From a bacterium (GTDB taxonomy: Bacteria > Desulfobacterota > Binatia > Binatales > Binataceae): 64,000 bases of DNA. The DNA lies in assembly GCA_014896235.1 (NCBI GenBank), contig JADBKU010000030.1, forward strand, positions 32,939-96,938, read 5' to 3'. A program made the translations under genes and the position numbers. The notes under the pieces are model-generated. The model searched no databases. It was not told where the DNA came from and saw only the letters and a list, made by a program, of their open reading frames with translations. The first letter of the stretch is position 1; the number at the start of each line of letters is the position of its first letter. This document shows, piece by piece, positions 1 to 64,000 of this stretch.

Positions 1-814
1 GAACTGTGACCCAGACTTTGCCGTCGCGCGTGACGGCGATATCGAAGGGTCTCAGGTTGGGGGGCAGCGTAAATTCCGATAGCCGGCCGTTCGGGTTCAG
101 CCGGCCCACCCGATTCGCCGCGAGTTCCGTGAACCAAAGCTCGCCGTCGGGCGCCGCGATAATGCTGTTCGGGCGGCTGTCGGGATTCGGCAGCGGAAAC
201 TCGTCGATCCGGCCGTCCGGCGCCATCCGATCGATCCGGTTCGATTCGTTCTCTGCGAAATAGAGATTGCCGTCGCGCGCGAACGCGATTCCGGCCGGCC
301 CGCCCGGATGAGGCAGGACATATTCGGTCAACGTGCCCAGCGGAGTGAGCCGCCCGATGCGATTGGCCGCGTGCTCGGTGAACCAGAGATTTCCGTCACG
401 GCCGAGAGTGATGCTTGCGGGTCCCGCATTGGGAGTGCGCAGCGGCACGTAGGTATAGGCCCCGGACGGATCGAGCCGCCCGATGCGATTGCCGGCGGGG
501 TCGGTAAACCACATCGCCTCGTCGGGGCCGGAGACAATCCGTTCCGGGAGCGCGGCGCCAACGTTGAACGTCGTCACGGAACCGTCGAGCGCGATACGGC
601 CGATGCGGCTGGCGTGAAATTCCGTGAACCACATCGCGCGGTCGAAGCCGCTTGCGATCGCGAACGGCGTGACGATCAGTGCGGGCGTTTTGGGCGGCGC
701 CGCTTCAGCTTTGGCGGCCGGCGGCGCCGCGGACGATTTAACCGGCTTGCGAGCGGCGCATCCCGCCTGCGCCAGCGCAATCACGACGAGCGCGGAGAAG
801 CACAGGCGGCGCAT
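1..814 (-). CDS. Virginiamycin B lyase (Vgb)-like beta-propeller lipoprotein, runs off the window start
   Basis: Not in the ORF track. Manual translation from ATG 814: MRRLCFSALVVIALAQAGC (lipobox-like), then repeated Vgb-type blades such as GFDRAMWFTEFHASRIGRI and GPDEAMWFTDP. Confidence 0.8.
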   Translation of the reverse strand, partial: MRRLCFSALVVIALAQAGCAARKPVKSSAAPPAAKAEAAPPKTPALIVTPFAIASGFDRAMWFTEFHASRIGRIALDGSVTTFNVGAALPERIVSGPDEAMWFTDPAGNRIGRLDPSGAYTYVPLRTPNAGPASITLGRDGNLWFTEHAANRIGRLTPLGTLTEYVLPHPGGPAGIAFARDGNLYFAENESNRIDRMAPDGRIDEFPLPNPDSRPNSIIAAPDGELWFTELAANRVGRLNPNGRLSEFTLPPNLRPFDIAVTRDGKVWVTV

Positions 815-955
815 GCGGGAAAGTCCAGGGCGGCGCATCGTGCCGACGAATTAAGCATTCTGCCGGCCCGAGCGACAGACCTTCATAGCGCGCAATGCTC
901 CATCGCGCCGCGCAATCCGGATTCCGGTGCGGCCGGCGCCGCCGCAATCGCGCGG

Positions 956-2494
956 TCAGAAGCGCCGCGTGCGCTGCGCGATCGCACGGATCGCCGCGAC
1001 GCGCGCGGCCAAAGCGGGATTTTTCGCCGCGTCCGCGAGCGGATAGGGAAAGCGCCATTTCCAATTGCTGTCGCCGACCGTGCCGGGAACGTTGATGCGC
1101 GCGTCCCATCCGAACAGGTCCGGCGCCGGCGCGAGCGCGAGCCGCGAACGGGCGCCATAGAGCGCTTCGATGATCGCGAGCGTTGCGCGATCATCGAGGC
1201 GCGCGGCTTGCGGATCGACGCCGGCGCCAGCGCCAAGCATCGCGACGAACGCGTCGCGCTCCGCAGCGGGCGCTGCGCGCCACCATTCGACCAGCGTTTC
1301 GGTGTCGTGCGTGCCGGTCGTCGCGACGGAATTTTCGGGATATTGCGCAGGCGGTATGAACGGTTGGCCGGCTTTATCCCACTCCCGCTCCCAGCGCATC
1401 ACCTTGTAACCGGGGATTCCGAGCGCCGCCAGCGACCGCCGCACAAACGGCGGGATGACGCCGAGATCTTCCGCGATCAGTTCCATCTCTCCAGCTTCCT
1501 TGCGGATGACGCCGATGATCTCCTCGCCCTGCGCAAGCTGATCCACCGGATCGGCGGGATCGAAAGCGCCCAGCGCCTCGGGATCGGCGCCGAAACCGTA
1601 GGTGCGATAGAGGCCGACGACGTGGTCGATGCGCAGCAGGTCGAAGAGCTGGCGCGCACGGCGCGTGCGGGCGCGGATCAGGGCGAAGCCGCCCGCGCGC
1701 ATCGCGCCCCACGCCGGCATCGGCAGGCCCCAGCGCTGGCCGGTGGCGGAAAAGGCGTCTGGCGGCGCGCCCACCGTGCGCGCGAGATCGAACATCGATT
1801 GATTCGCCCATACCTCCGCGCTTTCGCGGCACGGCGAAAAGGCGAGATCGCCGCCCAGCGCCACGCCCTTCGCCGCCAGCGCTTTGCGCATCTCGCGCCA
1901 CTGCCGGTAAGCGATGAACTGGACGTAGGAATAAAAGGAAATTTCGTGTTCAAGCTCGCGCGCCGCGGCTTGCAGCGCGCGCGGTTCGCGCGCCGCGAGC
2001 TCGCGCGGCCACGATTCCCACGCCGACCATCGGTAACGTTCCTTGAGCGCGCGGAACAGCGCGTAGTCCGGCAGCCAATCGCGTTCGGCAAACGCATACG
2101 CGTCGAGTTCGGACCGCTCGTGCGCGGCGGCGCGTTTTTGAAAATAAGCGAACGAGCGCCGCAGCAATTCGAGCTTGGCGGCGCTGAGCCGCGACGAATC
2201 CGGCGGATCGCCCGGCCCCGCCGCGGCGCGCGCGCGCGCCATCGCCGCCGGTCCGATTCCCGGCAACGCGGCGGACGATATGTAAAGCGGATCGATCGCC
2301 AGCACGCTCATCGCGCTGTACGGACTGGTCTCGCCCGGAGCGGTTTCGTCAACGGGCAGAAGCTGAATCATCCGATGGCCGAGCGCGAGCGCGAGTTCCG
2401 CCGCCGGATAAAGCCCGGCGATCTCGCCCCGTCCAAGGTCGTCCGGCGTGCGCGTTGAGAAGAGTGGAATCAGGATGCCTGCGCTGCGTTTCAC
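956..2494 (-). CDS. malQ: 4-alpha-glucanotransferase (amylomaltase, GH77)
   Basis: IQLLP, SPYSAMS, GAPPDAFSATGQRWG, LRIDHVVG, AEDLG, THD and RINVPGT..NW motifs. Confidence 0.93.
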   Translation of the reverse strand: MKRSAGILIPLFSTRTPDDLGRGEIAGLYPAAELALALGHRMIQLLPVDETAPGETSPYSAMSVLAIDPLYISSAALPGIGPAAMARARAAAGPGDPPDSSRLSAAKLELLRRSFAYFQKRAAAHERSELDAYAFAERDWLPDYALFRALKERYRWSAWESWPRELAAREPRALQAAARELEHEISFYSYVQFIAYRQWREMRKALAAKGVALGGDLAFSPCRESAEVWANQSMFDLARTVGAPPDAFSATGQRWGLPMPAWGAMRAGGFALIRARTRRARQLFDLLRIDHVVGLYRTYGFGADPEALGAFDPADPVDQLAQGEEIIGVIRKEAGEMELIAEDLGVIPPFVRRSLAALGIPGYKVMRWEREWDKAGQPFIPPAQYPENSVATTGTHDTETLVEWWRAAPAAERDAFVAMLGAGAGVDPQAARLDDRATLAIIEALYGARSRLALAPAPDLFGWDARINVPGTVGDSNWKWRFPYPLADAAKNPALAARVAAIRAIAQRTRRF

Positions 2495-2614
2495 AAAATG
2501 CGGGCGCTTCGCGAAAGATCACGATGGAGCGCAAGGCTCCGACGCCGAGCGTAACCGACCGCGGCGCGTGAGCCTATCGCGCCGCGCATGAGATTCCGGG
2601 CGCGGCGGTCGCGC

Positions 2615-3382
2615 TCACGCCGTGGTCCAGCCGCCGTTGGGACTGATTACCTGGCCGACCATGAATTTGGCGTCGTCGGACGCCAGATACAGCGCGGCCG
2701 CCGCGATATCGGCGGGTTCGCCCATCCGGCCAAGGGGAGTGTTGGCGATCACCCACGCCTTCGCCTCCGGCTCCAGCGGCGCGGTCATCGGCGTTTCGAT
2801 AAATCCAGGAGCGATCGCGTTGACGATAACGCCGTGCTTGGCGACTTCAAGCGCGACCGATTTCGTGAAGCCGATGATGCCGGCCTTAGCCGCGCAATAG
2901 TTGGACACGAACGGCAGGCCCGCCGTGCCGGCGATCGATCCTTGGTTGACGATGTGGCCCGAGCGTTTCGGGATCATCACCTTGAGCGCTTCGCGCGTGC
3001 AATAGAAGGTCGCGTCCAGATGGGTCGCGAGCATCAACCGCCAGTCCTCGTCGGTCAGATCGGTCGTGCCGAGCAATTCAGTGCTTTCGCGGGTGCGGCC
3101 GATTCCGGCGTTGTTGACCAGCACGTCGATCGTGCCGAAGGCGGCGAGAAAATCGGCGAACATTTTGCGCACCGCCGCGCTGCTCGAAACGTCGGCGACG
3201 AACGGACGCGCGACGCCGCCCGCGCGTTCGATTTCGGTGACGACATTCTGCGCCGACTCGGGCCGTATGTCGTTGACGCCGACCTTCGCGCCCTCGCGCG
3301 CGAACAACAGGCCCATCTCGCGGCCGAGTCCTGAACCCGCGCCGGTAATCAGAACGATCTTGTCCTTCAGCTTCATCGTCAT
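2615..3382 (-). CDS. Short-chain dehydrogenase/reductase, FabG-like (start uncertain, 3376-3397)
   Basis: TGAGSGLG, NNAG, YCAAK and NAIAPGFIETPM. Confidence 0.9.
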   Translation of the reverse strand: MTMKLKDKIVLITGAGSGLGREMGLLFAREGAKVGVNDIRPESAQNVVTEIERAGGVARPFVADVSSSAAVRKMFADFLAAFGTIDVLVNNAGIGRTRESTELLGTTDLTDEDWRLMLATHLDATFYCTREALKVMIPKRSGHIVNQGSIAGTAGLPFVSNYCAAKAGIIGFTKSVALEVAKHGVIVNAIAPGFIETPMTAPLEPEAKAWVIANTPLGRMGEPADIAAAALYLASDDAKFMVGQVISPNGGWTTA

Positions 3383-3430
3383 CCCGCTTGTTCCCATCGA
3401 TCGCCGCGGTCTCCGCAGCTCGCACGGCCG

Positions 3431-3805
3431 CTATGGATTGGGCGGCTTGTCCTTCGCCTCTCTGAGCTGGCGCTTCCAATCGAGCAGGCGCGCCTGCGCG
3501 CCAGCCGCTTCGGCCTCTTTGATCATCCCCTTCTTCTGGTAGAACATGCTGAGATTAGTGAAGGCAAGGATGTCTTCGGGCGCTCGTTCGACATAGCGTT
3601 TCGTCACATCGATCGCCGCGTCGAGGTCGCCCTTCGCCTGATAGCACATCGCAAGGCCCGTGAAGGCGTCGCCGAACGCGGGATCGGCCTCCAGCGCCTG
3701 ATTGTAAAGCGCGATCGCCTGGTCGTAATTTCCGTCGGCGAACGCCTCGACCGCTTCGTCGCAGCGATCTTCAGCGGTTCGCCTTGCGTCATCCATTTCG
3801 CTCAT
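3431..3805 (-). CDS. Small tetratricopeptide-repeat protein
   Basis: TPR helices (YDQAIALYNQALEADP; LAMCYQAKGDLDAAI). Start MSEMDD preferred over the track start. Confidence 0.8.
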   Translation of the reverse strand: MSEMDDARRTAEDRCDEAVEAFADGNYDQAIALYNQALEADPAFGDAFTGLAMCYQAKGDLDAAIDVTKRYVERAPEDILAFTNLSMFYQKKGMIKEAEAAGAQARLLDWKRQLREAKDKPPNP

Positions 3806-3934
3806 CGCAAACCCTCGCCGTTGGCGTCGCAAAGCCGATAGCGGCGCCGCATCGCTCTTCTATATACTACGTAACGGGATCGATAACGATTCATCGCGCG
3901 CCGTCCGGATTGTCAAGCGGCGCGATCGCCCACG

Positions 3935-4237
3935 ATGCTGCAGGAAGCTGAAATTTACGAAGTATTGCGCGATTGCTACGACCCGGAAATTCCGCTCAAC
4001 GTCGTGGACCTTGGACTGATCTACGGCGTCAAGCTGAACGGCGACACGGTGACGGTGAAGATGACTCTGACCGGGCCGGGATGCTCGATGGGCTCGATGA
4101 TCGCAACGACCATCGAAGATCGCCTGCTCGGCATCCCGGATTGCAACCGCGCGACCGTCGAAATCGTATGGGACCCGCCCTGGTCGCCGGAGCGGATCAG
4201 CGCGGCCGGCCGCAAGCAACTCGGCCTCGACGAATAA
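3935..4237 (+). CDS. DUF59/SufT-PaaD-like Fe-S cluster assembly protein
   Basis: DPEIPLNVVDLGLIY, MTLTGPGC and VWDPPWSPERIS. Confidence 0.9.
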   Translation: MLQEAEIYEVLRDCYDPEIPLNVVDLGLIYGVKLNGDTVTVKMTLTGPGCSMGSMIATTIEDRLLGIPDCNRATVEIVWDPPWSPERISAAGRKQLGLDE

Positions 4238-4247
4238 AGCGCCGCCT

Positions 4248-4766
4248 TTACGGATCGAACAAAACTCCGGGATTCAGCACCGCATGCGGATCGAGCGCGC
4301 GCTTGGCGGCCCTGAGCGCGTTTGCGAATCCGTCTGGCCGCTGGCGATCGTACCACGGCCGATGATCGCGGCCGACCGCATGATGATGCGTAATCGTGCC
4401 GCCGAGCGCGATCAGTTCGTCTGAAACGGCTTGCTTAATCTCCGCCCATTGCTCCAGTTCCGAGCCGCGCCGGCCCGGCGCCAGCACCGTGTAGTATGGC
4501 GCGGGACCATCGGGATAGGCGTGCGTGAAGCGCACGGTCACGGTTCCCTTGCCGCAGACGCGCTTTACGGCGTCGCGCGCCGCCGCCATCAGGCGCGCGT
4601 GGAACTCCGGAAACCGGTCCCACGTAATCGCGGTTTCGAAGGTCTCGCTGACCATCCCCATCGCAACCACGGTGTCGCGCAGGTAGGGCGCGTTGAGAAA
4701 CGCGTTGCGCCATGCTCCCGCAGCGCCTTCATGCGTCGCGTCGGCGTCAGCGCGGGTGCGCGCCCC
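4248..4766 (-). pseudogene. 3' fragment of an FAD-linked oxidase (alkyl-DHAP synthase-like); FAD-binding N-terminal part missing
   Basis: Frame reads GARTRADADATHEGAAGAWRNAFLNAPYLRD...ETFETAITW...RFTHAYPDGPAPYYT...GGTITHHHAVG...LNPGVL. Plausible homology stops near 4766, where phage-like DNA begins. Confidence 0.8.
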
Positions 4767-5002
4767 TCGTCGGCGCGGGCCTTTGCCGCGAGCGCCGCGA
4801 CGGCGCCGTTTTGCCGCGCCACCGCCTGGCGCATCGCGGCGACGCTTTCCTGCAGTGCGCCGCTTTGTTCGGTCAGCGTTTTGACCTGGGCGCGGGCGTC
4901 ATCGCGCTGATGGACCAGCACTTCGCGGTAGATCAGCGCCGCCGCAAGCAGCGCCGCGAGCGCGCCGATTTTCCAGTATTTGAGGATCCAGAGGAGCGGC
5001 AT
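4589..5002 (-). CDS. Rz/i-spanin-like phage lysis protein, 3' end replaced by out-of-frame FAD-oxidase DNA
   Basis: MPLLWILKYWKIGALAALLAAALIY (N-terminal TM), then coiled coil QRDDARAQVKTLTEQ...ARQNGAVAALAAKA; lies downstream of the endolysin. Confidence 0.55.
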   Translation of the reverse strand: MPLLWILKYWKIGALAALLAAALIYREVLVHQRDDARAQVKTLTEQSGALQESVAAMRQAVARQNGAVAALAAKARADEGRAPALTPTRRMKALREHGATRFSTRPTCATPWLRWGWSARPSKPRLRGTGFRSSTRA

Positions 5003-5042
5003 GGCGAACTTGCTCCGGTGCGACGGGCGTGCGGCGCGCCGC

Positions 5043-5402
5043 TCAGGCGCGGGCGGCGGGCGCTTCGGCGTGGTTCGGGGTGGCGCGCCGCTCGACCGCC
5101 GCGGCCACCGTCGCGGCGCCGTGTTCGTCGATCGCCGTCGCATGCCGGTCGACCGCGGACGCGAGCTTTTCGACGGCCGCCGCGTGTTTCTCGACCGCGG
5201 TCGCGTGGACGGCGACCGCATGTTGTCCCAGGGCGGCGCTGGCGGCGGCGCCCGCCGCATGTTCAAGCGCGCCGACGCGAGCCTCGAGCGAATGCGCGAG
5301 GGCGTCGAGATCGCTGAACAGGCGGCGGCCAAAAAGCGCACCGAGCTCGAAACCGCCGCCGGCGGCGAGAGCGAAGCCAGTCAAGGTTGCGTCGATAATC
5401 AT
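5043..5402 (-). CDS. Hypothetical phage-module protein (holin position) with His/Ala heptad repeats
   Basis: GGAGG RBS, hydrophobic N-terminus and repeats HATAVEK-HAAAVEK-LASAVDR-HATAIDE-H. Confidence 0.6.
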   Translation of the reverse strand: MIIDATLTGFALAAGGGFELGALFGRRLFSDLDALAHSLEARVGALEHAAGAAASAALGQHAVAVHATAVEKHAAAVEKLASAVDRHATAIDEHGAATVAAAVERRATPNHAEAPAARA

Positions 5403-5475
5403 GTTGCCTCCGAAGTTTCCGCGGTTTTGAGCACGCGGCGGTTTAATCCGATGAGCGGTCGCGCCGCTCGTCGCC

Positions 5476-5994
5476 TCATTCGTACGCGCGATTCAGCCAT
5501 CCGGGCAGAAATTCCTCATTCGCGGGATTCGCCGCGGCCAGCGCGCGGTAATGCCCCGCGGCCTCCGAGCGGAAAGCCGCGATCAACGCCGATTGATCCG
5601 CCTGCGCCGCGGCGGCGCGCGTTGCCGCGCCGACCACGCCGTCCTCGGCGACTGGCCGACCGCAGGCGCGCAGCGCGCGCTGCAAACAGCGGCCCGCATG
5701 TTCGGGTCCCATGTTGACCGCCAGGTTGAAGAGCTTCGCGCCGATCGGCTCGGCAAGATCGCCGTAACCGAAACGCATCCACCAGTCGCGGAAGTAAATG
5801 GCGATCGCCTCGTCGCGGGTGAGCGCGCGGATATCCAGATGGGGATAGTCGCGCTGCTAGATTCCGAAGCGGGTCGCGCCGCCCGGATCGGCGGGATTGA
5901 GGACGTAGCCGCCTTCGTCGCGCAGCAGGCGGGACACGGCGCGATCGAAGGCGGCCGGGTAGGGTGATTGGGGCGGGGTTGGTTGGCGGGTCAC
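5476..5994 (-). pseudogene. Glycoside hydrolase family 108 endolysin with peptidoglycan-binding C-terminus, interrupted by in-frame TAG at 5857-5859
   Basis: From GTG 5994: ...FDRAVSRLLRDEGGYVLNPADPGGATRFGI*QRDYPHLDIRALTRDEAIAIYFRDWW..., in frame with the track ORF (LFNLAVNMG, LQRAL, DGVVGAAT, FLPGWLNRAYE). Confidence 0.88.
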
Positions 5995-6032
5995 GCGGCC
6001 GAAAATACGCGCGGCGGCGAAGCCGGGTAAGG

Positions 6033-6046
6033 GTGAAATTTTTCAC
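6033..6046. promoter_or_regulatory. Inverted repeat GTGAAA-TT-TTTCAC upstream of the endolysin gene; candidate Mor/C-type activator site
   Basis: Perfect 6-bp arms about 40-50 bp upstream of the GTG start, with a TATTTT -10-like hexamer at 6002-6007 on the minus strand. Confidence 0.4.
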
Positions 6047-6232
6047 GACATCAGCCGCGCTTCTCGCTGGATCAACAAGATGTTAATTATCAGTGACAGT
6101 TTGTTAGCGCACAGCAGCCGAAAAATTGCGCGCTTACGCGCGATGGCGCCGCGACATGATAAAAAAAGGCGCCGTGGACGAAGGCCGGAATTCCTCCGCC
6201 CGCGGCGCCCGACAGTAAGGCGGACTAATCCG

Positions 6233-6778
6233 TCAGCGCCCGCGATCGATCGTGCGCGCCTCGGCCAGCACCTGGAAGACGCGCCGCCGCGTGCATCCCA
6301 GCGCCAGCGCAATCGAATCGACGCTGGCGCCGCGCGCGCGCATCTGCAGAATCCGCACGCGCCGGGGCGGCGGATTCGGCACGTCGATGCGATCGCCGCC
6401 GAAGACGCCCGCGAGCGCCAGCGCGGTCGCATGGCCGACCGCCGCGCTGAGCGCGTCGCCGGGTTCGGGCGAGTGCGGGATATAGAGCCGCGCGCCGCCG
6501 AAGGCTTCGATCAGCCGGCTGGCCCCGTCCGCGCCGATGGTTCGCACCAGTTCGTCGAGCATCGCGCCGCGCCGGGGGATGCGTTTCGCCGCGGGCGCGA
6601 TTCGCTCGCGGCCCGGCTCGAACGCCGCGGCGGTTTCGGCGCCGGCCGGGCGGGCGAATCCGGGAGAGGGCGCAGGCTGGCGCGGTCGGCGCATGAAGAT
6701 GCGGCCGGGCTCGCGCAGCGGAGCGCCGGGCGGCGGCCAGTCGAACGTGAGCGGCATTGAACCTATCCGTTTTTCCAT
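6233..6778 (-). CDS. Mor/C-family (Mu-like) transcription activator (start 6778 or 6562)
   Basis: LVRTIGADGASRLIEAFGGARLYIP...FGGDRIDVP followed by the HTH ASVDSIALALGCTRRRVFQVL. Confidence 0.75.
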   Translation of the reverse strand: MEKRIGSMPLTFDWPPPGAPLREPGRIFMRRPRQPAPSPGFARPAGAETAAAFEPGRERIAPAAKRIPRRGAMLDELVRTIGADGASRLIEAFGGARLYIPHSPEPGDALSAAVGHATALALAGVFGGDRIDVPNPPPRRVRILQMRARGASVDSIALALGCTRRRVFQVLAEARTIDRGR

Positions 6779-7152
6779 CAGACAGCCTCTTTTCCTTCGG
6801 ATTTGGCGCCGGAGGGCGACGCGAGTTGGTCGATCAGCCGATCGAGCAGGCGGGCGAAGCCGGCGTCCGCGCAACGCCGGCGCGCGACCGCCGCACAGGC
6901 GTGGATTACGCTGGTATGGTCGCGGCAAAAGGCGCGCGCGATGCGCGGAAAGGACGCGGCCGAGCCGCCCGGGCGCCGGCGCGGCGGACCTGCGAGTTGC
7001 CGGCTTAGATACATCGCGACATGCCGCGCGCAGGCGACATGCTGGCGGCGGGTGGGCGCGCTCAGCTCGGCGGAATCAACTTTGAATTCGCGCGCCACCA
7101 GCGCTTGAACCTCGCTGATCGAAATCTGTCGCGAACGTGATTCGTCGATCAT
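6778..7152 (-). CDS. Stand-alone DnaA C-terminal (domain IV) HTH protein
   Basis: IS.VQALVAREFKV...ARHVAMYLSRQL...SFPRIARAFCRDHTSVIHA matches the DnaA domain IV signature; GGAG RBS before ATG 7152. Confidence 0.8.
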   Translation of the reverse strand: MIDESRSRQISISEVQALVAREFKVDSAELSAPTRRQHVACARHVAMYLSRQLAGPPRRRPGGSAASFPRIARAFCRDHTSVIHACAAVARRRCADAGFARLLDRLIDQLASPSGAKSEGKEAV

Positions 7153-7695
7153 CGGAGACACTCCGTGAAAGCGGGGCCGAATGGCGTTGACGCGGCGCGG
7201 ACGGCGCCGCGCGCCGGCGGCGGTTGGCGATGGCCGGGCCGGTGATGCGTTCGCTAGATGAGATCGGAACAGGTGTAGCGAACGGCCCTGGAGCGCGTGC
7301 GGAAAGCATCGGTCCATGGCGCGATCGCGCGCCAGAGCCTCGCCGCGGCATTGACGGCGCCAATTTGGCTTGTCGGAGGCTTCAAAAAATTGGCGCTGCG
7401 ATGGCGCTCCTTGCTGGTTTTGGCCGCAAAGACCCGCCGCCGCCTCGCACCTCCGCCTTCACATCCGGACGAAAATCTGCGGCGTAGGTTGAAAAGGACC
7501 ATCCGGGACGAACGCGCCAGCGCGTCGCCGCTTCGGTCGTCAAATGCCCGTGGATTCCGGCACACACCTTGCTGTTCGTGCCGATGATGCACCGGTCAGG
7601 CCGGATTCTGAATTCCGGCATGATCGGAGGGTTTGGCGCAGATCGGCACAACTTAATGAAATCGGCGGGCGGAAAACTCGCAAATATTTGTTGGT

Positions 7696-7853
7696 TAACT
7701 ATCGTGGTATTTTTGAACGAATGGAGAATTTGGTCGCCCACACTAACCATTCGTGGTAAGGTTGTATGAAACATTGAACGTTTTCGCCCGCTTACAGGCG
7801 TATCCGTCGGTGTCTATATCCCACAGTGGGAGAATAATGTCAACTACTGTAGT
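7696..7853. promoter_or_regulatory. Cluster of related imperfect palindromes, candidate repressor operators
   Basis: ACTATCGTGGT (7698), ACCATTCGTGGT (7746), CCCACAGTGGG (7820) and ACTACTGTAGT (7843), in AT-rich DNA at the repressor 5' end. Confidence 0.45.
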
Positions 7854-8490
7854 AGATGAAGAATTTCGCCGCAGATTGCGCCTGATCATGCAACAGTTCG
7901 GCTCGGTCGCCGATCTCGCGCGCGCCGTCGGCGTGTCCGACAACGCGATTTACAAATGGGTCTCGGGACGCGGCCAGCCCAGTATGATGAGCCTGGTGAA
8001 TCTCGCGAAAGCGGCGGGCGTTTCGGTCGAATGGTTGGCGACCGGCCGCGGCGCCTCCGGCCGCATCCGTGGCGAGACCGCCAGTAGCGCCGAAAGTTCC
8101 GAACACGTCGGCTCTGTGGGGCGCGCCGTCACGACTCTGCCGCCGAGCCCGCAGATCGTCGAATACGTGCGGTTGCGCGGCGATTGGCTGCAGCGGGTGC
8201 TCGGCGCCGACGCGCGCGCGATCGCGATGGTCGAGGCGGTTGGCGATTCGATGGCGCCGACGATCGACGAAGGCGACGTGGCGCTGACCGACCTGCGCGA
8301 AAACCGCTTCCGTTACGACGGCGTGTACGTGATTCGTTCCGACAACGAACTCGCGATCAAGCGTATCCAGCGCCAGCCCGACGGCGCCTTGCTGGTGCGC
8401 GGCGACAATCCCGCCTACGAACCCGCGACCGTACGGCCCGACCAGCTTAAGCTGCTGGGCCGCGTGATGTGGGTGTTCGGGCGGCTCTGA
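7837..8490 (+). CDS. CI/LexA-type repressor (XRE HTH plus S24 peptidase)
   Basis: SVADLARAVGVSDNAIYKWVSGRGQP...VSVEWLATGRG, S24 serine motif GDSMAPTI and lysine motif AIKRIQ; GGGAG RBS before ATG 7837. Confidence 0.92.
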   Translation: MSTTVVDEEFRRRLRLIMQQFGSVADLARAVGVSDNAIYKWVSGRGQPSMMSLVNLAKAAGVSVEWLATGRGASGRIRGETASSAESSEHVGSVGRAVTTLPPSPQIVEYVRLRGDWLQRVLGADARAIAMVEAVGDSMAPTIDEGDVALTDLRENRFRYDGVYVIRSDNELAIKRIQRQPDGALLVRGDNPAYEPATVRPDQLKLLGRVMWVFGRL

Positions 8491-8541
8491 CTCCGCCAGC
8501 GGCGGAGCGACGCCGGACCGCTCGCGCGTGGCGCGGGCAAA

Positions 8542-9312
8542 TCATTCGCCGAAGCGGCCGTGACGACCCGCGCCGCCCGTGAAACGGCGCGCGCCGGCGA
8601 CGGTTTCGCCCGACCGGATCGTGGCGATGCCGTGCCGGTACTCATTGGCCAGCGCCGCCGCCAGATCCATCGGAGCTTGCTCGTGCGCGGAGAGCCGGTC
8701 GCCGCGCAGGCACTGCTGCGGAAAGGATGCGATTTGTTCCGCCAGTTCACGCGCCGCGGCCAGCGCGCCGCCGCTTTCGGCAAGACGGTTGACCAGGCCC
8801 ATCCGAAACGCCTCTTCCGCGCCGACTCCCCGGCCGGTCAGAATCATGTCGAGCGCGTGGCTCATCCCGATTAGCCGCGGCAGGCGCACCGTGCCGCCGT
8901 CGACCAGCGGCACGCCGAAGCGCCGGCAATAGACGCCGAAGACGGCGTCGCGCGCGGCGATCCTGAGATCGCACCACAGCGCCAATTCCAGTCCGCCAGC
9001 GACGGCATGCCCTTCGACCGCCGCGATCACCGGTTTGCCGAGCAGCATCCGGGTGCATCCGAGCGGGCCATCGCCGTCGGGCGCGACCCGGTTGCCGCGA
9101 TCGCTGGCGACCGCCTTGAGGTCGGCGCCGGCGCAGAACGCGCCGCCCGTTCCGGTCAGGATCGCCACGTTCAGCGCCGGGTCCGCGTCGAAGCGCCGGA
9201 ACGCCTCCGCGAGCGCGTCGGCGGTCGGCCGATCCACGGCGTTGCGCACTTCGGGCCGGTTGATGGCGACGACCGCGATCGCGCCAGAACTCTCGAACGT
9301 GACAGTGGACAT
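8542..9312 (-). CDS. Enoyl-CoA hydratase/isomerase family protein
   Basis: INRPEVRNAVD, FCAGADL, GHAVAGGLELALWCD and GGTVRLPRLIG. Confidence 0.92.
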   Translation of the reverse strand: MSTVTFESSGAIAVVAINRPEVRNAVDRPTADALAEAFRRFDADPALNVAILTGTGGAFCAGADLKAVASDRGNRVAPDGDGPLGCTRMLLGKPVIAAVEGHAVAGGLELALWCDLRIAARDAVFGVYCRRFGVPLVDGGTVRLPRLIGMSHALDMILTGRGVGAEEAFRMGLVNRLAESGGALAAARELAEQIASFPQQCLRGDRLSAHEQAPMDLAAALANEYRHGIATIRSGETVAGARRFTGGAGRHGRFGE

Positions 9313-9500
9313 CCGACGACCTCCTGCGGCGGCGCGGCGCGCCGCCTGGATTCGGCCTTTTCGATAGCATGCGCGGGCGCGCGGAAAAATCCGCGCCGCG
9401 CGCTTGGCGCCGCGCGCCGATCGGCGCGACAATCGCGGTCGCGGCGGATCGTTTCGCGCTGGCGGGCGCGTCCGCCGGCGCGAACCTGTGGAGGCTTCCG

Positions 9501-10316
9501 ATGGCTTACAAGAATCTGCTTTACGAAAAGAGCGGCCGGGTCGCGAAAATCACCCTCGACCGCCCGCAATACCGCAACGCCCAATCGACCGCGCTGCTCA
9601 AGGAGTTGGACCGCGCCTTCGCCGAAGCGGCCGACGATCGCGAAGTGCGCGTGGTGATTCTGGCCGGCGCCGGCGATCATTTTTCGTCCGGCCACGACCT
9701 CGGCACGCCGGAGGAAAAGGCCGATCCGTCGAGCTATATCAACGTGCGCGGGCTGGCCAACCGGCACTGGAAATCGTGGGAGATTTTTCTCGACAATACG
9801 CTGCGCTGGCGCGACCTGCCGAAGGCGACGATCGCGCAGGTGCAGGGCTATTGCATATTCGGCGGATATATGTTCGCTTCGGCGATGGACCTGATCGTCG
9901 CGGCGGACGACGCGATGTTCCTGCCGTCGCTGACGCAGTATTTCTCGGCGCCGTGGGATCTCGGTCCGCGCAAGGCCAAGGAAATACTTTTCCAGAGCCG
10001 GTTTATCGACGCGCGCGAAGCCGAGCGGCTGGGCCTGGTGAACATGGTCGCGCCGCGCGCCGAGCTGGAGCGCGTGACGGCGGAGCTGGCGGCGCGCATC
10101 GCCGAAAGCGACGAATTCCAGCTCCGGATGGTTAAATTCGCGATCAATCAGGCGCAGGACGCGATGGGGTTCCGGACCGCGGTGCGCAACGCCCATTCGC
10201 ATCATTTTCTCGGCCGGATGCCGGCGTACAACAAAATCGATCAGGGCGAGGAGGCGCGGCCGAAGCGCCTGCCCGGCGTCGAGCAGGCGATCCGCAAGAT
10301 GGGCGGCCATAAATAG
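9501..10316 (+). CDS. Enoyl-CoA hydratase/isomerase family protein
   Basis: LDRPQYRNAQ, FSSGHDL and AQVQGYCIFGG; GGAGG RBS before ATG 9501. Confidence 0.9.
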   Translation: MAYKNLLYEKSGRVAKITLDRPQYRNAQSTALLKELDRAFAEAADDREVRVVILAGAGDHFSSGHDLGTPEEKADPSSYINVRGLANRHWKSWEIFLDNTLRWRDLPKATIAQVQGYCIFGGYMFASAMDLIVAADDAMFLPSLTQYFSAPWDLGPRKAKEILFQSRFIDAREAERLGLVNMVAPRAELERVTAELAARIAESDEFQLRMVKFAINQAQDAMGFRTAVRNAHSHHFLGRMPAYNKIDQGEEARPKRLPGVEQAIRKMGGHK

Positions 10317-10378
10317 CAACTTGCGCCGAAATAGTATTCAATCAAATCTCAGTAGAACATGACTTCAGGGAGACCGAG

Positions 10379-10774
10379 ATGAGCGCGGCGGACAACAAGA
10401 AACTGATTAGCGACGCCTTCGCGGCGTGGGCGCGCGGAGACGGCAATGCGTTTTTCAACCTGCTGGCGGAGGACGTGCGCTGGACCGTGATCGGCGGCAC
10501 GCCGGTGTCGCGGACCTATACGAGCCGCGACGCCTTCGTCGAGGGCGCGGTCAAGCCGCTCACCGCGAAGTTGGCCGGGCCGATCGTGCCGACGGTGCGC
10601 GATATTATCGCGGAAGGCGACAAGCTGGTCTTGCAGTGGGACGGCCGTTCGTCGGGCAAAAACGGCGCGATTTATCATCAGACGTATTGCTGGGTGATGC
10701 GTTTCGAGAATGGCAAGATTCGCGAGGGCACGGCCTACCTCGACACGGCGCTAATCGATCAACTCTGGGCCTGA
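10379..10774 (+). CDS. SnoaL/NTF2-like protein
   Basis: LLAEDVRWTVIG, IIAEGDKLV and YCWVMRFENGKIREGTAYLDT. Confidence 0.88.
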   Translation: MSAADNKKLISDAFAAWARGDGNAFFNLLAEDVRWTVIGGTPVSRTYTSRDAFVEGAVKPLTAKLAGPIVPTVRDIIAEGDKLVLQWDGRSSGKNGAIYHQTYCWVMRFENGKIREGTAYLDTALIDQLWA

Positions 10775-10837
10775 AGACCGCCGCGCGGCGCAAATAATCA
10801 CCGCGGGCGTTAGTTACGAAGTGGAGGCAAAAGCCGG

Positions 10838-11074
10838 ATGCGGATGAGATATCGGTCGGTCGGACTCGCGGCCGCGTTTGGTCTCGCGCTCGCGGCAAGC
10901 GCATGCGGACCGGATTCCAGTTCAGTCGGCGCCAGACCGCCGTGCGCCGCTTACCATTCGGCCAGCTCGGGCGGCCTTCCCGCGGGAGTCGGCTTCGATC
11001 CTTGCGGCCACTTTGGGGCGCACTTTAGCCGCGGATATTTTTTGCGGTCGAGTATGGCTCCGCCGCCGCGCTGA
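10838..11074 (+). CDS. Possible small lipoprotein
   Basis: Signal peptide ending LAASAC and a GGAGG RBS; no recognisable family. Confidence 0.4.
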   Translation: MRMRYRSVGLAAAFGLALAASACGPDSSSVGARPPCAAYHSASSGGLPAGVGFDPCGHFGAHFSRGYFLRSSMAPPPR

Positions 11075-11191
11075 CCGGCCGTCCGGGCGGGAGCGAGCGT
11101 CGCATGCGCCCCGGACGGTCTGCTGCTTCGTATCGCGACGACGGCTAAAATTGAATCAGCCGAAATAAGCCGCAATCAATCGCCATAAGCC

Positions 11192-11907
11192 GTGGCCGGC
11201 TTTCGGCCGGAAACAGCCATGCATACAAGTCGCGAAGCGGATCGGCGCGCCCGGCGCAACTCCGTTCATGCCGGCGCGGAACGTCGCGCGGCGCCGGATC
11301 GCGCCGCGGCGCTGGGTCAGTACCGGGCGCGCGCCGCGGTGTACGATTTCGAGATCTCCGCGGTCGAGCCGATGCGGCGGCGGGCGATCGAGCGGCTCGG
11401 CTTGAGCGCGGGCGAGGTCGTGATCGACGCCGGATGCGGCACGGGGCTGAGCCTGATCGCGCTGGCGCGCGCGGTCGGCGAGAGCGGCGCGGTAATCGGC
11501 GTCGAACAATCGCCGGAAATGATCCGGCGCGCGCGCGATCGAATCGCGGCGGCGAGACTGACAACGTGACGCTGGTCAACGCGCCCGGAGAAGAGGCCGA
11601 AATTCCGCGCACGGCCGACGCCCTGCTGTTCCATTTCACGCACGACTTGATGCAGATCGAGGCGGCCGTCGCGCGCCTGATGGCGGCGGTCAGGCCGGGC
11701 GGCCGGGTGGTCGCGACGGGATTGAAGTGGGCGCCGTGGTGGATGCCGGCGACGAATCTGTTCGTTCGCGCAGCGGCGCTGCGCTCGGTAACGACGCTGG
11801 CTGGACTCGACTATCCGTGGCGCAACCTGACGCCTTATTTGGCCGGCATGGTGGTCGAGGCGGGCTACGGCGGCGGAACTTACTTAGCCTACGGAACGCG
11901 CAAATGA
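11192..11907 (+). pseudogene. Class I SAM methyltransferase split by a 1-nt frameshift near 11560
   Basis: First frame has VIDAGCGTG...GVEQSPEM...AAARL; the domain continues in another frame as DNVTLVNAP...RPGGRVVATG. Start uncertain. Confidence 0.75.
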
Positions 11908-12608
11908 ACGGCGAAAGTGATGGGCAGGAGGACTCGATCGGCGCTGTGCCGCCGGCCGCAATCCTGCGCATGATCCTTGGCGCGCTTGGCGCGACCGTGG
12001 TTTTCGGACTTGCGGCCGAAGCCGTTCAGGCGGCGCTCGAGTACGGGCGGCTGGCCGCCGATCCGGTCTTCCACGGATGGAACGCGCCGCATGGCGACGG
12101 GCGGCCCGTGATCGCGATTCCGGGCTTTCTCGGCAGCGACGGTTATCTGGGAACGCTGCGCGGCTGGCTCGGGCGAATCGGCTACCGGCCGTTTGAATCG
12201 GGATTGCGCCGCAACACCGGATTCAACGCCGCGCTGCTGGCTGAAATCGAGCAACGGACGGCCGAAGCCGCTCGCGCATCGGGAGGTCCGGTCGCGCTGG
12301 TCGGCCACAGCCTGGGCGGCGTTTACGCCCGCGCAATCGCGCGCCGGCGGCCGGAACTGGTGAGCGACGTGATCACGCTGGGTTCGCCCCTCGGACTTGA
12401 CGCCGGCCCGATTCCGGCTTCGGTTAGATTCACGGCAATCTATACGCGCGCCGATCGAATCGTGCGCTATCCGCGCGCGCTGGCGCCGGGACCAGGCGCA
12501 CGCAACGTCGAGGCCGGCGGATCGCATGTTGGCATGGCCTTCAACGCCGAGGTTTATCGCGCGATCGCGGCCGCGCTGGCCGGCAGCCGCCACGTCTCGT
12601 CCGCATAA
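11904..12608 (+). CDS. Alpha/beta hydrolase (esterase/lipase-like)
   Basis: [18 protein letters not shown] and C-terminal SHVGM; ATGA overlap with the upstream stop. Confidence 0.85.
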
Positions 12609-12715
12609 TTCCAACCGCGCCCGCCCGCCGTCCTTGCGCGTGTGGTTTACAGCGCCGAACAAACGGGGCACGATTTTACCGCGGCGCGGGCCGATCGCCC
12701 GCGGCGCACGAACCG

Positions 12716-14074
12716 ATGGAACAAACGCCGGTAACGGTGATTGGCGCCGGACTCGCGGGCAGCGAGGCGGCGTGGCAGCTCGCGCGCCGCGGAATTCGTG
12801 TGCGGCTTTACGAGATGCGTCCGGTCGCCGCGACCGAGGCGCATCGGACGCCGTTCTTTGCCGAGCTGGTCTGCTCGAATTCGCTGCGCAACGCCTCGCT
12901 GGAGACGGCGGTCGGCGTGCTGAAAGAGGAGATGCGGCGGCTCGGCTCGCTGATTATCGCGGCTGCCGATCGCGCGCGCGTTCCGGCCGGAGCGGCGCTC
13001 GCGGTGGATCGCGACGCCTTCGCGCGGTCCGTGACCGGCGCCCTAGAATCGCATCCGCTGGTCGAAGTGATCCGCGAAGAGGCGACCGCGATTCCCGCCG
13101 GCCGGGCGATTATCGCCACCGGACCGCTAACCAGTCCGGGGCTGGCGCGGGAATTGAACCGGATAATCGGCGAGAACCGGCTTTATTTTTACGACGCGAT
13201 CGCGCCGATCGTGACCGCCGAATCGATCGATATGGCGGTCGCGTTCAAGGCGTCGCGATGGGGCGTCGGCGGCGACGACTACATCAATTGTCCGCTCGAC
13301 GAAGCGCGCTATCACGAATTTATCGCGGCGGTGATGGCGGCGGATAAAGTCGCGGTCCATCCGTTTGAAAAACCGATCTATTTCGAGGGCTGCATGCCGA
13401 TCGAGGAGATGGCGCGGCGCGGTCCGATGACGCTCGCGTTTGGCCCGATGAAGCCGGTCGGCCTGATCGATCCGCGCACGGGACAGCGGCCGTTCGCGGT
13501 CGTGCAGCTCCGCCAGGACGACAGCGCGGGGCGGCTTTACAATATCGTAGGTTTTCAAACCAAGATGACCTATCCGGAGCAGCGGCGGGTGTTGAGGATG
13601 ATTCCGGGCCTTGAGCGGGCGGAATTCGTGCGGCTCGGCTCGCTCCATCGCAATACCTTTATCGATTCGCCGCGCCTGCTGCGGCCGACGCTGCAGTTGC
13701 GCGGACGCGACGATCTGATGCTGGCCGGGCAGATGATCGGCGTCGAAGGGTACGTCGAATCGGCGGCGGCCGGGATGCTTGCGGGAATCAATCTGGCGCG
13801 GATCGCGAACGGCGGCGCGCCGTCCGCGCCGCCGCCGGAGAGCGCGCTCGGCTCGCTGATCGCGTACGTGACCGATCCGGCGCGCCGCGATTTCCAGCCG
13901 ATGAATGCGAATTTCGGACTGATGCCGCCGATTGCCGGACGCTTGCGCGGACGGGAGAAGAAAATCGCGATGGGCAGGCGGGCGCTCGCGGCGTTTGAGC
14001 AATGGATTGCGCGCGAACGGCTTGAAGACGGATGCGGCGCCGTCGCATATCCGGACGAGGCGGTAACGGCGTGA
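12716..14074 (+). CDS. trmFO: Methylenetetrahydrofolate--tRNA-(uracil-5-)-methyltransferase
   Basis: [34 protein letters not shown] and [10 protein letters not shown]. Confidence 0.97.
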
Positions 14075-15000
14075 AGATTGGCGCGCTCGACGTCGGCAGC
14101 AACACAGTGCTGATGCTGGTCGCGGAAGCGACTGCGCCCGCGACGATCGCGAAGATCGCCGACATGAGCCGAATCACCCGGCTCGGACGCGGCGTTGACG
14201 CCGCTCGGGCGCTCGATCCCGAATCCGCCGCGCGCACCCTCGATACGATCGACGAATTCGCGTCGCGGGCGCGCGAGCTCGGCGCCGAGCGGATTTTAGC
14301 CGTCGCGACCGCCGCCTTGCGCGACGCGCGCGACGGCGCGGAATTTATCGCCCGCGTGAAACAACGGACGGGCGTGACCTTGGAAATAATCAGCGGCGAG
14401 AGCGAGGCGAGACTCTCGTGGCTGGCGGCGACGCGCGGCTTGAAAATCGATCCCTCGGAGCGCCTGCTGGTCGTCGATATTGGCGGCGGTTCGACCGAGC
14501 TGATTCGCGCCGAACCGGGCGCCACGCCCAATCTGACCAGCCTGCAGCTTGGATCGGTAAGATTGACCGAGCGAATCGTGCGCCACGATCCGCCGACCGC
14601 GCGCGAGGCCGCCGATCTCAGGCTTGCGTGCGACGAGTTGTTGCAAAAACTTGGATGGGAATTCGCGCCGTCGGTGATGGTTGGCATCGCCGGAACCGTG
14701 ACGACGATCTGCGCCGTGACGCTGGGACTGCATCATTACGACGCATCGCGGGTCCATGGCTATCGGCTGGCGCGCGCGCAGGTGCTGGAGGCGATCGCGC
14801 GCTTCGGCGCTGTGACGCTGGAAGAGCGGCGCAAGATGCCAGGGCTGGAGCCGGGGCGCGCGGACGTCATTTTCGCGGGCGCGGCGATCCTGGAACGGGT
14901 TATGGAGCATTTCGGGCTGGATGAAGTAATCGTAAGCGACCAGGGGGTGCGCTGGGGCCTCGTTTGGCAGGCGCTCGATCAGATGGCGGCGGCGCGCTGA
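14071..15000 (+). CDS. ppx: Ppx/GppA family phosphatase
   Basis: [27 protein letters not shown] and RADVI..G. Confidence 0.9.
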
Positions 15001-15044
15001 AGCGCGCCGCCGCGCCAAACGAAGCACAGATCGCCTGGATTGCG

Positions 15045-15314
15045 ATGACGAAGGCCGAATTAATCGAAGCGGTGGCGAAATCGACGCGCCAGCAAAAAAA
15101 GGCGGTCGCGCTCATTATCGAGCTCGCGTTCGATCAGATTGCGCGCGCGATCCGTCGCGACAAGCGTTTCGTGATGCCCGGCTTCGGAACATTTTCCGTC
15201 CGGCGCCATAAAGCGCGTGCGGGATTCAATCCGCGCACCAACGCGCCGATGACGATCCCGGCGACCCGGACGGTCGGGTTTCGTCCCGCGCCCAAGCTGA
15301 AGAAGGGACTTTAG
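15045..15314 (+). CDS. hup: HU/IHF family DNA-binding protein
   Basis: MTKAELIEAVA, PGFGTF and NPRT...TIPA..VGFRPA. Confidence 0.9.
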   Translation: MTKAELIEAVAKSTRQQKKAVALIIELAFDQIARAIRRDKRFVMPGFGTFSVRRHKARAGFNPRTNAPMTIPATRTVGFRPAPKLKKGL

Positions 15315-15362
15315 CGCGCGATCGATGGAATCATCCCGCCCTGCGCCGGCCAATCCCGATCG

Positions 15363-16796
15363 ATGAAGCGGGGCCGCTTATATCCCCTTTCCATTCTGGC
15401 GTTGGCGCTCGTGGCGGGCGGTTTTCTGCGCTTCTATCGGTTGGACGCTTTCGAGATGTCCGCGGACGAAGGCGCCTCGTGGGCGGCCGCCGCGGCGCCG
15501 TCGCTGTCCGCGGTGCTGCGCGCGCAGGTCGTGCTGAATCCGGGCAAGGCGGGATTGCACGACCTGGCGTTGCATCTGTGGATGCGCGCCTTCGGCGACG
15601 GGCTGAGCGCGATGAGAGCGCTGTCGGCGGTCGCGGGCACGCTCGCTGTGGCGCTGGTGTTCCTGCTCACGCGCGAGACGTTCGCGCCGCCGTCCGGCGC
15701 CGACGAGTCGGCCGCGCCGCTGCCGGCGGAGGCGCGCGATTTGGCCGCCGCGCTTGCGGCACTGCTGTTCGCCGTGAATCTGGTGATGGTCAAATACGCG
15801 CGTGAGGCGCGGATGTATCCGCTCGAAATCGACGCTGTAATCGGCGCCGCCTACTGCGTGATTTGCGGAATGAACCGCGGCGGCTGGATCTGGCCGGCGT
15901 TGGCGGCGATCTGCGCGGCGTTGGCGATCGCCGCGCATCTGACGGCGCTTGCGGCGTTGGGAGCGATCGGGCTCTGGTTGCTTTATATTTTTCTTCAAGC
16001 GCAGGGCGGCGCTAAATCCGCCGCAACCAGCGCGCGGCGCGCGCTGGGAAATCTCGCCGCGCTGGCGGCGGGAGCGGCCTTGCTGGCGCCGCTCGCGCCG
16101 GCTGTGATCGGGTCGGCGGCGCATGCCGCGGCGATCGGCGCGATCGGCTGGATCAAGCGGCCGGCGTGGTGGGCGCCCTTCGCTCTGTTCAACAAGGCCG
16201 CAGGAACGTTCGCATTTCCGGTGTACGCGGCGCTCGCGGGATGGGGCGCGATCCGGTGCTGGCGGCAGGCCCGTGACCGCGTGCTCTTCGCCCTAATCTG
16301 GATGTGGGCGCCGCCGACGGTCGTGCTGGCGGCGTCATACATTCTTGAGCCGCTGTTTATGGAGCGTTATCTGATCGCGGTTTTCGTGCCATTTTTCATG
16401 CTCGCGGCGCTGGGAATCGTGGCGATTGAAAGCCGGCCGTCGCGGGGGCTGGCGTTGGGGCTGGCGCTGACGCTCGCCCTAGGTCATCTGTGGGCGTGGT
16501 CGCGCAAAGCCCATGACGTGCAATGGCGGGAGGCGGCGATGGCGGCGCGGTATCGATGCGCCGCGGGTGAAGCGATCGTCGTCGCGCCCGGCTATGCCGA
16601 CAACGTTGTGCGATACTATTTGCGCGGACTTAAGGACGGCCCGCGGGTGATTCCCGTGAACAAAGCGGCCGGAAGCGACGCGCGGGTCGCGATTCTCGGC
16701 GACGCCGGCGTTGCGCCGGAAGTCGCCGCCAGGGTCCGTGCCGAATATCCGCGAGTTGTGGCGCGTGATCGCGGGGTCGTGGTACGAGAACGATAA
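15363..16796 (+). CDS. GT-C fold polyprenyl-phosphate glycosyltransferase (GT39/ArnT-like)
   Basis: LRFYRL...ADEG acidic loop, AMRALSA, YAREARMY and many TM segments. Confidence 0.8.
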   Translation: MKRGRLYPLSILALALVAGGFLRFYRLDAFEMSADEGASWAAAAAPSLSAVLRAQVVLNPGKAGLHDLALHLWMRAFGDGLSAMRALSAVAGTLAVALVFLLTRETFAPPSGADESAAPLPAEARDLAAALAALLFAVNLVMVKYAREARMYPLEIDAVIGAAYCVICGMNRGGWIWPALAAICAALAIAAHLTALAALGAIGLWLLYIFLQAQGGAKSAATSARRALGNLAALAAGAALLAPLAPAVIGSAAHAAAIGAIGWIKRPAWWAPFALFNKAAGTFAFPVYAALAGWGAIRCWRQARDRVLFALIWMWAPPTVVLAASYILEPLFMERYLIAVFVPFFMLAALGIVAIESRPSRGLALGLALTLALGHLWAWSRKAHDVQWREAAMAARYRCAAGEAIVVAPGYADNVVRYYLRGLKDGPRVIPVNKAAGSDARVAILGDAGVAPEVAARVRAEYPRVVARDRGVVVRER

Positions 16797-16829
16797 TTTC
16801 GGCGGCGACCGATCAGGGAGACGAATCAG

Positions 16830-17690
16830 ATGGCGGAAAGTGCGGTTAGTCCGGAACGTTTGAAGGAAGAACAGCGGCGCGACTGGGACATTGCCGCGGC
16901 GGGTTGGAAGAAGTGGTGGCCGTTGTTTGAACAGTGTGCCAGCCATGTGAGCGAACGGTTGGTCGAACTGGCGGGAGTACGGCCGGGCGCGCGCGTGCTG
17001 GATATCGCGACCGGCAACGGCGAACCGGCTCTGACCGCGGCGCGGCGGGCCGCTCCCGCCGGTTTCGTGATCGCCACCGATCAATCGCCCGGGATGATCG
17101 CGATCGCGCGCGAGCGTGCGGCGGCCGCGGGCGTCGCCAACGTCGAGTTCCGCCAGATTGACGGAGAGAGTCTCGATATACCGGAGCGCGATTTTGACGC
17201 GGTGGTTTGCCGCTGGGGCCTGATGTTTATGCCGGACTATGCCGGCGCGGTGCGCGCGATCCATGCGCGCCTGAAACCCGGCGGCCGGTTCGCCACGGCC
17301 GTGTGGGCGGGCGCCGACCGCGTGCCGATGATCGCGATCGGCGCGGAAGCGGTGAGGCGGATTGCGGCGTTGCCGCCGCCGCCGCCCGACGCGCTCGGAC
17401 CGCTCAGGCTCGCCGACGAGTCGCGCCTGCGCGCCGCGTTGAGCGCGGCCGGGTTCCGCGATATCGCCGTCGAGCGGATGATCGTCGAGTTCGTTTTCGA
17501 TTCGCCCGAGGACTTTACGCAGATGCGCGTCGATGTCTCGGCGCAGTTCCACGCGCTGCTGGATCGGGTCAGCGCCGCCGAACGCGGCCGGATAATCGCG
17601 GCGGTCACCGATGGCGCGCGCGCGTTTGTCGCGGCCGACGGTAAAGAACGCACACGCAACGAGACAATCTGCTTTTCGGCCGCTCGTTGA
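16830..17690 (+). CDS. Class I SAM-dependent methyltransferase (UbiE-like)
   Basis: VLDIATGNGEP, FDAVVCRWGLMFMP and LKPGGRF. Confidence 0.88.
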   Translation: MAESAVSPERLKEEQRRDWDIAAAGWKKWWPLFEQCASHVSERLVELAGVRPGARVLDIATGNGEPALTAARRAAPAGFVIATDQSPGMIAIARERAAAAGVANVEFRQIDGESLDIPERDFDAVVCRWGLMFMPDYAGAVRAIHARLKPGGRFATAVWAGADRVPMIAIGAEAVRRIAALPPPPPDALGPLRLADESRLRAALSAAGFRDIAVERMIVEFVFDSPEDFTQMRVDVSAQFHALLDRVSAAERGRIIAAVTDGARAFVAADGKERTRNETICFSAAR

Positions 17691-17705
17691 GGCGATCGGG
17701 CGGCG

Positions 17706-19319
17706 ATGGGTGACGCGACGGTATCCGCGGCGGCGCCTGCGAACCGTGCGGCTCCGGCGGACGGCGAGCTTGCGCTTTCCGCCGGAGCCGCGCGCGCAAG
17801 CGCACGCTACAGTCTGTTCCGGTATTCGCCGCTGCTGTTCTTTCTCATAATTATTGTCGCAGACGCCAGCCAGTGGGCCGACCCCGATCTGTGGATTCAC
17901 TTGCGGGCGGGTCAATCCATTCTAGCCAACTGGCGCGTGCCGGCTATCGACGCCTATTCATACTCCGTGCCGGGCGCAATATGGACCGATCATGAGTGGT
18001 TATGCCAGGCGCTGATGGCGCTCGCATACGATCGTCTTGGCGTTTTCGGGCTCCAGTTATGGAAGCTGCTTTTGGTGGCCGCGACGCTCGGCTTCACGTC
18101 GATGAGTATCGCGGAGACCGGAGCGGCGCCTGCTTTGCAATTCAAAATCATGACGGTCGTCGCGATCGCCTTGATGGAGCAGTTGCAGTACCGGCCGCAG
18201 CTTTTTTCATACGCGATCTTCGCTGGACTTCTGGTCCTCCTGGCGCGCGACTGGCACGGCCGGCGAGCGCCTTTATTACTAGTGGTTCCGCTTATGGCGA
18301 TTTGGGCGAATCTTCATGGCGGATTCGTCATGGGAATTGCCGCGCTGGGAATCTACGCCGGATGCGTGATGAGTTGCGCGTTATTCGGCCACGTGGCAAG
18401 CATGCGCCGCGCAGTCGGACTGGGCGCTCTGACGCTTGCGGCCGCGGCCGCCACGCTTTTGAATCCCTACGGAATCGGTCTGTGGCGTTTGATTTGGCGC
18501 GCCGCGACCGACCCCGTAAGCCGCCTCGCGAATGACGATTGGCTGCCGCTTTCCCGTGCTGTCGAGGCGCAATGGATCAATTCTCACAGCGGCGCAATCT
18601 TTGTGTTGTGCGGCATAGGCGTGATGGCGGCGACCGCGCTTGCCGTCGTCCTCGCGCCGCGGGCGGGCGACTTCCCGTTCGTCGCGATCGCCGCGATCAT
18701 GTGCGCCGCCGCCATATCGTCATCGCGCAATCTGCCCTTTGCGATTATCGCGTGCGTATCCCCGCTGACTCTGCGCCTGGCAAAAAAGAGCCGCCAACGC
18801 GAATCGGAGGTTCGGACGCGATCCGCGGTAAATCCGTGGATTGCCGGCTTGATCGCGATCGTGGCCGTATGGCGGCTTGGACTCGTGTCCGGTCGGTTTA
18901 AGGCAGCGATCACGAATCCTGCCGGCGCGGTCCGGTTCATGCGGCAAAATTCGCTGCGTGGAAATATATTGAATGATTTTAATTGGGGCGATTATCTGAT
19001 TTGGCGCCTGGAGCCGCAGTCGAAGGTTTTTATCGATGGCCGGTATGACACCCTATATCCGTATTCACTGATTCGCCAGTATATCGATTTTCGATTCGAT
19101 TTGCCCGGCGCCCAAAAGACGCTGGACGGCTGGCCCCATGATTTCGTTCTGGTCGCTCCCGGCACGCCAGCATACAAGATGATGGTTAAACAGTCGGTAT
19201 GGAAGCTTGTCTATCTCGATAGCGTGTCGGCTCTCTTTGCCCGCGATGGGACCGCGGGCGCGCTCGTCACGCCGCATCTGAGGCCTGCGGAAAAGCCGGC
19301 CGACGAGTATTTTCCATGA
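17706..19319 (+). CDS. Polytopic membrane protein, probable GT-C glycosyltransferase (paralogue 1)
   Basis: DPDLWIHLRAG, HEWL, RPQLFSY, WANLHGGF, then a soluble C-terminal domain (GNILN..WGDYLIW, FIDGRYDT.YP). Confidence 0.7.
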   Translation: MGDATVSAAAPANRAAPADGELALSAGAARASARYSLFRYSPLLFFLIIIVADASQWADPDLWIHLRAGQSILANWRVPAIDAYSYSVPGAIWTDHEWLCQALMALAYDRLGVFGLQLWKLLLVAATLGFTSMSIAETGAAPALQFKIMTVVAIALMEQLQYRPQLFSYAIFAGLLVLLARDWHGRRAPLLLVVPLMAIWANLHGGFVMGIAALGIYAGCVMSCALFGHVASMRRAVGLGALTLAAAAATLLNPYGIGLWRLIWRAATDPVSRLANDDWLPLSRAVEAQWINSHSGAIFVLCGIGVMAATALAVVLAPRAGDFPFVAIAAIMCAAAISSSRNLPFAIIACVSPLTLRLAKKSRQRESEVRTRSAVNPWIAGLIAIVAVWRLGLVSGRFKAAITNPAGAVRFMRQNSLRGNILNDFNWGDYLIWRLEPQSKVFIDGRYDTLYPYSLIRQYIDFRFDLPGAQKTLDGWPHDFVLVAPGTPAYKMMVKQSVWKLVYLDSVSALFARDGTAGALVTPHLRPAEKPADEYFP

Positions 19320-20932
19320 TCTCGGATCGCGCGGTCGAAAAGTCGCAGGATGAACTGGCCTGCAATGCGGCCCGGCCGCAACCCGTCTCATTGTGGCGTT
19401 ACTCGGCCGCGCTCGTTTTCGTTGCGGCGGTGATCGCCAACGCGTGCTCTTACGCCGACATAGATTTGTGGGGACATGTCTATTTTGGCGAGGCGATGAT
19501 ACGGGCTGGACGGATTATCGCACACGATCCCTACAATTATTCAGTTCCAGGCCATCTCTGGCTCCATCATGAGTGGCTAACTGAAGTCATGATGGCGGCG
19601 ATCTATCAGCATTGCGGAATTGTCGGTCTCAAACTCTGGCATTTCAGCGTAACGGCGTTTGCGATTGTGATGTTGTCGATGGCGGAAGGCGAGACGGGCG
19701 CGCCGCCGCCGATCCAATTCGGCGTGCTTGCGGCCGCGGCCGTCACGTTGTCCGCCGTGATGCAGTTCAGGCCGCAGATTTTCACATACGCGCTGTTTGC
19801 GATGTTGATTTTTCTGCTTACGCGGGAGCTTTACGGCCGTCGCTCGCATCTTTGGCTCGTTATCCCGATGCTCGCGTTGTGGTCAAACCTGCACGGCGGC
19901 TTCTTCATCGGTTTGGTGACGCTCGGAATTTACACGGCCGTGATCGGCGTTGACGATTTGCTCTCAGGGCGCGGCCTGGAGCGGGCGTGGCGGCTGGCTG
20001 CATTGACGCTCGCGGCGGCGGCCGCGACCTTCGTCAATCCAATTGGAATCGAATGCTGGCGCACGGTGTTTGTGTCGCTAACCGATCCGCTGGCGCACAA
20101 GGTGATGGCGGACTGGCGGCCGATCGTTACGGTTGTGCGCGAGTCCGGCGCCCATGGTTCCGATAATCTACTACTCGAGCTGTGGGCCGCTTATATAGTA
20201 ACCCTCGCGATCTCTGTCGCTGTTACTCCGCGGCGCGACGATTGGCCATTAATCGCGATTGCCGCGGTGATGACGGCGGCGGCCTTCAGCGCGATCCGCA
20301 ATATTCCGCTGCCGGTGATCGCGGGTGCGCCGCTGCTTGCTCGTCATCTCGATTTGACTTTTCAGAAGCTTCTGGCCAAGAAAGGCGAGTTGGCCAACCC
20401 GGAGGCGCAAGACACGAGCAGCGTTCAGCGGATGTCGATTGCCGGTCAGAGCCTGATATTCATCGCGTCATTTGCAGTGCTATTTGGAAGACAGGGTCTG
20501 TTATCGGCGAAATTGGCGACGGTCGGAGAATATCCGTCGGGCGCGGTTGCATTCATGAAGGATCGCAACTTGCATGGCAATATCCTGAATCCGTCGCAAT
20601 GGGGGCAATATTTGATATGGCACCTTGCTCCTGAATCCAAAATTTTTTACGACAGCCGGTTTGACACGGTATATCCTCAAAAAGTTTTGATCCAATATCT
20701 GGATTTTTTCTTCGGACCGCCCTCAGGCGCCAAGCTTTTGACTGAATATCCAAACGATTTCGTACTTGTGATCACGAACTCGACCGCTTACAGAACGATG
20801 CTCGAGCAGCGGTCATGGAGACTGCTTTACCGGGATTCTGTTTGCGCCTTGTTCGCTCCCGCCGGTTCGCGGGCGGCCGAGATGCCGGGTCTGCCCGTAA
20901 TTGGCAAAGCAAAGAAGGTTTTTTTCCCCTGA
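19316..20932 (+). CDS. Polytopic membrane protein, probable GT-C glycosyltransferase (paralogue 2)
   Basis: Same motifs as the upstream gene (DIDLWGH, HEWL, RPQIFTY, WSNLHGGF, WGQYLIW); ATGA overlap. Confidence 0.7.
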   Translation: MISDRAVEKSQDELACNAARPQPVSLWRYSAALVFVAAVIANACSYADIDLWGHVYFGEAMIRAGRIIAHDPYNYSVPGHLWLHHEWLTEVMMAAIYQHCGIVGLKLWHFSVTAFAIVMLSMAEGETGAPPPIQFGVLAAAAVTLSAVMQFRPQIFTYALFAMLIFLLTRELYGRRSHLWLVIPMLALWSNLHGGFFIGLVTLGIYTAVIGVDDLLSGRGLERAWRLAALTLAAAAATFVNPIGIECWRTVFVSLTDPLAHKVMADWRPIVTVVRESGAHGSDNLLLELWAAYIVTLAISVAVTPRRDDWPLIAIAAVMTAAAFSAIRNIPLPVIAGAPLLARHLDLTFQKLLAKKGELANPEAQDTSSVQRMSIAGQSLIFIASFAVLFGRQGLLSAKLATVGEYPSGAVAFMKDRNLHGNILNPSQWGQYLIWHLAPESKIFYDSRFDTVYPQKVLIQYLDFFFGPPSGAKLLTEYPNDFVLVITNSTAYRTMLEQRSWRLLYRDSVCALFAPAGSRAAEMPGLPVIGKAKKVFFP

Positions 20933-21070
20933 TTCCATCTTGATTTGTACTTTTCGGCAGATTTTGCACGACCGCCGCATAAGCTTGCAGATCGGCGAGA
21001 GTTCGCCAATCTTGCGCGGTTCGGTTCCACTGGCGCGAGGCGCAATTCGGATGGCATACTTCCTTTCCTC

Positions 21071-21163
21071 GGAGAGGTGGCTGAGCCTGGTTTATGGCGC
21101 ACGCCTGGAGAGCGTGTAGACCCCGAAAGGGTCTCTGGGGTTCAAATCCCCCCCTCTCCGCCA
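21071..21163 (+). tRNA. tRNA-Ser (anticodon GGA)
   Basis: GGAGAGG/CCTCTCC acceptor stem, G discriminator and encoded CCA; anticodon arm CACGC-CTGGAGA-GCGTG; long variable arm AGACCC-CGAAA-GGGTCT; GTTCAAAT T-loop. Confidence 0.95.
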
Positions 21164-21477
21164 GACAGTCCGCGCGATTCCGCTGCAATCCAGAGAAAAC
21201 GCGCAAAGCCGCCCCGAGCCTGGCATTTTCGCCATGTGCAGCGCACCGGAGAAGGCTCGCCAGCGCCGAAATACCCCGCATCGGGCCGATTTCTTTCCGC
21301 GCGAAATAAATTCGGTTCGCTTTGGGCGAGCGCGCATTAACCGTCGGCGAACGATTATTCGCGACTCCGCGCCGAAACGGAGCCCGAGTGCGAATCTGCG
21401 CTTGATCCTTATGGAGGCCGGTCGGCTCAAGTCAGCGGCTTGACGTAAAATAGAACCGGCCCTAGGCTGACGATATC

Positions 21478-22128
21478 GTGGCGGACCTCCCAGAGATCAT
21501 TCCGCTCTTTCCGTTGCCCAACTTCGTGCTCTTTCCCGGCGTGCAGGCGCCTCTGCATATTTTCGAGCCGCGCTATCGCGAAATGGTGGCCGACGTCGCG
21601 CAAAGCCACGGCCTGGTCGGCATGATTATGCTGAAAGGCGATTGGGAGCGCGATTATTACGCCAATCCCGATGTATACGAAGTCGGATGCGCGGGCCGGA
21701 TTACGACGCTCGCCCGCCTGCCCGACGGCCGCTATAACCTGATCCTCGACGGCGTCAGCGAGTTTCGCGTGGTCCGGGAGGTTCGCGAGAAGGCGTACCG
21801 GACCGCGCACGTACAATGGTGTCCGGCGACGCCGATCGATCTCGACGGCGCGACGATGCGCAGCCTACGCGAGTTGCTGATCCAATTCCTTGGCCCGCCC
21901 GCGCACGATCTCTGGCGCTCGCTGGTCGAGCAGCGCGGCCTGACGGGCGCCGATTTGATTAACTTTATCTGCTTCCACCTCGATGTCGCGCCGATCGAAA
22001 AGCAGACGCTGCTCGCGGCGCTCGGCAAACGCGCGGGATGCCTCCTCGATATCCTGACGTTTCAGGTCGAAGAGCGGAAACTCGGCCCGGGCGGCGGCGC
22101 GACCGGTTCGTCCGGCCCCCTGCAGTAA
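21478..22128 (+). CDS. LON peptidase N-terminal substrate-binding domain protein
   Basis: IPLFPLPNFVLFPG..PLHIFEPRYREMV and LPDGRYNL. Confidence 0.9.
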   Translation: MADLPEIIPLFPLPNFVLFPGVQAPLHIFEPRYREMVADVAQSHGLVGMIMLKGDWERDYYANPDVYEVGCAGRITTLARLPDGRYNLILDGVSEFRVVREVREKAYRTAHVQWCPATPIDLDGATMRSLRELLIQFLGPPAHDLWRSLVEQRGLTGADLINFICFHLDVAPIEKQTLLAALGKRAGCLLDILTFQVEERKLGPGGGATGSSGPLQ

Positions 22129-22429
22129 TCTTCGAACCGCCGCACGAACGTCCGGAGGCGCCGCGTGGCGCCAAAATAATCTGGAACGATATTCGGGCGA
22201 GCTTCGTATAAAGGTTTGATTGGCCGTTTTGCGGCGTGTCGCGCGGCAGGCGGAACGCATTCGCTCAAACCATGTAATTTCTGGGGTATCCGCAGGATGA
22301 GACGGCAAATTTGCAGATTGCTGATTTTGCACGCTCAATCTGACGATTTGAAAGGCAACCGTTTGGAAATCAGCGGTTAAAGCCCGCCTAATCTGTAGGA
22401 GATATAAGCACGACAGGGTTTTGCGGCGA

Positions 22430-22445
22430 TGGCATGAAAAATGCT
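22430..22445 (+). promoter_or_regulatory. Sigma54 (-24/-12) promoter
   Basis: TGGCATGAAAAATGCT has exact GG-N10-GC spacing with TGGCA, about 100 bp before the ATG at 22544, in a long, less GC-rich intergenic region. Confidence 0.6.
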
Positions 22446-22543
22446 TGCTAAAACTGCAATCGCGAATTAGCGATCCTAGCGCGGCAAGTCCGGCCAGAAT
22501 TTGGACCAGTTCCGTATTTTGTGAAAGTGAGAAGCTGACGACA

Positions 22544-22975
22544 ATGGATTGGGAAAACGGCGTACTCGGATCGATCTTCGTGCCCGACGTCCTGACTCCT
22601 GAGCAATATTACGATGCGCGGCGCGACGACAGCGCCATGGCTCCGGTAAAACGGCTGATGATGGCGGTTCTGGAAGATGCGTTACGATGCTTTCAAAACA
22701 ACGCCGACGCCAAGAATGGCTCGCGAAAGCGGCTTTTTGCCGAGGCTGAACAATGGCTGTGCGGCGAAGACGGCGACGGTCCGTTCTCGTTTGAAACGGT
22801 ATGCGAAACGCTTGGAATCGAACCCAGCTTTCTGCGTTCCGGATTGCGCGAATGGCGCGACCAACAGCTCGCCGGCAACTCGACGCGCCGGCTGGCGCGG
22901 CGCTCGCCGGTCGTCCGCAGCGGCCGGATTAGCGCTCCAACCCGGCGCGGCAAGCGCGTTTCGCAAGCCGGTTGA
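22544..22975 (+). CDS. Hypothetical protein (PEQYY / KRLMMAVLEDA / PFSFETVCETLG motifs)
   Basis: Protein-like helical sequence with a basic tail; start MDWENG preferred over the TTG track start. Confidence 0.7.
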   Translation: MDWENGVLGSIFVPDVLTPEQYYDARRDDSAMAPVKRLMMAVLEDALRCFQNNADAKNGSRKRLFAEAEQWLCGEDGDGPFSFETVCETLGIEPSFLRSGLREWRDQQLAGNSTRRLARRSPVVRSGRISAPTRRGKRVSQAG

Positions 22976-23069
22976 TGCCGGAAGGACGGCGCCAGGATGC
23001 CAGATTTTTAGACAGATCGACGCGGCGGCGTTAGCCTTCGCCATTGGACGCCGCTGCTTCGTCAGTGCG

Positions 23070-24815
23070 TCACGGACGGTTCGAATAGACGGCGCCGGAT
23101 GGCAATTCCTGAACGCGCCAAGCCGGCGTTGGCGGAGGCGGATCGGCAGCCGGGTCGCCGTTGACAATCACCAGATAGACCCGGCGACCGGATTTGGTCC
23201 AGAGCTGGCGGAAGCTGGCGTCGTCAAGGAAATAACGGCTGGCGGTCGAATCGATTTCCCGGCCTTCACGCAAGTCGCCGCCGAGTCCATCGACAATCAT
23301 CACGGGTCTGCGCAGATAAAATGCGATCGGCGAGGCCGCCTCGAACGGTCCCATGATTACGACGGCGTCGGCCGGCGTAATCGTTTTCGCCACGCCGCGT
23401 GCGAGCGGCGCGACGGAACAGTACGGCTCCATTACTTCAAGTCCGCGATGGACCGCCCAATTGGAAACGATCGCCAGCGCCAGCATACCCGCGAATGCGA
23501 CGCGTTTGTGTGTGCGCCACACGGCGATTAGTCCGAGGCAACCGGCGCCGGTCAACGTGATTAACTCGACTATCACGGCTGGCGTCAGCTCCTTGAGAGA
23601 TGGCTGAACGGCGCCGCTCGCATTTCGATATTGTTCGTTGAGCACGGCGTATAGCCGGTCGATAATCGGCAGGTGCGCGCTGGCCAGCGCCACCACCCAG
23701 CCAAGCGCCGCGACGATCAGCATCGCCGCGAAGCAATTGCGCGCCGCCGCCGACGGCAGCTCAACGCGCGACCACCAGTATCCGACCAGAATCGCGAAGC
23801 CGGGAAGCGCCGGCAGCGCGTAGTATTCAAGTCGCGCCGGAGAGGCGAGAAAAAACGCTACCGCCGTAAAACTCCAGGCGAGCGCCGCGACGAGCAGATC
23901 ATGCTCAGGCGCCCGGCGGCGGATGTCGTGCAATGCAATCGCAATTGCGGGCGGCAGAAAAATCGCCCAAGGCAGGAACCAGACCGTGGTCGCGCCGAGA
24001 TAGGCCCCGACGCCGAGCGGAACGACGTCCAAGCTGTCGGCACCCTGCATGTAGCGCCGCAATTGGCCGGCCACGAGATAGTGCGCCATCACGTGCGGAT
24101 GACGAATTTCGACGAGAAGATGCCATGGCGCGGCGACTGTGACAAAAATCGCCGTCATCATGATTCCGCCGCTCCATCCGATGCGCTTAAGAAAGGCGCG
24201 CAGGTCGGCCGAGAAAATCCCCGCGACCGCCGCCGCAAGCGCGGGCAGGGCGATTCCGATCAGGCCTTTGACCATCACGGCCAGACCCAGTGTCGCCGCC
24301 GTCAGCGCCAGCATCGGCCGGGTCCGCTCAGGCCGCCGCCACGCCGAGAAAAACGCCGCCATCGCGACCACGAACAGCGCGGTCAGCGGCGCATCCATCA
24401 TGAGAGTGCGCGCGTAAATGAAATAGCCAAACGAAGTCGCCAGACAAACGCTGGCGGCGAGGGCCGCCGCGCGATTGCGCCAGAGTGCGATCAGCCAATA
24501 AAGCGCCATCACGCCGATCGCGCCGAATAAAACTATCGGCAGCCGGCCGGCCCAGGTAGCGGTTCCGAACAGGCGGTAGCTGAGCGCCGAAAGCCAATAG
24601 ACCAACGGCGGTTTCTCGAAATATGGCACGCCATTGCAGCGTGGCGTCAGCAGCTGGCCGGTCCGCGCGATTTCACGCGCGACCTCGGCGTACACGCCTT
24701 CGTCGAAATTGTAATAGTCCGGACCGAGGGCGGCCCATCCAAATAACGCCAAGCTGCCGATTCCAATCAGTAATGAGTCGGCGGCGTGGGTCCGTTCGCG
24801 CTCAGAGGGTTTCAT
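23070..24815 (-). CDS. ArnT-like GT83 glycosyltransferase
   Basis: DEGVYAEVAREI, YFEKPPLVYW, MDAPLT, KGLIG and YYALPALP. Confidence 0.88.
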   Translation of the reverse strand: MKPSERERTHAADSLLIGIGSLALFGWAALGPDYYNFDEGVYAEVAREIARTGQLLTPRCNGVPYFEKPPLVYWLSALSYRLFGTATWAGRLPIVLFGAIGVMALYWLIALWRNRAAALAASVCLATSFGYFIYARTLMMDAPLTALFVVAMAAFFSAWRRPERTRPMLALTAATLGLAVMVKGLIGIALPALAAAVAGIFSADLRAFLKRIGWSGGIMMTAIFVTVAAPWHLLVEIRHPHVMAHYLVAGQLRRYMQGADSLDVVPLGVGAYLGATTVWFLPWAIFLPPAIAIALHDIRRRAPEHDLLVAALAWSFTAVAFFLASPARLEYYALPALPGFAILVGYWWSRVELPSAAARNCFAAMLIVAALGWVVALASAHLPIIDRLYAVLNEQYRNASGAVQPSLKELTPAVIVELITLTGAGCLGLIAVWRTHKRVAFAGMLALAIVSNWAVHRGLEVMEPYCSVAPLARGVAKTITPADAVVIMGPFEAASPIAFYLRRPVMIVDGLGGDLREGREIDSTASRYFLDDASFRQLWTKSGRRVYLVIVNGDPAADPPPPTPAWRVQELPSGAVYSNRP

Positions 24816-25791
24816 CGAAACTTTCGATTGCGTGCGGAAAAATCAGGCCGAGCAGGATGCGGCAAATCATATTGCCGGCGCTGATCGCCAGCGAGACCGT
24901 AAGCACGTCAGCGGCGGGCGCGAAGTTCCTGAAGCACATCACCATCGCGGCCTGTTCCGAACCAAGGCCGACCGGCGTCAGAGGCAGGCTTGCAATCAGG
25001 AGAATCACCGGAGCAAGCGCGAGGGTCATCGTTAGCGGAACCTGCAAGCCGAAGGCGCGCATTTCGAAGTAGAGCGCGAAACCCTGAAACCCGAAGATCG
25101 CGGCGCGGATCAGTGAAAGCGAAAGATAGTGGCGCGGACGCGCGGTGCGGAAGGCGCCCATCGCGGGAAGGTCGTAGATTCGCTGCATCCAGCGCATGTG
25201 CGGCCTGCCGCGCATCCAGAACCATGCGACCAGCCAGAGCGCGCCCAGCATTGCGGTCAGATACCAGCCGAAACCGCGCAGGGACGATTGTGGCGCGATC
25301 GTCAGGCCCGCCAGCGCCATCGCGATCATTACCTGAAAATCGATCAGGGCCTGGAACAGCAGCGTGCAGGCTCCATCGAGCCAATGCGCCGACTTGCGTT
25401 TTTTGAGGAAGACGATCAACGCTCCGCTGCCGACGGCGACATTGACTAGTTGAAGAAAATATTGCGCCGCGTTGGCCGCGAGCGTTTCGCGAAACGTTGT
25501 GCGGCCGTGAAAATAGGTAAACAGGCGCGAAAAGAGCAGCGTTTCTCCGAAAAACCATCCGGCGAACGCAAGCACGACCGTCGTCGCGAACAGGCCGATT
25601 CGGGCGCGCGCCAGCGCGCCGAGCAGCGCCGCGAGCGGAACGTCGCGTGCGATCGCCACGATGATCGCCAGCGCGGCCAGATAGGAAAGAACGGTGCGCG
25701 AGCGCGATCCAAACCGGGCGGGACGCGCCGGCAACTCGCTGGATGCGGTTTCCAGACACGCCGCCGCGGCCGCCTCCGCCGACTTACGCAT
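24802..25791 (-). CDS. Lysylphosphatidylglycerol synthase TM / flippase-like membrane protein
   Basis: Multi-TM protein with LPLTPVGLGSEQAAMV; overlaps both flanking glycosyltransferase genes. Confidence 0.75.
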   Translation of the reverse strand: MRKSAEAAAAACLETASSELPARPARFGSRSRTVLSYLAALAIIVAIARDVPLAALLGALARARIGLFATTVVLAFAGWFFGETLLFSRLFTYFHGRTTFRETLAANAAQYFLQLVNVAVGSGALIVFLKKRKSAHWLDGACTLLFQALIDFQVMIAMALAGLTIAPQSSLRGFGWYLTAMLGALWLVAWFWMRGRPHMRWMQRIYDLPAMGAFRTARPRHYLSLSLIRAAIFGFQGFALYFEMRAFGLQVPLTMTLALAPVILLIASLPLTPVGLGSEQAAMVMCFRNFAPAADVLTVSLAISAGNMICRILLGLIFPHAIESFDETL

Positions 25792-27010
25792 GGCGCGCGT
25801 TCACCGAATCGTGCAATGCGGTCATCGCCGCGCCGCCGCCAACGCTCGCCGGGAGGCCGTTAGCCGCGATTTCCGGCTGTCCTGCCGCCCGCCGGTAGAC
25901 TTCCATGGTCCGCCGCGCCGCCCGCTCCCAGGAAAAACGCTGCGCATTGCGCCGCCCGGCCGCGACCAGCCGCGCGCGCATCGTTTCGTCGTGCAGCAGG
26001 TCCGAAAGCGCCGCGCCGAAACTGTCGGCATCGTCGGGATCGAAATACCGCGCCGCCTGCCCCGCGATTTCGGGCAGCGCCGCGCGCGCGGAACATGCGA
26101 CGGGAACGCCCGCCCGCATCGCTTCTATCACCGGCAGGCCAAAGCCTTCATAGAGCGACGGAAAGGCGAGCAGGCGCGCGCCCTGCATCAATTGGCGCTT
26201 CACGCGCTCGCTGACGTAGCCGGCAAACACGACGCGATTCGCGATGCCGAGTTCGCGCGCCAATTCCGGCAGCGATTCGCCGCTCATCGGAAGATGGCCG
26301 ATGATCACCAATTGGCAGTCTTCCGCAGCCTTCAGTCCGGCGAAAACGCGCATCAGCCCGACCATGTTTTTATGCGGGTTGATACTGCTGAAAGCCGCTA
26401 TGTAGGGCGGTCTGACGGCCGACGGCGCGCAGGATTCCGGAATCGAGGACTCCGCCGGCGCGGAAGCGCCGCCCGCGCCGTTGTGCACGACGAACAGGCG
26501 ATCGCGGGTCACCTTAAGCTTCGCCATAATTTCGCGCCGGCTGAATTCGCTGACGGTGATGATGGCGTTGGCACGGCGGGCGGAAAGCCTGACCAGCGCG
26601 CGCGCGATCGCGCGTTGCGCCGCGTTCGCCGCCTCGGGCAGAGCATCGAAATTCATATCGTGCAACGTCATCACGGTTGGACAGCGCGCGTGCAGCACCG
26701 TGGTGTCGAGCGGCGAATGAATCAATTCCACCCCTTCGCGCGCCGCCCGCCATGGCAAATAGAATTGCTCGCCGAAGATGCGCGTCAGCGCCAGCGAGCG
26801 GATGTTCCACCGCGCCGAAAAATCGCATCGCACGCGCCGGCAATTAACGCCGAGCGCGGCGAAAGAGGGATGGTTTTCGCGGTTGGTGAAAAGCAAAAAT
26901 TCGTCGTCGCCGCGTAACTGGCCAAATCCATGGATCAGGCCTCGTAAATAGGTTTCGCCGCCGCCGATCACGCCCGGCAGCAGGCCGAGCGCGTTGATGC
27001 CGATCTTCAT
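25784..27010 (-). CDS. Glycosyltransferase family 4
   Basis: VMTLHD, TVSEFSRRE, PHKN and FPSLYEGFGLPVIEAM. Confidence 0.92.
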   Translation of the reverse strand: MKIGINALGLLPGVIGGGETYLRGLIHGFGQLRGDDEFLLFTNRENHPSFAALGVNCRRVRCDFSARWNIRSLALTRIFGEQFYLPWRAAREGVELIHSPLDTTVLHARCPTVMTLHDMNFDALPEAANAAQRAIARALVRLSARRANAIITVSEFSRREIMAKLKVTRDRLFVVHNGAGGASAPAESSIPESCAPSAVRPPYIAAFSSINPHKNMVGLMRVFAGLKAAEDCQLVIIGHLPMSGESLPELARELGIANRVVFAGYVSERVKRQLMQGARLLAFPSLYEGFGLPVIEAMRAGVPVACSARAALPEIAGQAARYFDPDDADSFGAALSDLLHDETMRARLVAAGRRNAQRFSWERAARRTMEVYRRAAGQPEIAANGLPASVGGGAAMTALHDSVNARHA

Positions 27011-27153
27011 GCGAACGCACTCCCTGAGAAGACGCGCGGCATGGCGGCGAGCGCGATTTTCGCGTCGGTCAACTAAACGCCGTCAGCGCCACGCTGTCAA
27101 GGTAGGTACGCTCGAAATTGATATTGGTTACATTGGTAAGAAACTATAAAAGT

Positions 27154-27172
27154 GATAATGAATATCATTACT
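27154..27172. promoter_or_regulatory. Fur-box-like operator
   Basis: GATAATGAATATCATTACT matches 15/19 positions of the classical GATAATGATAATCATTATC. Confidence 0.6.
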
Positions 27173-27398
27173 AATTTCATTTGAATCCGCAGCCGCACAC
27201 GGACGTACTTTAGGTAAAAAGCTCGTATAATCAGGAAGACTGCATTCGCGGCGAGAGGCGGAAGTTCCGGCGTTGAATCGCATCAAATCGGCGGGTCGGG
27301 GCCGCCGATTAGACAACATGGAGTGAGTAAGTGAATATCGAGACGATTAAGGCGGCGATAGCGGCGGAAATGCGCGTTCGCGATGGATTGCGACGACG

Positions 27399-28358
27399 AT
27401 GAAGATAGTGCGTGGTTGGATGGCGGCGGCGATTTGGTGCGCTTTTGCGGCCGGCGGCGCATGCGGATGCGCGAACGTGTCGGCAAAAGACGCCGATGCG
27501 CGCCCATTTTACCAGCAGCCTTACGAAGTCGCTTCGCACGGCCGCAAGAACTGGTGGGATCGGATTGTCGAGCTCGATCCGAGCGGCGTGAAAGTCGCGG
27601 TATCGCCCGAATACAAGAAAAATCCGCCCGAACGGATCGCGGTGCTGCCGTTTGTCGATGACGGCAGCGCGCAATACGTCGTCGATAAGCTGCCGATGAC
27701 CGATCGCAACAAGACCGAGCGCGAGCGCTGGGCGTGGACCGACGCGCAGCGGTTGCGGCTCTATATGGTGGGCTATCTGGCGCAACGCGAATTCACGCTG
27801 ATCAATCCGATCGGCATCGACGCGGTGCTGGCCAGCCACGGAATCGACGACGGCGCCGAGCTGAACCGGGTAAGCCCCCAGCAGTTGGGCGCATGGCTGG
27901 GCGCGGATGCGGTAGTTTATGGCGAAGTCACGCATTACGAGGGGTTCTATCTGTTCCTGGTGTCGGCCGAGCAGGTCAGCATCCGCGGCCGGATGGTCTC
28001 GACCCATGACGGCAAGACGCTGATCGAGTTCAGCGGCGGCCGCTATCACGTCAATCCGATGCCGGCGATCGATCCGATCGATATGGCGATCAATTCCGCG
28101 CAGACGTTGATCGATATGCGCGACGTGAATATCGCGCGGGCGGAGGACGAAGCGTGCCGCGAAGTCGTGGTGCGGATTCCGCGCTCGCGGATTTTGGAGC
28201 GGCGGCTGGCGGAGGAAGCGCTCGCGCAGAGCAGCGACGCGCCGGCGGTCGAGATGAGCGCGCCGCCGCATCCAGCGGCGCCGCCAACGGCGCTGGCGCC
28301 GATCAACGCCGTCGAATTGCCGCCGGTCCCACCGGCGCAAGCTTCCTCGGCCAATTGA
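27399..28358 (+). CDS. GNA1162/DUF799-like lipoprotein
   Basis: Signal peptide with Cys, PERIAVLPF and LGAWLGADAVVYGEVT.Y; Pro/Ala tail. Confidence 0.65.
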   Translation: MKIVRGWMAAAIWCAFAAGGACGCANVSAKDADARPFYQQPYEVASHGRKNWWDRIVELDPSGVKVAVSPEYKKNPPERIAVLPFVDDGSAQYVVDKLPMTDRNKTERERWAWTDAQRLRLYMVGYLAQREFTLINPIGIDAVLASHGIDDGAELNRVSPQQLGAWLGADAVVYGEVTHYEGFYLFLVSAEQVSIRGRMVSTHDGKTLIEFSGGRYHVNPMPAIDPIDMAINSAQTLIDMRDVNIARAEDEACREVVVRIPRSRILERRLAEEALAQSSDAPAVEMSAPPHPAAPPTALAPINAVELPPVPPAQASSAN

Positions 28359-28567
28359 ACGAAAAACTACCGGCCATGGCGATGCGGATCGCGGCGGTCG
28401 CCGCGGCGAGGGAGCGGGCGTTTATTCGATGCCGTACGAGTTTGGATTACCCGCCGCCAAATAAAGAATTCTGACTGATTGTCTGGAGCGTTCGTTCGAG
28501 CGGGAACCCGGAATATTGCCAGCCTTGAACCACTGGATTAGTTTCTGTAGGGGCGCGGGAACTTCTG

Positions 28568-29527
28568 ATGGGCGAGGCGGCGCAAAAGTACGAGGATTTC
28601 ATCGAGACGCCGTTCGAGGGATGGCGAATCGATCCGGACAAGGTCCGCGAGCTGTCGCGACTGTCGCCGGTGCGCGCCGTTTTTCATATCGCGCTCGAAT
28701 GGACGATTGTCTTCGCGACAATTTATTTGTCGCGCCGCGTTGCCAACCCGATTCTTGAAATTCCGGCTTATCTGCTCGCCGTCGTAATCATCGGCTCGCG
28801 CCAGCATGCCCTCCTGCTGATGATGCATGAGGCGACGCACTGGCGGATGTTCGAGCGAAAATGGCTCAACGATCTCGTTTGCGAGCCGTTCGTCACCTGG
28901 CCGGTGCTGGTTTCGCTGCGGGCGTTCCGCCACACCCATCTGCAGCATCACAAGTACCTGAATCTGCCGGTTGACGGGGATTTGCAGAAGAAGTTCGAAG
29001 ATCCTGACTGGCATTTTCCGGTGCCGCGCGAGCGGCTCGTATGGTCGCTGCTCCGGCAGTTCACCGGGCTTGGAATCTGGTATGCGATCAAGATCATGCG
29101 CTACGGCAACGCCGATCCGGCGGCGTCGGGACAGACGCCGGTCTATCGCGCGGTTCGGATTGGCTATTACATTTGCGCGCTGGCGCTGATTGTTTACTTC
29201 CGCGTCTTCACGCTATTCATCGCATACTGGATAGCGCCGCTAGCGACCTGCATGATCGCGTTCAACAAGATGCGCGTGCTGTCGGAGCATCCGCCGATCG
29301 AACGCGCCACCGCCTACGATACGATCCTCGAATATCAACTGGGACCGATCGAGCGAATCCTGTTCGAGCCGAAGAACTGCTATTACCATATCGAGCATCA
29401 CAGCTACCCGAGCGTGCCGTTCTTCAATCTGCCGAAACTGCATCGCGCGATGCTGGCGAACGGGAAATACCGTGCGGCGCTCAAGCCCGTCACGTATTGG
29501 GAGATGCTCAGGACGCTGACCGTCTGA
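28568..29527 (+). CDS. Membrane fatty acid desaturase family protein
   Basis: His boxes HEATH, HLQHH and HIEHH. Confidence 0.9.
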   Translation: MGEAAQKYEDFIETPFEGWRIDPDKVRELSRLSPVRAVFHIALEWTIVFATIYLSRRVANPILEIPAYLLAVVIIGSRQHALLLMMHEATHWRMFERKWLNDLVCEPFVTWPVLVSLRAFRHTHLQHHKYLNLPVDGDLQKKFEDPDWHFPVPRERLVWSLLRQFTGLGIWYAIKIMRYGNADPAASGQTPVYRAVRIGYYICALALIVYFRVFTLFIAYWIAPLATCMIAFNKMRVLSEHPPIERATAYDTILEYQLGPIERILFEPKNCYYHIEHHSYPSVPFFNLPKLHRAMLANGKYRAALKPVTYWEMLRTLTV

Positions 29528-29597
29528 CCGCGGCCGTCGCACCCGGCGATTGCTATACCCGGAGTTTCGCCATGCCGGGATTCTTCGCTGCGCGCCG

Positions 29598-30587
29598 CTA
29601 GACGGTCTGGAAGAGCGTGCGTCCGTTTTCGACTTTCTTCTTCGCGCGCCCCTCGACGCAGGCCAGTTCCAGATGGGCGAGCGTCTCGAACGTCGCCGCC
29701 ATCACGTGGAAAATCGGGCGCTCCTCGTCGCCGAAGATCTGCGACGCGACCTCGTAGGCGCACTGAGGCTTGCGCCGGACCAGGTCGAGCATTTCGGCCT
29801 CGCGGTAGCGATGATGCTCGATCAGCTGGTTCGCGCGATGGCGATGGTCGTGATAGACGGCGCCATGCGCTGGCAATACGTGCTCGACGTCGAAGCGCTG
29901 CACTTTGAGTTGCGAGTTGATGAAATCGCCGAGCGGATTGGTCGGGCCGCTCGGATAGACGCCGACATGCGGGGTAATCTTCGGCAGCAGATGGTCGCCG
30001 ACGATCAGCACCTTTTCCTTGCGCAGATAGATTACGCAATGGCCGGGAGCGTGGCCGGGCGTCCAGATGATTTCAAGCTCGCGGTCGCCGATCATCACCA
30101 CGTCGCCGTCGTTGAGATAGCGGTCGGGGGTGGGCACGGGATTGTACTGGTCGGTGCCCATCCAGGTCGGACGCATCCCCTCGATCGGATACTTGTCGAC
30201 GGGAAAGCCGTGGGTCTGGAAAAACGCCATGGCGTCGGGATTTTGCGACGGCGGTCCCAGCGTCAGCATCCGGTTGACCCGTTCCTGCTCGAGGCGATGG
30301 AGCAGGGTGGTCGCGCCGCTGCGTTTTTTGATCGTCGCCGACGTGCCGAAGTGGTCCACGTGATGATGCGTGCCGATGACCACGTTGATGTCTTCGAGCC
30401 GAGTTCCCACCTGGCGGCAGGCGTCTTCGAGCGTGGCGACGCTGTCCGCCGTGTTCATGCCCGTGTCGATCAACGCCCACGCGCCGTGACAATCGATCAG
30501 ATAGACATTGACGATTGTCGGCCGCATCGGCAGCGGCAAAAAAACTTCGTAGATGCCGGAATGAACCTCAGCGACTTTTGCTGGCAT
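29598..30587 (-). CDS. Metallo-beta-lactamase fold hydrolase with C-terminal winged-helix-like domain
   Basis: THHHVDHFG, TPGHAPGH, VGDH and LPAHG. Confidence 0.9.
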   Translation of the reverse strand: MPAKVAEVHSGIYEVFLPLPMRPTIVNVYLIDCHGAWALIDTGMNTADSVATLEDACRQVGTRLEDINVVIGTHHHVDHFGTSATIKKRSGATTLLHRLEQERVNRMLTLGPPSQNPDAMAFFQTHGFPVDKYPIEGMRPTWMGTDQYNPVPTPDRYLNDGDVVMIGDRELEIIWTPGHAPGHCVIYLRKEKVLIVGDHLLPKITPHVGVYPSGPTNPLGDFINSQLKVQRFDVEHVLPAHGAVYHDHRHRANQLIEHHRYREAEMLDLVRRKPQCAYEVASQIFGDEERPIFHVMAATFETLAHLELACVEGRAKKKVENGRTLFQTV

Positions 30588-30738
30588 AGAAGTGGACTTT
30601 CCAGACCGCCTATTGCGAAGTGATCGCGAAAACCGTCGATCCAGCGCCTTTGCGGTCCATGCTAATTGGATTTCGCCGGCTATCGGCCGCGCGCGCCCGG
30701 CTTGGGCGTGGGTCCGGTCCGATTCGGCGCAATCCGCG

Positions 30739-30951
30739 TCATTCGTGCAATTGATCCTTCACCAGGAACGTAGCCTTTATCGCCACGCGCCATCGGGACA
30801 CCTGGTTGTTCTCAACCGCTGCCGAAATATCCTCGATATGCACGTGGTTGATGCCGGAAATCGTCACGCCGGCGCGCGCCAGGGCGAGCTGCACGGCGTC
30901 TTCAATGGAATTCGACGATATTCCAACCAGCTCGATAGTTTTCTCAACCAT
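30739..30951 (-). CDS. Dodecin family protein
   Basis: 70 aa, MVEKTIELVGISSNSIEDAVQLALARA...WRVAIKATF; GGAG RBS. Confidence 0.85.
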   Translation of the reverse strand: MVEKTIELVGISSNSIEDAVQLALARAGVTISGINHVHIEDISAAVENNQVSRWRVAIKATFLVKDQLHE

Positions 30952-31112
30952 AGCAAGCGCTCCTAATCCATGATAGCAGCGCCACTGCGATTTGACGCGA
31001 TCGCGCGACCGGCGATAGGTTGGGCGCTGCGCGCCATTAGCGCATAAGGAGGCCGCAAAGACAAGGCGGCCGGAGCCGTAGTGCGTTCCAGAAACGAAAG
31101 CGGGAGGTTGCG

Positions 31113-33251
31113 ATGAGTTTTGACAAGGCGTCCGTGCGCAAAGTGCTGGAGGCGGTGAAGGCGCAGGGGCGCGGCGCACTCGCGCCCGACGAATGCCGGG
31201 CGGTATGCGCGGCGTATGGAATTCCGCTGCCGGCCGAGGCGTTGGCGAAATCCGCCGGCGAGGCGGCGAAGCTCGCGGCGGCGGTCGGGTTTCCCGTCGT
31301 GATGAAGATTGTTTCGCCCGATATTCTCCACAAGACCGAGGCTGGCGGGGTAATCGTGGGCGTGGGCGACGCGGCCGCGGCCGAACGCGCATACGAAAAG
31401 CTGACCGCCAACGCCAAAGCTTACAAGGCCGATGCGCGAATCGAAGGCGTGCTGATCCAGCGGATGCTCTCCGGCGGACACGAGGTGATCGTCGGCGCGC
31501 TGACCGATCCGAGCTTCGGCAAAGTCGTGGCGTTCGGGATGGGCGGGGTGCTGGTCGAAGTTCTGAAGGACGTGACGTTTCGCCTGGCGCCGGCGAGCGA
31601 GGCGGACGCGCTTTCCATGATCGACGGAATCGCCGCGGCGGAAATCCTTCGCGGGGTCCGCGGCGGCGCGCCGATCGATCGCGCGGCGCTGGCGCGGATC
31701 ATCGTCGCGGTCGCGCAACTGGCCGCCGACTTTCCCGAAATTCGCGAAATTGATCTGAATCCGATTTTCGCGCGGGCCGACGGCGCGACCGCCGCCGACG
31801 TGCGGATAATCGTGGATTTTTCGCCGCTCCACGAGCGTTACCGCCCCTCGCAGGCGGAAATTCTGGCCGCGATGAACCGGATCATGCGGCCTGATGCGGT
31901 CGCGGTGATCGGCGCCTCTCCGGAGGACGGCAAAATCGGCAACTCCGTGATGAAGAACCTGATTAACGGAGGCTATCAGGGCGCGATCTATCCGATTCAT
32001 CCAAAGGTTCCGGAAGTGCTGGGGCGCAAGGCGTACAAGAGCGTCAAGGATATTCCGGGGCCGGTAGACGTCGCCGTCTTCGCGATACCGGCGCCGCTGG
32101 TCGCCGGCGCGCTCAAAGAATGCGGCGAGAAGAAAATTCCCGGCGCGGTGCTAATTCCCTCGGGCTTCGCCGAAACCGGCAACGTCGAATTGCAGGAACA
32201 GATCGTGGCGATCGGGCGCGAGTACAATGTCCGCCTGATGGGGCCGAATATTTACGGCTTTTACTATACGCACAAAAATCTTTGCGCGACCTTCTGCACT
32301 CCCTACGACGTCAAGGGCAAAGCCGCCCTGTCGTCGCAAAGCGGCGGAGTCGGGATGGCGATTATCGGTTTCAGCCGGTCGGCGCGGATGGGCGTCTCGG
32401 CGATCGTCGGGCTGGGCAACAAATCGGATATAGACGAGGACGACCTGCTGACCTTCTTCGAGCAGGATCCGCATACCGAAGTCGTCGCGATGCATGTCGA
32501 AGACCTTAAGGACGGACGCTCGTTCGCCGAGGTGGCGCAACGGGTCTCGAAAAAGAAGCCGGTGATCGTGCTCAAGGCCGGACGGACCGCGTTGGGCGCG
32601 CGCGCCGCGAAATCGCATACCGCCGCGCTCGCCGGCAACGATCGGATTTACGACGACGTGCTCCGGCAAGCGGGCGTGGTGCGCGCGATGGCGCTGAACG
32701 ACATGCTGGAGTTCGCCCGATGCCTGCCGATCCTGCCCGCGCCCAAGGGTGAGAATGTGCTGATTATCACCGGCGCGGGCGGCTCGGGCGTGCTCTTGTC
32801 CGACGCTTGCGTCGATAACGGACTCAACCTGATGGCGATGCCGCCTGACCTTGACGCCGCCTTCCGCAAATTCATTCCGCCCTTCGGGGCTGCGGGCAAT
32901 CCGGTGGATATCACCGGCGGCGAGCCGCCGGCGACTTATCGCAACACGATCGCGCTCGGGCTCGACGATCCGCGCATCCATGCGCTGATTCTCGGCTACT
33001 GGCACACGATCATCACGCCGCCGATGGTCTTCGCGAAGCTGCTGGCTGAAACCGTGGAAGACGCGCGGCGGCGCGGAATCGTCAAACCGATCGTCGCGTC
33101 GCTGGTTGGCGACGTAGAAGTCGAACAGGCGAGCGCCTACCTCTTTGAACACGGCATTCCGGCGTATCCATACACGACGGAAAAGCCGGTCGCGGTGCTG
33201 GGCGCGAAATATCGATGGGCGCGGGCGGCGGGAATCGTCGCGGCGGGATGA
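31113..33251 (+). CDS. NDP-forming acyl-CoA synthetase (acetate--CoA ligase family), ATP-grasp domain first
   Basis: GFPVVMKIVSPDILHKTEAGGV, then AVIGAS, GPNIYG, SQSGG, SHTAALAG (phospho-His) and NPVDITG. Confidence 0.9.
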   Translation: MSFDKASVRKVLEAVKAQGRGALAPDECRAVCAAYGIPLPAEALAKSAGEAAKLAAAVGFPVVMKIVSPDILHKTEAGGVIVGVGDAAAAERAYEKLTANAKAYKADARIEGVLIQRMLSGGHEVIVGALTDPSFGKVVAFGMGGVLVEVLKDVTFRLAPASEADALSMIDGIAAAEILRGVRGGAPIDRAALARIIVAVAQLAADFPEIREIDLNPIFARADGATAADVRIIVDFSPLHERYRPSQAEILAAMNRIMRPDAVAVIGASPEDGKIGNSVMKNLINGGYQGAIYPIHPKVPEVLGRKAYKSVKDIPGPVDVAVFAIPAPLVAGALKECGEKKIPGAVLIPSGFAETGNVELQEQIVAIGREYNVRLMGPNIYGFYYTHKNLCATFCTPYDVKGKAALSSQSGGVGMAIIGFSRSARMGVSAIVGLGNKSDIDEDDLLTFFEQDPHTEVVAMHVEDLKDGRSFAEVAQRVSKKKPVIVLKAGRTALGARAAKSHTAALAGNDRIYDDVLRQAGVVRAMALNDMLEFARCLPILPAPKGENVLIITGAGGSGVLLSDACVDNGLNLMAMPPDLDAAFRKFIPPFGAAGNPVDITGGEPPATYRNTIALGLDDPRIHALILGYWHTIITPPMVFAKLLAETVEDARRRGIVKPIVASLVGDVEVEQASAYLFEHGIPAYPYTTEKPVAVLGAKYRWARAAGIVAAG

Positions 33252-33268
33252 GCGCCGCGGCGCGCGGG

Positions 33269-34072
33269 CTAGTTTTTCAGCCAGGCGATGATGCGCTGAT
33301 GGATGCCGACGGGATCGGCGGCGGCGTAATTGTGTCCGCCTTCGGGAATCATGAAGACTTCCGCCTGCGGAATCCGCTCCGCGAGCAATTTGGCGTTTGC
33401 CGGCGGGATCAGGATGTCCTTCTCGCCGTGGACGATTAGCGTCGGACATTTTATCTGGCCGAGACGGTCGTAGACGTCGAACTGCATGATCCCGGCAAGC
33501 ATGCGGTCCGCCGTTTCGGGCGGCGTCGGCGGCGCGAGTTGCATCCCTGCCAGCGTCAGCGCCTTGATTTCCGGATGCGCCAGCGTGAACTCGGGCGGAT
33601 AGAGCAGCGGGATGATCATGTCCAGCGCGAAATTCGGATCCTTCGCCATCATCCGCGAACCCTCGATCAGCATCTGCACGACCTCATCCGCGGCGCGCAC
33701 CGCCGTCGCCCCGCCCGCCATCGTGCAGCCAAGGATCACCTTTTCGACGCGCTCGGGATGGCGCAGCGCCAGCTCCTGCGCGATCATTCCGCCCATCGAG
33801 ACGCCATAGACGCGTGCCCGCTCGATTCCAAGCGCCGCGAGCAGGTTGGCGGCGTCGTCGGCCATGTCGGGAATCGTGTAAACGCCGTCGGGGCGGTCCG
33901 ACGACCCCGTTCCGCGATTGTCAAAATAGATGCACTGGAATCCGGTCAGAAACGGCAGCATCGGCGCCCACGCCGCGCCCGGCATCCCGAAACCCATGAT
34001 CAACAGGAGCGGTTCGCCCTGTCCGAAACTTTCGTAGTTCAGCGTGATCGCGCCGGCTTTGATTTTCGGCAT
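33269..34072 (-). CDS. Alpha/beta hydrolase
   Basis: FDNRGTG.S, GVSMGG, HGEKD and GGH. Confidence 0.9.
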   Translation of the reverse strand: MPKIKAGAITLNYESFGQGEPLLLIMGFGMPGAAWAPMLPFLTGFQCIYFDNRGTGSSDRPDGVYTIPDMADDAANLLAALGIERARVYGVSMGGMIAQELALRHPERVEKVILGCTMAGGATAVRAADEVVQMLIEGSRMMAKDPNFALDMIIPLLYPPEFTLAHPEIKALTLAGMQLAPPTPPETADRMLAGIMQFDVYDRLGQIKCPTLIVHGEKDILIPPANAKLLAERIPQAEVFMIPEGGHNYAAADPVGIHQRIIAWLKN

Positions 34073-34184
34073 CGCGGCTATTTTCCTTTGTTTGACGGGT
34101 CGGCCGCCGCCGATTCTAGCTGATTCAGAGGGCGCGCGCCCACGATGCGCCGACCGTCCGCGGACACGACTCGCGCCGCGTCCG

Positions 34185-34658
34185 CTAGTGCAGGGCGGAT
34201 TGGCCGCCGTAGCCAGCATTCGGCGCCGGCGCGGTGATCGGTTTGACGCCCGGATAAGGCGCGACCATCCTGGCCGGAGCCGTCGGTCCCTGCGCACCGG
34301 TGTCCGGCTCCATCGCGTTTGGATTCGCGGGCATCTTGAATGGCGCGAACGTATTCGGCGGCAGCAGCGCGGCGTTCGAGGTTTCGCCGAAATAGCGCAC
34401 GTCGGTGTCGCCGCTGAGCACCGGCGCCAGCGGCGTCTGCGTCGCAAGGTGGTACAGCGGGCGGGTTACGCCCCATTCCAAGGCGTAGCCGAACGGCGCC
34501 AGCGTATAGCTAAAAATCTGCAGCAACTGGCCGTTATCGACGTCGTTGTATGGCGGCGGGCCCCACTCGGTATCGTCGTCGCCATAAAATTGCGCGTGCG
34601 CCAGCGCCGGCAGACTCAGCAAAACCATCGCCGCCAATGCCATCAACGCGCGTTTCAT
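34185..34658 (-). CDS. Hypothetical secreted protein
   Basis: Signal peptide MKRALMALAAMVLLSLPALAHA, segment LAPFGYALEWGVTRPLY and a Pro-rich tail. Confidence 0.65.
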   Translation of the reverse strand: MKRALMALAAMVLLSLPALAHAQFYGDDDTEWGPPPYNDVDNGQLLQIFSYTLAPFGYALEWGVTRPLYHLATQTPLAPVLSGDTDVRYFGETSNAALLPPNTFAPFKMPANPNAMEPDTGAQGPTAPARMVAPYPGVKPITAPAPNAGYGGQSALH

Positions 34659-34738
34659 ACGATAATCTTGAGGCGGCGGCGCCGCCGATGTCAATGCCGC
34701 GGCATGACCCGGACTCGGCCGCGCCCCGCGCTTGCGCG

Positions 34739-35581
34739 ATGCGTCATTACGAATTCCGTCCCGCTCGCCACGCGCTCGCCCCGACCGGCGGCTTTCTCAA
34801 GAACTTCGCCTATTCGCTCAATCCGTACATCGGATGCGCTTTCGGCGCGGCCGGGGGATGTCCGTTCTGCTATGTGCGTGCGCTGCCGGTCGCCGGCGCG
34901 AGGCCGGGCGAATGGGGCGCATGGGTGATCGCCAAATCCAATCTCCCCGAATTGCTGGAGAAAGAACTGCACGCGCTGCAACACGCCGGCAAACTCGCCG
35001 CAACCGCCATCTTCATGTCCAGCGCGACCGATCCGTATCAGGGAATCGAGCGGCGCGCCCGCCTTACCCGCGCCGCGCTCGCGATCATTTCGCGCTTTCC
35101 CATCTATCGGTTGCTCGTGCAGACGCGCAGTCCGCTCATCGAACGCGACCTCGATTTGCTTGCCTCGATGGGCGGGCGGGCGATCGCTTCGATCACGCTC
35201 GAAACCGACGATGAACGGGTGCGCCGCGCCTTCACGCCGACGTCGCCGTCGGTCGCGCGCCGGCTCGCGACGCTCCAGCGATTGCGTTCGGCGGGAATTC
35301 CAACGCAGGCCGCGATCGCGCCGATGCTGCCCAACGATCCGGAGCGCTTCGCCGCGCTTATCGACGATGCGGCGGATCGAGTCATTGTCGATACGCTGTT
35401 CGACGGCGACGGCGCGTCCGGCCGCCGTTCCAGGGCGCTCGGGATGGAGCAGATGTTCGCGCGGCTCGGTTACGCGGGATGGTTCCGTCCGGGCGCGGAA
35501 CGAGAACTGCTTGCTGCGATGCGCCGCCGGCTCGGCCCCGGCCGCGTGCTCTTCAGCCAACCCGGCTTCAACGCTATATGA
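34739..35581 (+). CDS. SPL-like radical SAM protein (Rv2578c/SplB-related)
   Basis: SLNPYIGC...CPFCYV, FMSSATDPYQ, QTRSPLIERD and AIAPMLP. Confidence 0.85.
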   Translation: MRHYEFRPARHALAPTGGFLKNFAYSLNPYIGCAFGAAGGCPFCYVRALPVAGARPGEWGAWVIAKSNLPELLEKELHALQHAGKLAATAIFMSSATDPYQGIERRARLTRAALAIISRFPIYRLLVQTRSPLIERDLDLLASMGGRAIASITLETDDERVRRAFTPTSPSVARRLATLQRLRSAGIPTQAAIAPMLPNDPERFAALIDDAADRVIVDTLFDGDGASGRRSRALGMEQMFARLGYAGWFRPGAERELLAAMRRRLGPGRVLFSQPGFNAI

Positions 35582-35619
35582 GCATTCAATTCAATTGGAA
35601 AGGATCGGGGACCAGATAA

Positions 35620-36168
35620 GTGAATTCGATTCCATTGAACTGGCTGTGGAACGTTCTAACGATGTTAGGCGCGGTCGCAACCGCTGTGATCATCTATTGG
35701 CAGGCCGGCTTGCTGAGAGCGCAAAACCAGGTTTACGCCATAATGCAATTAAATTTGGCGTGGGATTCCCGCGAAATGTGCTCCTTGAGATCCGCGTGGG
35801 CCGATAACGCGGGCGATGCCGAAGCGGCCGAACCCATTTTGGAATTTCTGGAGGAATTCAGCGCATTGTTGAAGCGCGACGTCTTCAACGAAGAGCTGGT
35901 CTGGGATTCGACGCTTGGTTGGTACGCGGTGCGCTATTATTTCTACAGTCAGGAAAACGAGACAGTCGAGCGTCTCCGGGCAAAGTGGCGCGATCCAAAG
36001 CTTTACGAACATATCGAGGGACTCTGGCAAAATTACCGAAAACGCGAAGATGCGGAGTGGTGCGGGGGCGAAGAAACATTCGAGCAAAAGTTGCAGAAAA
36101 CAAGAGACAGCTTTGTAGCGGATGAGAAGGCACGTTATGCGCGTCGTTTTCCCGAAAGTCGTCATTGA
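35620..36168 (+). CDS. Hypothetical membrane-anchored protein (DUF4760-like)
   Basis: N-terminal TM, ILEFLEEF and LYEHIEGL; visibly more AT-rich than its neighbours. Confidence 0.55.
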   Translation: MNSIPLNWLWNVLTMLGAVATAVIIYWQAGLLRAQNQVYAIMQLNLAWDSREMCSLRSAWADNAGDAEAAEPILEFLEEFSALLKRDVFNEELVWDSTLGWYAVRYYFYSQENETVERLRAKWRDPKLYEHIEGLWQNYRKREDAEWCGGEETFEQKLQKTRDSFVADEKARYARRFPESRH

Positions 36169-36712
36169 ACTCAACCCGTCGGTTATTGACGGCGTGGGAG
36201 TGTTCGCGGTCTCCGCGTTCGAAGAGCGCCAGCGCATCGCCGAGGGAATTCACGAAGCGGAATATCGGCGGCTGATTCCCTGGAGCCACTTCGCCGCTTA
36301 CGAGGAAAATCTCCAGGAAAAAATCCGCGCGTTTTGCATAGGCACGCCCGAGGGCTTCCTCCCGCCCGACAAGCTCGATTTTAACCGTCTGACGATCGAG
36401 TGGTATCTGAACCATTCCTGCGACGGGAACGTCGGCTTCGACGAACGCGGCGATTTTATCGCCCGCCGTCGTATCCGGCGTGGCGAAGAACTGACCTACG
36501 ACTACGGTTTGGCCGAATCGAATCCGCGATTCCGCATGCGGTGTCGATGCGGCGCGGCCAATTGTCGCTCAATTATCACCGGCGACGACTGGAAAGATGC
36601 GGAGTTTAGGGAGCGCAATCTTCCATACATGCTGCCGCGACTGCGCCGGATGAAATACGGTGAAGAAATAATTGAAACGCCACGCCGCCGCGCCGCTTCT
36701 CATCGGCGTTAG
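36137..36712 (+). CDS. SET-domain protein with post-SET Cys motif
   Basis: IDGVGVFA, YLNHSCDGN, GEELTYDY and CRCGAANCR. Confidence 0.92.
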   Translation: MRVVFPKVVIELNPSVIDGVGVFAVSAFEERQRIAEGIHEAEYRRLIPWSHFAAYEENLQEKIRAFCIGTPEGFLPPDKLDFNRLTIEWYLNHSCDGNVGFDERGDFIARRRIRRGEELTYDYGLAESNPRFRMRCRCGAANCRSIITGDDWKDAEFRERNLPYMLPRLRRMKYGEEIIETPRRRAASHRR

Positions 36713-36951
36713 CGGGCGGAGGGTTGCGCGCCACGGATCAGATGGATCGCGCCGACCAGGATAATCGCGCCCACCACCGCCATCGCGATAAATCCGATCG
36801 CACCGAAGGGCCGGTCAATTCCAAGCTTCCCGAAGACCCACTGTCCGATCACCGCGCCGACCAGGCCCAGAACGATATCTCCCGCGAGGCCGTAGCCGCC
36901 CGTGCGCATCAGTTTTCCGGTCAGCCAGCCCGCGATCAGTCCCGCGATCAA
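36709..36951 (-). CDS. GlsB/YeaQ/YmgE transglycosylase-associated membrane protein (start uncertain)
   Basis: GLIAGWLTGKLM..GYGLAGDIVLGLVGAVIG...AVVGAIIL. Confidence 0.85.
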   Translation of the reverse strand: MIAGLIAGWLTGKLMRTGGYGLAGDIVLGLVGAVIGQWVFGKLGIDRPFGAIGFIAMAVVGAIILVGAIHLIRGAQPSAR

Positions 36952-37005
36952 TATCCCCAGCAGATGCGCGCAATCGCCTCCCCGGCTTTCCTTCGACGCT
37001 TCCGA

Positions 37006-37659
37006 TTATGCGCCCGGCTCGGCCACGTAAGCGCCGATCGGAAGGACCACCGCGCCTTCGCGAATCGGCACGCATTCGGGCGGAAATTCCTGCACGACCT
37101 CGATTTGCGCGGCGTCGAGCCGATCGAGGAATCGCTCCAGATGGCGTATCGCTCCGGTCGGCAGATCGTGCAATACGACCAGCGACCACGGGCGCGTCGC
37201 GATTTCCTTAAGCGCCCGATCGACCCAGCCGTCGGGGTCGTCCCAATCGTGCGGCACGCAGTTCCAGAGCACGCAGGTGTAGCGTCCAGCGGTCAGGTAA
37301 TCCACCGCGTCGCGGCTGAGCAGGCAGCGGTCCAGACGGCCGCCCCCGCCGAACGGACGGAACAGCCGCTCGGGGCGGCTCAGCGGGCCAAGCGCTTCCT
37401 GCGCGCGCCCGATTTCGATCGCCGCCGCGCCACGTTCCCGCCGTTCGCCGAGAGGCACGCTATGGGTCAGGCTGTGGTTGCCGATCCAATGGCCGGCGTC
37501 GTGCGCCGCTTCGGCGAGCCGGCGCCGGCTGGAATCGGCGAGCTTCTCTCCAATCACGAAGAAGGTCGTCAGCAACCGCCGTTCGCTCATGATCTCCAAC
37601 ACGCGCGGCGTGACTTCAGGCTCTGGGCCATTATCGAAGCTGAGCGTAACCTTGCTCAT
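37006..37659 (-). CDS. Polysaccharide deacetylase (CE4/NodB) family protein
   Basis: LSFDNGP, GNHSLTH, FRPFGG and VLHD. Confidence 0.88.
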   Translation of the reverse strand: MSKVTLSFDNGPEPEVTPRVLEIMSERRLLTTFFVIGEKLADSSRRRLAEAAHDAGHWIGNHSLTHSVPLGERRERGAAAIEIGRAQEALGPLSRPERLFRPFGGGGRLDRCLLSRDAVDYLTAGRYTCVLWNCVPHDWDDPDGWVDRALKEIATRPWSLVVLHDLPTGAIRHLERFLDRLDAAQIEVVQEFPPECVPIREGAVVLPIGAYVAEPGA

Positions 37660-37718
37660 CGCGAAGACGCTCCCGACCGGTTATCGCGCCGCGAGCGATC
37701 GCCTGCGGCGCGGATCGT

Positions 37719-37838
37719 TCACTTCTTCTGTTCCATCGGCGCGCTACAGCATTTGATTGTGCCGGCCCCGCCTTTGGTGACGATTACCTGCGAGCCGCAT
37801 TTGCCACAGATATAGACTTTCCCCAGTTGATTCGCCAT
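37719..37838 (-). CDS. Desulforedoxin-like microprotein B, 39 aa (not in ORF track)
   Basis: MANQLGKVYICGKCGSQVIVTKGGAGTIKCCSAPMEQKK; C-x2-C-x15-CC; GGGAG RBS; paralogue at 42763-42906. Confidence 0.85.
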   Translation of the reverse strand: MANQLGKVYICGKCGSQVIVTKGGAGTIKCCSAPMEQKK

Positions 37839-37872
37839 TTCGTTCGCTTGCTCCCAATCTGCGAAATTCCGC

Positions 37873-38661
37873 CTATGCTCCCTTGAACAGCGGTTTGCGC
37901 TTGTTCAGAAAGGCCGCCACGCCTTCGGCGCGATCGGCCGTCGTTTGTAGCAAGGCGTACAAGTCCTCTTCAAGCCTGATACCCTGCTCGATCGTCATAT
38001 CGGCGCCCTTGCGCACGGCCTCTTTCGCCATCCGCATCCCGAGCGGTCCGCGGCTGTGCAGCACGCCGAACAGCTCGTCCGCGACGCGCTTCAGCTCCCG
38101 CCGGTCGCGCGCCAGATAGGTCGCCAGCCCCAGCCGCATCGCCTCGGCGCCGTCCAGCGCCGCTCCGCCCAGCAGCATCCGGAAGGCGTGCGCGGCGCCG
38201 ATCAGGCGCGGCAGCCGCTGCGTGCCGCCGAAGCGCGGCAGCGCCCCGCGCTCGAGCTGGGTCATCGTGAACCGCGCGCTCTTGACGGTCGCGCGGAGAT
38301 CGAGCGCCAGCGCCAGCTCCAGCGCCTCGTCGCCAATATCGCCGTTGACCAGCGCGACGGTTGGCTTGCCGATCCGCGCCAGCGTTTCCACCAGATCCGT
38401 ATCGACGTCGGGGTCGAAACCGGGCGCGAAAACCTCGCCGGCGCCGGTTACAGCAAGCGCCGCTATCTCGTCGTCGTCCTCGACCGTTTCCGCCAAATCG
38501 ATCAGCTCGCGCGCCATCGCACGGCTCACCCGGTTCGCGGCGGCGGGCCGCGCCAACGTCGCGACCATCACGCCGTCGGCGAGCGCGAGTTCGATAGCGC
38601 CCGGTCCGCTATCCAAGGCTTGGCGCGCGATTGCGCGGGGCTTTCGCCGGGGAGTCGCCAT
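37873..38661 (-). CDS. Crotonase-fold protein with degenerate active-site motifs
   Basis: GGTQRLPRLIG and TADRAEGVAAFLNKRKP.FKG are intact, but the usual motifs read VFAPGFD and GDIGDEALELALALD. Confidence 0.8.
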   Translation of the reverse strand: MATPRRKPRAIARQALDSGPGAIELALADGVMVATLARPAAANRVSRAMARELIDLAETVEDDDEIAALAVTGAGEVFAPGFDPDVDTDLVETLARIGKPTVALVNGDIGDEALELALALDLRATVKSARFTMTQLERGALPRFGGTQRLPRLIGAAHAFRMLLGGAALDGAEAMRLGLATYLARDRRELKRVADELFGVLHSRGPLGMRMAKEAVRKGADMTIEQGIRLEEDLYALLQTTADRAEGVAAFLNKRKPLFKGA

Positions 38662-38687
38662 CGTCGCGATCAAGCGCCGCGGCCGGT

Positions 38688-40238
38688 TCAGGCGCCGGCT
38701 TTCTGATTTGCATGCAACTCTTTGCGCAGGATCTTACCGAGCGCGTTTTTCGGCAACTCCGCGATAAATTCGATATTCTCCGGCCGCTTGAAGCTCGCCA
38801 GCCGCGTCCGGCAGAACTCCTGTATCTCCTTCGCGTCCGCCTTCCGTCCCTCGCGCAGAACGACGAAGGCTTTGATCGTTTGCCCCCATTCCACCGAGGG
38901 TTCGCCGATTACCGCGGCTTCTTCGATCGCCGGATGGCTCATCAGGACGGTTTCAATCTCCGCGGGCGCGATATTTTCGCCGCCGCGGATAATCATGTCG
39001 TCCTTGCGGCCGGCGAAGAAGATGTAGCCCTCCTCGTCGAGCCAGCCCAGGTCGCCGGTCGCGCGCCATCCGTCGGCGAGCGCGGCGTCGTCCTTGCGTC
39101 CCGCATAGCCTTTCATGATGCGGGGCGTGCGGATAATGATTTCGCCGACTTGTCCGGCTGCGAGGAATTTGCCGTCTTCGTCGCGCACCCGCACTTCAAC
39201 GTCAGGCAGCGGTTTGCCGATCGAATTGAGCCGCTTGAGCTTGAGTTCGATCTGTTCGGGCGTGCCTTCGATCCGATGGTCGTCGGGGCCGAGCACGGTC
39301 AGCGACGACGTGGTTTCAGTCTGTCCGTAGGCGTTGACGAAGCCGACATTTTTCGGGAACGCCTCGATCGCCCGGCGGATTACCGCCACCGGCATCGGCG
39401 CGCCGCCATAGGCGAGGTTGGTGAGCGACGAGAAATCGGTTTTGGAGAAGGCCGGATGGTCAAGCAACTGCTTCATCATCGTGGGCACGACAAAGGCGTG
39501 CGTGACCTTTTCGCGCTGCACCAATTCGAGCCAACTGGCCGGCTCGAACTGCGGCATCACGACCATCTTCCGGCCGGTCCAGAGGTTGGTCATCATCGCG
39601 GTCGTGCCAGCAATGTGGTAGAACGGCGCGCACACCAGAAACACCCCCCGCTCGGTTCCATCCGCCATCTCGACGTTCGCCGTCACGTAAGCCGTAAAAT
39701 CGTGGAAACTCAGCATCACGCCCTTGGGCAGCGAAGTCGTGCCGCTGGTGTACATCAGGACGGAAACGTCTTCTTCCTCGATTTCGGCCTCGGCTTCGTC
39801 GGGATCGGTTTTCGCGGCGAGATCGGTCAGCCGGGCAAGCGCGCCGTCGCCCTCGCCGAGCGCAATGCATTTGACGCCATTTAGCTTGGGATGAATCCGC
39901 TTTACGAGGTCGAGATAGCGATCGCCGACCAGCAACAGCCGCGCGTTCGCGGTGTTGATCATGTATTCGAGCTCGGGGTCCTTGGCGCGATAGTTGAGCG
40001 GCAAGAAGGTCAGGCCGGCCTTGGCGGCGGCGTAATAGCTGGCGATATAGAGGTGCGAATTGGTGTCGAGGATGGCCAGAACGTCGCGTGGCTTGAGGCC
40101 CTGTTGTCTGAAGACGCCGGCCAGCCGGGCGACCAAATCGTTTAGTTCGCCATAGGTGAGCCGGGTTTGTCCAAAGACCACGATTTCCTGCTCGGGCGCA
40201 ATCGAGCCGGGGATCGAAATGAAGTTGACGGTGTTCAC
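38688..40238 (-). CDS. ANL-superfamily adenylate-forming enzyme (long-chain acyl-CoA ligase-like)
   Basis: YTSGTTSLPKGV, PFYHIAG, YGQTET, TGDLG, GRKDDMIIRGGENI and LPKNALGK. Confidence 0.93.
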   Translation of the reverse strand: MNTVNFISIPGSIAPEQEIVVFGQTRLTYGELNDLVARLAGVFRQQGLKPRDVLAILDTNSHLYIASYYAAAKAGLTFLPLNYRAKDPELEYMINTANARLLLVGDRYLDLVKRIHPKLNGVKCIALGEGDGALARLTDLAAKTDPDEAEAEIEEEDVSVLMYTSGTTSLPKGVMLSFHDFTAYVTANVEMADGTERGVFLVCAPFYHIAGTTAMMTNLWTGRKMVVMPQFEPASWLELVQREKVTHAFVVPTMMKQLLDHPAFSKTDFSSLTNLAYGGAPMPVAVIRRAIEAFPKNVGFVNAYGQTETTSSLTVLGPDDHRIEGTPEQIELKLKRLNSIGKPLPDVEVRVRDEDGKFLAAGQVGEIIIRTPRIMKGYAGRKDDAALADGWRATGDLGWLDEEGYIFFAGRKDDMIIRGGENIAPAEIETVLMSHPAIEEAAVIGEPSVEWGQTIKAFVVLREGRKADAKEIQEFCRTRLASFKRPENIEFIAELPKNALGKILRKELHANQKAGA

Positions 40239-40245
40239 GGACTAA

Positions 40246-41058
40246 TTACCTCCTGCGCGGCGATGGCCGCGTGGCCGCCGCCTTGCCCAACGGCGCCTTC
40301 ACAAAATTGTCGAGCCGGGCGGCCAGCCGCCGTTCAAGATCGAGGCCTTGCGCCAAACTGGCGTCGAGGCCCTCCCAAACCGCAAATTTGGCGCAAGCGA
40401 CCCGCTCGCGCGGCATCCGGCTCAGCGCCTTGGCCATCCCAAATGCGGCGCGGTCGAGCTCCCGCCGCGGCACGACATCGGCGACCAAACCTATAAATAA
40501 AGCCCGATCCGCGTCAATCCATCGGCCGGTCAAATTCAAATCGAGCGCCCATCCGAAGGGCAGCCGGCGCGCCGCGGTCTGCGTCCCGGCGACGCCCGGA
40601 ATCATCCCAAGGCCGGTTTCGGGCAGGCAAAAGCGGGCGTCGTCGGCCGCGATCGCGATATCGCACAGCAGCGCCATCTCCAGTCCGCCGCCTACCGTAA
40701 AGCCGTGGACCGCCGCGACGGTCGGCACGGCCAGGCCGCGCAAACGGCCCCAAACGTCGCGCCGGAAACGAATCCAGCGCGCCGCGATCGGCGAGGGCGC
40801 GCTGCCGAATTCGCTAACGTCGCCGCCGGTCGAAAAAGCGGGTCCGGCGCCACGCAGCACCATCGCGCGGATTTCAGGATCGCGATGGACCGCGGTCAGC
40901 GCTGCGTACAGCGCGTCGCGCATCGCGACGTTATAGGCGTTCAGCCGCTCCGGCCGATTCAGGGTGATCCATGCGATCGCGCCGCGTTTCTCGAAAAGTA
41001 CGGGCGGCGAAGACGGACGCGAAGCCTTTCGCGCCGCCGTGACAGCGGTTCTGGTCAT
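40246..41058 (-). CDS. Enoyl-CoA hydratase/isomerase family protein
   Basis: LNRPERLNA, FSTGGDV, GGGLEMALLCD and LPETGLGMIPG. Confidence 0.9.
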   Translation of the reverse strand: MTRTAVTAARKASRPSSPPVLFEKRGAIAWITLNRPERLNAYNVAMRDALYAALTAVHRDPEIRAMVLRGAGPAFSTGGDVSEFGSAPSPIAARWIRFRRDVWGRLRGLAVPTVAAVHGFTVGGGLEMALLCDIAIAADDARFCLPETGLGMIPGVAGTQTAARRLPFGWALDLNLTGRWIDADRALFIGLVADVVPRRELDRAAFGMAKALSRMPRERVACAKFAVWEGLDASLAQGLDLERRLAARLDNFVKAPLGKAAATRPSPRRR

Positions 41059-41106
41059 CAGTGAAGAACGGCGAAAACCTGAATACTAAGAAGAATCTAG
41101 TACGAA

Positions 41107-42663
41107 TTATGGAGAATACAAGTTGGCCGTGTCGCTTTGCGCGATCGCCGGCCGGCCGCGTTCGTAAACCACTTTGCCGCCGATGATCGTTAGCTCGATC
41201 GGCAGGTTCGCGAGTTCGGCCGGCGCCGCCGCCAACGGATCGGCGCCCAGAACGATCAGGTCGGCGAGGTATCCGGGCTCGATTGCGCCGGCCGCAAGAC
41301 GGCTCAGCCGCGCCGCTCGGCTGGTGAAAAGCTCAAAGGCTGTGGCGACCGGCAGCGCTTCCGCGGGCGCCAGCTCTTCGCCCTCCGCGCCGCGCCGCGT
41401 CACCGCGGCGGCGATCGCCGTCAGCGGCCGTGGCGGCGTGACCGGAGCGTCCGTGCCGGCGGCAAGTTCGACGCCCGCGTCGAGCAGGCTGCGGGCGCGA
41501 TAGCGATAGGCCGTCAAACCGGGATCGGCGGCGTATTTCGCGGCGCGGTAATGGAGAAATCCGGGGTTCGTCACCACCCACACGCCCATGCGTGCGATGG
41601 CTTCCGGATAGTCGGGGGGAATTACTCCGCCATGCTCGACCCGGCATACCGTGCCCGCCGCCAGCCGCGGATTCATCTCTTTGCGAACCCGATGGATGGC
41701 GGTCAGGGCCGCGTTGATTTCATCCAGTTCGGTGGCGTGGAAGGCGGCGTCCAGACCGAGACTCAACGCCCGTCCGAGGTCGCGCGCCAGCCGTTCCGGC
41801 CGCGCGCGCGCGACGTCCATGAATTTGACTCCGGCCAGCCTGAGACCGGACGCATCGGCGATCCGGCGCGCTTCGCTCGCGGCGTCGATAAAATTTTCGC
41901 CAAGCATCACGCCGGCGCGCTGGCGAATCACGCCCGCGCTCGCCATGCGCGCAAGCGCCGCAATCTGGTTGGGACCATTGCGCACGGTGGCGTCGGTGAA
42001 CGCCGTGATTCCGCCGGCGGCGAGCTCCCGGCTGAAGTTGCGCGCGCGCGATTCCAGTTCCGCCGCCGTCACCAGCGGCAAACGATCCGACAGCCACTGT
42101 TCCAGTCCGGCCACGAAGCCGGTTAGCCGGCCGTCCGAATCGCGGTCGAGCCATGCGCCGTCCGGCGGATGAAAATCCGGCGATTCCAGTCCTAGGGCGG
42201 CTATGGCGCGCGAATTCAACCACGACGCATGGAGCGTCTGATGGCGCAGGCGAACCGGGTTGCGCGGCGCGGTTTGATCGAGTTCGGCGCGGGTCGGGCC
42301 GCGCCGCTCGGCGATCAAGGCCTCGTCGCAGCCGAATGCGCGCAGCCAATTGCCCGGCGGAGTGCGGCCCGCCGCCAGCCGCAGCGCGGCGAAAAGATCG
42401 CCGAGCGTACGGCATCGCTGAACGTTCGCGCCGGTGGTGGCGGCGGCGCCTTCCATGAAATGGAGATGGCAATCGACGAAGCCGGGCGCGACCGTCCGGC
42501 CGTTTAGGCGAATCAGATGGGTGCTGGGACCGACAAGCGATTTCAGCTCGTTAAAGCCGCCGTAAGCCATGATTCGGCCCGCGCCAACGGCCACCGAATC
42601 GCACTCGGGGTGACCAAAGACGCGGCCGTTATGCAGCACCAGATCGGCTTTATTCTGTGCCAT
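41107..42663 (-). CDS. Amidohydrolase (YtcJ/Amidohydro_3-like)
   Basis: PGFVDCHLH, FHATE, RVEHG, GTDAPV and GAIEPGYLADLIVL. Confidence 0.88.
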   Translation of the reverse strand: MAQNKADLVLHNGRVFGHPECDSVAVGAGRIMAYGGFNELKSLVGPSTHLIRLNGRTVAPGFVDCHLHFMEGAAATTGANVQRCRTLGDLFAALRLAAGRTPPGNWLRAFGCDEALIAERRGPTRAELDQTAPRNPVRLRHQTLHASWLNSRAIAALGLESPDFHPPDGAWLDRDSDGRLTGFVAGLEQWLSDRLPLVTAAELESRARNFSRELAAGGITAFTDATVRNGPNQIAALARMASAGVIRQRAGVMLGENFIDAASEARRIADASGLRLAGVKFMDVARARPERLARDLGRALSLGLDAAFHATELDEINAALTAIHRVRKEMNPRLAAGTVCRVEHGGVIPPDYPEAIARMGVWVVTNPGFLHYRAAKYAADPGLTAYRYRARSLLDAGVELAAGTDAPVTPPRPLTAIAAAVTRRGAEGEELAPAEALPVATAFELFTSRAARLSRLAAGAIEPGYLADLIVLGADPLAAAPAELANLPIELTIIGGKVVYERGRPAIAQSDTANLYSP

Positions 42664-42762
42664 CGGCGCACCCGTCCCCCTTTCTTGAATCGCGCGCGCC
42701 CTGCGCAAAATGTCGTAAGGGCGGCCGACGACGCACAATGGCGCGAGGCCGCCCCGACCGCG

Positions 42763-42906
42763 TCAGTCGGACGACGGAAGCGGCTTGGCCTCTTTCAATT
42801 TCATTTCGCCCTCGCAGCACTCGAGAGCGCCCGAACCGGCCTTGTTGCACAGCACTTCGGTGCCGCATTTCTCGCACATGTAACGCTTGCCGAGCACGTT
42901 AGCCAT
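42763..42906 (-). CDS. Desulforedoxin-like microprotein A, 47 aa, with C-terminal EAKPLPSSD tail (not in ORF track)
   Basis: MANVLGKRYMCEKCGTEVLCNKAGSGALECCEGEMKLKEAKPLPSSD; strong GGAGGA RBS; first gene of the cluster. Confidence 0.88.
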   Translation of the reverse strand: MANVLGKRYMCEKCGTEVLCNKAGSGALECCEGEMKLKEAKPLPSSD

Positions 42907-43005
42907 CGTTGTTTCCTCCATGCGGCGGGTTCAATCGTCCGGCCGCCAAACAAAATCAGACACGCCGAGTATCATTTCGGCCCTGCGGATAAAAGTCTTG
43001 AGACG

Positions 43006-44019
43006 TTATTGGAACGGCAACTCGCTCACGACGCCCGAAAACTCGCCATTGACGGCGTGAACCGCGACCATCGCGCCGGGGATCCAGGCCTGCTGATGAA
43101 TAATCGCAAGGCCGATAGCGCCGAAGCGCGGCGAACGGACAATCGAGGTCAGACGGCCGACCTCCTTTTCCTGATAAATAACGGCGGCGCCGGGCGCGGG
43201 CGTGCGTTCTCCGGCAATCCTAAGCCCAAACAGTTTTTTTCTGATCCCGCCGCGCGCCGTCGCCCGCTCGATCGTTTCCTGCCCGACGTAGCATCCTTTG
43301 TTGAACGAAATCGCGCCTTCGAGCCGCGCTTCAAGCGCGATCGTTTTTTCGTTCGTATCGATTCCGACGCGCGCGCGGCCGTTCTCGACGCGGATGAGTT
43401 CGAGCGTCTCGGGCGTCACGCGAGCCGCCTCCGGCCGGTCTTTGGCGTCGAGGATTCTCGCCAATAGATCGTCAATTATCGTGCGTGAGGCGATTATCGA
43501 ATAGGCTTGCGTACCGTTGCGCGGCAGATTCGCGATAGTCATCCCGTCCGCCGCCATGTGCCGCCATTCCGTCAGGTCCGCAACGCCGCTGTCCGCGATC
43601 GCCGCCGCGGCTCGTGCGGAGAGCGGTCCTTCGAGGTCGAGCACTGCCATCTCGCCGAGCGTCTCGAACTCGACGTCGTCGGCGACCAGCAGGCGTTCCA
43701 GATGATCTCGGGCGGCCGGCCACAGCCGGCGATCGATTTCGATCAGCAGCGCATCAGGCGCGGCGTACAGGAAAAGATCGGCGATCAAATGGGCGCGTTC
43801 GTTGAGAATCAGCGCCGGGGCGACCGATCCCGCCGCGAGGCTTTTTACGTCCTGCGAGCACATCCCGTGCATGAACGCGACCCGATCGCTTCCGATCACG
43901 CGAATCAACAGCCGATCGGCAAGCGGTACGATTCCCGCGCCGTTGCGCAGAGCAAAATACTCGGCGTCGATCTGAGACTCCGGGAGTGCGTTCAAGGCGC
44001 CTTGCTCCAGCGAACTCAC
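43006..44019 (-). CDS. ygfZ: YgfZ/GcvT folate-binding protein
   Basis: GSDRVAFMHG and ISFNKGCYVGQE signature. Confidence 0.9.
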   Translation of the reverse strand: MSSLEQGALNALPESQIDAEYFALRNGAGIVPLADRLLIRVIGSDRVAFMHGMCSQDVKSLAAGSVAPALILNERAHLIADLFLYAAPDALLIEIDRRLWPAARDHLERLLVADDVEFETLGEMAVLDLEGPLSARAAAAIADSGVADLTEWRHMAADGMTIANLPRNGTQAYSIIASRTIIDDLLARILDAKDRPEAARVTPETLELIRVENGRARVGIDTNEKTIALEARLEGAISFNKGCYVGQETIERATARGGIRKKLFGLRIAGERTPAPGAAVIYQEKEVGRLTSIVRSPRFGAIGLAIIHQQAWIPGAMVAVHAVNGEFSGVVSELPFQ

Positions 44020-44228
44020 GTGAGGGAATTTCCGGCTTGCGAGAATAATGGCTGCGTCTAAAAAAATAACAGATTCGGCGCGTTCGCCACAACTCCGCCC
44101 GCGGCGATCGCGCGGCCTGGATTAGCCGCCGAGACGTTGGAGCCTGCGCGCTTCCGATTCGCTAGGGAGGGTCTTATAACGATCGTAAAAATTTGACGTA
44201 TAATCATCTGGTCAGGAAGATTTTGGGG

Positions 44229-46247
44229 ATGCGACCAGGACCGGCATCGCGCGGGCGGAATATTTCCGCGCACGCAAGGCGGCGAGCCGCCCCGCGCCGC
44301 TTGCGGGCCGCGTGGGTCGCCGCGATTCTGCTTGCCGCCGTATGCGCTTATGCCGTGACGCCCGCCCGGCAGGCCGCTGCGATTAGCGATCAGGCGTTCG
44401 CGATGCTTGCCGGTTTGAATGCGGCGAGCGGCGGCGCGTCGAATCCCGCGGTCGGGCCGATGGCGATATTTGCCGGAGACGCGCAGGCGCTCAGTCATGC
44501 GTTGGCGACCGGCGACGGGTCGTCGGCCGCGTCCGCGATGGCGTCGCTGGAGGCCGATGAGAAATCCGTCGATGCCGCCGCCGGGCGCCATCCGCACGGC
44601 TTCGACACGAATCAATGGAATGCGATCAAGCGGCAAATGACCGCGCTGGAAGCCGCCGTTCCATCAGCCGCCGCCGCGCCACGCGGCGCGCCTGCGCCCA
44701 TTACGCCGCCGCCGATCGCGCCTGCGAGCGCCGGCGCCGCGGAAAAGCCGATGACCGATTCCGCGTCCGGATTGGCGCCGCACGGCGCGCCGCAAGTCGT
44801 GATCGAATCGCGCAGTCTCGACGGCGATACGGTGCGCATCAAAGGCTACATGGAAGGCTCCGATCTGACGAGCGCGGGGCTGTTCGAGAACGGCCGCGAG
44901 GTGCGCGCCTTTCATATCGGCAAAGTCGCGGGCGAGGAACGCGTCAACTTCGATCTCGGGCTGGGCAATCCTTCTTCAACGACCACGATCAGAGTTTTCG
45001 ATTCGGCAGGCCGGATGGGCGAAGCGTCCGTACTTGAGCCTGGCTCGGGCGGCGCGGCGCCCCCGGCTGCGGCGTCAGCGGCCGCGGTCGCGCGAGAGGC
45101 GTCGAATGAGCCGGAAATTCCCGCGATGCGCCCGCCGAACGCGCCGACCGAAGAAGCCGGCGTCGAGGTCGATCGCAATTCTCCGAATTCCGCGGCGGGC
45201 AATCTGGCGGTGATTCCCTCGCATGGCGCGCCGCGGCCGTCGCCATCGAAGCGCCATACGATGGCGAGCCGGCTGGCGGATTTCCATATCGACGTTATCG
45301 CTGTGAATCAGGTCCAAACGCAGCCGCCCATCTATGAAATCATCGGGCAGATTGAAGGGCGGGGCGTGAACCGCGCGGGAATTTATATCAATGGCCGCCT
45401 CGTCCATCGGATCCCGGTTGCCAGCGGCGCGCCGTTGAACAGCTTCGATCAGCGCTTCACGCTCGAAGGCGGCGCCCCGACGATCCGCGCCTATGCGATG
45501 GGCGACCGATTTATCGAAACGCCGGTCGATCTGGGCAATTCGCTCGCGTCGGCCGAACCGATGCCGCCAGCCGCCGCCGCGCCGATGACCGGCGGAGCCA
45601 TGCTCGGCGGAGCGCCCGTCATGGCCGCAGGCATCGCCATTCAAATCGCCGCCGTCGGCTCAATCTCGCCGACGCAGTCGGTCGTGTCCGGCGTGATTTC
45701 CGGCAAGCACATCGTCAGCGCCGGGCTTTATCAGAATGGGATGCTGGTGCAGGCGATTCCGGTCCGCCACGGAATCGGCGCGATGATCGGTTCGCTCCTG
45801 CCCGGCTCGTCGAACAACGTGAATTTCAACGTCCGGTTCGATCCGCAAGCCGGACCGGCGACGATCCGCGCCTACTCCGGCAAGGGCATCTACGCCGAAC
45901 AGCCGGTCGTCGCGGGCGCCACGAATAATCCCTACGCCGGCGGAACGACGACTTACGGCGGTTCGTATTCCTACAGCGCGCCGCCCGTCGTAATGATGCC
46001 GTACAGCGGCTACGGCATGTCGCCCTATGGAATGAGTCCCTACGGCTACGGGACATCGCCGTACGGAATGAGCCCTTATGGGTACGGTATGTCGCCGTAT
46101 GGAACGTATGCGCCGGCGATGCCGCCGAACGGCGTGTATGCGAATCCCGGCGCGGCCAGTCCGTATGCGGGCGGAACTTTCGGCGCGCCGCCCATCAATC
46201 CTTACGCCCCGCCGACCAATCCGTTCAGCGGCCCGCCCGTCCGCTAA
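44229..46247 (+). CDS. Large exported protein with three internal beta-rich repeats and a Tyr/Gly/Met/Ser/Pro tail (start uncertain)
   Basis: Hydrophobic signal AAWVAAILLAAVCAYA and a repeated AG(L/I)(F/Y)xNG...TIR(V/A)(F/Y) unit. Confidence 0.75.
   Translation: MRPGPASRGRNISAHARRRAAPRRLRAAWVAAILLAAVCAYAVTPARQAAAISDQAFAMLAGLNAASGGASNPAVGPMAIFAGDAQALSHALATGDGSSAASAMASLEADEKSVDAAAGRHPHGFDTNQWNAIKRQMTALEAAVPSAAAAPRGAPAPITPPPIAPASAGAAEKPMTDSASGLAPHGAPQVVIESRSLDGDTVRIKGYMEGSDLTSAGLFENGREVRAFHIGKVAGEERVNFDLGLGNPSSTTTIRVFDSAGRMGEASVLEPGSGGAAPPAAASAAAVAREASNEPEIPAMRPPNAPTEEAGVEVDRNSPNSAAGNLAVIPSHGAPRPSPSKRHTMASRLADFHIDVIAVNQVQTQPPIYEIIGQIEGRGVNRAGIYINGRLVHRIPVASGAPLNSFDQRFTLEGGAPTIRAYAMGDRFIETPVDLGNSLASAEPMPPAAAAPMTGGAMLGGAPVMAAGIAIQIAAVGSISPTQSVVSGVISGKHIVSAGLYQNGMLVQAIPVRHGIGAMIGSLLPGSSNNVNFNVRFDPQAGPATIRAYSGKGIYAEQPVVAGATNNPYAGGTTTYGGSYSYSAPPVVMMPYSGYGMSPYGMSPYGYGTSPYGMSPYGYGMSPYGTYAPAMPPNGVYANPGAASPYAGGTFGAPPINPYAPPTNPFSGPPVR
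46011..46110 (+). repeat. Coding tandem repeat of YG(M/T)SP with YG spacers
   Basis: YGMSPYGMSPYGYGTSPYGMSPYGYGMSPYG; the codons are synonymously diverged. Confidence 0.85.
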
Positions 46248-46330
46248 TTCTACGTCAAGTCCCGGTTGCGGCGGCGGGCGCGGTTGGATTATTATCTAAA
46301 GTTTACAGCCAATCCGAGAGAACAAGCATT

Positions 46331-46894
46331 ATGTTGATTCAGGCGACGCAGCTACGGCCCGGAATGGTGCTCGAATACAATGGCGGCCTCTGGCGCGTGA
46401 TGACCATCCAGCACATCACCCCCGGCAACTGGCGCGGGATGGTGCAGACCAAGCTGCGCAATATCCAGACCGGATCGCAGACTGAAAACCGCTTCCGCTC
46501 CGAAGATCGCGTCGAGCGGGTCATCCTCGACCAGGTTGAAATGGAATTCCTCTATCAGGAGGGCAACGATTTCCATTTCATGAACACCGAGACATACGAT
46601 CAGATCACGCTGCCCAAGGATTTGATCGAGGACGTCGCCGGATACCTGACGCCGAACCTGAAGGTTGAAGTCGAGTTTCACAACAGCACGCCGCTCAATG
46701 TGACGCCGCCGAAGACCGTTACGATGCGCGTGGTCGAGACCGACCCCGGCATCAAGACCGCGGCGGTCACCAACACGCTCAAGCCGGCCAAGCTCGAAAC
46801 CGGGTTGGTCGTGCAGGTGCCGCATTTCGTGGCCGAGGGCGACCTGATTACGATCAACACCGAGAACAACGAGTATCTTTCGCGTTCGAAGTGA
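46331..46894 (+). CDS. efp: Elongation factor P
   Basis: HITPGNWRGMVQTKLRN, FMNTETYDQ and KPAKLETGLVVQVP. Confidence 0.95.
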   Translation: MLIQATQLRPGMVLEYNGGLWRVMTIQHITPGNWRGMVQTKLRNIQTGSQTENRFRSEDRVERVILDQVEMEFLYQEGNDFHFMNTETYDQITLPKDLIEDVAGYLTPNLKVEVEFHNSTPLNVTPPKTVTMRVVETDPGIKTAAVTNTLKPAKLETGLVVQVPHFVAEGDLITINTENNEYLSRSK

Positions 46895-46931
46895 CGCGAT
46901 CCGCGCGGCGCCCGCCGCCAAGCAAGCGCCC

Positions 46932-48122
46932 GTGAACGATCGCGGCCATACCGCACGCCGCCGTCCGGTATCCAAACCGCACGCGCCGCGACCGCTACGC
47001 GGCGAAATCCGTTTCGGCCCCAATCTCTATCTCGCCCAGACCCATCCTGGACTCGAAGGCATTCTCTGGGCGGAAATTGAAAAGCGCCTCGGCCCCGCCG
47101 GCGCGCGCGAAAGCGCCCGCCGCACGATCGGCGATCGCGCCGGCGCGACGATTTTTCACGCCGAAAAAATCGATCCGCTGCGCGCGCTGCGCACGGCCGA
47201 AGACCTTTTCGCGCTGATCGGCTACCGCCGTTGGGCCGAAGCTCCCGAAGCTCCGGCGCGTTCCGGCGCGGCGCTCGAACGCATCCGCGCGGCGACCCAT
47301 CGCGCCCGTTTTATCGAAGAAGCCTTGGCCGCGCGCGAGCGCATCGCTCCAGGCGGCCGGACGGGCAAGCGGATTCGTTTTCGCGTCGTCGCGCGGATGG
47401 CCGGCGAGCACGGGTTTCGCCGCCTCGATTTGCGGCGCGTGGTCGAAAACGCGATGGCCGATCGCGGCGATCATGCCTGGCGCGCGGCCGGCGACGACAG
47501 CGCAGCCGACGTCGAGCTGTGGGCCACGATGCTGCCGGGCGAATTCATGCTCGCGCTGCGGCTGAGCGACGACCGGATGCGCCATCGCGAGTACAAGTCC
47601 GCGCACATTCCCGGTTCGCTGCGTCCGGCGGTCGCGGCGGCGATGGCATGGTTGTCGGAGCCGCGGGATGACGACGTGATGCTCGATCCGTTCTGCGGCG
47701 CCGGAACGATTTTGATCGAGCGCGCCCATCTCGGGCGTTACGCCAGGCTGCTCGGCGGCGACAGCGACCCGCACGCGCTTGCCGCCGCGCGCGAAAATAT
47801 CGGGCCGCGCCATCAGCCGCTGGAGCTGCGCGAATGGAACGCCGCCGCGTTGCCGCTCGCGCGCGCCTCCGTGACCACGGTCGTGACCAATCTGCCATGG
47901 GGCGCGCGGCATGGCTCGCACGAGGAAAATCGCGCGCTTTATCCGCGCGCGATCGCCGAAATTCGCCGCGTCGCCGTGCCGGGAGCGAAGCTCGTGATGC
48001 TCACCGCCGAGACGCGCCTGATGGAACGGACGCTGCGCGCCGAAGGTCTGCGTCCCGAGCGGATTATGCGCGTTTCGATTCTCGGCGCGCCGGCCGCGAT
48101 CTATGTGGTGCGCAACGTTTGA
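46932..48122 (+). CDS. THUMP/UPF0020-type RNA methyltransferase
   Basis: PGSLRPAVAAAM, LDPFCGAGTILIE and VTNLPWG. Confidence 0.85.
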   Translation: MNDRGHTARRRPVSKPHAPRPLRGEIRFGPNLYLAQTHPGLEGILWAEIEKRLGPAGARESARRTIGDRAGATIFHAEKIDPLRALRTAEDLFALIGYRRWAEAPEAPARSGAALERIRAATHRARFIEEALAARERIAPGGRTGKRIRFRVVARMAGEHGFRRLDLRRVVENAMADRGDHAWRAAGDDSAADVELWATMLPGEFMLALRLSDDRMRHREYKSAHIPGSLRPAVAAAMAWLSEPRDDDVMLDPFCGAGTILIERAHLGRYARLLGGDSDPHALAAARENIGPRHQPLELREWNAAALPLARASVTTVVTNLPWGARHGSHEENRALYPRAIAEIRRVAVPGAKLVMLTAETRLMERTLRAEGLRPERIMRVSILGAPAAIYVVRNV

Positions 48123-48254
48123 TTGCGGGCGATGGATGGCCGGGTCAGGTCCGTCAATGACGGCGGAAATTATCGCCGGCAGAAACTCGGCGCCGGCGCC
48201 GGAAACGGCCAGCGCGAGCGGCGGGTGCGAAAAGCGGGGCCGGGATGCGGGCGG

Positions 48255-49034
48255 TCACTCGCGCTCGATCAGATAAGTCGCGCTGGCGCGGACGGTGCGA
48301 ATCGTATCGCCGTCGCGCGTCATCTTGAGGCCGGCGCGATCGCCCTCCGCCGCTTCTTCCATCAGCGCGCGCAGCTGCGCGGCGCGCTCCGGCGGCGTGC
48401 GATTGAACGAAATCCAGTCGTCGAAGCTGGCGCGGGTTTCGCGCACGATTTTCATCGCGATGCGAAAACCCTCCGCCGCGAACATCGTCTCGAACTCGCC
48501 GGGCGGCAGCGCGCGCGCGTGGGTCGGATCGCTCAGCCGCTCCATCCGGTTGTGAAGCTCGGACTTTTCCGGATCGTCCGCGCTCAACAGATCGGCGATC
48601 AGCATCCAGCCGCGATCTCCCACCACGCGCGCCATCTCGGCGAAGACCCGCTTCGGATTGACGAAATGGTGGAACGAAAAGCGGCAGATCGCGCCGTTGA
48701 CCCCGCCCGACCTGAGCGGCATCCGCTCGAACTCGCCGACGATAAATTCGGCGTTCGCCACGCCGCGCGCATCCGCTTCGGCGCGCGCCCGCGCCAGGGC
48801 GTCGTCGGCGAAGTCGATTCCGATCGCGGCGCGGCAGCGCTCGGCGAAGGCGAAGGTCGCGGCGCCGGGTCCGCACGCGACGTCGAGCACGATATCGTCG
48901 CGGCTCGCGCCGGCGGTCGAAACCATGAAGGCGACGAACTTGCGGTCTCCCGGAGATTCTGACGGAGCGTAAGCCGAAGGCTGGCGGCGGAATTGCGCGA
49001 GCAGGGCGGGGCTGGTCCAGATCGATTCGCTCAT
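48255..49034 (-). CDS. Class I SAM-dependent methyltransferase
   Basis: VLDVACGPG, CRFSFHHF and ERLSDPTHARAL. Confidence 0.88.
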   Translation of the reverse strand: MSESIWTSPALLAQFRRQPSAYAPSESPGDRKFVAFMVSTAGASRDDIVLDVACGPGAATFAFAERCRAAIGIDFADDALARARAEADARGVANAEFIVGEFERMPLRSGGVNGAICRFSFHHFVNPKRVFAEMARVVGDRGWMLIADLLSADDPEKSELHNRMERLSDPTHARALPPGEFETMFAAEGFRIAMKIVRETRASFDDWISFNRTPPERAAQLRALMEEAAEGDRAGLKMTRDGDTIRTVRASATYLIERE

Positions 49035-49141
49035 CGCGGCGTTTCACCTTCCAGCGCGATTGCGGCGCGGGATGGGCGCGATGTTAGCGCCGGAGGGCGG
49101 CGGAAGTCACGAAGAACGATTCCGGCTGGATTTCGTCCGGT

Positions 49142-49540
49142 TCAGCCGAGCGCGCGGGGCGCACGCTCGCGCGCCAGCGATCGCCACGGCTCGGGCAGCT
49201 CGACCTCGCGCGCGTCGGTCCAAGTGCGCTCCAGCCGGTAAAAATCGCGCGCCGGCTCAAGAAACAGATGAATCACGACGTCGGCGTAGTCGAGCACCAC
49301 CCAATGCGCGTGGGCCAGCCCCTCGATCGCGAGGGGGCGCGCGCCGTCGAGCGACAGGCGCTCCTCGACGCCGCGCGCGATCGCCTGCACCTGCACGTCG
49401 GAACGGCCGGTGGCGACGATGAAATAATCGGCGATCGAGTTTAGATGTTCGACCTCAAGCACGACGAGATCGAACGCTTTTTTGTCCAACGCCGCCTCCG
49501 CGGCGGCCAGCGCTTTTTGATACGAAGTCAGTTTCGCCAT
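49142..49540 (-). CDS. rsfS: Ribosome silencing factor
   Basis: DKKA.D, ADYFIVATG and WVVLDYADVVIHLF...RDFYRLERTW. Confidence 0.95.
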   Translation of the reverse strand: MAKLTSYQKALAAAEAALDKKAFDLVVLEVEHLNSIADYFIVATGRSDVQVQAIARGVEERLSLDGARPLAIEGLAHAHWVVLDYADVVIHLFLEPARDFYRLERTWTDAREVELPEPWRSLARERAPRALG

Positions 49541-49586
49541 TTCCTCCGGAATCGATCGGCCGGGCGCGCGATCCGTCGCGGATGGA

Positions 49587-50270
49587 TCATCGTCCGGCCC
49601 GATAGAGCGCGTGGCGCTCGATATAATCGGCGACGTCGCCCGGCACGAGATAGCGAATCGACTGATGCGCCGCGATTTTCCGCCGAATTAGAGTGGCTGA
49701 AACGGGAAAGAATGTCGTAGCGACGAACGTGAGCGTATGCCCGCTTGGATTAACGAAAAAATCTTCTTTTGCAGAGTAGCCAAAGCGCTCGAGCGTCGCA
49801 AGCAGACGCGGCTCGGGTTCGTCGGCGCGGTCGGCGGGGCGGGTATGCACGGCAAGGTTGCTGAGCCGGGTGATCTCGTCGGCCTCCTTCCAGGTTTCCA
49901 GTTCGGCGAACTGATCGCCGCCCATGATCAGAAAGAATTCCGGTTTGGCGCGCGCCGTCCTGATAAAATAACGAATCGTGTCGACCGTGTAGGACGGTCC
50001 TGAGCGCCGCACTTCGGCCTCGGACACCATGAAGTATCGATTGCCTTTGGTCGCCAGCTGGACCATCGCTAGACGATGCTCCGCCGCCGCAAGGTCTTCC
50101 CCGGATTTGTGCGGCGGCGCCGCGGCGGGAATGAAATAGACCAAATCGAGGCCAAGCGTCTCGCGATCCTCCTCCGCGGCGCGCAGATGGCCCAGATGGA
50201 TTGGATTGAAACTTCCGCCGAACAGTCCGACTCGCATCGTCGTCGCCGCGCCGCGCGGCTCGCCGTTCAT
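49587..50270 (-). CDS. nadD: Nicotinate-nucleotide adenylyltransferase
   Basis: GGSFNPIHLGH, PPHK, SYTVDT and VSATLIR. Confidence 0.95.
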   Translation of the reverse strand: MNGEPRGAATTMRVGLFGGSFNPIHLGHLRAAEEDRETLGLDLVYFIPAAAPPHKSGEDLAAAEHRLAMVQLATKGNRYFMVSEAEVRRSGPSYTVDTIRYFIRTARAKPEFFLIMGGDQFAELETWKEADEITRLSNLAVHTRPADRADEPEPRLLATLERFGYSAKEDFFVNPSGHTLTFVATTFFPVSATLIRRKIAAHQSIRYLVPGDVADYIERHALYRAGR

Positions 50271-50280
50271 GCCCGCCGCC

Positions 50281-51564
50281 TCATCGGCGCACCTGGCCCT
50301 CGCCGTGGATCACGTATTTGTAGATCGTCAACTCGCGCAGTCCCATCGGTCCGCGCGCGTGCAGGCGGTTGGTTGAGATTCCGGTTTCCGCGCCGAAGCC
50401 GAATTCGAAGCCGTCGGTGAAGCGGGTCGAGGCATTGACATATACCGTCGCGGAATCGACTTCGCGCTCGAAGCGCGCGGCGGCCTCGGGATCGGCGGTG
50501 ACGATCGCGTCGGCCAGGCCCGATCCGTGCCGGCCGATGAATTCGATCGCCTCGTCGAGCGAATCGACGATCTTAACCGCGAGAATCAGATCGAGGTATT
50601 CCGTATCCCAGTCGGCTGCGGTCGCCGCGGCGCAATCCGGAATCAGCGCGCGCGCGCGATCGTCGCCGCGCAGTTCGACTCCGGCCGCGCGCATCCGCGC
50701 GGCGATCCGCGGCAGAAAGCGCGCCGCCACGGCGGCGTGGACGATCATCGTTTCCATCGCGTTGCAGACCGACGGCCGGCTGCACTTGGCGTTGAAACAG
50801 ATTTCTTCGGCCATCGCGAGATCGGCGGCGCGATCGACGTAGGTGTGGCAGATGCCGTCAAAGTGCGGCAGGATCGGCACGGCCGATCCGGCGAGCGCCT
50901 CTTTGAGCGATTTGCCGCCGCGCGGAATGATCAGGTCGATCAGTTCCGGATGCCGTTTCAGGATTTGAATCGCCTCGCGATCCGGATTGCGCACCATCGC
51001 GAGGCACGCCGGATCGAAACCTTCGGCCTCGATCGCGGCGGCCATCAGGCGCCCCAGTTCGCGATTCGTCGCGAGCGCCTCGCGTCCTCCGCGCAGCACG
51101 ACCGCGTTGCCGGCCTTGAAGCCGAGCGCGCCGGCGTCGACGGTGACGTTGGGGCGCGCCTCGTAAATAATCGCGATTACGCCGAGCGGAACCCGGACCT
51201 GCCGGATTTCAAGTCCGTTCGGCCGCCGCCATGCCGCCATCGTCTCGCCGACCGGATCCGGCAGCGCGGCGATTTCCCCGACCCCGCGCGCGATCGCGCC
51301 GATGCGATCGGCGTTGAGCGTCAGCCGATCGAGCATCGCGCCGGAAATTCCCGCGGCGCGTGCGTTTTCGAGATCGAGTCGATTCGCCGCGAGCAGCGCG
51401 TCGCCGGAGTCGCGCAGCGCCGCCGCCAGCCGCTCGAGCGCGGCGTTCTTGCGATCGGCCGAAGCGAGCGCCAGGCCGCGCGCGGCGCGCCGCGCCGCCG
51501 GCGCGCCGCCGGATGCTGCGCAATCTTGCGCAACTGGGCCATTTTGCTCTGCCCGGCGTGACAA
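50281..51564 (-). CDS. proA: Gamma-glutamyl phosphate reductase
   Basis: PLGVIAIIYEARPNVT, IIPRGG, CNAMET, NASTRFTDG and LHARGPMGL. Confidence 0.95.
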   Translation of the reverse strand: MSRRAEQNGPVAQDCAASGGAPAARRAARGLALASADRKNAALERLAAALRDSGDALLAANRLDLENARAAGISGAMLDRLTLNADRIGAIARGVGEIAALPDPVGETMAAWRRPNGLEIRQVRVPLGVIAIIYEARPNVTVDAGALGFKAGNAVVLRGGREALATNRELGRLMAAAIEAEGFDPACLAMVRNPDREAIQILKRHPELIDLIIPRGGKSLKEALAGSAVPILPHFDGICHTYVDRAADLAMAEEICFNAKCSRPSVCNAMETMIVHAAVAARFLPRIAARMRAAGVELRGDDRARALIPDCAAATAADWDTEYLDLILAVKIVDSLDEAIEFIGRHGSGLADAIVTADPEAAARFEREVDSATVYVNASTRFTDGFEFGFGAETGISTNRLHARGPMGLRELTIYKYVIHGEGQVRR

Positions 51565-51753
51565 CGACCGACCGGATGCGCGTGCTTAGCGGATACGCCG
51601 CCGGGCTCGACCGAGAGCGCCGGCGCGCGGCGATGCGGCGGGCGGCGGCGATGATAGCGCGGAGAATCCAGCGGGACGGAATGACGCGCGTCGCTCCGCT
51701 CGGCGCGGGCCGGGCGGATTTGGGCGGACAGCGGCGCGGAAACGGCGGCGGCG

Positions 51754-52446
51754 ATGGCTGAACCAATGGAAATTTCGGTGGTGATTCCGGTCTTCAACGA
51801 GGTTGCGACGATCGGCCAGGTGATCGAGCGCGTGCTGAAAACCGGTTTCGACGCCGAGATAATCGTCGTCGATGACGCTTCGAACGACGGCACGCGGGAA
51901 TACCTCAAGCAACTGGAGCATCCCCGGGTAAACTGCTTTTTCCATTCGGTGAACCGCGGCAAGGGCGCGGCGCTCAGGCTGGGATTCGCCGCGGCGCGCA
52001 AGCGGTTCGTGATCGTGCAGGACGCCGACCTGGAATACGACCCGCGGGATTTCGCGAAGGTATTGGAGCCGCTCGCCGACGATCGCGCCGACATGGTGTT
52101 CGGCTCGCGCTTCCTTGGCGGGCCGCATCGCGTGCTCTTCTTCTGGCACTACGTCGGCAATCGTTTCCTGACCCTCATTTCAAACGCCTTCAACAATCTC
52201 AACCTGACCGACATGGAAACCGGCATGAAGGCGTTCCGCCGCGACCGCCTGCTCGAACTCAAGCTGAGCGCGGACCGCTTCACTTTCGAACCCGAAATTA
52301 CGGCCAAGGCGGCGCGCGCCCGCTGGCGCATCTATGAAGTGCCGATTTCATACTCCGGTCGAACTTATGACGAAGGCAAGAAAATAGGATGGCGCGATGC
52401 GATCGGCGCGCTCGCGGCGATTCTCTATTACCGGTTCATGGATTGA
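51754..52446 (+). CDS. GT2 polyprenol-phosphate glycosyltransferase (DPM1-like)
   Basis: VIPVFNE, VDDAS.DGT, NRGKGAA, QDADLEYDP and TDMETG.K. Confidence 0.92.
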   Translation: MAEPMEISVVIPVFNEVATIGQVIERVLKTGFDAEIIVVDDASNDGTREYLKQLEHPRVNCFFHSVNRGKGAALRLGFAAARKRFVIVQDADLEYDPRDFAKVLEPLADDRADMVFGSRFLGGPHRVLFFWHYVGNRFLTLISNAFNNLNLTDMETGMKAFRRDRLLELKLSADRFTFEPEITAKAARARWRIYEVPISYSGRTYDEGKKIGWRDAIGALAAILYYRFMD

Positions 52447-52507
52447 ACGCCGCGACCGCATATCCCGACGCGGCAAGTCCCGCGACAAATCGACGCGGCG
52501 ATGACGA

Positions 52508-53636
52508 TGGGCCGCACGCGGGCGAGCCGCCGCTGCGCATTGCGGGGGTCGATCCGGAACGCGGCTTCGCCGGCGGCGAAACGCAGGTGATGGGCCTGAC
52601 GGCCGAGTTGCTCCGCGCGGGCCATCGGGCCGAGTTGGTTTGCGATCCGGCCGGCGAGCTGTGGCGGCGCGCCGAGGCGGCGGGAATCCGATGCCATCCG
52701 CTGCGCGTACGCAATTCGATCGACGTAGCGGCGGGCTTGCGGCTCCGCGCATTATTGCGTGCGAACCGCTTCGACGTCGCGCACTTCCATACCGCGCGCG
52801 CTCACGCGCTGGCGCCGTTCGCGCACGGCGCGGCGCAGGCGCTGATCGTGACGCGGCGGATGGACTACCGGCCCAACCGGCTTTTCGCGCGATGGCTCTT
52901 CAACCGCGCCGTGGACGGGGTCGCGGCGATTTCGCCGGCCGTCGCGGATGCGCTGGAGTCGGCGGGGGTTCCGCGCGCAGGGATTGCGATTATTCCGAGC
53001 GGCGTGGATTGTGAACGTTTTCGGCCGCCGACCGCATCGGAACGGCGCGCGGCCCGCGCCCGCTTCGCGCTGGATGAAAGCGACGTGGTGGTCGGCGCGA
53101 TTGGCGCGCTCGAACCCCGCAAAGGCCATCGCGAACTGATCGATGCAATAGCGACGCTCAAACTGGCGCGGCCGCTCAAATGCCTGATCGCGGGCGACGG
53201 CGGGCTGCGCGGCGAACTTGTGGCGCAGATCGAACGCCTCGGCGTCGCGCACAAGGTTCGCTTGCTCGGACGCCTCGAAGATCCGCGCGAGTTGCTGTGG
53301 GCGCTGGATATCTTCGCGATGCCGTCGCTGAAGGAAGGTCTGGGCGTGGCGGCGCTCGAGGCGATGGCGTGCGGACTGCCGGTGGTCGCCAGCCGGACCG
53401 GCGGGCTGGCCGATTTGATCGAAGACGGTCGCACGGGAATGCTGGTCGCGCCGGGAGTCGCCGGCGCGCTTGCGGATGGAATCGCGGCGCTGGCCGATGC
53501 GCCCGCGCGGCGCGTGGAAATCGGATCGGCCGCGGCCGCGCGGGCGCGGTCGGATTATACGATGGCGGCGATGGCGGAGCGGACGCTCGCGCTTTATCGC
53601 GAATGCATACGCCGGCGCGCGGCGCGCGGCGCTTGA
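52508..53636 (+). CDS. Glycosyltransferase family 4 (start uncertain)
   Basis: GGETQV, HFHTARA, RKGH and PSLKEGLGVAALEAMA. Confidence 0.88.
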
Positions 53637-53653
53637 GGACAAGGCGGGACGCG

Positions 53654-54529
53654 ATGCGAAGCATGACCGGATTTGGACGGGCGCAAATCGAACGCGGCGG
53701 CTATCAGGCCGTGGCCGAGGCGCGCGCGCTCAACCAGAGATTTTTCGAGCTCAAGCTGAGCCTGCCGCGCGGATGGGGCGAGTTCGAAGCCGAGGTGCGC
53801 AAGCTCGTGCAAGGCGTCGTCAGCCGGGGCCGGGTGGAAGTGTTCATACGTTGCGTGGCGCTTAAGCCGCCGCCCACACGGCTGCGGGTCAACGACGAAC
53901 TGGCGGCCAGTTACGTCGCGGAATTGCGGCGGATGGGAAAGCGGCTCGGCCTTGACGGCGGCGTCGGCGTGGAGGCGCTGCTGCAGCGTCCGGAGATATT
54001 TCAGGTAATCGAAGAGGAGCGCGACGATCGGGCCGGCGCGCCGCTCGCGCTGACCGCGCTGAGCCGCGCGCTGAAAGCGCTGGAGGCCGAGCGTATCCGC
54101 GAAGGCGCGGCGCTGAAGCGCGATTTCGAGGCGCGGCTTGCAACTATCGGACGCGCCGCGCCGAAAATCGAGAAGCTGGCCGCGGCGTCGCGGGCGGCGA
54201 TTCGAGCGACATTCGAAAGCCGCGTCAGAGAGCTGCTCGGCGATTTGCCCGTGAATGAAAAACGACTCTACGAAGAAGCGTCGTCCGCCGCCCAACATGG
54301 CGATATCAGCGAGGAAATGACGCGACTCAAGGTCCATCTGAAAGCGCTGAAGGCGGCGATCGGACGAAGCGGGCCGATCGGCAAATCGATCGAATTCCTG
54401 CTCCAGGAGATAAATCGCGAAGTGAATACGATGGGGTCGAAGTCGCAGAACGCGGCGCTTTCGCAAATCACGATCGAAATCAAGGGCGAAATCGAAAAGA
54501 TGCGCGAACAGGTGCAGAACATCGAATAA
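53654..54529 (+). CDS. yicC: YicC/YloC family endoribonuclease
   Basis: MRSMTGFG, DISEE..RL..H, FLLQEINREVNTMGSK and EKMREQVQNIE. Confidence 0.93.
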   Translation: MRSMTGFGRAQIERGGYQAVAEARALNQRFFELKLSLPRGWGEFEAEVRKLVQGVVSRGRVEVFIRCVALKPPPTRLRVNDELAASYVAELRRMGKRLGLDGGVGVEALLQRPEIFQVIEEERDDRAGAPLALTALSRALKALEAERIREGAALKRDFEARLATIGRAAPKIEKLAAASRAAIRATFESRVRELLGDLPVNEKRLYEEASSAAQHGDISEEMTRLKVHLKALKAAIGRSGPIGKSIEFLLQEINREVNTMGSKSQNAALSQITIEIKGEIEKMREQVQNIE

Positions 54530-54582
54530 CGCGGGCCAAGTAAAACGGCATTTGCGCAAACGCGGATGGTTGATTAAGTTAT

Positions 54583-55206
54583 ATGATGAGCTTGGATCGG
54601 CGCCGACGCGGAATAATTTTTATTCTTTCGGCGCCCTCCGGCGCGGGCAAGACCACGATCTCGCGCGCGGCGCTGCAGCGGATCGGCGGTCTCGAAGCGT
54701 CGATTTCGCTGACGACGCGAACGCCGCGCGGAGGCGAAACCGATGGAATCGACTATCGCTTTGTGAGCGACGAGGAATTCAGAAGAATCCGCGATGCGGG
54801 CGAACTGGCCGAATGGGCCCAGGTTTTCGACGCGCACTACGGCACCCCGCGCGGTCCGCTTGAACGAGCCGTGGCCGAGGGCCGCGATATTCTGCTCGAC
54901 ATCGATATCCAGGGCGCCCGCCAGATTCGCCGCTGCTATCCCGCGGATACATCGACCATTTTCGTCCTGCCGCCGAGCTTCGGCGAACTCGAGGAACGCC
55001 TGCGGGGACGCGGCACTGAAGACGAAGCCGCGATCCAGCGCCGGCTTGAGCGCGCGCGCAGCGAAGCGGCGGCATGGAACGAGTACGACTATCTGATTAT
55101 CAACGCCAGGCTTGAGGACTCGATCGCCCAGCTCGACGCGATCGTGGCCGCCGAGCGAATGCGCACGGCGCGGCTCGGACCGGAGTTTGAACCATGGCGG
55201 AGCTAG
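54583..55206 (+). CDS. gmk: Guanylate kinase
   Basis: SAPSGAGKTT, TTR.PR.GE.DG.DY.F and LDIDIQGA. Confidence 0.96.
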   Translation: MMSLDRRRRGIIFILSAPSGAGKTTISRAALQRIGGLEASISLTTRTPRGGETDGIDYRFVSDEEFRRIRDAGELAEWAQVFDAHYGTPRGPLERAVAEGRDILLDIDIQGARQIRRCYPADTSTIFVLPPSFGELEERLRGRGTEDEAAIQRRLERARSEAAAWNEYDYLIINARLEDSIAQLDAIVAAERMRTARLGPEFEPWRS

Positions 55207-57440
55207 CCGCCGCCACGATCGAGCCGCAAGCCGGTCCGCCGCCCGAACTCGACACGCTGATCCGGCATGTCCAGGCCTACAATCCGCAAGCCGACGCCGC
55301 GCTGGTGCGCCGGGCGTACGAGTATTCCGCCCGGATGCATCGCGGGCAGAAACGCCGTTCCGGCGAGCCGTATGTCACCCATCCGCTGAACGTCGCCCTG
55401 ATTATCGCCGAACTCAGACTCGACATGCCGTCGATCGTCACCGGATTGCTGCACGACGTGGTCGAGGACACCGGCGCCTCGCTCGACGAAGTGCAAAGCC
55501 TGTTTGGCGGCGAGGTCGCCCGTCTGGTCGATGGGATGACCAAGGTCTCGAAGATCACTTTTTCAAGCCGCGAGGAAAAGCAGGCCGAAAATTTCCGCAA
55601 GATGGTGATCGCGATGGCGCACGATATTCGCGTCGTGCTGATCAAGCTCGCCGATCGCCTGCACAACATGCGCACGCTGAATCACCTGCCGCCCGACCGG
55701 CAGGAGGAGATTTCGCGCGAGACGCTGGAAATCTACGCTCCGATCGCCCATCGACTGGGCATCTATTGGCTCAAATCCGAACTCGAAGATTGCGCCTTCC
55801 GCTATCTTAATCCGTCGGCGTACGCGATGCTCAAAGCGCAGGTGGCGAAGAAGCGCGCCGAGCGCGAAGAATATATCCGCGGCGTGATCGACATTCTCGC
55901 GCGCCGGCTGAAGGACGGCGGAGTCAACGCGGAAGTCACAGGACGGCCGAAGCATTTCTATTCGATTCACACGAAGATGCAGCAGGAGGAGGTTGGCTTC
56001 GACGAGATTTACGATCTGGTCGCCTTCCGCATCATCGTTCCGACGCTGCGCGAATGTTACGAAGCGCTCGGCATCGTGCATGCCAACTGGAAGCCGATTC
56101 CGGGACGATTCAAGGACTATATCGCGCTGCCGAAGCCCAACATGTACCAGTCGCTGCACACCACCGTGATCGGTCCGCGCGGCCAGCGGATGGAAGTGCA
56201 GATTCGCACGCGCGAGATGCACGAGGTCGCGGAGCACGGAATCGCCGCGCACTGGTCGTACAAGGAAGGCCGCGGGCCGTCGCAGATGCGCGACGCGGAA
56301 CGCTTCGCGTGGCTGCGCCGTCTGATCGAATGGCAGCGCAATCTTAATGATCCCGAGGAATTCCTCTCAACCGTCAAGGACGACCTGTTCGCCGAAGAGG
56401 TGTTCGTCTTTACGCCCCGCGGCGACCTGCTGGATTTTCCGCAAGGCGCGACGGTTATCGATTTCGCCTACCGAATCCACTCGGAGGTGGGCCATCATCT
56501 GGCGGGCGCGCGCGTCAACGGGCGGATGGTGCCGCTGCGCTATCGACTCAAATCCGGCGACACGGTTGAGGCGATTACCTCGGAGCGGCAATCGCCGGGC
56601 AAGGATTGGGCGAATCACGTCGTCACCGCGCGCGCCAAGAGCCGCATCCGGCAGTGGCTGCGGCAGCAGCAGGCGGAGCGCTCGCTGGAGCTGGGCGTAT
56701 CGCTGCTCGACCGCGAACTGGAGCCGCTTGGCCTGAGCGTTGCGCAACTGCGCGCCAAAGGACGGTTCGAGTCCGCGCTCAAGGAGTTTTCCCAGCGCGA
56801 CGTTGACGGATTGCTCGCGGCGGTCGGCTACGGCCTGGTGACGCCGGCGCAGGCGCTGGCCAAAGTCCTCACTCCCGACGAACTCAAACTCTATCGCGGC
56901 GAAAAGCCCGCGGCGCTCGCCGCCGATCGCGAACCGCCGAAGTCCCGCGAAGCACGCCGCCAATCTCCCGGCAACGCCGTGATTGTCTCCGGCGTCGGCG
57001 ACATGCTGGTGCGGTTCGCGCGATGCTGCAGTCCGCTGCCGGGCGAAGCGATCACGGGCTTCATCACCCGCGGCCGCGGCGTCACCGTGCATCTCGCCGG
57101 ATGCCCGCACGCGCTCGCGACCGATCCGCAACGGCGCGTTCCCGTCGTATGGAAAGCCGACGAGGCGACGCCGCGGCCGATTCGGCTGGAAGTGTTGTGC
57201 GTCGATCAGCCCGGACTGCTCGCGGCGATGTCGAAAGCGATCGCGTCGGCGGGGGTGAATATCTCGACCGCCGAGGTCAAAACCACCGGCGTCGATGGAC
57301 GCGCGCTCTCGTTCTTCGAGCTGCGCGTGACCAATGCTGCGCAACTGAACAATTTGATGCACTCGATCGCGGCGATCGACGGAGTGATGCGGGTGTCGCG
57401 GATGGGATTGCGCAACGGCGCCGCGCGCCATCGGCTTTAA
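55194..57440 (+). CDS. spoT: Bifunctional (p)ppGpp synthetase/hydrolase (long RSH)
   Basis: HRGQKRRSGEPY..HP, LLHDVVED, KLADRLHNMRTL, YQSLHTT, EVQIRT, plus TGS, CC and ACT regions. Confidence 0.95.
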   Translation: MAELAAATIEPQAGPPPELDTLIRHVQAYNPQADAALVRRAYEYSARMHRGQKRRSGEPYVTHPLNVALIIAELRLDMPSIVTGLLHDVVEDTGASLDEVQSLFGGEVARLVDGMTKVSKITFSSREEKQAENFRKMVIAMAHDIRVVLIKLADRLHNMRTLNHLPPDRQEEISRETLEIYAPIAHRLGIYWLKSELEDCAFRYLNPSAYAMLKAQVAKKRAEREEYIRGVIDILARRLKDGGVNAEVTGRPKHFYSIHTKMQQEEVGFDEIYDLVAFRIIVPTLRECYEALGIVHANWKPIPGRFKDYIALPKPNMYQSLHTTVIGPRGQRMEVQIRTREMHEVAEHGIAAHWSYKEGRGPSQMRDAERFAWLRRLIEWQRNLNDPEEFLSTVKDDLFAEEVFVFTPRGDLLDFPQGATVIDFAYRIHSEVGHHLAGARVNGRMVPLRYRLKSGDTVEAITSERQSPGKDWANHVVTARAKSRIRQWLRQQQAERSLELGVSLLDRELEPLGLSVAQLRAKGRFESALKEFSQRDVDGLLAAVGYGLVTPAQALAKVLTPDELKLYRGEKPAALAADREPPKSREARRQSPGNAVIVSGVGDMLVRFARCCSPLPGEAITGFITRGRGVTVHLAGCPHALATDPQRRVPVVWKADEATPRPIRLEVLCVDQPGLLAAMSKAIASAGVNISTAEVKTTGVDGRALSFFELRVTNAAQLNNLMHSIAAIDGVMRVSRMGLRNGAARHRL

Positions 57441-57505
57441 TCGGCGTAGCGGATCGCGCCATTTTTTCCGGACGCCGCTGGGGCGGAATTCGGACCGGTT
57501 CGAGA

Positions 57506-57901
57506 ATGAGCAAAACAATCGAAACAAAAGGCGCTCCGGCCGCTATCGGGCCGTATGCGCAAGCGATTGACGACGGCGAAACGATCTACTGTTCAGGCCA
57601 AATCGGACTCGATCCCGCGAGCGCGCGCCTGGTTGACGGCGGAGTCGAAGCCGAGACGCGCCGCGCGATGGCGAATCTTCGCGCAGTGCTCAGCGCCGCG
57701 GGGCTCGGTTTCGACTCGATCGTAAAAACGACGATCTTCCTCGCAGATCTGGCCGACTTTGAAATCGTCAACCGAATTTACGGCGAGCACTTCGAGCCGC
57801 CCTACCCCGCGCGCTCTACGGTTCAGGTTGCGGCGCTGCCGCGCAATGCGCGGGTCGAAATCGAGGCGATCGCCCGCCGCCGGCCGAACTCGCGGCGCTG
57901 A
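57506..57901 (+). CDS. ridA: RidA/YjgF family enamine deaminase
   Basis: APAAIGPY.QA, SGQIG and YPARSTVQVAALP...VEIEAIA. Confidence 0.92.
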   Translation: MSKTIETKGAPAAIGPYAQAIDDGETIYCSGQIGLDPASARLVDGGVEAETRRAMANLRAVLSAAGLGFDSIVKTTIFLADLADFEIVNRIYGEHFEPPYPARSTVQVAALPRNARVEIEAIARRRPNSRR

Positions 57902-57905
57902 CTTT

Positions 57906-58109
57906 TCAATTATCGCGCGGCGCGCCCTCGTCGCATTTTTTGCAATCGAGTTCGACGCCGAGCCGCGAACGCCGGCCCGCTTCGGAGGTCACCCACGAAC
58001 GGATTTGGAACGGCGGCCGATGGCGCACGTGCTGATTGTGGCCGCAGGCAAGTTCGGCCACCCAATCGCCGGCTTCGTCGGTATGAAACCCCGTGATCGC
58101 GCTTTTCAT
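57906..58109 (-). CDS. DUF3565 family small protein
   Basis: GFHTDEAGDWVAELACGHNQHVRHRPP...LDCKKCD. Confidence 0.85.
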   Translation of the reverse strand: MKSAITGFHTDEAGDWVAELACGHNQHVRHRPPFQIRSWVTSEAGRRSRLGVELDCKKCDEGAPRDN

Positions 58110-58118
58110 CGCGTGCGA

Positions 58119-58760
58119 TCAGCGCGGCGCGTCCGGTTGCGCTTCCGGCCGCGCGGCGGCGAAAGCGGGATGGGCGGAGCAGGCCTGCTCGATCCGCACG
58201 ATGGTCGGGAACGGCGTCATATCAAGCTTTACGCGGCGCGCATTGTAAACCTGCGGCGCAAGAAAAATGTCGGCCAGCGTGGGCGCGTCGCCGTGGCAGA
58301 AACGTCCCGTCTCGGGCGCGCCTGCGAGCATCCGCTCGATCGCGCCAAACCCCACCGTGATCCAATGCGCCATCCATTCCATCCGCTGCGCATCGGTCGC
58401 GCCGTATTTTCTGACCAGTTCGGCCGACACGCGCAGATTGCCGACGGCGTGAATCTCACACGCGACCGCGAGCGCGATCGCGCGCACCCGCGCCCGTCCG
58501 GCCGGATCGGGCGGCAATATCGGCGGATGCGGATGAGTCTCTTCAAGGTACTCGCAAATCGCCATCGATTGAGCAAATAGCTTTCCGCCGTCTTCAAGCG
58601 TCGGCACCACGCCGAGCGGGTTTACCGCAAGATATTCGGGCGATTTGGATTCGCCCGTCAGCAGATTCACGCTCGCGTATTCGTACGGAACGCCTTTCAG
58701 CGCGAGCGCGATTCGCACACGGTAGCTCGCCGATGATCGCCAAAAATTGTAAAGCTTCAT
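58119..58760 (-). CDS. maiA: Maleylacetoacetate isomerase (GST zeta)
   Basis: LYNFWRSSASYRVRIAL.LKG, QSMAICEYL and A.PEAQPDA. Confidence 0.93.
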   Translation of the reverse strand: MKLYNFWRSSASYRVRIALALKGVPYEYASVNLLTGESKSPEYLAVNPLGVVPTLEDGGKLFAQSMAICEYLEETHPHPPILPPDPAGRARVRAIALAVACEIHAVGNLRVSAELVRKYGATDAQRMEWMAHWITVGFGAIERMLAGAPETGRFCHGDAPTLADIFLAPQVYNARRVKLDMTPFPTIVRIEQACSAHPAFAAARPEAQPDAPR

Positions 58761-58780
58761 CGCGCCTGTCTCCGCTCCGC

Positions 58781-59908
58781 TCAATCGCGGATTTTCCATG
58801 CGTCAACGTAGGTCGAATCTTCCACGGCTTCGGCCTCGGGCGCGACGTCCACCGGATCGCGCGCGTCGATATACACCGCAACCTCGTCGGTCTCGCTGCG
58901 CGCGCGTTTCGCGCCGATTGCGAACGCTTTCGGCTGCGGACCGTGCGGGAACCCCGACGGATGCAGGCTCATCATGCCGGGGCCGAAATTGTCGCGGCTG
59001 AAAAACTGTCCGCGATGAAGAAAAATGATCTCTTCGATATCGTCGTCATTGTGAAAATACGGAACTTTCAGGGCGCCCGGATCGGTCTCGATCGGCCGCG
59101 GCGCGAAAGTCCCGACCATGAAGCGCTCGGCCACGAAATTGACGTGCGCCGACGGCGGGATATGGTAGCGCGCGCTCACGATCGGCCGGATATCCCGCCA
59201 ATTCAGTTTCACCGGAACCAAATCGCCGTGCCATCCAAGCGCGTCGAGCGGATTGAACGGATAAGTCACGGCGCTCAATCGATCGCGTTTCTTGATCACG
59301 ATCCGCCACGGCTCCTCGCTTTGCTGCGCGCGGAACGCCGCATCGATTTTCGGCGTATCGAGGACGTTGGGATCGAATATCGCATGATGGCCAACGATGC
59401 CTTTTTCCGGCAACTGATAGGAATCTCCGGTCGCCTCCAGCAGCAGCGCCGCCACCGAGGCGGCCGGCTCGATCCGCCACGCCGTACCGCGCGGGAGCAC
59501 GATATAGTCGCCGTCGCGAAAGGTCATATGGCCATAGTCGCAAAACAATTCGCCGGCGCCCTCGTGGATGAAGATCAGTTCGTCGCCGTCTCCGTTGCGC
59601 GCCAAATCGGCCATCCGGCCGTCGCAGCGCCAGAACCTGAGCTTCAGATACGCGTTGCCCAGCACCGGCGCCGCGCCCCATGGCGATTCCGTGGCGGCGC
59701 CCAGTTTCGTCAGATCGAAAGCGCGCGGACGCAGCGGCCCCTCCCAATCGCTCCAGGAAGTGGGAGGATGGCGGTGCAGCATATCGGTCGCGGGACCGAA
59801 AAATCCTTCCCGGCCAAGTTCGCGCTCATAGACGCCCTCGGGCAAATCGCAATGCGCCTGGCGGGTGGTCTGGCCCTCGGCCAGCGGGATGCGAATCCAT
59901 TTTCTCAT
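58781..59908 (-). CDS. hmgA: Homogentisate 1,2-dioxygenase
   Basis: RNGDGDEL.F.H, GWHGDL, HIPPSAH, PYFHNDD and LHPSGFPHGP. Confidence 0.9.
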   Translation of the reverse strand: MRKWIRIPLAEGQTTRQAHCDLPEGVYERELGREGFFGPATDMLHRHPPTSWSDWEGPLRPRAFDLTKLGAATESPWGAAPVLGNAYLKLRFWRCDGRMADLARNGDGDELIFIHEGAGELFCDYGHMTFRDGDYIVLPRGTAWRIEPAASVAALLLEATGDSYQLPEKGIVGHHAIFDPNVLDTPKIDAAFRAQQSEEPWRIVIKKRDRLSAVTYPFNPLDALGWHGDLVPVKLNWRDIRPIVSARYHIPPSAHVNFVAERFMVGTFAPRPIETDPGALKVPYFHNDDDIEEIIFLHRGQFFSRDNFGPGMMSLHPSGFPHGPQPKAFAIGAKRARSETDEVAVYIDARDPVDVAPEAEAVEDSTYVDAWKIRD

Positions 59909-60079
59909 CGCACGCCTCCACAGCGTTGAATCGCACGGCGAGTATAGCGCCGGAGCGGTTCTCGCCTGCAAACGCCAGGATGCGCCGACCGCCGTTGACC
60001 GGCGAAACGTCTGCCGTTAGCGTTGACCAAGCGGAACCGTTCGGCTTCCGTCCCAGCTTTCACTTCGTCGCGAGCGCGC

Positions 60080-62218
60080 ATGAACCATCTGAATGAAATC
60101 CAGGTGCTGCGTTTTTTGATTCAGTTCACGCTCCTGTTCGTCAGCGCGCGGCTGCTTGCCGACGTGATGAAGCGGCTCGGCCAGGCGACCGTTATCGGCG
60201 AGCTGCTTGCCGGCATTCTGCTCGGACCGACGGTGCTGGGTCATTTCGCGCCCACGCTGCATCGCATCCTCTTTCCACCCGACGCAATCGTCAACCATTT
60301 GATCGACGGCGTGGCCTGGCTCGGCGTGATCATGCTGCTGCTGATGACCGGCCTCGAGACCGATCTCGGCCTGCTCAAGCGGGTCGGGCGCGGCGCGCTT
60401 TCGATTTCGATTCTCGGCGTGCTTGCGCCGGGCGCGGCGGGTTTCGCGCTCGGATGGGCGCTGCCGGCGATCTATCTCGTCAAGCCGGACGATCGGCTGA
60501 TCTTCAGCCTGTTCATGGCGGTCGCGATGGCGATTTCGGCGGTTCCGGTCATCGCCAAAATCCTGATGGACTTCGATTTGATGCGCCGCGATCTGGGCAT
60601 GACGATCCTGGCGGCCGGGATAATCGACGACACGCTTGGATGGATCGCGCTGTCCGTGGTCGCCGGCCTGGCGGCGCATGGCGCCGTGGATTTGCGCTCG
60701 CTCGGCGGAACGATTCTGGCGATCGTTCTGTTCGTGGGCTTCTGCTATTACGCGGGCGGCGCATTGGTGCTGCGCCTGATGCGCTGGATTGACGATCACG
60801 CACAGGCGGAACATGCCGGGATGAGCGCGCTGGTCGGCGTCGCGATGGTCTGCGCGATCGTCACACAGGCGATTGGCATCCACGCCGTCTTTGGCGCGTA
60901 TATCGCCGGATTGATGATCGGGCGTTCCGCACGGCTGCATCGGCTCGACCGCACCGATCTTGAGGCCGCCACGGTCGGCGTCTTCGCTCCCGTCTTCTTC
61001 GGTTTCTCGGGACTCAAGGCGAACCTCTTCGCAATTCACCAGCTCTGGATCGCGATCGCCGTCCTCGCGATCGCGATCGCGGGCAAGCTGGTCGGATGCA
61101 CGTTGGGATCGCGCATCCATGGCCTCGGCTGGCGCGAGTCGCTTGCCGTCGCAATTGGCATGGACGCGCGCGGCGGAATGGGCATCATCGTCGGCATGAT
61201 CGGCCTCAATATGGGCGTGCTCGGACCGGAGATGTACGCGATCGTGATCATGGTCGCGCTGGTCACTTCGCTGATGACGCCGCCGCTTCTTTCATGGGTG
61301 CTGGCGGGCCTCGAGCCGGGACCCGAAGAGATCGAACGGTTCGAGCGCGAAAAGATGCTCGCGCGAGTGCCGTTTACGAAAGAGGGCGCGAAGCTGCTGG
61401 TGCTGAGCGGCGGCGGGCCGCACGCGCGTCTTGCGGCGCATCTGGCGGGCGTCCTTGGCAACCATCCGGACGCGACGATCACGATCTTCCGCGCGACCGT
61501 GGCGGAATCGGCGCCGGCGAACCCCGCCGAGGAGGAAATCGCGCGGAATCTGGCGGCGCTCAAAACGATCGCGGTGCAGAGCGGCGCGCCCAACGTGATC
61601 ACGCGCACCGGCTCCGGCGATTCGGCCGCGGAAGCGATCCTGAAAGAAAGCGCGCGCGGCTACGACGCGATTTTTGTCGGCGCGTCGCAAAATCCCGGCG
61701 GCGACGACGACGCGCTCGCAGGCGAAGTATTGCCGCGAATCGTCGCCGACGCGCGCACGCCAATCATTATCGCGCGAGACGCGGGCGCGCCGATTCCGCT
61801 GCGGCGAGCGCTGGCGCCCACGACCGGCGCGACCTTCTCGCGGCTCGGCGCGAGTCTCGCAATGTTATACGCGCATGCGACCGGCGCCACGATTACGGCG
61901 CTGTTCGTGAATGAGGCGCCCTTCACGCTTCGCAGTCTGTACCGCCGCGCCGACGCGGAGCGCGACGGAGTGCCGATCGCCGAGGAAATCCGCAAGCTTG
62001 GCGAACCGCTGGGCGTGGCGGTTGACGCGCGCGTGGCGACCGGCGGGCGTCCCGAACGGGTGATCCTCGACGCCGCCGCGCGGATGTCAGCCGACCTGCT
62101 CGTGATCGGCGTAATGCGCCGTCCGTCGAATGGCCATCTGAATTTCGGACCGAAGGTCGATTACATCCTGCGGAACGCGCGATGCGCGATCGCATTGGCC
62201 GTCACGCCCGACACCTAA
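60080..62218 (+). CDS. CPA2 cation:proton antiporter fused to two USP-like domains
   Basis: IGELLAGILLGPTVLG, AGIIDD.LGW, HAVFGAY and ARGGMG; C-terminal ADLLVIG...FGPKVDYILRNARC. Confidence 0.88.
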   Translation: MNHLNEIQVLRFLIQFTLLFVSARLLADVMKRLGQATVIGELLAGILLGPTVLGHFAPTLHRILFPPDAIVNHLIDGVAWLGVIMLLLMTGLETDLGLLKRVGRGALSISILGVLAPGAAGFALGWALPAIYLVKPDDRLIFSLFMAVAMAISAVPVIAKILMDFDLMRRDLGMTILAAGIIDDTLGWIALSVVAGLAAHGAVDLRSLGGTILAIVLFVGFCYYAGGALVLRLMRWIDDHAQAEHAGMSALVGVAMVCAIVTQAIGIHAVFGAYIAGLMIGRSARLHRLDRTDLEAATVGVFAPVFFGFSGLKANLFAIHQLWIAIAVLAIAIAGKLVGCTLGSRIHGLGWRESLAVAIGMDARGGMGIIVGMIGLNMGVLGPEMYAIVIMVALVTSLMTPPLLSWVLAGLEPGPEEIERFEREKMLARVPFTKEGAKLLVLSGGGPHARLAAHLAGVLGNHPDATITIFRATVAESAPANPAEEEIARNLAALKTIAVQSGAPNVITRTGSGDSAAEAILKESARGYDAIFVGASQNPGGDDDALAGEVLPRIVADARTPIIIARDAGAPIPLRRALAPTTGATFSRLGASLAMLYAHATGATITALFVNEAPFTLRSLYRRADAERDGVPIAEEIRKLGEPLGVAVDARVATGGRPERVILDAAARMSADLLVIGVMRRPSNGHLNFGPKVDYILRNARCAIALAVTPDT

Positions 62219-62326
62219 TCGCGACAACCTCGCGAGTCGCGCCGCCAAACCGTCGCTGACGGGCCGGATTTACACTTCAACGAAGCTGTTCTCTGGACGC
62301 TTCAGCGTCGCGGCTATCGCTGCCGC

Positions 62327-62557
62327 TTAACGGCAGCCGCATCCGCCGCCGCAACAAGCTCCGCCGCCGCCCATCGCCGTCCCGCCGGAAACGGGAGCGT
62401 TTCCGTTCGAGCCATGCGCCGCCGCGAAGACGGACATCTCCCGGCTCAGCCGCACGCCATGGCAATCAGGACATTCGGCGTCTTCCGCGTGCCCCGGACG
62501 GACCAGCGTTTCAAACGAGCGATCGCAGTCTTCGCAGTAAAATTCGTAAATCGGCAT
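62327..62557 (-). CDS. FmdB family zinc-ribbon protein
   Basis: MPIYEFYCEDC...CPDC with a GGACCGGGCGC tail. Confidence 0.9.
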   Translation of the reverse strand: MPIYEFYCEDCDRSFETLVRPGHAEDAECPDCHGVRLSREMSVFAAAHGSNGNAPVSGGTAMGGGGACCGGGCGCR

Positions 62558-62581
62558 CGTGATTAGCCTCCGAACGGACCC

Positions 62582-62986
62582 TCATTCGTCAAACGGCTGC
62601 GCGTATTCGACCAGCACTCCGCGCGTCGCCTTCGGATGGAGAAAGCATATCATCCCGGCCAATCCGGGCCGCGGCTTTTGATCGATTACCGGGATTCCCT
62701 TGGCCTTAGTCGCTTCCAGCTCGCGCGCAACGTCGTCGCTTTCGAAACAAACGTGATGCAATCCGCCTCCGCGACGCGCGAGGAACTTGCCAACGCCGTT
62801 TTCGGGATTAAGCGGTTCGAGAAGTTCGATCTCGGTTTCCCCGGCCTGCAACAGCGCAGCCTTGACGCCCTGGTCAGCGACAGTCTGGGTTTTGGTCAAA
62901 TGCAGTCCGAGCAGGTCGCGCCAAAACCGCATCGCCTTATCCAGGTCGGGCACCACCACGCCGACATGATGAATCTTCTTCAGCAT
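62582..62986 (-). CDS. mce: Methylmalonyl-CoA epimerase (VOC family)
   Basis: IHHVGVVV, IELLEP, GLHHVCF and FLHPKAT.GVLVE. Confidence 0.88.
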   Translation of the reverse strand: MLKKIHHVGVVVPDLDKAMRFWRDLLGLHLTKTQTVADQGVKAALLQAGETEIELLEPLNPENGVGKFLARRGGGLHHVCFESDDVARELEATKAKGIPVIDQKPRPGLAGMICFLHPKATRGVLVEYAQPFDE

Positions 62987-62990
62987 CGTT

Positions 62991-64000
62991 TCAGCCTTCC
63001 GAGCGATTGCCGCAGAGCTTGCGCTGCAGATCGCTCCATCTTTCCTTCATTCGCGGCGATCCGAGGTTCGGATGCTCGCTGCGGGTGACGGTCAGTTTAT
63101 TGCAGGCGCCGGCTACATTGCCCTCGTCCGCGAAAATCCGCGCCATATTATATTTCGCCTCGAAAAACAGGCTATCGGATTCGGCGGCGACGGATTCGAC
63201 CCGGCTCCAGAGGTCGAGCGCGTCTTTGTAATCGTTGCGCGCCTGCGCGATTCGCGCCAGCCCGGCGTTGGCGTCGGGCGACGCCGGATCGGCGGCGGCG
63301 ACCTGTTTGAAGGTGGCTTCGGCCTTATCGGTCTGGTTGGTCGCGAGATACGCCTCGCCCAGCACCGAGAGCGTCCCGGTTAGATCCTTGACGGGAATTT
63401 TTCCCTCGTCGGCCTGTCGTGCGAAATATTCGTAGGTAATCGCGGTGAGCTTCGCGTTCTCAAGATAACCGCGATCGTCGCCGGCCGCGCGGCTCGCTTT
63501 GGCCGCGCGCCAGAAGCTCATCCCGACTTCCTTGATATAATCGTCGCGCGCCGAAGACTTGGCGTCTTTGGCGACCAGCGCCGCGGCCTCGCGATCCAGT
63601 TCGGCGTATTGCGCGGTGCGATCGAGCGCGGTTAGGCGCCATTTGACGACTTCGGCGAACTTGGCGGACATCGCCGGATACTGAGTTTCGTAATTCGCCA
63701 GCATCGAGGCGATCCGCGGATAATCGACCTTCGGTTCCTCTTCAAGCAGCGCGGTCAGCATGTAAATCGCACGGCCCCGGCTGTCGCGCAACGCTTTTTG
63801 CTGCGCGGCCGGCGAAGCGCGTTCCGCGCCCGGCTCCATCTGAATCGCGCTGGCAAGCGCGTCCATCGCTTTTTTGCGCAACGCATCGCGCTCGGCGAGC
63901 GGCGCTGCGACAGGCGGCTTGCCGCCATTCGCGGATGCCGAAGGCGTTTTGTCGAGCGCCTCGAGCGCCCGGTAATAACATTCCGCGGCGTTGTAACGCG
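62991..64000 (-). CDS. Large TPR-containing protein, 5' end beyond the window
   Basis: TPR-like helices (LGEAYLATNQTDKAEATF; ANAGLARIAQ); the frame appears to stay open upstream of 63881. Confidence 0.7.
   Translation of the reverse strand, partial: RYNAAECYYRALEALDKTPSASANGGKPPVAAPLAERDALRKKAMDALASAIQMEPGAERASPAAQQKALRDSRGRAIYMLTALLEEEPKVDYPRIASMLANYETQYPAMSAKFAEVVKWRLTALDRTAQYAELDREAAALVAKDAKSSARDDYIKEVGMSFWRAAKASRAAGDDRGYLENAKLTAITYEYFARQADEGKIPVKDLTGTLSVLGEAYLATNQTDKAEATFKQVAAADPASPDANAGLARIAQARNDYKDALDLWSRVESVAAESDSLFFEAKYNMARIFADEGNVAGACNKLTVTRSEHPNLGSPRMKERWSDLQRKLCGNRSEG

What the first reader, a model, noticed from the sequence alone, without database searches (positions are those of the whole stretch)
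37719..42906. Candidate undescribed pathway: ligase, two crotonases and an amidohydrolase bracketed by two desulforedoxin-like microproteins
Seen: six co-directional genes in the order microprotein A (47 aa), amidohydrolase, crotonase, ANL ligase, degenerate crotonase, microprotein B (39 aa). A and B fall below the ORF-track cutoff, each has an RBS, and they share 19 of 39 aligned residues with identical C11-x2-C14-x15-C30-C31 spacing. Established: this is the spacing of desulforedoxin, a dimeric Fe(Cys)4 protein normally linked to superoxide reductase, and no SOR domain is present here. LysW-type carriers are small Cys4 metal-ribbon proteins that are loaded at a conserved acidic C-terminal residue and unloaded by a hydrolase. 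Inference: A and B form a heterodimeric carrier or cofactor protein. The ligase would attach substrate to it, the crotonases would process the tethered intermediate, and the amidohydrolase would release the product.
Basis: partly seen in the sequence, partly recalled or inferred. Interest (0 to 1): 0.88.

Follow-up and report, generated by a model that had tools for sequence, protein, structure and literature searches.

The report
Small tailed proteins partnering a ligase
Two tiny desulforedoxin-like genes that flank a ligase and crotonase operon are real, and they belong to a widespread, undescribed family of small proteins with an invariant tail that almost always sit beside one type of acyl-CoA-synthetase-like ligase.

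Summary
On the minus strand lie ygfZ-like, DxA (47 aa), amidohydrolase, crotonase ECH1, ANL ligase, degenerate crotonase ECH2 and DxB (39 aa). Both microproteins have the desulforedoxin Cys spacing, profile and fold, and both are under purifying selection (dN/dS about 0.09 and 0.11).

The linkage is conserved in several gene orders:
- bracketing, in Candidatus Binatia;
- split into two loci;
- tandem ECH2-ECH1-ligase-DxB-DxA, in other families of the phylum;
- two fused B+A single-chain forms (about 97 and 102 aa). These have lost most or all metal-binding cysteines but keep the C-terminal tail ...AKPLP(S/A)SD.

Fused forms also occur in cultured Rhodococcus, Streptomyces, Sphingomonadaceae and Mycobacterium. 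There, 9 of 10 inspected genes touch an ANL ligase. The associated ligases separate from paralogues in a quick tree.

My reading is that A and B act as one unit and are a dedicated partner of this ligase clade, working through the tail and not through redox chemistry. No binding was shown, because the one co-fold job gave no answer. No Pfam, NCBIfam, PDB or literature record of the fused family was found.

The parts
43006..44019 (-). ygfZ-like (COG0354/CAF17-type folate-binding) gene, first gene of the conserved Binatia unit
   Evidence: GCV_T plus GCV_T_C. TIGR03317 scores 76.3 bits against a cut-off of 49. It is the only such gene in G000 besides the true gcvT. It lies upstream of DxA in 16 of 16 loci.
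42763..42906 (-). DxA, a 47-aa desulforedoxin-fold microprotein with the invariant tail KEAKPLPSSD
   Evidence: dN/dS is 0.086. The AF2 model has pLDDT 77, and its top Foldseek hit is 1dxg at 1.2 A rmsd. GGAGGA lies 7 nt before the ATG.
41107..42738 (-). Amidohydro_3 metal-dependent hydrolase, a facultative member of the unit
   Evidence: PF07969, 228 bits. The only PDB relatives are uncharacterised hydrolases 3igh and 3icj. It is absent in L033-L035.
40246..41058 (-). ECH1, a canonical enoyl-CoA hydratase
   Evidence: ECH_1, 161 bits. Both catalytic Glu are kept in 24 of 24 orthologues.
38688..40238 (-). ANL (acyl-CoA-synthetase-like) ligase, the constant partner of the small proteins
   Evidence: AMP-binding plus AMP-binding_C. 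PRK06187 scores 482.8 bits against a cut-off of 476. The best PDB match is 8wev, a feruloyl-CoA synthetase. In the tree it falls in the group of 38 associated ligases.
37873..38673 (-). ECH2, a degenerate crotonase and probably a pseudo-enzyme
   Evidence: ECH_1, 119 bits. The second catalytic Glu is missing in 24 of 24 orthologues and the oxyanion motif is lost.
37719..37838 (-). DxB, a 39-aa desulforedoxin-type microprotein
   Evidence: PF06397, 33.1 bits. The profile hits PDB desulforedoxin 1cfw at E 5.6e-7. dN/dS is 0.114.

Best explanation
DxA and DxB are the split, still metal-binding version of a widespread and undescribed family of small partner proteins of one clade of ANL (acyl-CoA-synthetase-like) ligases.

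The two desulforedoxin-fold halves, B and then A, form one beta-rich unit: a heterodimer here and a single chain in the fused relatives. Its job is to present a flexible, almost invariant C-terminal tail, ...K-x-A-K-P-L-P-(S/A)-S-D-COOH, together with a GKRY motif.

I propose that this unit docks non-covalently on the ligase as a non-catalytic accessory subunit. The logic is that of MbtH-like proteins with adenylation domains, and the unit would tune or enable adenylation and thioester formation. The ligase then feeds an ordinary CoA-dependent route: ECH1 hydrates, ECH2 is a pseudo-crotonase subunit, and the amidohydrolase is optional.

Shown here: the genes are real, they have desulforedoxin ancestry, A and B are coupled, they are linked to the ligase clade, the tail is invariant, and the metal site is dispensable in relatives.

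Inferred: physical binding, docking of the tail on the ligase, and the non-covalent mode.
For: - Real genes. dN/dS is 0.086 for DxA (87 unique sequences) and 0.114 for DxB (74). A search found 1151 clusters of mostly 47-aa homologues. RNA-library contigs of four runs cover both genes and the gene junctions.
- Desulforedoxin ancestry.
- Linkage in Binatia. The order ygfZ-DxA-[amidohydrolase]-ECH1-ligase-ECH2-DxB holds in 16 of 16 distant loci. It also holds in 50 of 54 Binataceae loci with enough flank; the other 4 are split.
- Split genomes keep [ygfZ-DxA-amidohydrolase] and [ECH1-ligase-ECH2-DxB] at separate places.
- Other families of the phylum have ECH2-ECH1-ligase-DxB-DxA, with the two Dx genes in tandem.
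- Fused 97-aa form. It has no ligand Cys and keeps the tail. It was found in 13 of 151 sampled Binatia genomes, each without separate Dx genes, and in four loci it sits in the DxA slot.
- Fused 102-aa form. It lies 4-95 nt from a 37-39% identical ligase in 7 of 7 loci.
- Cultured organisms. Homologues on 19 plasmids of Rhodococcus, Streptomyces, Sphingobium, Sphingomonas and Mycobacterium were found. Of these, 9 of the 10 inspected lie directly beside an ANL ligase, and all end in LP(S/A)SD.
- By family, presence of a Dx or tail protein and of the ligase orthologue agree in 15 of 19 Binatia families. The 4 exceptions carry the 102-aa form with the divergent ligase.
- Tree. All 38 associated ligases lie on one side of a branch (SH-aLRT 95) against 9 non-associated paralogues.
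- Family size: 1119 representatives at E<=0.001 and 611 at E<=1e-10.
Against: - No physical interaction was shown.
- The tree is a quick search with only 9 long-branched outgroup rows and a midpoint root.
- One of 10 inspected plasmid homologues (H18) has no ligase within 3 kb.
- In 9 of the 13 genomes with the 97-aa fused form, that gene lies away from the ligase operon.
- An invariant terminal residue on a flexible tail is more typical of covalent carriers than of accessory subunits.
- No fold or sequence likeness to MbtH-like proteins was found.
- RNA-library contigs may contain carried-over DNA.
Confidence: 0.4

Rival explanations
1. Covalent acceptor or carrier; this is the first reader's idea in a broadened form. 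The ANL ligase would use the tail chemically. It could adenylate the C-terminal Asp carboxylate, or acylate a tail Ser or Lys. The small protein would then carry an acyl, amino-linked or CoA-linked group, and hydrolases or transferases would discharge it.
For: - The tail is flexible (last block pLDDT 58).
- Its last residues are invariant across phyla: all 103 DxA sequences end in SSD, and all 16 fused sequences end in (S/A)SD. This pattern recalls carriers and modifier proteins (recalled).
- ANL enzymes activate carboxylates (established knowledge).
- Amidohydrolases recur nearby, and family III CoA-transferases flank the small gene in several loci.
Against: - The ligase has the ordinary acyl-CoA-synthetase architecture, and NCBIfam PRK06187 scores above its cut-off.
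- ECH1 is a canonical acyl-CoA hydratase.
- The amidohydrolase is facultative.
- No likeness to LysW was found.
- I know of no precedent for an ANL enzyme activating a protein terminus (recalled).
Confidence: 0.25
2. Electron carrier. The pair would be a desulforedoxin- or rubredoxin-type Fe(Cys)4 redox protein serving a flavoenzyme of the pathway (NMO/FabK-like reductase, acyl-CoA dehydrogenase) or an oxygenase elsewhere.
For: - Both proteins keep the four Cys of desulforedoxin.
- Outside Binatia, NMO-family genes sit in 6 of 9 loci and acyl-CoA dehydrogenases in 4 of 9.
- One database protein joins a 2Fe-2S ferredoxin domain to the small protein in one frame. This could be a read-through artefact.
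Against: - Both fused relatives have lost most or all ligand Cys yet remain conserved and keep their genomic partners.
- The constant neighbour is a ligase, which is not a redox enzyme.
- The Binatia operon holds no redox enzyme.
- The genome has a canonical rubredoxin elsewhere.
Confidence: 0.08
3. The small proteins partner another component and not the ligase, and adjacency to the ligase only reflects a shared operon. They might be an adaptor for the pseudo-crotonase ECH2, for CoA-transferases or for YgfZ, or a small regulator.
For: - ECH2 is a pseudo-enzyme that co-occurs with the split forms.
- ygfZ precedes DxA, or the fused gene, throughout Binatia.
- In split genomes DxA stays with ygfZ and the amidohydrolase and not with the ligase.
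Against: - In the 10 inspected plasmid loci and the 7 loci with the 102-aa form, the ligase is the only recurrent immediate neighbour.
- ygfZ is absent from all non-Binatia loci.
- A crotonase is not annotated within the flank shown in several loci.
Confidence: 0.15

Closest known systems
Desulforedoxin (Desulfovibrio gigas Dx, PDB 1dxg/1cfw) and the N-terminal domain of desulfoferrodoxin
   Same: - Same C-x2-C-x15-C-C spacing.
- Profile matches: DxB E 5.6e-7 and DxA E 3.7e-4 to 1cfw.
- The modelled fold superposes at 1.2 A over 33 columns.
- Dx is a dimer of two such chains (recalled), which fits an A/B pair.
   Different: - Two distinct paralogues instead of one.
- DxA has a 12-residue conserved tail.
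- No superoxide reductase in the genome.
- Linked to an ANL ligase.
- Relatives have lost the metal site.
MbtH-like proteins of nonribosomal peptide synthetases
   Same: They are small proteins encoded next to ANL-superfamily adenylating enzymes and act as their non-catalytic partners. This is recalled knowledge and a functional analogy only.
   Different: - No sequence or fold likeness: the Pfam scans list only PF06397.
- The partner is an acyl-CoA-synthetase-type ligase and not an NRPS adenylation domain.
- The conserved element is a C-terminal tail.
LysW/ArgW amino-group carrier proteins
   Same: Small Cys4 ribbon proteins with a conserved acidic C-terminal residue on a tail, and a hydrolase in the gene cluster (recalled).
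   Different: - No significant similarity: the DxB profile gives E 0.048 with no passing stretch, and the DxA profile gives no match.
- The partner is an ANL ligase and not an ATP-grasp ligase.
- The tail motif is AKPLPSSD and not EDWGE.
- The hydrolase is facultative.
DUF35 / ChsH2-type zinc-ribbon plus OB-fold scaffold proteins of thiolase complexes
   Same: Small rubredoxin-like ribbon proteins that serve as non-catalytic partners of CoA-pathway enzymes (recalled). They occur in the same neighbourhoods.
   Different: Different domains (PF12172 plus PF01796), a different partner (thiolase-like enzymes), and no conserved tail.
Dedicated acyl carrier protein plus acyl-CoA-synthetase-like ligase pairs (for example the ACP/ACS pair linked to bacterial serine palmitoyltransferase, PMC9386255; I saw only the search listing and the start of the abstract)
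   Same: An ANL-type ligase co-occurs with a small dedicated protein.
   Different: That partner is a phosphopantetheinylated four-helix ACP. Here there is no ACP fold or motif.

Membership tests
Desulforedoxin / Desulfoferrod_N (PF06397, TIGR00319) | Cys spacing C-x2-C-x15-C-C | tested here: met
   Both window proteins have it, as do all 15 DxA and 16 DxB orthologues in A1 and A2. One non-Binatia DxA has C-H in place of C-C.
Desulforedoxin / Desulfoferrod_N (PF06397, TIGR00319) | Profile score above the curated cut-off | tested here: inconclusive
   On Pfam, DxB scores 33.1 bits against a cut-off of 23, which is met. DxA scores 21.8 bits, just below. On TIGR00319, DxB scores 27.8 against a cut-off of 36.05. 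The family profiles hit PDB desulforedoxin at E 5.6e-7 (B) and 3.7e-4 (A).
Desulforedoxin / Desulfoferrod_N (PF06397, TIGR00319) | Desulforedoxin fold | tested here: met
   The AF2 model of DxA has pLDDT 77.2. Its top Foldseek hit is 1dxg_A (rmsd 1.2 A, 33 columns, TM 0.81 by target), followed by desulfoferrodoxin N-terminal domains. E-values are weak (0.012) because the chain is short.
Desulforedoxin / Desulfoferrod_N (PF06397, TIGR00319) | Binds Fe in a distorted Fe(Cys)4 site and is redox active | not testable with these tools
   This needs metal analysis and spectroscopy.
LysW-type amino-group carrier protein | Sequence or profile similarity to LysW | tested here: not met
   LysW 3wwl appears only at E 0.048 with 0 passing stretches for the DxB profile and not at all for the DxA profile.
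LysW-type amino-group carrier protein | Partner ATP-grasp ligase (LysX/ArgX type) in the cluster | tested here: not met
   The Pfam scan of all operon proteins shows an ANL ligase and no ATP-grasp domain.
LysW-type amino-group carrier protein | Conserved acidic C-terminal residue that is covalently loaded | tested here: inconclusive
   The terminal Asp is invariant in 103 of 103 DxA sequences and in 16 of 16 fused sequences. Loading was not testable.
MbtH-like protein | Match to the MbtH family profile | tested here: not met
   Pfam scans of DxA, DxB and the fused forms list PF06397 or nothing relevant.
ANL superfamily, acyl-CoA synthetase type (the ligase) | AMP-binding N-domain plus C-domain, a subfamily score above the cut-off, and a conserved C-terminal catalytic Lys | tested here: met
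   PF00501 scores 295.9 bits and PF13193 81.6 bits. PRK06187 scores 482.8 bits against 476. G501 and K502 are invariant in 22 orthologues. That this Lys is the catalytic one is recalled knowledge.
Crotonase superfamily, enoyl-CoA hydratase | Two catalytic Glu and the oxyanion-hole motifs | tested here: met
   This holds for ECH1: both Glu are present in 24 of 24. ECH2 does not meet it: the second Glu is absent in 24 of 24, the first is kept in 22 of 24, and the oxyanion motif is lost.
YgfZ / COG0354 (CAF17-like) | Match to TIGR03317 above the cut-off and a KGC(Y/F)xGQE motif | tested here: met
   TIGR03317 scores 76.3 bits against 49. The translation contains KGCYVGQE. That this motif is the family signature is recalled knowledge.

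The most novel reading that the evidence does not exclude
The small protein would be a new kind of carrier, independent of phosphopantetheine. The partner ANL ligase would activate or acylate its invariant C-terminal ...PLPSSD tail, for example by adenylating the terminal Asp carboxylate. The protein would then carry a substrate or CoA-derived group that neighbouring CoA-transferases, crotonases or amidohydrolases use or discharge. The desulforedoxin fold would have been recruited purely as a handle, which would explain why the metal site could be lost.
Probability: 0.22. Interest if true: 0.95.

Novelty: new variant of a known kind. Interest (0 to 1): 0.8.

Why it matters
ANL ligases are among the most studied and engineered enzymes. 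Apart from MbtH-like proteins of NRPS systems, no dedicated small partner is known for the acyl-CoA-synthetase type; this is my recollection, and searches found none.

This family has at least 611 representatives at 50% identity. It has no Pfam, NCBIfam or PDB entry. It occurs in uncultured Binatia and in tractable Rhodococcus, Streptomyces and sphingomonads. It could therefore explain why some catabolic ligases fail when expressed alone.

It is also a clear case of a redox metalloprotein fold being re-used as a metal-free scaffold. The question can be tested directly with two-gene co-expression.

Tried and rejected
- Co-fold. Complex prediction with DxA, DxB and the ligase as partner (alignments A3, A4, A5) scored ipSAE 0.01 and 0.11 against a mark of 0.32. 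The verdict was 'no answer', so it is evidence neither for nor against binding.
- Apparent fusions. The ygfZ-DxA 'fusions' suggested by long open frames are frame overlaps in GC-rich DNA; ygfZ ends with its own stop. The DxA-amidohydrolase 'fusions' P0002 and P0013 are single-member clusters with frameshifted tails and are likely assembly errors. Among the 150 best family representatives, P0374 (ligase C-domain plus small protein) and P0274 (2Fe-2S domain plus small protein) each keep the small protein's own Met after a short linker. P0351 and P0354 carry frameshifted or spurious upstream sequence. I treat all four as unproven. P0323 is a cadherin-repeat false hit.
- Fold search of the 97-aa fused model. 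Only 1 of 5 models was confident (pLDDT 76), and Foldseek returned nothing meaningful. I therefore make no structural claim about a pseudo-dimer.
- The N-half of the 102-aa form. I did not show by hhalign that it matches DxB; the top hit was the C-half. The only support is a weak PF06397 hit (19.1 bits, below the cut-off) in one Rhodococcus member and an Atlas structural neighbour.
- NMO orthologue. The best NMO in G000 is only 42% identical to the operon-linked NMO of other families, so no orthology is claimed.
- The promoter and terminator scan did not exceed shuffles.
- Literature. Searches gave no record of the linkage or the tail. In the Binatota paper PMC8262859 I used find mode only and found no mention of rubredoxin, enoyl-CoA hydratase, acyl-CoA synthetase, YgfZ or amidohydrolase. 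I opened no supplements.
- RNA. The runs are contigs, so uncovered parts and depth say nothing.
- Unpublished genomes. The tallies include unpublished genome G028, and those include unpublished G414. Each contributes one genome to the f1 counts, and no other claim rests on them.


Full report
**What is there.** All genes of the finding lie on the minus strand. In order of transcription they are:
- a ygfZ-like gene, 43006-44019;
- DxA, 42763-42906, 47 aa;
- an Amidohydro_3 hydrolase, 41107-42738;
- crotonase ECH1, 40246-41058;
- an ANL ligase, 38688-40238;
- crotonase ECH2, 37873-38673;
- DxB, 37719-37838, 39 aa.

Pfam and NCBIfam confirm the families. The ligase passes the PRK06187 cut-off (482.8 bits against 476). 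DxB passes PF06397 (33.1 against 23). DxA falls just short (21.8).

A and B share 18 of 38 residues by BLASTP and have the same C-x2-C-x15-C-C spacing. DxA has GGAGGA 7 nt before its ATG, and DxB has GGGAG 12 nt before its ATG.

The genome is 3.52 Mb in 64 contigs and 95% complete. It has only these two Dx genes, no superoxide reductase domain and one ordinary rubredoxin elsewhere. The ygfZ-like gene is the only GCV_T-family gene besides the true gcvT.

**Are the microproteins real?** Yes.
- Orthologues start at the same ATG and are strongly conserved.
- Over loci fetched here, dN/dS is 0.086 for DxA (87 unique sequences, 2943 pairs) and 0.114 for DxB (74 sequences).
- A profile search found 1151 clusters, mostly 47 aa and mostly called 'hypothetical protein'.
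- Family profiles hit PDB desulforedoxin and desulfoferrodoxin N-domains first.
- An AF2 model of DxA (pLDDT 77) superposes on 1dxg at 1.2 A.
- Contigs from four RNA libraries (X1-X4, 95-99% alike) cover DxB with the ECH2 junction, the ygfZ-DxA-amidohydrolase stretch, and the ECH1-ligase and ligase-ECH2 junctions. DNA carry-over cannot be excluded, and contigs do not prove one transcript.

**Organism and conservation.** Of 421 confirmed DxA loci in the species-representative genomes, the best 80 are mostly titled Candidatus Binataceae, Binatus or Binatia. The rest are titled Deltaproteobacteria, with a few Proteobacteria, two Acidiferrales, one Betaproteobacteria and one Thermodesulfobacteriota.

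With DxB as query, 49 of 61 relatives matched, including 36 of 36 genomes of the same family. Most of them have two hits a few kb apart.

In 16 loci from several families the order ygfZ-DxA-[amidohydrolase]-ECH1-ligase-ECH2-DxB is kept in 16 of 16. The amidohydrolase is missing in 3, and unrelated DNA is inserted in 2. Among the 80 Binataceae loci, 54 have at least 6.5 kb downstream of DxA. Of these, 50 carry ECH1, ligase, ECH2 and DxB, and 4 carry none of them.

The flanks differ between genomes, so the unit runs from ygfZ to DxB.

**Other architectures.**
- *Split.* In three of the four exceptional genomes that I fetched, the unit is split into [ygfZ-DxA-amidohydrolase] and [ECH1-ligase-ECH2-DxB] at separate places. 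In the fourth, DxB lies on another contig.
- *Tandem.* In five other families of the same GTDB phylum the order is ECH2-ECH1-ligase-DxB-DxA. The two Dx genes are tandem and ygfZ is absent. Tails there are QEPKPLASSD, KEPKPLPSSD or QQPKKKPSSD. Recurrent neighbours are NMO/FabK-like genes (6 of 9 loci), family III CoA-transferases (5 of 9), the amidohydrolase (4 of 9) and acyl-CoA dehydrogenases (4 of 9).
- *97-aa fusion.* Genome G044 (Binatia, 100% complete) has ygfZ-amidohydrolase-ECH1-ligase-ECH2 without either Dx gene. Elsewhere it has a 97-aa gene whose N-half matches DxB (hhalign 98.3%, E 1.7e-14) and whose C-half matches DxA (99.1%, E 6.7e-19). All eight ligand Cys are replaced and the tail ELKEAKPLPSSD is intact. 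This is a real family: 262 clusters, of which nearly all of the 120 listed are 96-98 aa long, with 83% mean column identity in a sample of 21. In a sample of 151 Binatia genomes it occurs in 13, across four families, and each of those has no separate Dx hit. In four loci it sits in the DxA slot.
- *102-aa fusion.* Families in which the ligase orthologue was not found at E<=1e-120 but a tail protein was (f10, f12, f107, f111) carry a 102-aa single-chain form. It has two or three Cys and the tail LKEAKPLPSSD, and it lies 4-95 nt from a 37-39% identical ANL ligase in 7 of 7 loci.

**Beyond Binatia.** The ESM Atlas places the 102-aa form in clusters whose commonest phyla are Pseudomonadota and Actinomycetota. 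tblastn against PLSDB found 19 plasmids: Rhodococcus 12, Streptomyces 3, Sphingobium 2, Sphingomonas 1, Mycobacterium 1. Where the record is annotated at the match, the gene is called 'hypothetical protein'.

I inspected 10 of the 19. In 9 the gene directly adjoins a 'class I adenylate-forming enzyme', 'fatty acid--CoA ligase' or 'AMP-binding' gene. In 1 (H18) it does not.

All ten proteins end in LP(S/A)SD, keep GKRY and have 1 to 4 Cys. Their C-half matches DxA at 99.4%. A profile of the Binatia 102-aa form finds 1119 representatives at E<=0.001 and 611 at E<=1e-10 in the 50%-identity library. No Pfam, NCBIfam or PDB entry covers the fused forms.

**The ligase.** A quick IQ-TREE of 47 ANL sequences puts all 38 small-protein-associated ligases on one side of a branch (SH-aLRT 95). 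On the other side are 9 paralogues from the same genomes or loci. The outgroup is small and long-branched and the careful search did not finish, so this is suggestive only.

**The crotonases.** ECH1 keeps both catalytic Glu and the oxyanion motifs in 24 of 24 sequences. ECH2 lacks the second Glu in 24 of 24 and has variable sequence where the oxyanion motif should be. ECH2 is probably a pseudo-enzyme subunit.

**Interpretation.**
- The constant features across all architectures are the tail, the GKRY motif and an ANL ligase of one group.
- The metal site, ygfZ, the amidohydrolase and even a nearby crotonase are variable.
- Loss of the Cys ligands in two conserved fused lineages argues strongly against an essential redox role.
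- The tandem arrangement and the fusions argue that A and B act as one unit.
- Within the ligase-partner reading, I lean to a non-covalent accessory subunit (0.40) over a covalently loaded carrier (0.25). The reasons are that the ligase and ECH1 look like ordinary CoA enzymes and that the neighbourhoods are CoA-centred.
- The invariant terminal residues keep the carrier reading alive.
- The single co-fold job gave no answer, so no binding is shown.

**Comparison with known systems.** By sequence and fold these are desulforedoxin relatives, but in a new context: no SOR, two paralogues, a tail and a ligase link. They are not LysW-family and not MbtH-family members (see the membership tests); both are functional analogies only. 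I found no publication on the linkage or the tail.

**Verdict.** The main result is an undescribed family of tailed small proteins, associated with one group of ANL ligases and found in several phyla. The window's bracketing Dx pair is its split, metal-binding form.

Noticed in passing
window 43006-44019 (-): The genome's only YgfZ/COG0354-type gene heads the operon in all Binatia arrangements, including those where the Cys-less fused gene replaces DxA. It is absent from all non-Binatia loci. Why a folate-dependent Fe-S maintenance factor is tied to this unit is unexplained.
   Followed up: partly
window 36122-36712 (+): A 196-aa ORF whose translation contains NHSCDGN and ELTYDY-like motifs. 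These remind me of SET-domain methyltransferases (recalled, not tested).
   Followed up: no
window 44193-46247 (+): A 684-aa ORF with a C-terminal run of SPYG(M/Y)-type repeats. It is a conserved divergent neighbour of ygfZ in many Binataceae loci.
   Followed up: no
window 36709-36951 (-): A Transgly_assoc (PF04226) small membrane protein follows DxB in many Binataceae loci, even after flank rearrangements and in the split operons. It may belong to the transcription unit.
   Followed up: partly
L140 (G259:C10) 7495-7644 (-): An extra, divergent DxA-like paralogue with altered Cys pattern and the tail REAKLSLPSSD, away from any ligase.
   Followed up: no
L136 (G129:C2) 1737-4324 (+); L135 (G208:C10) 8345-9961: In L136 DxB is duplicated, and two unrelated ORFs lie between the copies. 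In L135 the same two ORF families occupy the place of the ligase between ECH1 and DxB.
   Followed up: no
L131 (G183:C6) 7956-8093 (-): This DxA orthologue has C-H instead of the adjacent C-C pair. It may be a first step towards loss or change of the metal site.
   Followed up: no
L182 (G360:C18) 3382-14871: The 102-aa form sits in a cluster with ETF-alpha, DUF35 (zf-ChsH2 plus OB), an SCP-x-type thiolase, a FAD_binding_2 protein, a luciferase-like monooxygenase and two crotonases. This recalls steroid or alicyclic acid degradation clusters (the resemblance is recalled).
   Followed up: no
window 42715-42719: RNA-library contigs of three runs show a compensating one-base insertion and deletion within 4 nt near the start of the amidohydrolase gene, relative to the window. 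This is a strain difference or an assembly slip.
   Followed up: no
P0274, P0374 (library proteins): One representative joins a 2Fe-2S ferredoxin domain to the small protein in a single frame, and one joins an ANL C-terminal domain to it. Both keep the small protein's own Met, so read-through artefacts are possible.
   Followed up: partly

Follow-up and report, generated by a model that had tools for sequence, protein, structure and literature searches.

Within the window, i.e. the whole stretch of 64,000 nucleotides that was analysed, we examined two small minus-strand genes, here called A and B, together with the genes that surround them. The features are:

43006-44019, minus strand: GcvT-fold, YgfZ/CAF17-like folate-binding protein (PF01571, PF08669; TIGR03317 at 76.3 bits against a cut-off of 49)
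42915-42919, minus strand: ribosome-binding site GGAGG, read from the sequence, 8 nt upstream of the ATG of A
42763-42906, minus strand: gene A, predicted desulforedoxin-fold mini-protein of 47 residues (TGA stop 42763-42765 included)
42766-42786, minus strand: tail K-P-L-P-S-S-D, codons 41-47 of A, lying in a wider conserved stretch K38-D47 (42766-42795)
41107-42663, minus strand: Amidohydro_3 amidohydrolase (PF07969, 228 bits), 99 nt downstream of A
40246-41058, minus strand: ECH_a, enoyl-CoA hydratase/crotonase (PF00378, 161 bits)
38688-40238, minus strand: AMP-binding (ANL) acyl-CoA-ligase-type enzyme (PF00501, 295.9 bits, and PF13193; NF004837 at 482.8 bits against a cut-off of 476)
37873-38673, minus strand: ECH_b, second crotonase (PF00378, 119 bits), directly upstream of B
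37719-37838, minus strand: gene B, tail-less paralogue of 39 residues ending with MEQKK (stop 37719-37721)
37006-37659, minus strand: NodB-type polysaccharide deacetylase-family protein (PF01522, 57.8 bits), downstream of B

Gene A starts at an internal ATG (42906) of the open reading frame 42763-42921 (-), and its product ends with KPLPSSD, directly followed by TGA. The single paralogue of A within the window is B, at 37722-37838 (-) (tblastn, E 8e-12), which aligns without gaps to residues 1-39 of A with 48.7% identity, A being longer by exactly 8 residues. Cysteine residues are found at positions 11, 14, 20, 30 and 31 of A and at positions 11, 14, 30 and 31 of B, which has a valine at position 20, and the four-cysteine CxxC...CC pattern of desulforedoxin is intact in both proteins. 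The translations and the tblastn alignment bear out the original prediction, which had A extending 8 residues beyond B to a KPLPSSD terminus and possessing a fifth cysteine (C20) that B lacks. A third copy was not found in the genome of origin (3.5 Mb, 64 contigs), where two of the three matches were real and the other had an E of about 1. The 45 distinct B orthologues are all 39 residues long and end with EQKK (42), DQKK (2) or GQKK (1). According to the residue count of its translation, B is strongly basic (6 Lys, 1 Glu), and the tail of A is acidic-tipped.

Organisation and conservation of the operon

The minus-strand gene order is YgfZ-like, A, amidohydrolase, ECH_a, AMP-binding ligase, ECH_b, B and NodB-type deacetylase. 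The ligase is located between A and B, and two genes separate it from A. The YgfZ-like gene lies 99 nt upstream of A, and the likely start of the amidohydrolase is ATG 42663, with AAGGGGGA in front. No ATP-grasp or E1-like enzyme was found among the operon proteins in Pfam and NCBIfam scans, and no radical-SAM, YcaO, protease or transporter family among the operon genes in Pfam scans.

Three pattern-limited scans of species genomes gave at least 526, at least 592 and at least 275 confirmed loci. The conservation of the operon was counted on the best 80 of the at least 526 loci, from species genomes mostly labelled Binataceae or Binatus. In these, the YgfZ-like gene adjoins A upstream in 79 of the 79 loci with room for it, the amidohydrolase adjoins A downstream in 77 of 78, and A is followed by the ligase and B in 45 of the 49 loci where the room is 8 kb or more. 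A homologue of the NodB-type deacetylase was found in 4 of 80 related loci. In five Binataceae genomes A keeps the YgfZ-like gene and the amidohydrolase while B is at another place, either beside the ligase and ECH_b or beside ECH_b alone where a short contig (L258) starts. The cluster therefore consists of two modules, YgfZ-A-amidohydrolase and ligase-ECH-B, and A has the YgfZ-like gene and the amidohydrolase, rather than the ligase, as its tightest neighbours.

Metatranscriptome libraries from three studies contain contigs that cover gene A and match the window at 95-99% identity; one piece corresponds exactly to 42773-42905 with zero differences, and another contig (42379-43066) runs from the 5' end of the amidohydrolase through A into the 3' end of the YgfZ-like gene, contigs of this kind being open to DNA carry-over and giving neither strand nor level information. 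A promoter and terminator scan of 42500-44300 found none on the minus strand around A.

Fold, family forms and linkage to the ligase

We then considered the fold of the two proteins. With the Pfam model PF06397 A scores 21.7 bits (E 1.6e-4), below the gathering cut-off of 23, and B scores 33.1 bits, above it; many A orthologues have a precomputed PF06397 label. NCBIfam gave only sub-threshold desulfoferrodoxin matches, and the PDB relatives found by sequence with the A-orthologue profile are desulforedoxin and desulfoferrodoxin only. The AF2 model of A has a pLDDT of 84, with 59 for the last seven residues. In the same way, a two-repeat relative (P0121) modelled from a 38-row alignment gave a mean pLDDT of 83.2, with 85 for the last ten residues. 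One repeat of this predicted model superposes on desulforedoxin (1dxg_A) with an rmsd of 0.5 Å over 35 residues, a target TM of 0.94 and a probability of 0.94, the Foldseek E-value of 1.5 being non-significant owing to the tiny domain. From the family matches and these models, A and B are predicted to be desulforedoxin-fold mini-proteins.

The closest known proteins are desulforedoxin (PDB 1DXG/1CFW), from Desulfovibrio gigas, and desulfoferrodoxin in its N-terminal domain (PF06397, TIGR00319), which have in common with A and B the CxxC...CC pattern and about 36 residues. Desulforedoxin is a homodimer, which the pair of B and A, like the fused two-repeat forms described below, would imitate. 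In contrast with desulforedoxin, A presents a Lys-Arg before the first cysteine, the extra Cys20, a conserved tail of 10 residues and a Pfam score below the cut-off, and many of its tailed relatives are devoid of the cysteine ligands. The genomic setting also differs, with an acyl-CoA operon instead of sulfate-reducer redox or superoxide-reductase genes, in a host of the Binataceae that is presumably aerobic.

A profile of A was compared with 1.84 billion representative proteins and gave 1054 matches at E up to 1e-3, 177 of them at 1e-10. Four architectures are present among the best 150: single-domain proteins of 45-47 residues, Cys-rich two-repeat proteins of 81-119 residues, Cys-poor two-repeat proteins of about 100 residues, and proteins whose N-terminal domain, helical and about 65 residues long, is unrelated. 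The Cys-rich two-repeat proteins consist of a B-like N-terminal half and an A-like C-terminal half that bears the tail. The Cys-poor proteins (Actinomycetota, Myxococcota) keep the tail with none of the four ligand cysteines in the A-type repeat; they belong to no Pfam or NCBIfam family, and their profile gave 0 matches against PDB sequences. The ESM Atlas returned only clusters called 'hypothetical protein' or Desulfoferrod_N. In the 38-row two-repeat alignment, the invariant columns are only the G and R of the G-K-R of repeat 2 and the terminal Asp, the K being nearly invariant. The signature of the tailed family is G-K-R-[YF] ahead of the first ligand position together with a [KR]-x-[LIVM]-P-small-small-D terminus, and A possesses both, as GKRY and KPLPSSD.

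The relation between the separate and the fused proteins was examined half by half in 28 two-repeat representatives. A is closest to the C-terminal half in 20 of them and B to the N-terminal half in 19, with both best matches in 12, the closest representatives included. Additionally, a Desulfobacteraceae contig (L167) encodes an ECH, a ligase with 48% identity to that of the window (501 bits) and then a fused B-A protein. In Dehalococcoidia, a B-like match lies upstream of an adjacent A-like gene in most of the best 80 loci. These sequence comparisons give good support to the view that A and B correspond to one two-repeat protein that has been split, and to the earlier suggestion that together they represent a split, Cys-retaining form of a tailed family. 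The family named in that suggestion, two-repeat proteins of about 100 residues with a KPLP[SA]SD terminus beside ligases in Actinobacteria and sphingomonads, was recovered in the profile search and in genome and plasmid loci. The tailed, ligase-linked group spans Binatota, Actinomycetota, Myxococcota, Alphaproteobacteria, Desulfobacterota and Chloroflexota.

Linkage to the ligase was counted for the Cys-poor fused form on the best 80 of at least 592 confirmed loci (Acidimicrobiia, Frankia, Actinomadura, Myxococcota, Caulobacteraceae). In 62 of the 80, the same strand has a homologue of the window ligase no more than 400 bp away (59 downstream, 3 upstream); it is elsewhere in the locus in 5 and was not found in 13. 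The adjacent ligases have a median score of 320 bits and 38% identity to the window ligase, whereas some other ANL genes of the same loci reach only 104-186 bits and 26-34% identity. Among the other operon genes, homologues of the crotonase are present in 33 of these best 80 loci, of the amidohydrolase in 9 and of the YgfZ-like protein in 0. A plasmid collection gave 19 matching records (Rhodococcus 12, Streptomyces 3, Sphingobium 2, Sphingomonas 1, Mycobacterium 1), 15 of them annotated 'hypothetical protein' and 4 without annotation at the match. In all six annotated plasmid loci (Rhodococcus, Mycobacterium, Streptomyces, Sphingomonas, Sphingobium), among them those of Rhodococcus sp. DK17 pDK3 and of a Sphingomonas paeninsulae plasmid, an ANL gene is directly adjacent on the same strand, in either order and with gaps of 2-60 bp, and the neighbours are CaiB/BaiF CoA-transferases, crotonases, SDRs, acyl-CoA dehydrogenases and a thiolase with an OB-fold protein.

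In Dehalococcoidia, a ligase homologue was found within 7 kb in 1 of the best 80 loci and was absent from the other 79. Five complete genomes of this class have each exactly one close, unlinked ligase homologue (43-46% identity, about 470 bits). Co-occurrence was also counted: among 151 sampled Dehalococcoidia genomes, the tail and the ligase are both present in 104, the tail without the ligase in 23, the ligase without the tail in 2 and neither in 22, which corresponds to an odds ratio of 49.7 (Fisher p 5e-12), in statistics that ignore phylogeny and genome size. Several of the tail-less genomes hold many other ANL candidates. The small protein and the ligase are also duplicated together in a genome of 5.6 Mb (G019), which has 14 small-protein and 7 ligase matches, with 5 pairs within about 210 bp. 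Given the linkage and co-occurrence with the ligase, it is well supported that one group of ANL ligases has A and B as an accessory module in split form.

Sequence and selection of the C-terminal tail

The pattern [KV]-[PA]-LP-[SA]-SD ends 118 of the 120 near homologues listed (141 found), and the two without it read like frame errors past the start of the tail. Such a recurrence goes far beyond chance. In 42 A orthologues, K38, E39, K41, L43, P44, S46 and D47 are invariant. We compared the codons of 77 Binataceae orthologues: synonymous differences number 359 in codons 38-47 and 907 in codons 1-37, and non-synonymous ones 7 and 367, respectively. All six serine codons are in use for Ser45, and the position of the stop codon is fixed while its identity changes. 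The excess of synonymous differences, the variety of codons for Ser45 and the fixed stop show that it is the peptide, rather than the DNA or RNA, that is constrained. Selection acts more strictly on the tail than on the metal site of the mini-protein, and that the tail is the most constrained element of the A/B module is well supported.

In the wider family, Asp is the last residue of 117 of the best 150 of the 1054 profile matches, and the strict pattern [KR]-x-[LIVM]-P-[SAGT]-[SAT]-D describes 95 of the 150; the logo of the tail reads [KR]-x-[LI]-P-small-small-D. Many of the other 33 have the tail followed by an apparent read-through, or are B-like, and a few small subgroups end with ...AAF, ...SE or ...VG. 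The original prediction presupposed a tail that is constant among homologues, and neither its sequence nor its length was found to vary. Among the 117 Asp-ended proteins, the two positions before the Asp are always small (Ser in 98 and 94, otherwise Ala, Gly or Thr), Pro is at -3 in 104, Leu, Ile, Met or Val at -4 in 110 and Lys or Arg at -6 in 109. At least one Ser or Thr is retained in all 117, with no single Ser being invariant. The replacement of Ser by Ala, Gly or Thr at both positions counts against a fixed site of Ser O-acylation, one of the two reactive groups that had been proposed; since no Ser is invariant and the terminal Asp is constant, the Asp carboxylate is left as the candidate reactive group.

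The position of Cys20 is occupied by Cys in 77 of the 117 proteins, by Val in 20 and by Ala in 6. A catalytic role of this residue was rejected, as it is Val, Ala or Ser in 28 of the 117 relatives and Val in B, and on this alignment Cys20 is probably a core residue.

Possible roles of the tail

The mechanism that we favour, tentatively and somewhat short of calling it probable, is that the split module is a non-catalytic accessory subunit of the ANL ligase with the tail as a non-covalent docking arm. It builds on the fold, the split and fused forms, the strong selection on the tail, and the linkage, co-occurrence and co-duplication with the ligase, all of which are observed; what we infer from them is that A and B form a heterodimer, that it physically binds the ligase and that the tail serves in docking. 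The tail-bearing A and the tail-less B would pair as a heterodimer mimicking the fused pseudo-dimer of other phyla, and this dimer would be the dedicated accessory subunit of one ANL group, here of the window ligase (38688-40238). Docking would be the task of the C-terminal arm, a slender peptide of [KR]-x-[LI]-P and two small residues whose acid tip is the terminal Asp with both its carboxylates free, and the arm would work together with the Lys-Arg at the start of the A-type repeat. The arm may enter a pocket or channel of the partner enzyme and so enable or tune catalysis, in a roughly MbtH-like manner. Complex prediction of A, B and the ligase, run without controls, scored the ligase at 0.06 and 0.12 against a mark of 0.32 and speaks neither for nor against binding.

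MbtH-like proteins are small (about 70-100 residues), non-catalytic partners of the adenylation domains (ANL) of NRPS, next to which they are encoded and with which they are co-inherited. The likeness is a functional analogy only, that of a small protein beside an ANL adenylating enzyme which, in our case, it would bind. MbtH-like proteins have neither a metal site nor a conserved C-terminal arm and are unrelated to A and B in sequence and fold; in agreement, PF03621 (MbtH) gave no match in A, B or ten relatives (Pfam, E up to 0.1).

The ligase is not the partner of the tail everywhere. Two CPR genomes (Paceibacterota and Nealsonbacteria; 0.7 and 0.5 Mb, possibly incomplete) encode a tailed relative with a different N-terminal domain, located among housekeeping genes, and neither of these small and possibly incomplete genomes has a PF00501 match. 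A tail that is present without an AMP-binding enzyme cannot be ligase-specific throughout the superfamily. This persistence of the tail, also seen in loci without a linked ligase, would fit a different role, in which the tail folds as a strap or lid over the partner repeat or over a bound metal or ligand, its carboxylates pairing with Lys or Arg so as to stabilise the dimer or pseudo-dimer without any outside partner. The contrast between the basic B and the acidic-tipped tail would suit such pairing. Furthermore, since the pLDDT of the tail is 85 in the two-repeat model against 59 in A alone, packing on the other repeat fits at least as well as a free arm does. However, the CPR-type relatives keep the tail without any B-type repeat on which it could fold, and the conservation of seven successive residues across phyla would be unusually strict for a packing element, when the body on which it would pack varies widely, to the point of losing all four cysteines of the A-type repeat. 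We consider this explanation rather unlikely, although it stands nearest to the docking arm among the alternatives.

A covalent role, with the tail as a reactive arm, was the idea of the original prediction. Here the ANL enzyme would adenylate the carboxylate of the terminal Asp, the substrate would be carried as an amide or ester in the manner of LysW or ThiS, and in Binataceae the amidohydrolase would release it. Known carrier proteins have slender Gly-Gly or acidic termini, and an Asp behind small residues follows the same logic: the terminal Asp is constant, both positions before it are small in 117 of 117 proteins, and the conserved partner is an adenylating enzyme. The amidohydrolase that follows A in 77 of 78 Binataceae loci would provide the releasing activity, and it is also found near some distant relatives, in 9 of 80 fused-form loci, on a Sphingobium plasmid and at L202. 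The resemblance extends to two families of carriers. LysW has an EDWGE C-terminus, is loaded by an ATP-grasp ligase and is encoded among lysine or arginine biosynthesis genes; like LysW/ArgW, A is a small protein of zinc-ribbon type with an acidic, conserved C-terminal arm and an adjoining hydrolase, but its tail is KPLPSSD and neither ATP-grasp nor lysine or arginine biosynthesis families are present among the operon proteins scanned. ThiS and MoaD have a beta-grasp fold, a Gly-Gly terminus and an E1-like partner (ThiF/MoeB); A shares with these ubiquitin-like proteins a slender tail of small residues with a free carboxylate and a conserved adenylating partner, but differs in its desulforedoxin-like fold, its Ser-Ser-Asp terminus and the ANL type of that partner.

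The ligase itself argues against this chemistry, as it resembles an ordinary acyl-CoA ligase, with NF004837 above the cut-off, and as G501 and K502 of its C-terminal ...LGK... stretch, which we take to be the A10 lysine motif, are invariant in a 60-sequence ligase alignment. The same holds for the CoA-dependent neighbours in other phyla (CaiB/BaiF, acyl-CoA dehydrogenases, thiolase, crotonases, SDRs), for an operon without ATP-grasp or E1-like enzyme and for the two CPR genomes that have the tail without an ANL enzyme. No ANL enzyme is known to adenylate the C-terminus of a protein. Taken together, a covalent arm appears improbable.

The complete desulforedoxin cysteine pattern in both A and B could also point to a redox function, in which the pair of A and B would be an electron carrier of desulforedoxin/rubredoxin type with Fe(Cys)4 centers, docking by the tail on an oxidoreductase. 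In desulforedoxin itself the Fe is bound in a distorted Fe(Cys)4 center and the protein takes part in redox reactions. Ferredoxins, a P450 or acyl-CoA dehydrogenases are found in some related clusters, and a luciferase-like monooxygenase, a thioredoxin-like gene and a Zn-ADH near Dehalococcoidia pairs, the neighbours of the latter being, however, mostly on the opposite strand. The metal ligands are missing from hundreds of tailed relatives, which yet retain the tail and the linkage to the ligase (Actinomycetota and Myxococcota forms), and the conserved neighbour is the ligase and not an oxidoreductase, so that we regard an electron carrier as very unlikely. The proposal that the tail is a processing, degradation or RiPP signal without a role in the mature protein, which a small Cys-rich protein with a conserved C-terminus might suggest, is the least credible of all and the RiPP and degron readings were dropped, as no neighbour gene matches them (no radical-SAM, YcaO, protease or transporter family by Pfam), the same tail is found on proteins of 45-119 residues of several architectures, and the folded domain is conserved like that of a structural protein.

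The desulforedoxin fold is already known; what is new is the form with a tail, paired or fused and linked to a ligase. Searches of a library of main full texts, supplementary files excluded, and the Pfam and NCBIfam scans gave nothing that describes this tailed family. The ANL acyl-CoA ligases are among the most numerous enzymes, and the most engineered, in work on catabolism and natural products, and they are treated as stand-alone; one group of them is accompanied by this tiny, mostly unannotated protein. If the mini-protein were an obligate subunit, then the heterologous expression and the annotation of those ligases would be incomplete without it. If the tail were a covalent Asp arm, it would represent new chemistry, a protein-tethered metabolism in at least five phyla with the first ANL enzyme acting on a protein carboxylate. 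Cultured hosts exist in Rhodococcus, Sphingomonas and Streptomyces, which makes the question directly testable. As a separate observation on the two sequences, the KPLP of the tail resembles the G-K-P-L-P motif of the ligase itself.

Gene neighbourhood of the mini-protein A

Directly upstream of A, the 47-aa desulforedoxin-fold mini-protein with the C-terminal tail KPLPSSD, lies a gene of the GcvT fold.

43006-44019, minus strand: GcvT-fold protein matching the YgfZ/CAF17 model TIGR03317

The protein scored above the cut-off of this Fe-S cluster assembly model (76 bits versus 49) and presents the stretch K-G-C-Y-V-G-Q-E, the YgfZ signature. The YgfZ-like gene adjoins A in 79 of the 79 Binataceae loci with room for it (best 80 of 526), and was found beside the fused, two-repeat family members at none of 80 loci (best 80 of 592 confirmed). 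An iron-handling connection between the YgfZ-like protein and the Cys4 mini-protein is conceivable.

In Dehalococcoidia, the neighbours of the B-A gene pairs (B being the tail-less paralogue) were counted within the best 80 loci (L174-L253), the counts being given over 61 loci. The genes that recur near the pairs, mostly on the opposite strand, encode a luciferase-like monooxygenase (37/61), a Thioredoxin_9 family protein (31) and a Zn-dependent alcohol dehydrogenase (30). A 152-aa ORF without family lies immediately upstream on the same strand in 30 loci. A sampled genome of this class, G019 (5.6 Mb), contains 14 mini-protein matches and 7 close homologues of the AMP-binding ligase, five of them arranged as adjacent pairs, a paralogous expansion of the whole mini-protein and ligase module. 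Examples of their locations in G019 are:

C63:18375-20271
C89:10899-12640
C221:12095-13991

Unusual architectures and tail-like segments

Two CPR proteins (Paceibacterota, Nealsonbacteria) carry a tailed A-type repeat behind a helical N-terminal domain that is unrelated and about 65 residues long.

L166, 7974-8306, plus strand: CPR tailed protein
L169, 18-155, plus strand: CPR tailed protein

Their gene neighbours are housekeeping (DNA polymerase III tau/gamma, Obg and a LapA-domain protein), and no AMP-binding enzyme was found in the two genomes. In P0156 (80 aa), a relative of A, the tail of the A-like domain is replaced by a stretch resembling the desulfoferrodoxin linker and the start of the superoxide-reductase domain; either the protein truly bridges the two families or its assembly is chimeric. 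Another relative, P0131 (122 aa), exhibits the reversed repeat order, A-type first and B-type last, and has its tail-like stretch in the interior; the repeats follow an apparent signal or membrane segment at the N-terminus.

A tblastn search of A against the window showed that its end, E-M-K-L-K-E-A-K-P-L-P-S-S-D, is similar to a segment of the ligase.

39204-39248, minus strand: ligase segment E-L-K-L-K-R-L-N-S-I-G-K-P-L-P-D-V-E

Across the aligned ligases G-[KR]-P-L-P is conserved; it is the ANL core motif A6. The likeness could be chance or mimicry.

Other ORFs in the window

44193-46247, plus strand: putative 684-aa ORF
46331-46894, plus strand: 187-aa ORF

The former, with an Ala/Pro-rich centre and a run of short Y-G-M-S-P-Y-G-type repeats at the C-terminus, may be GC-rich ORF noise. 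The latter looks, by eye, like a candidate translation elongation factor P.
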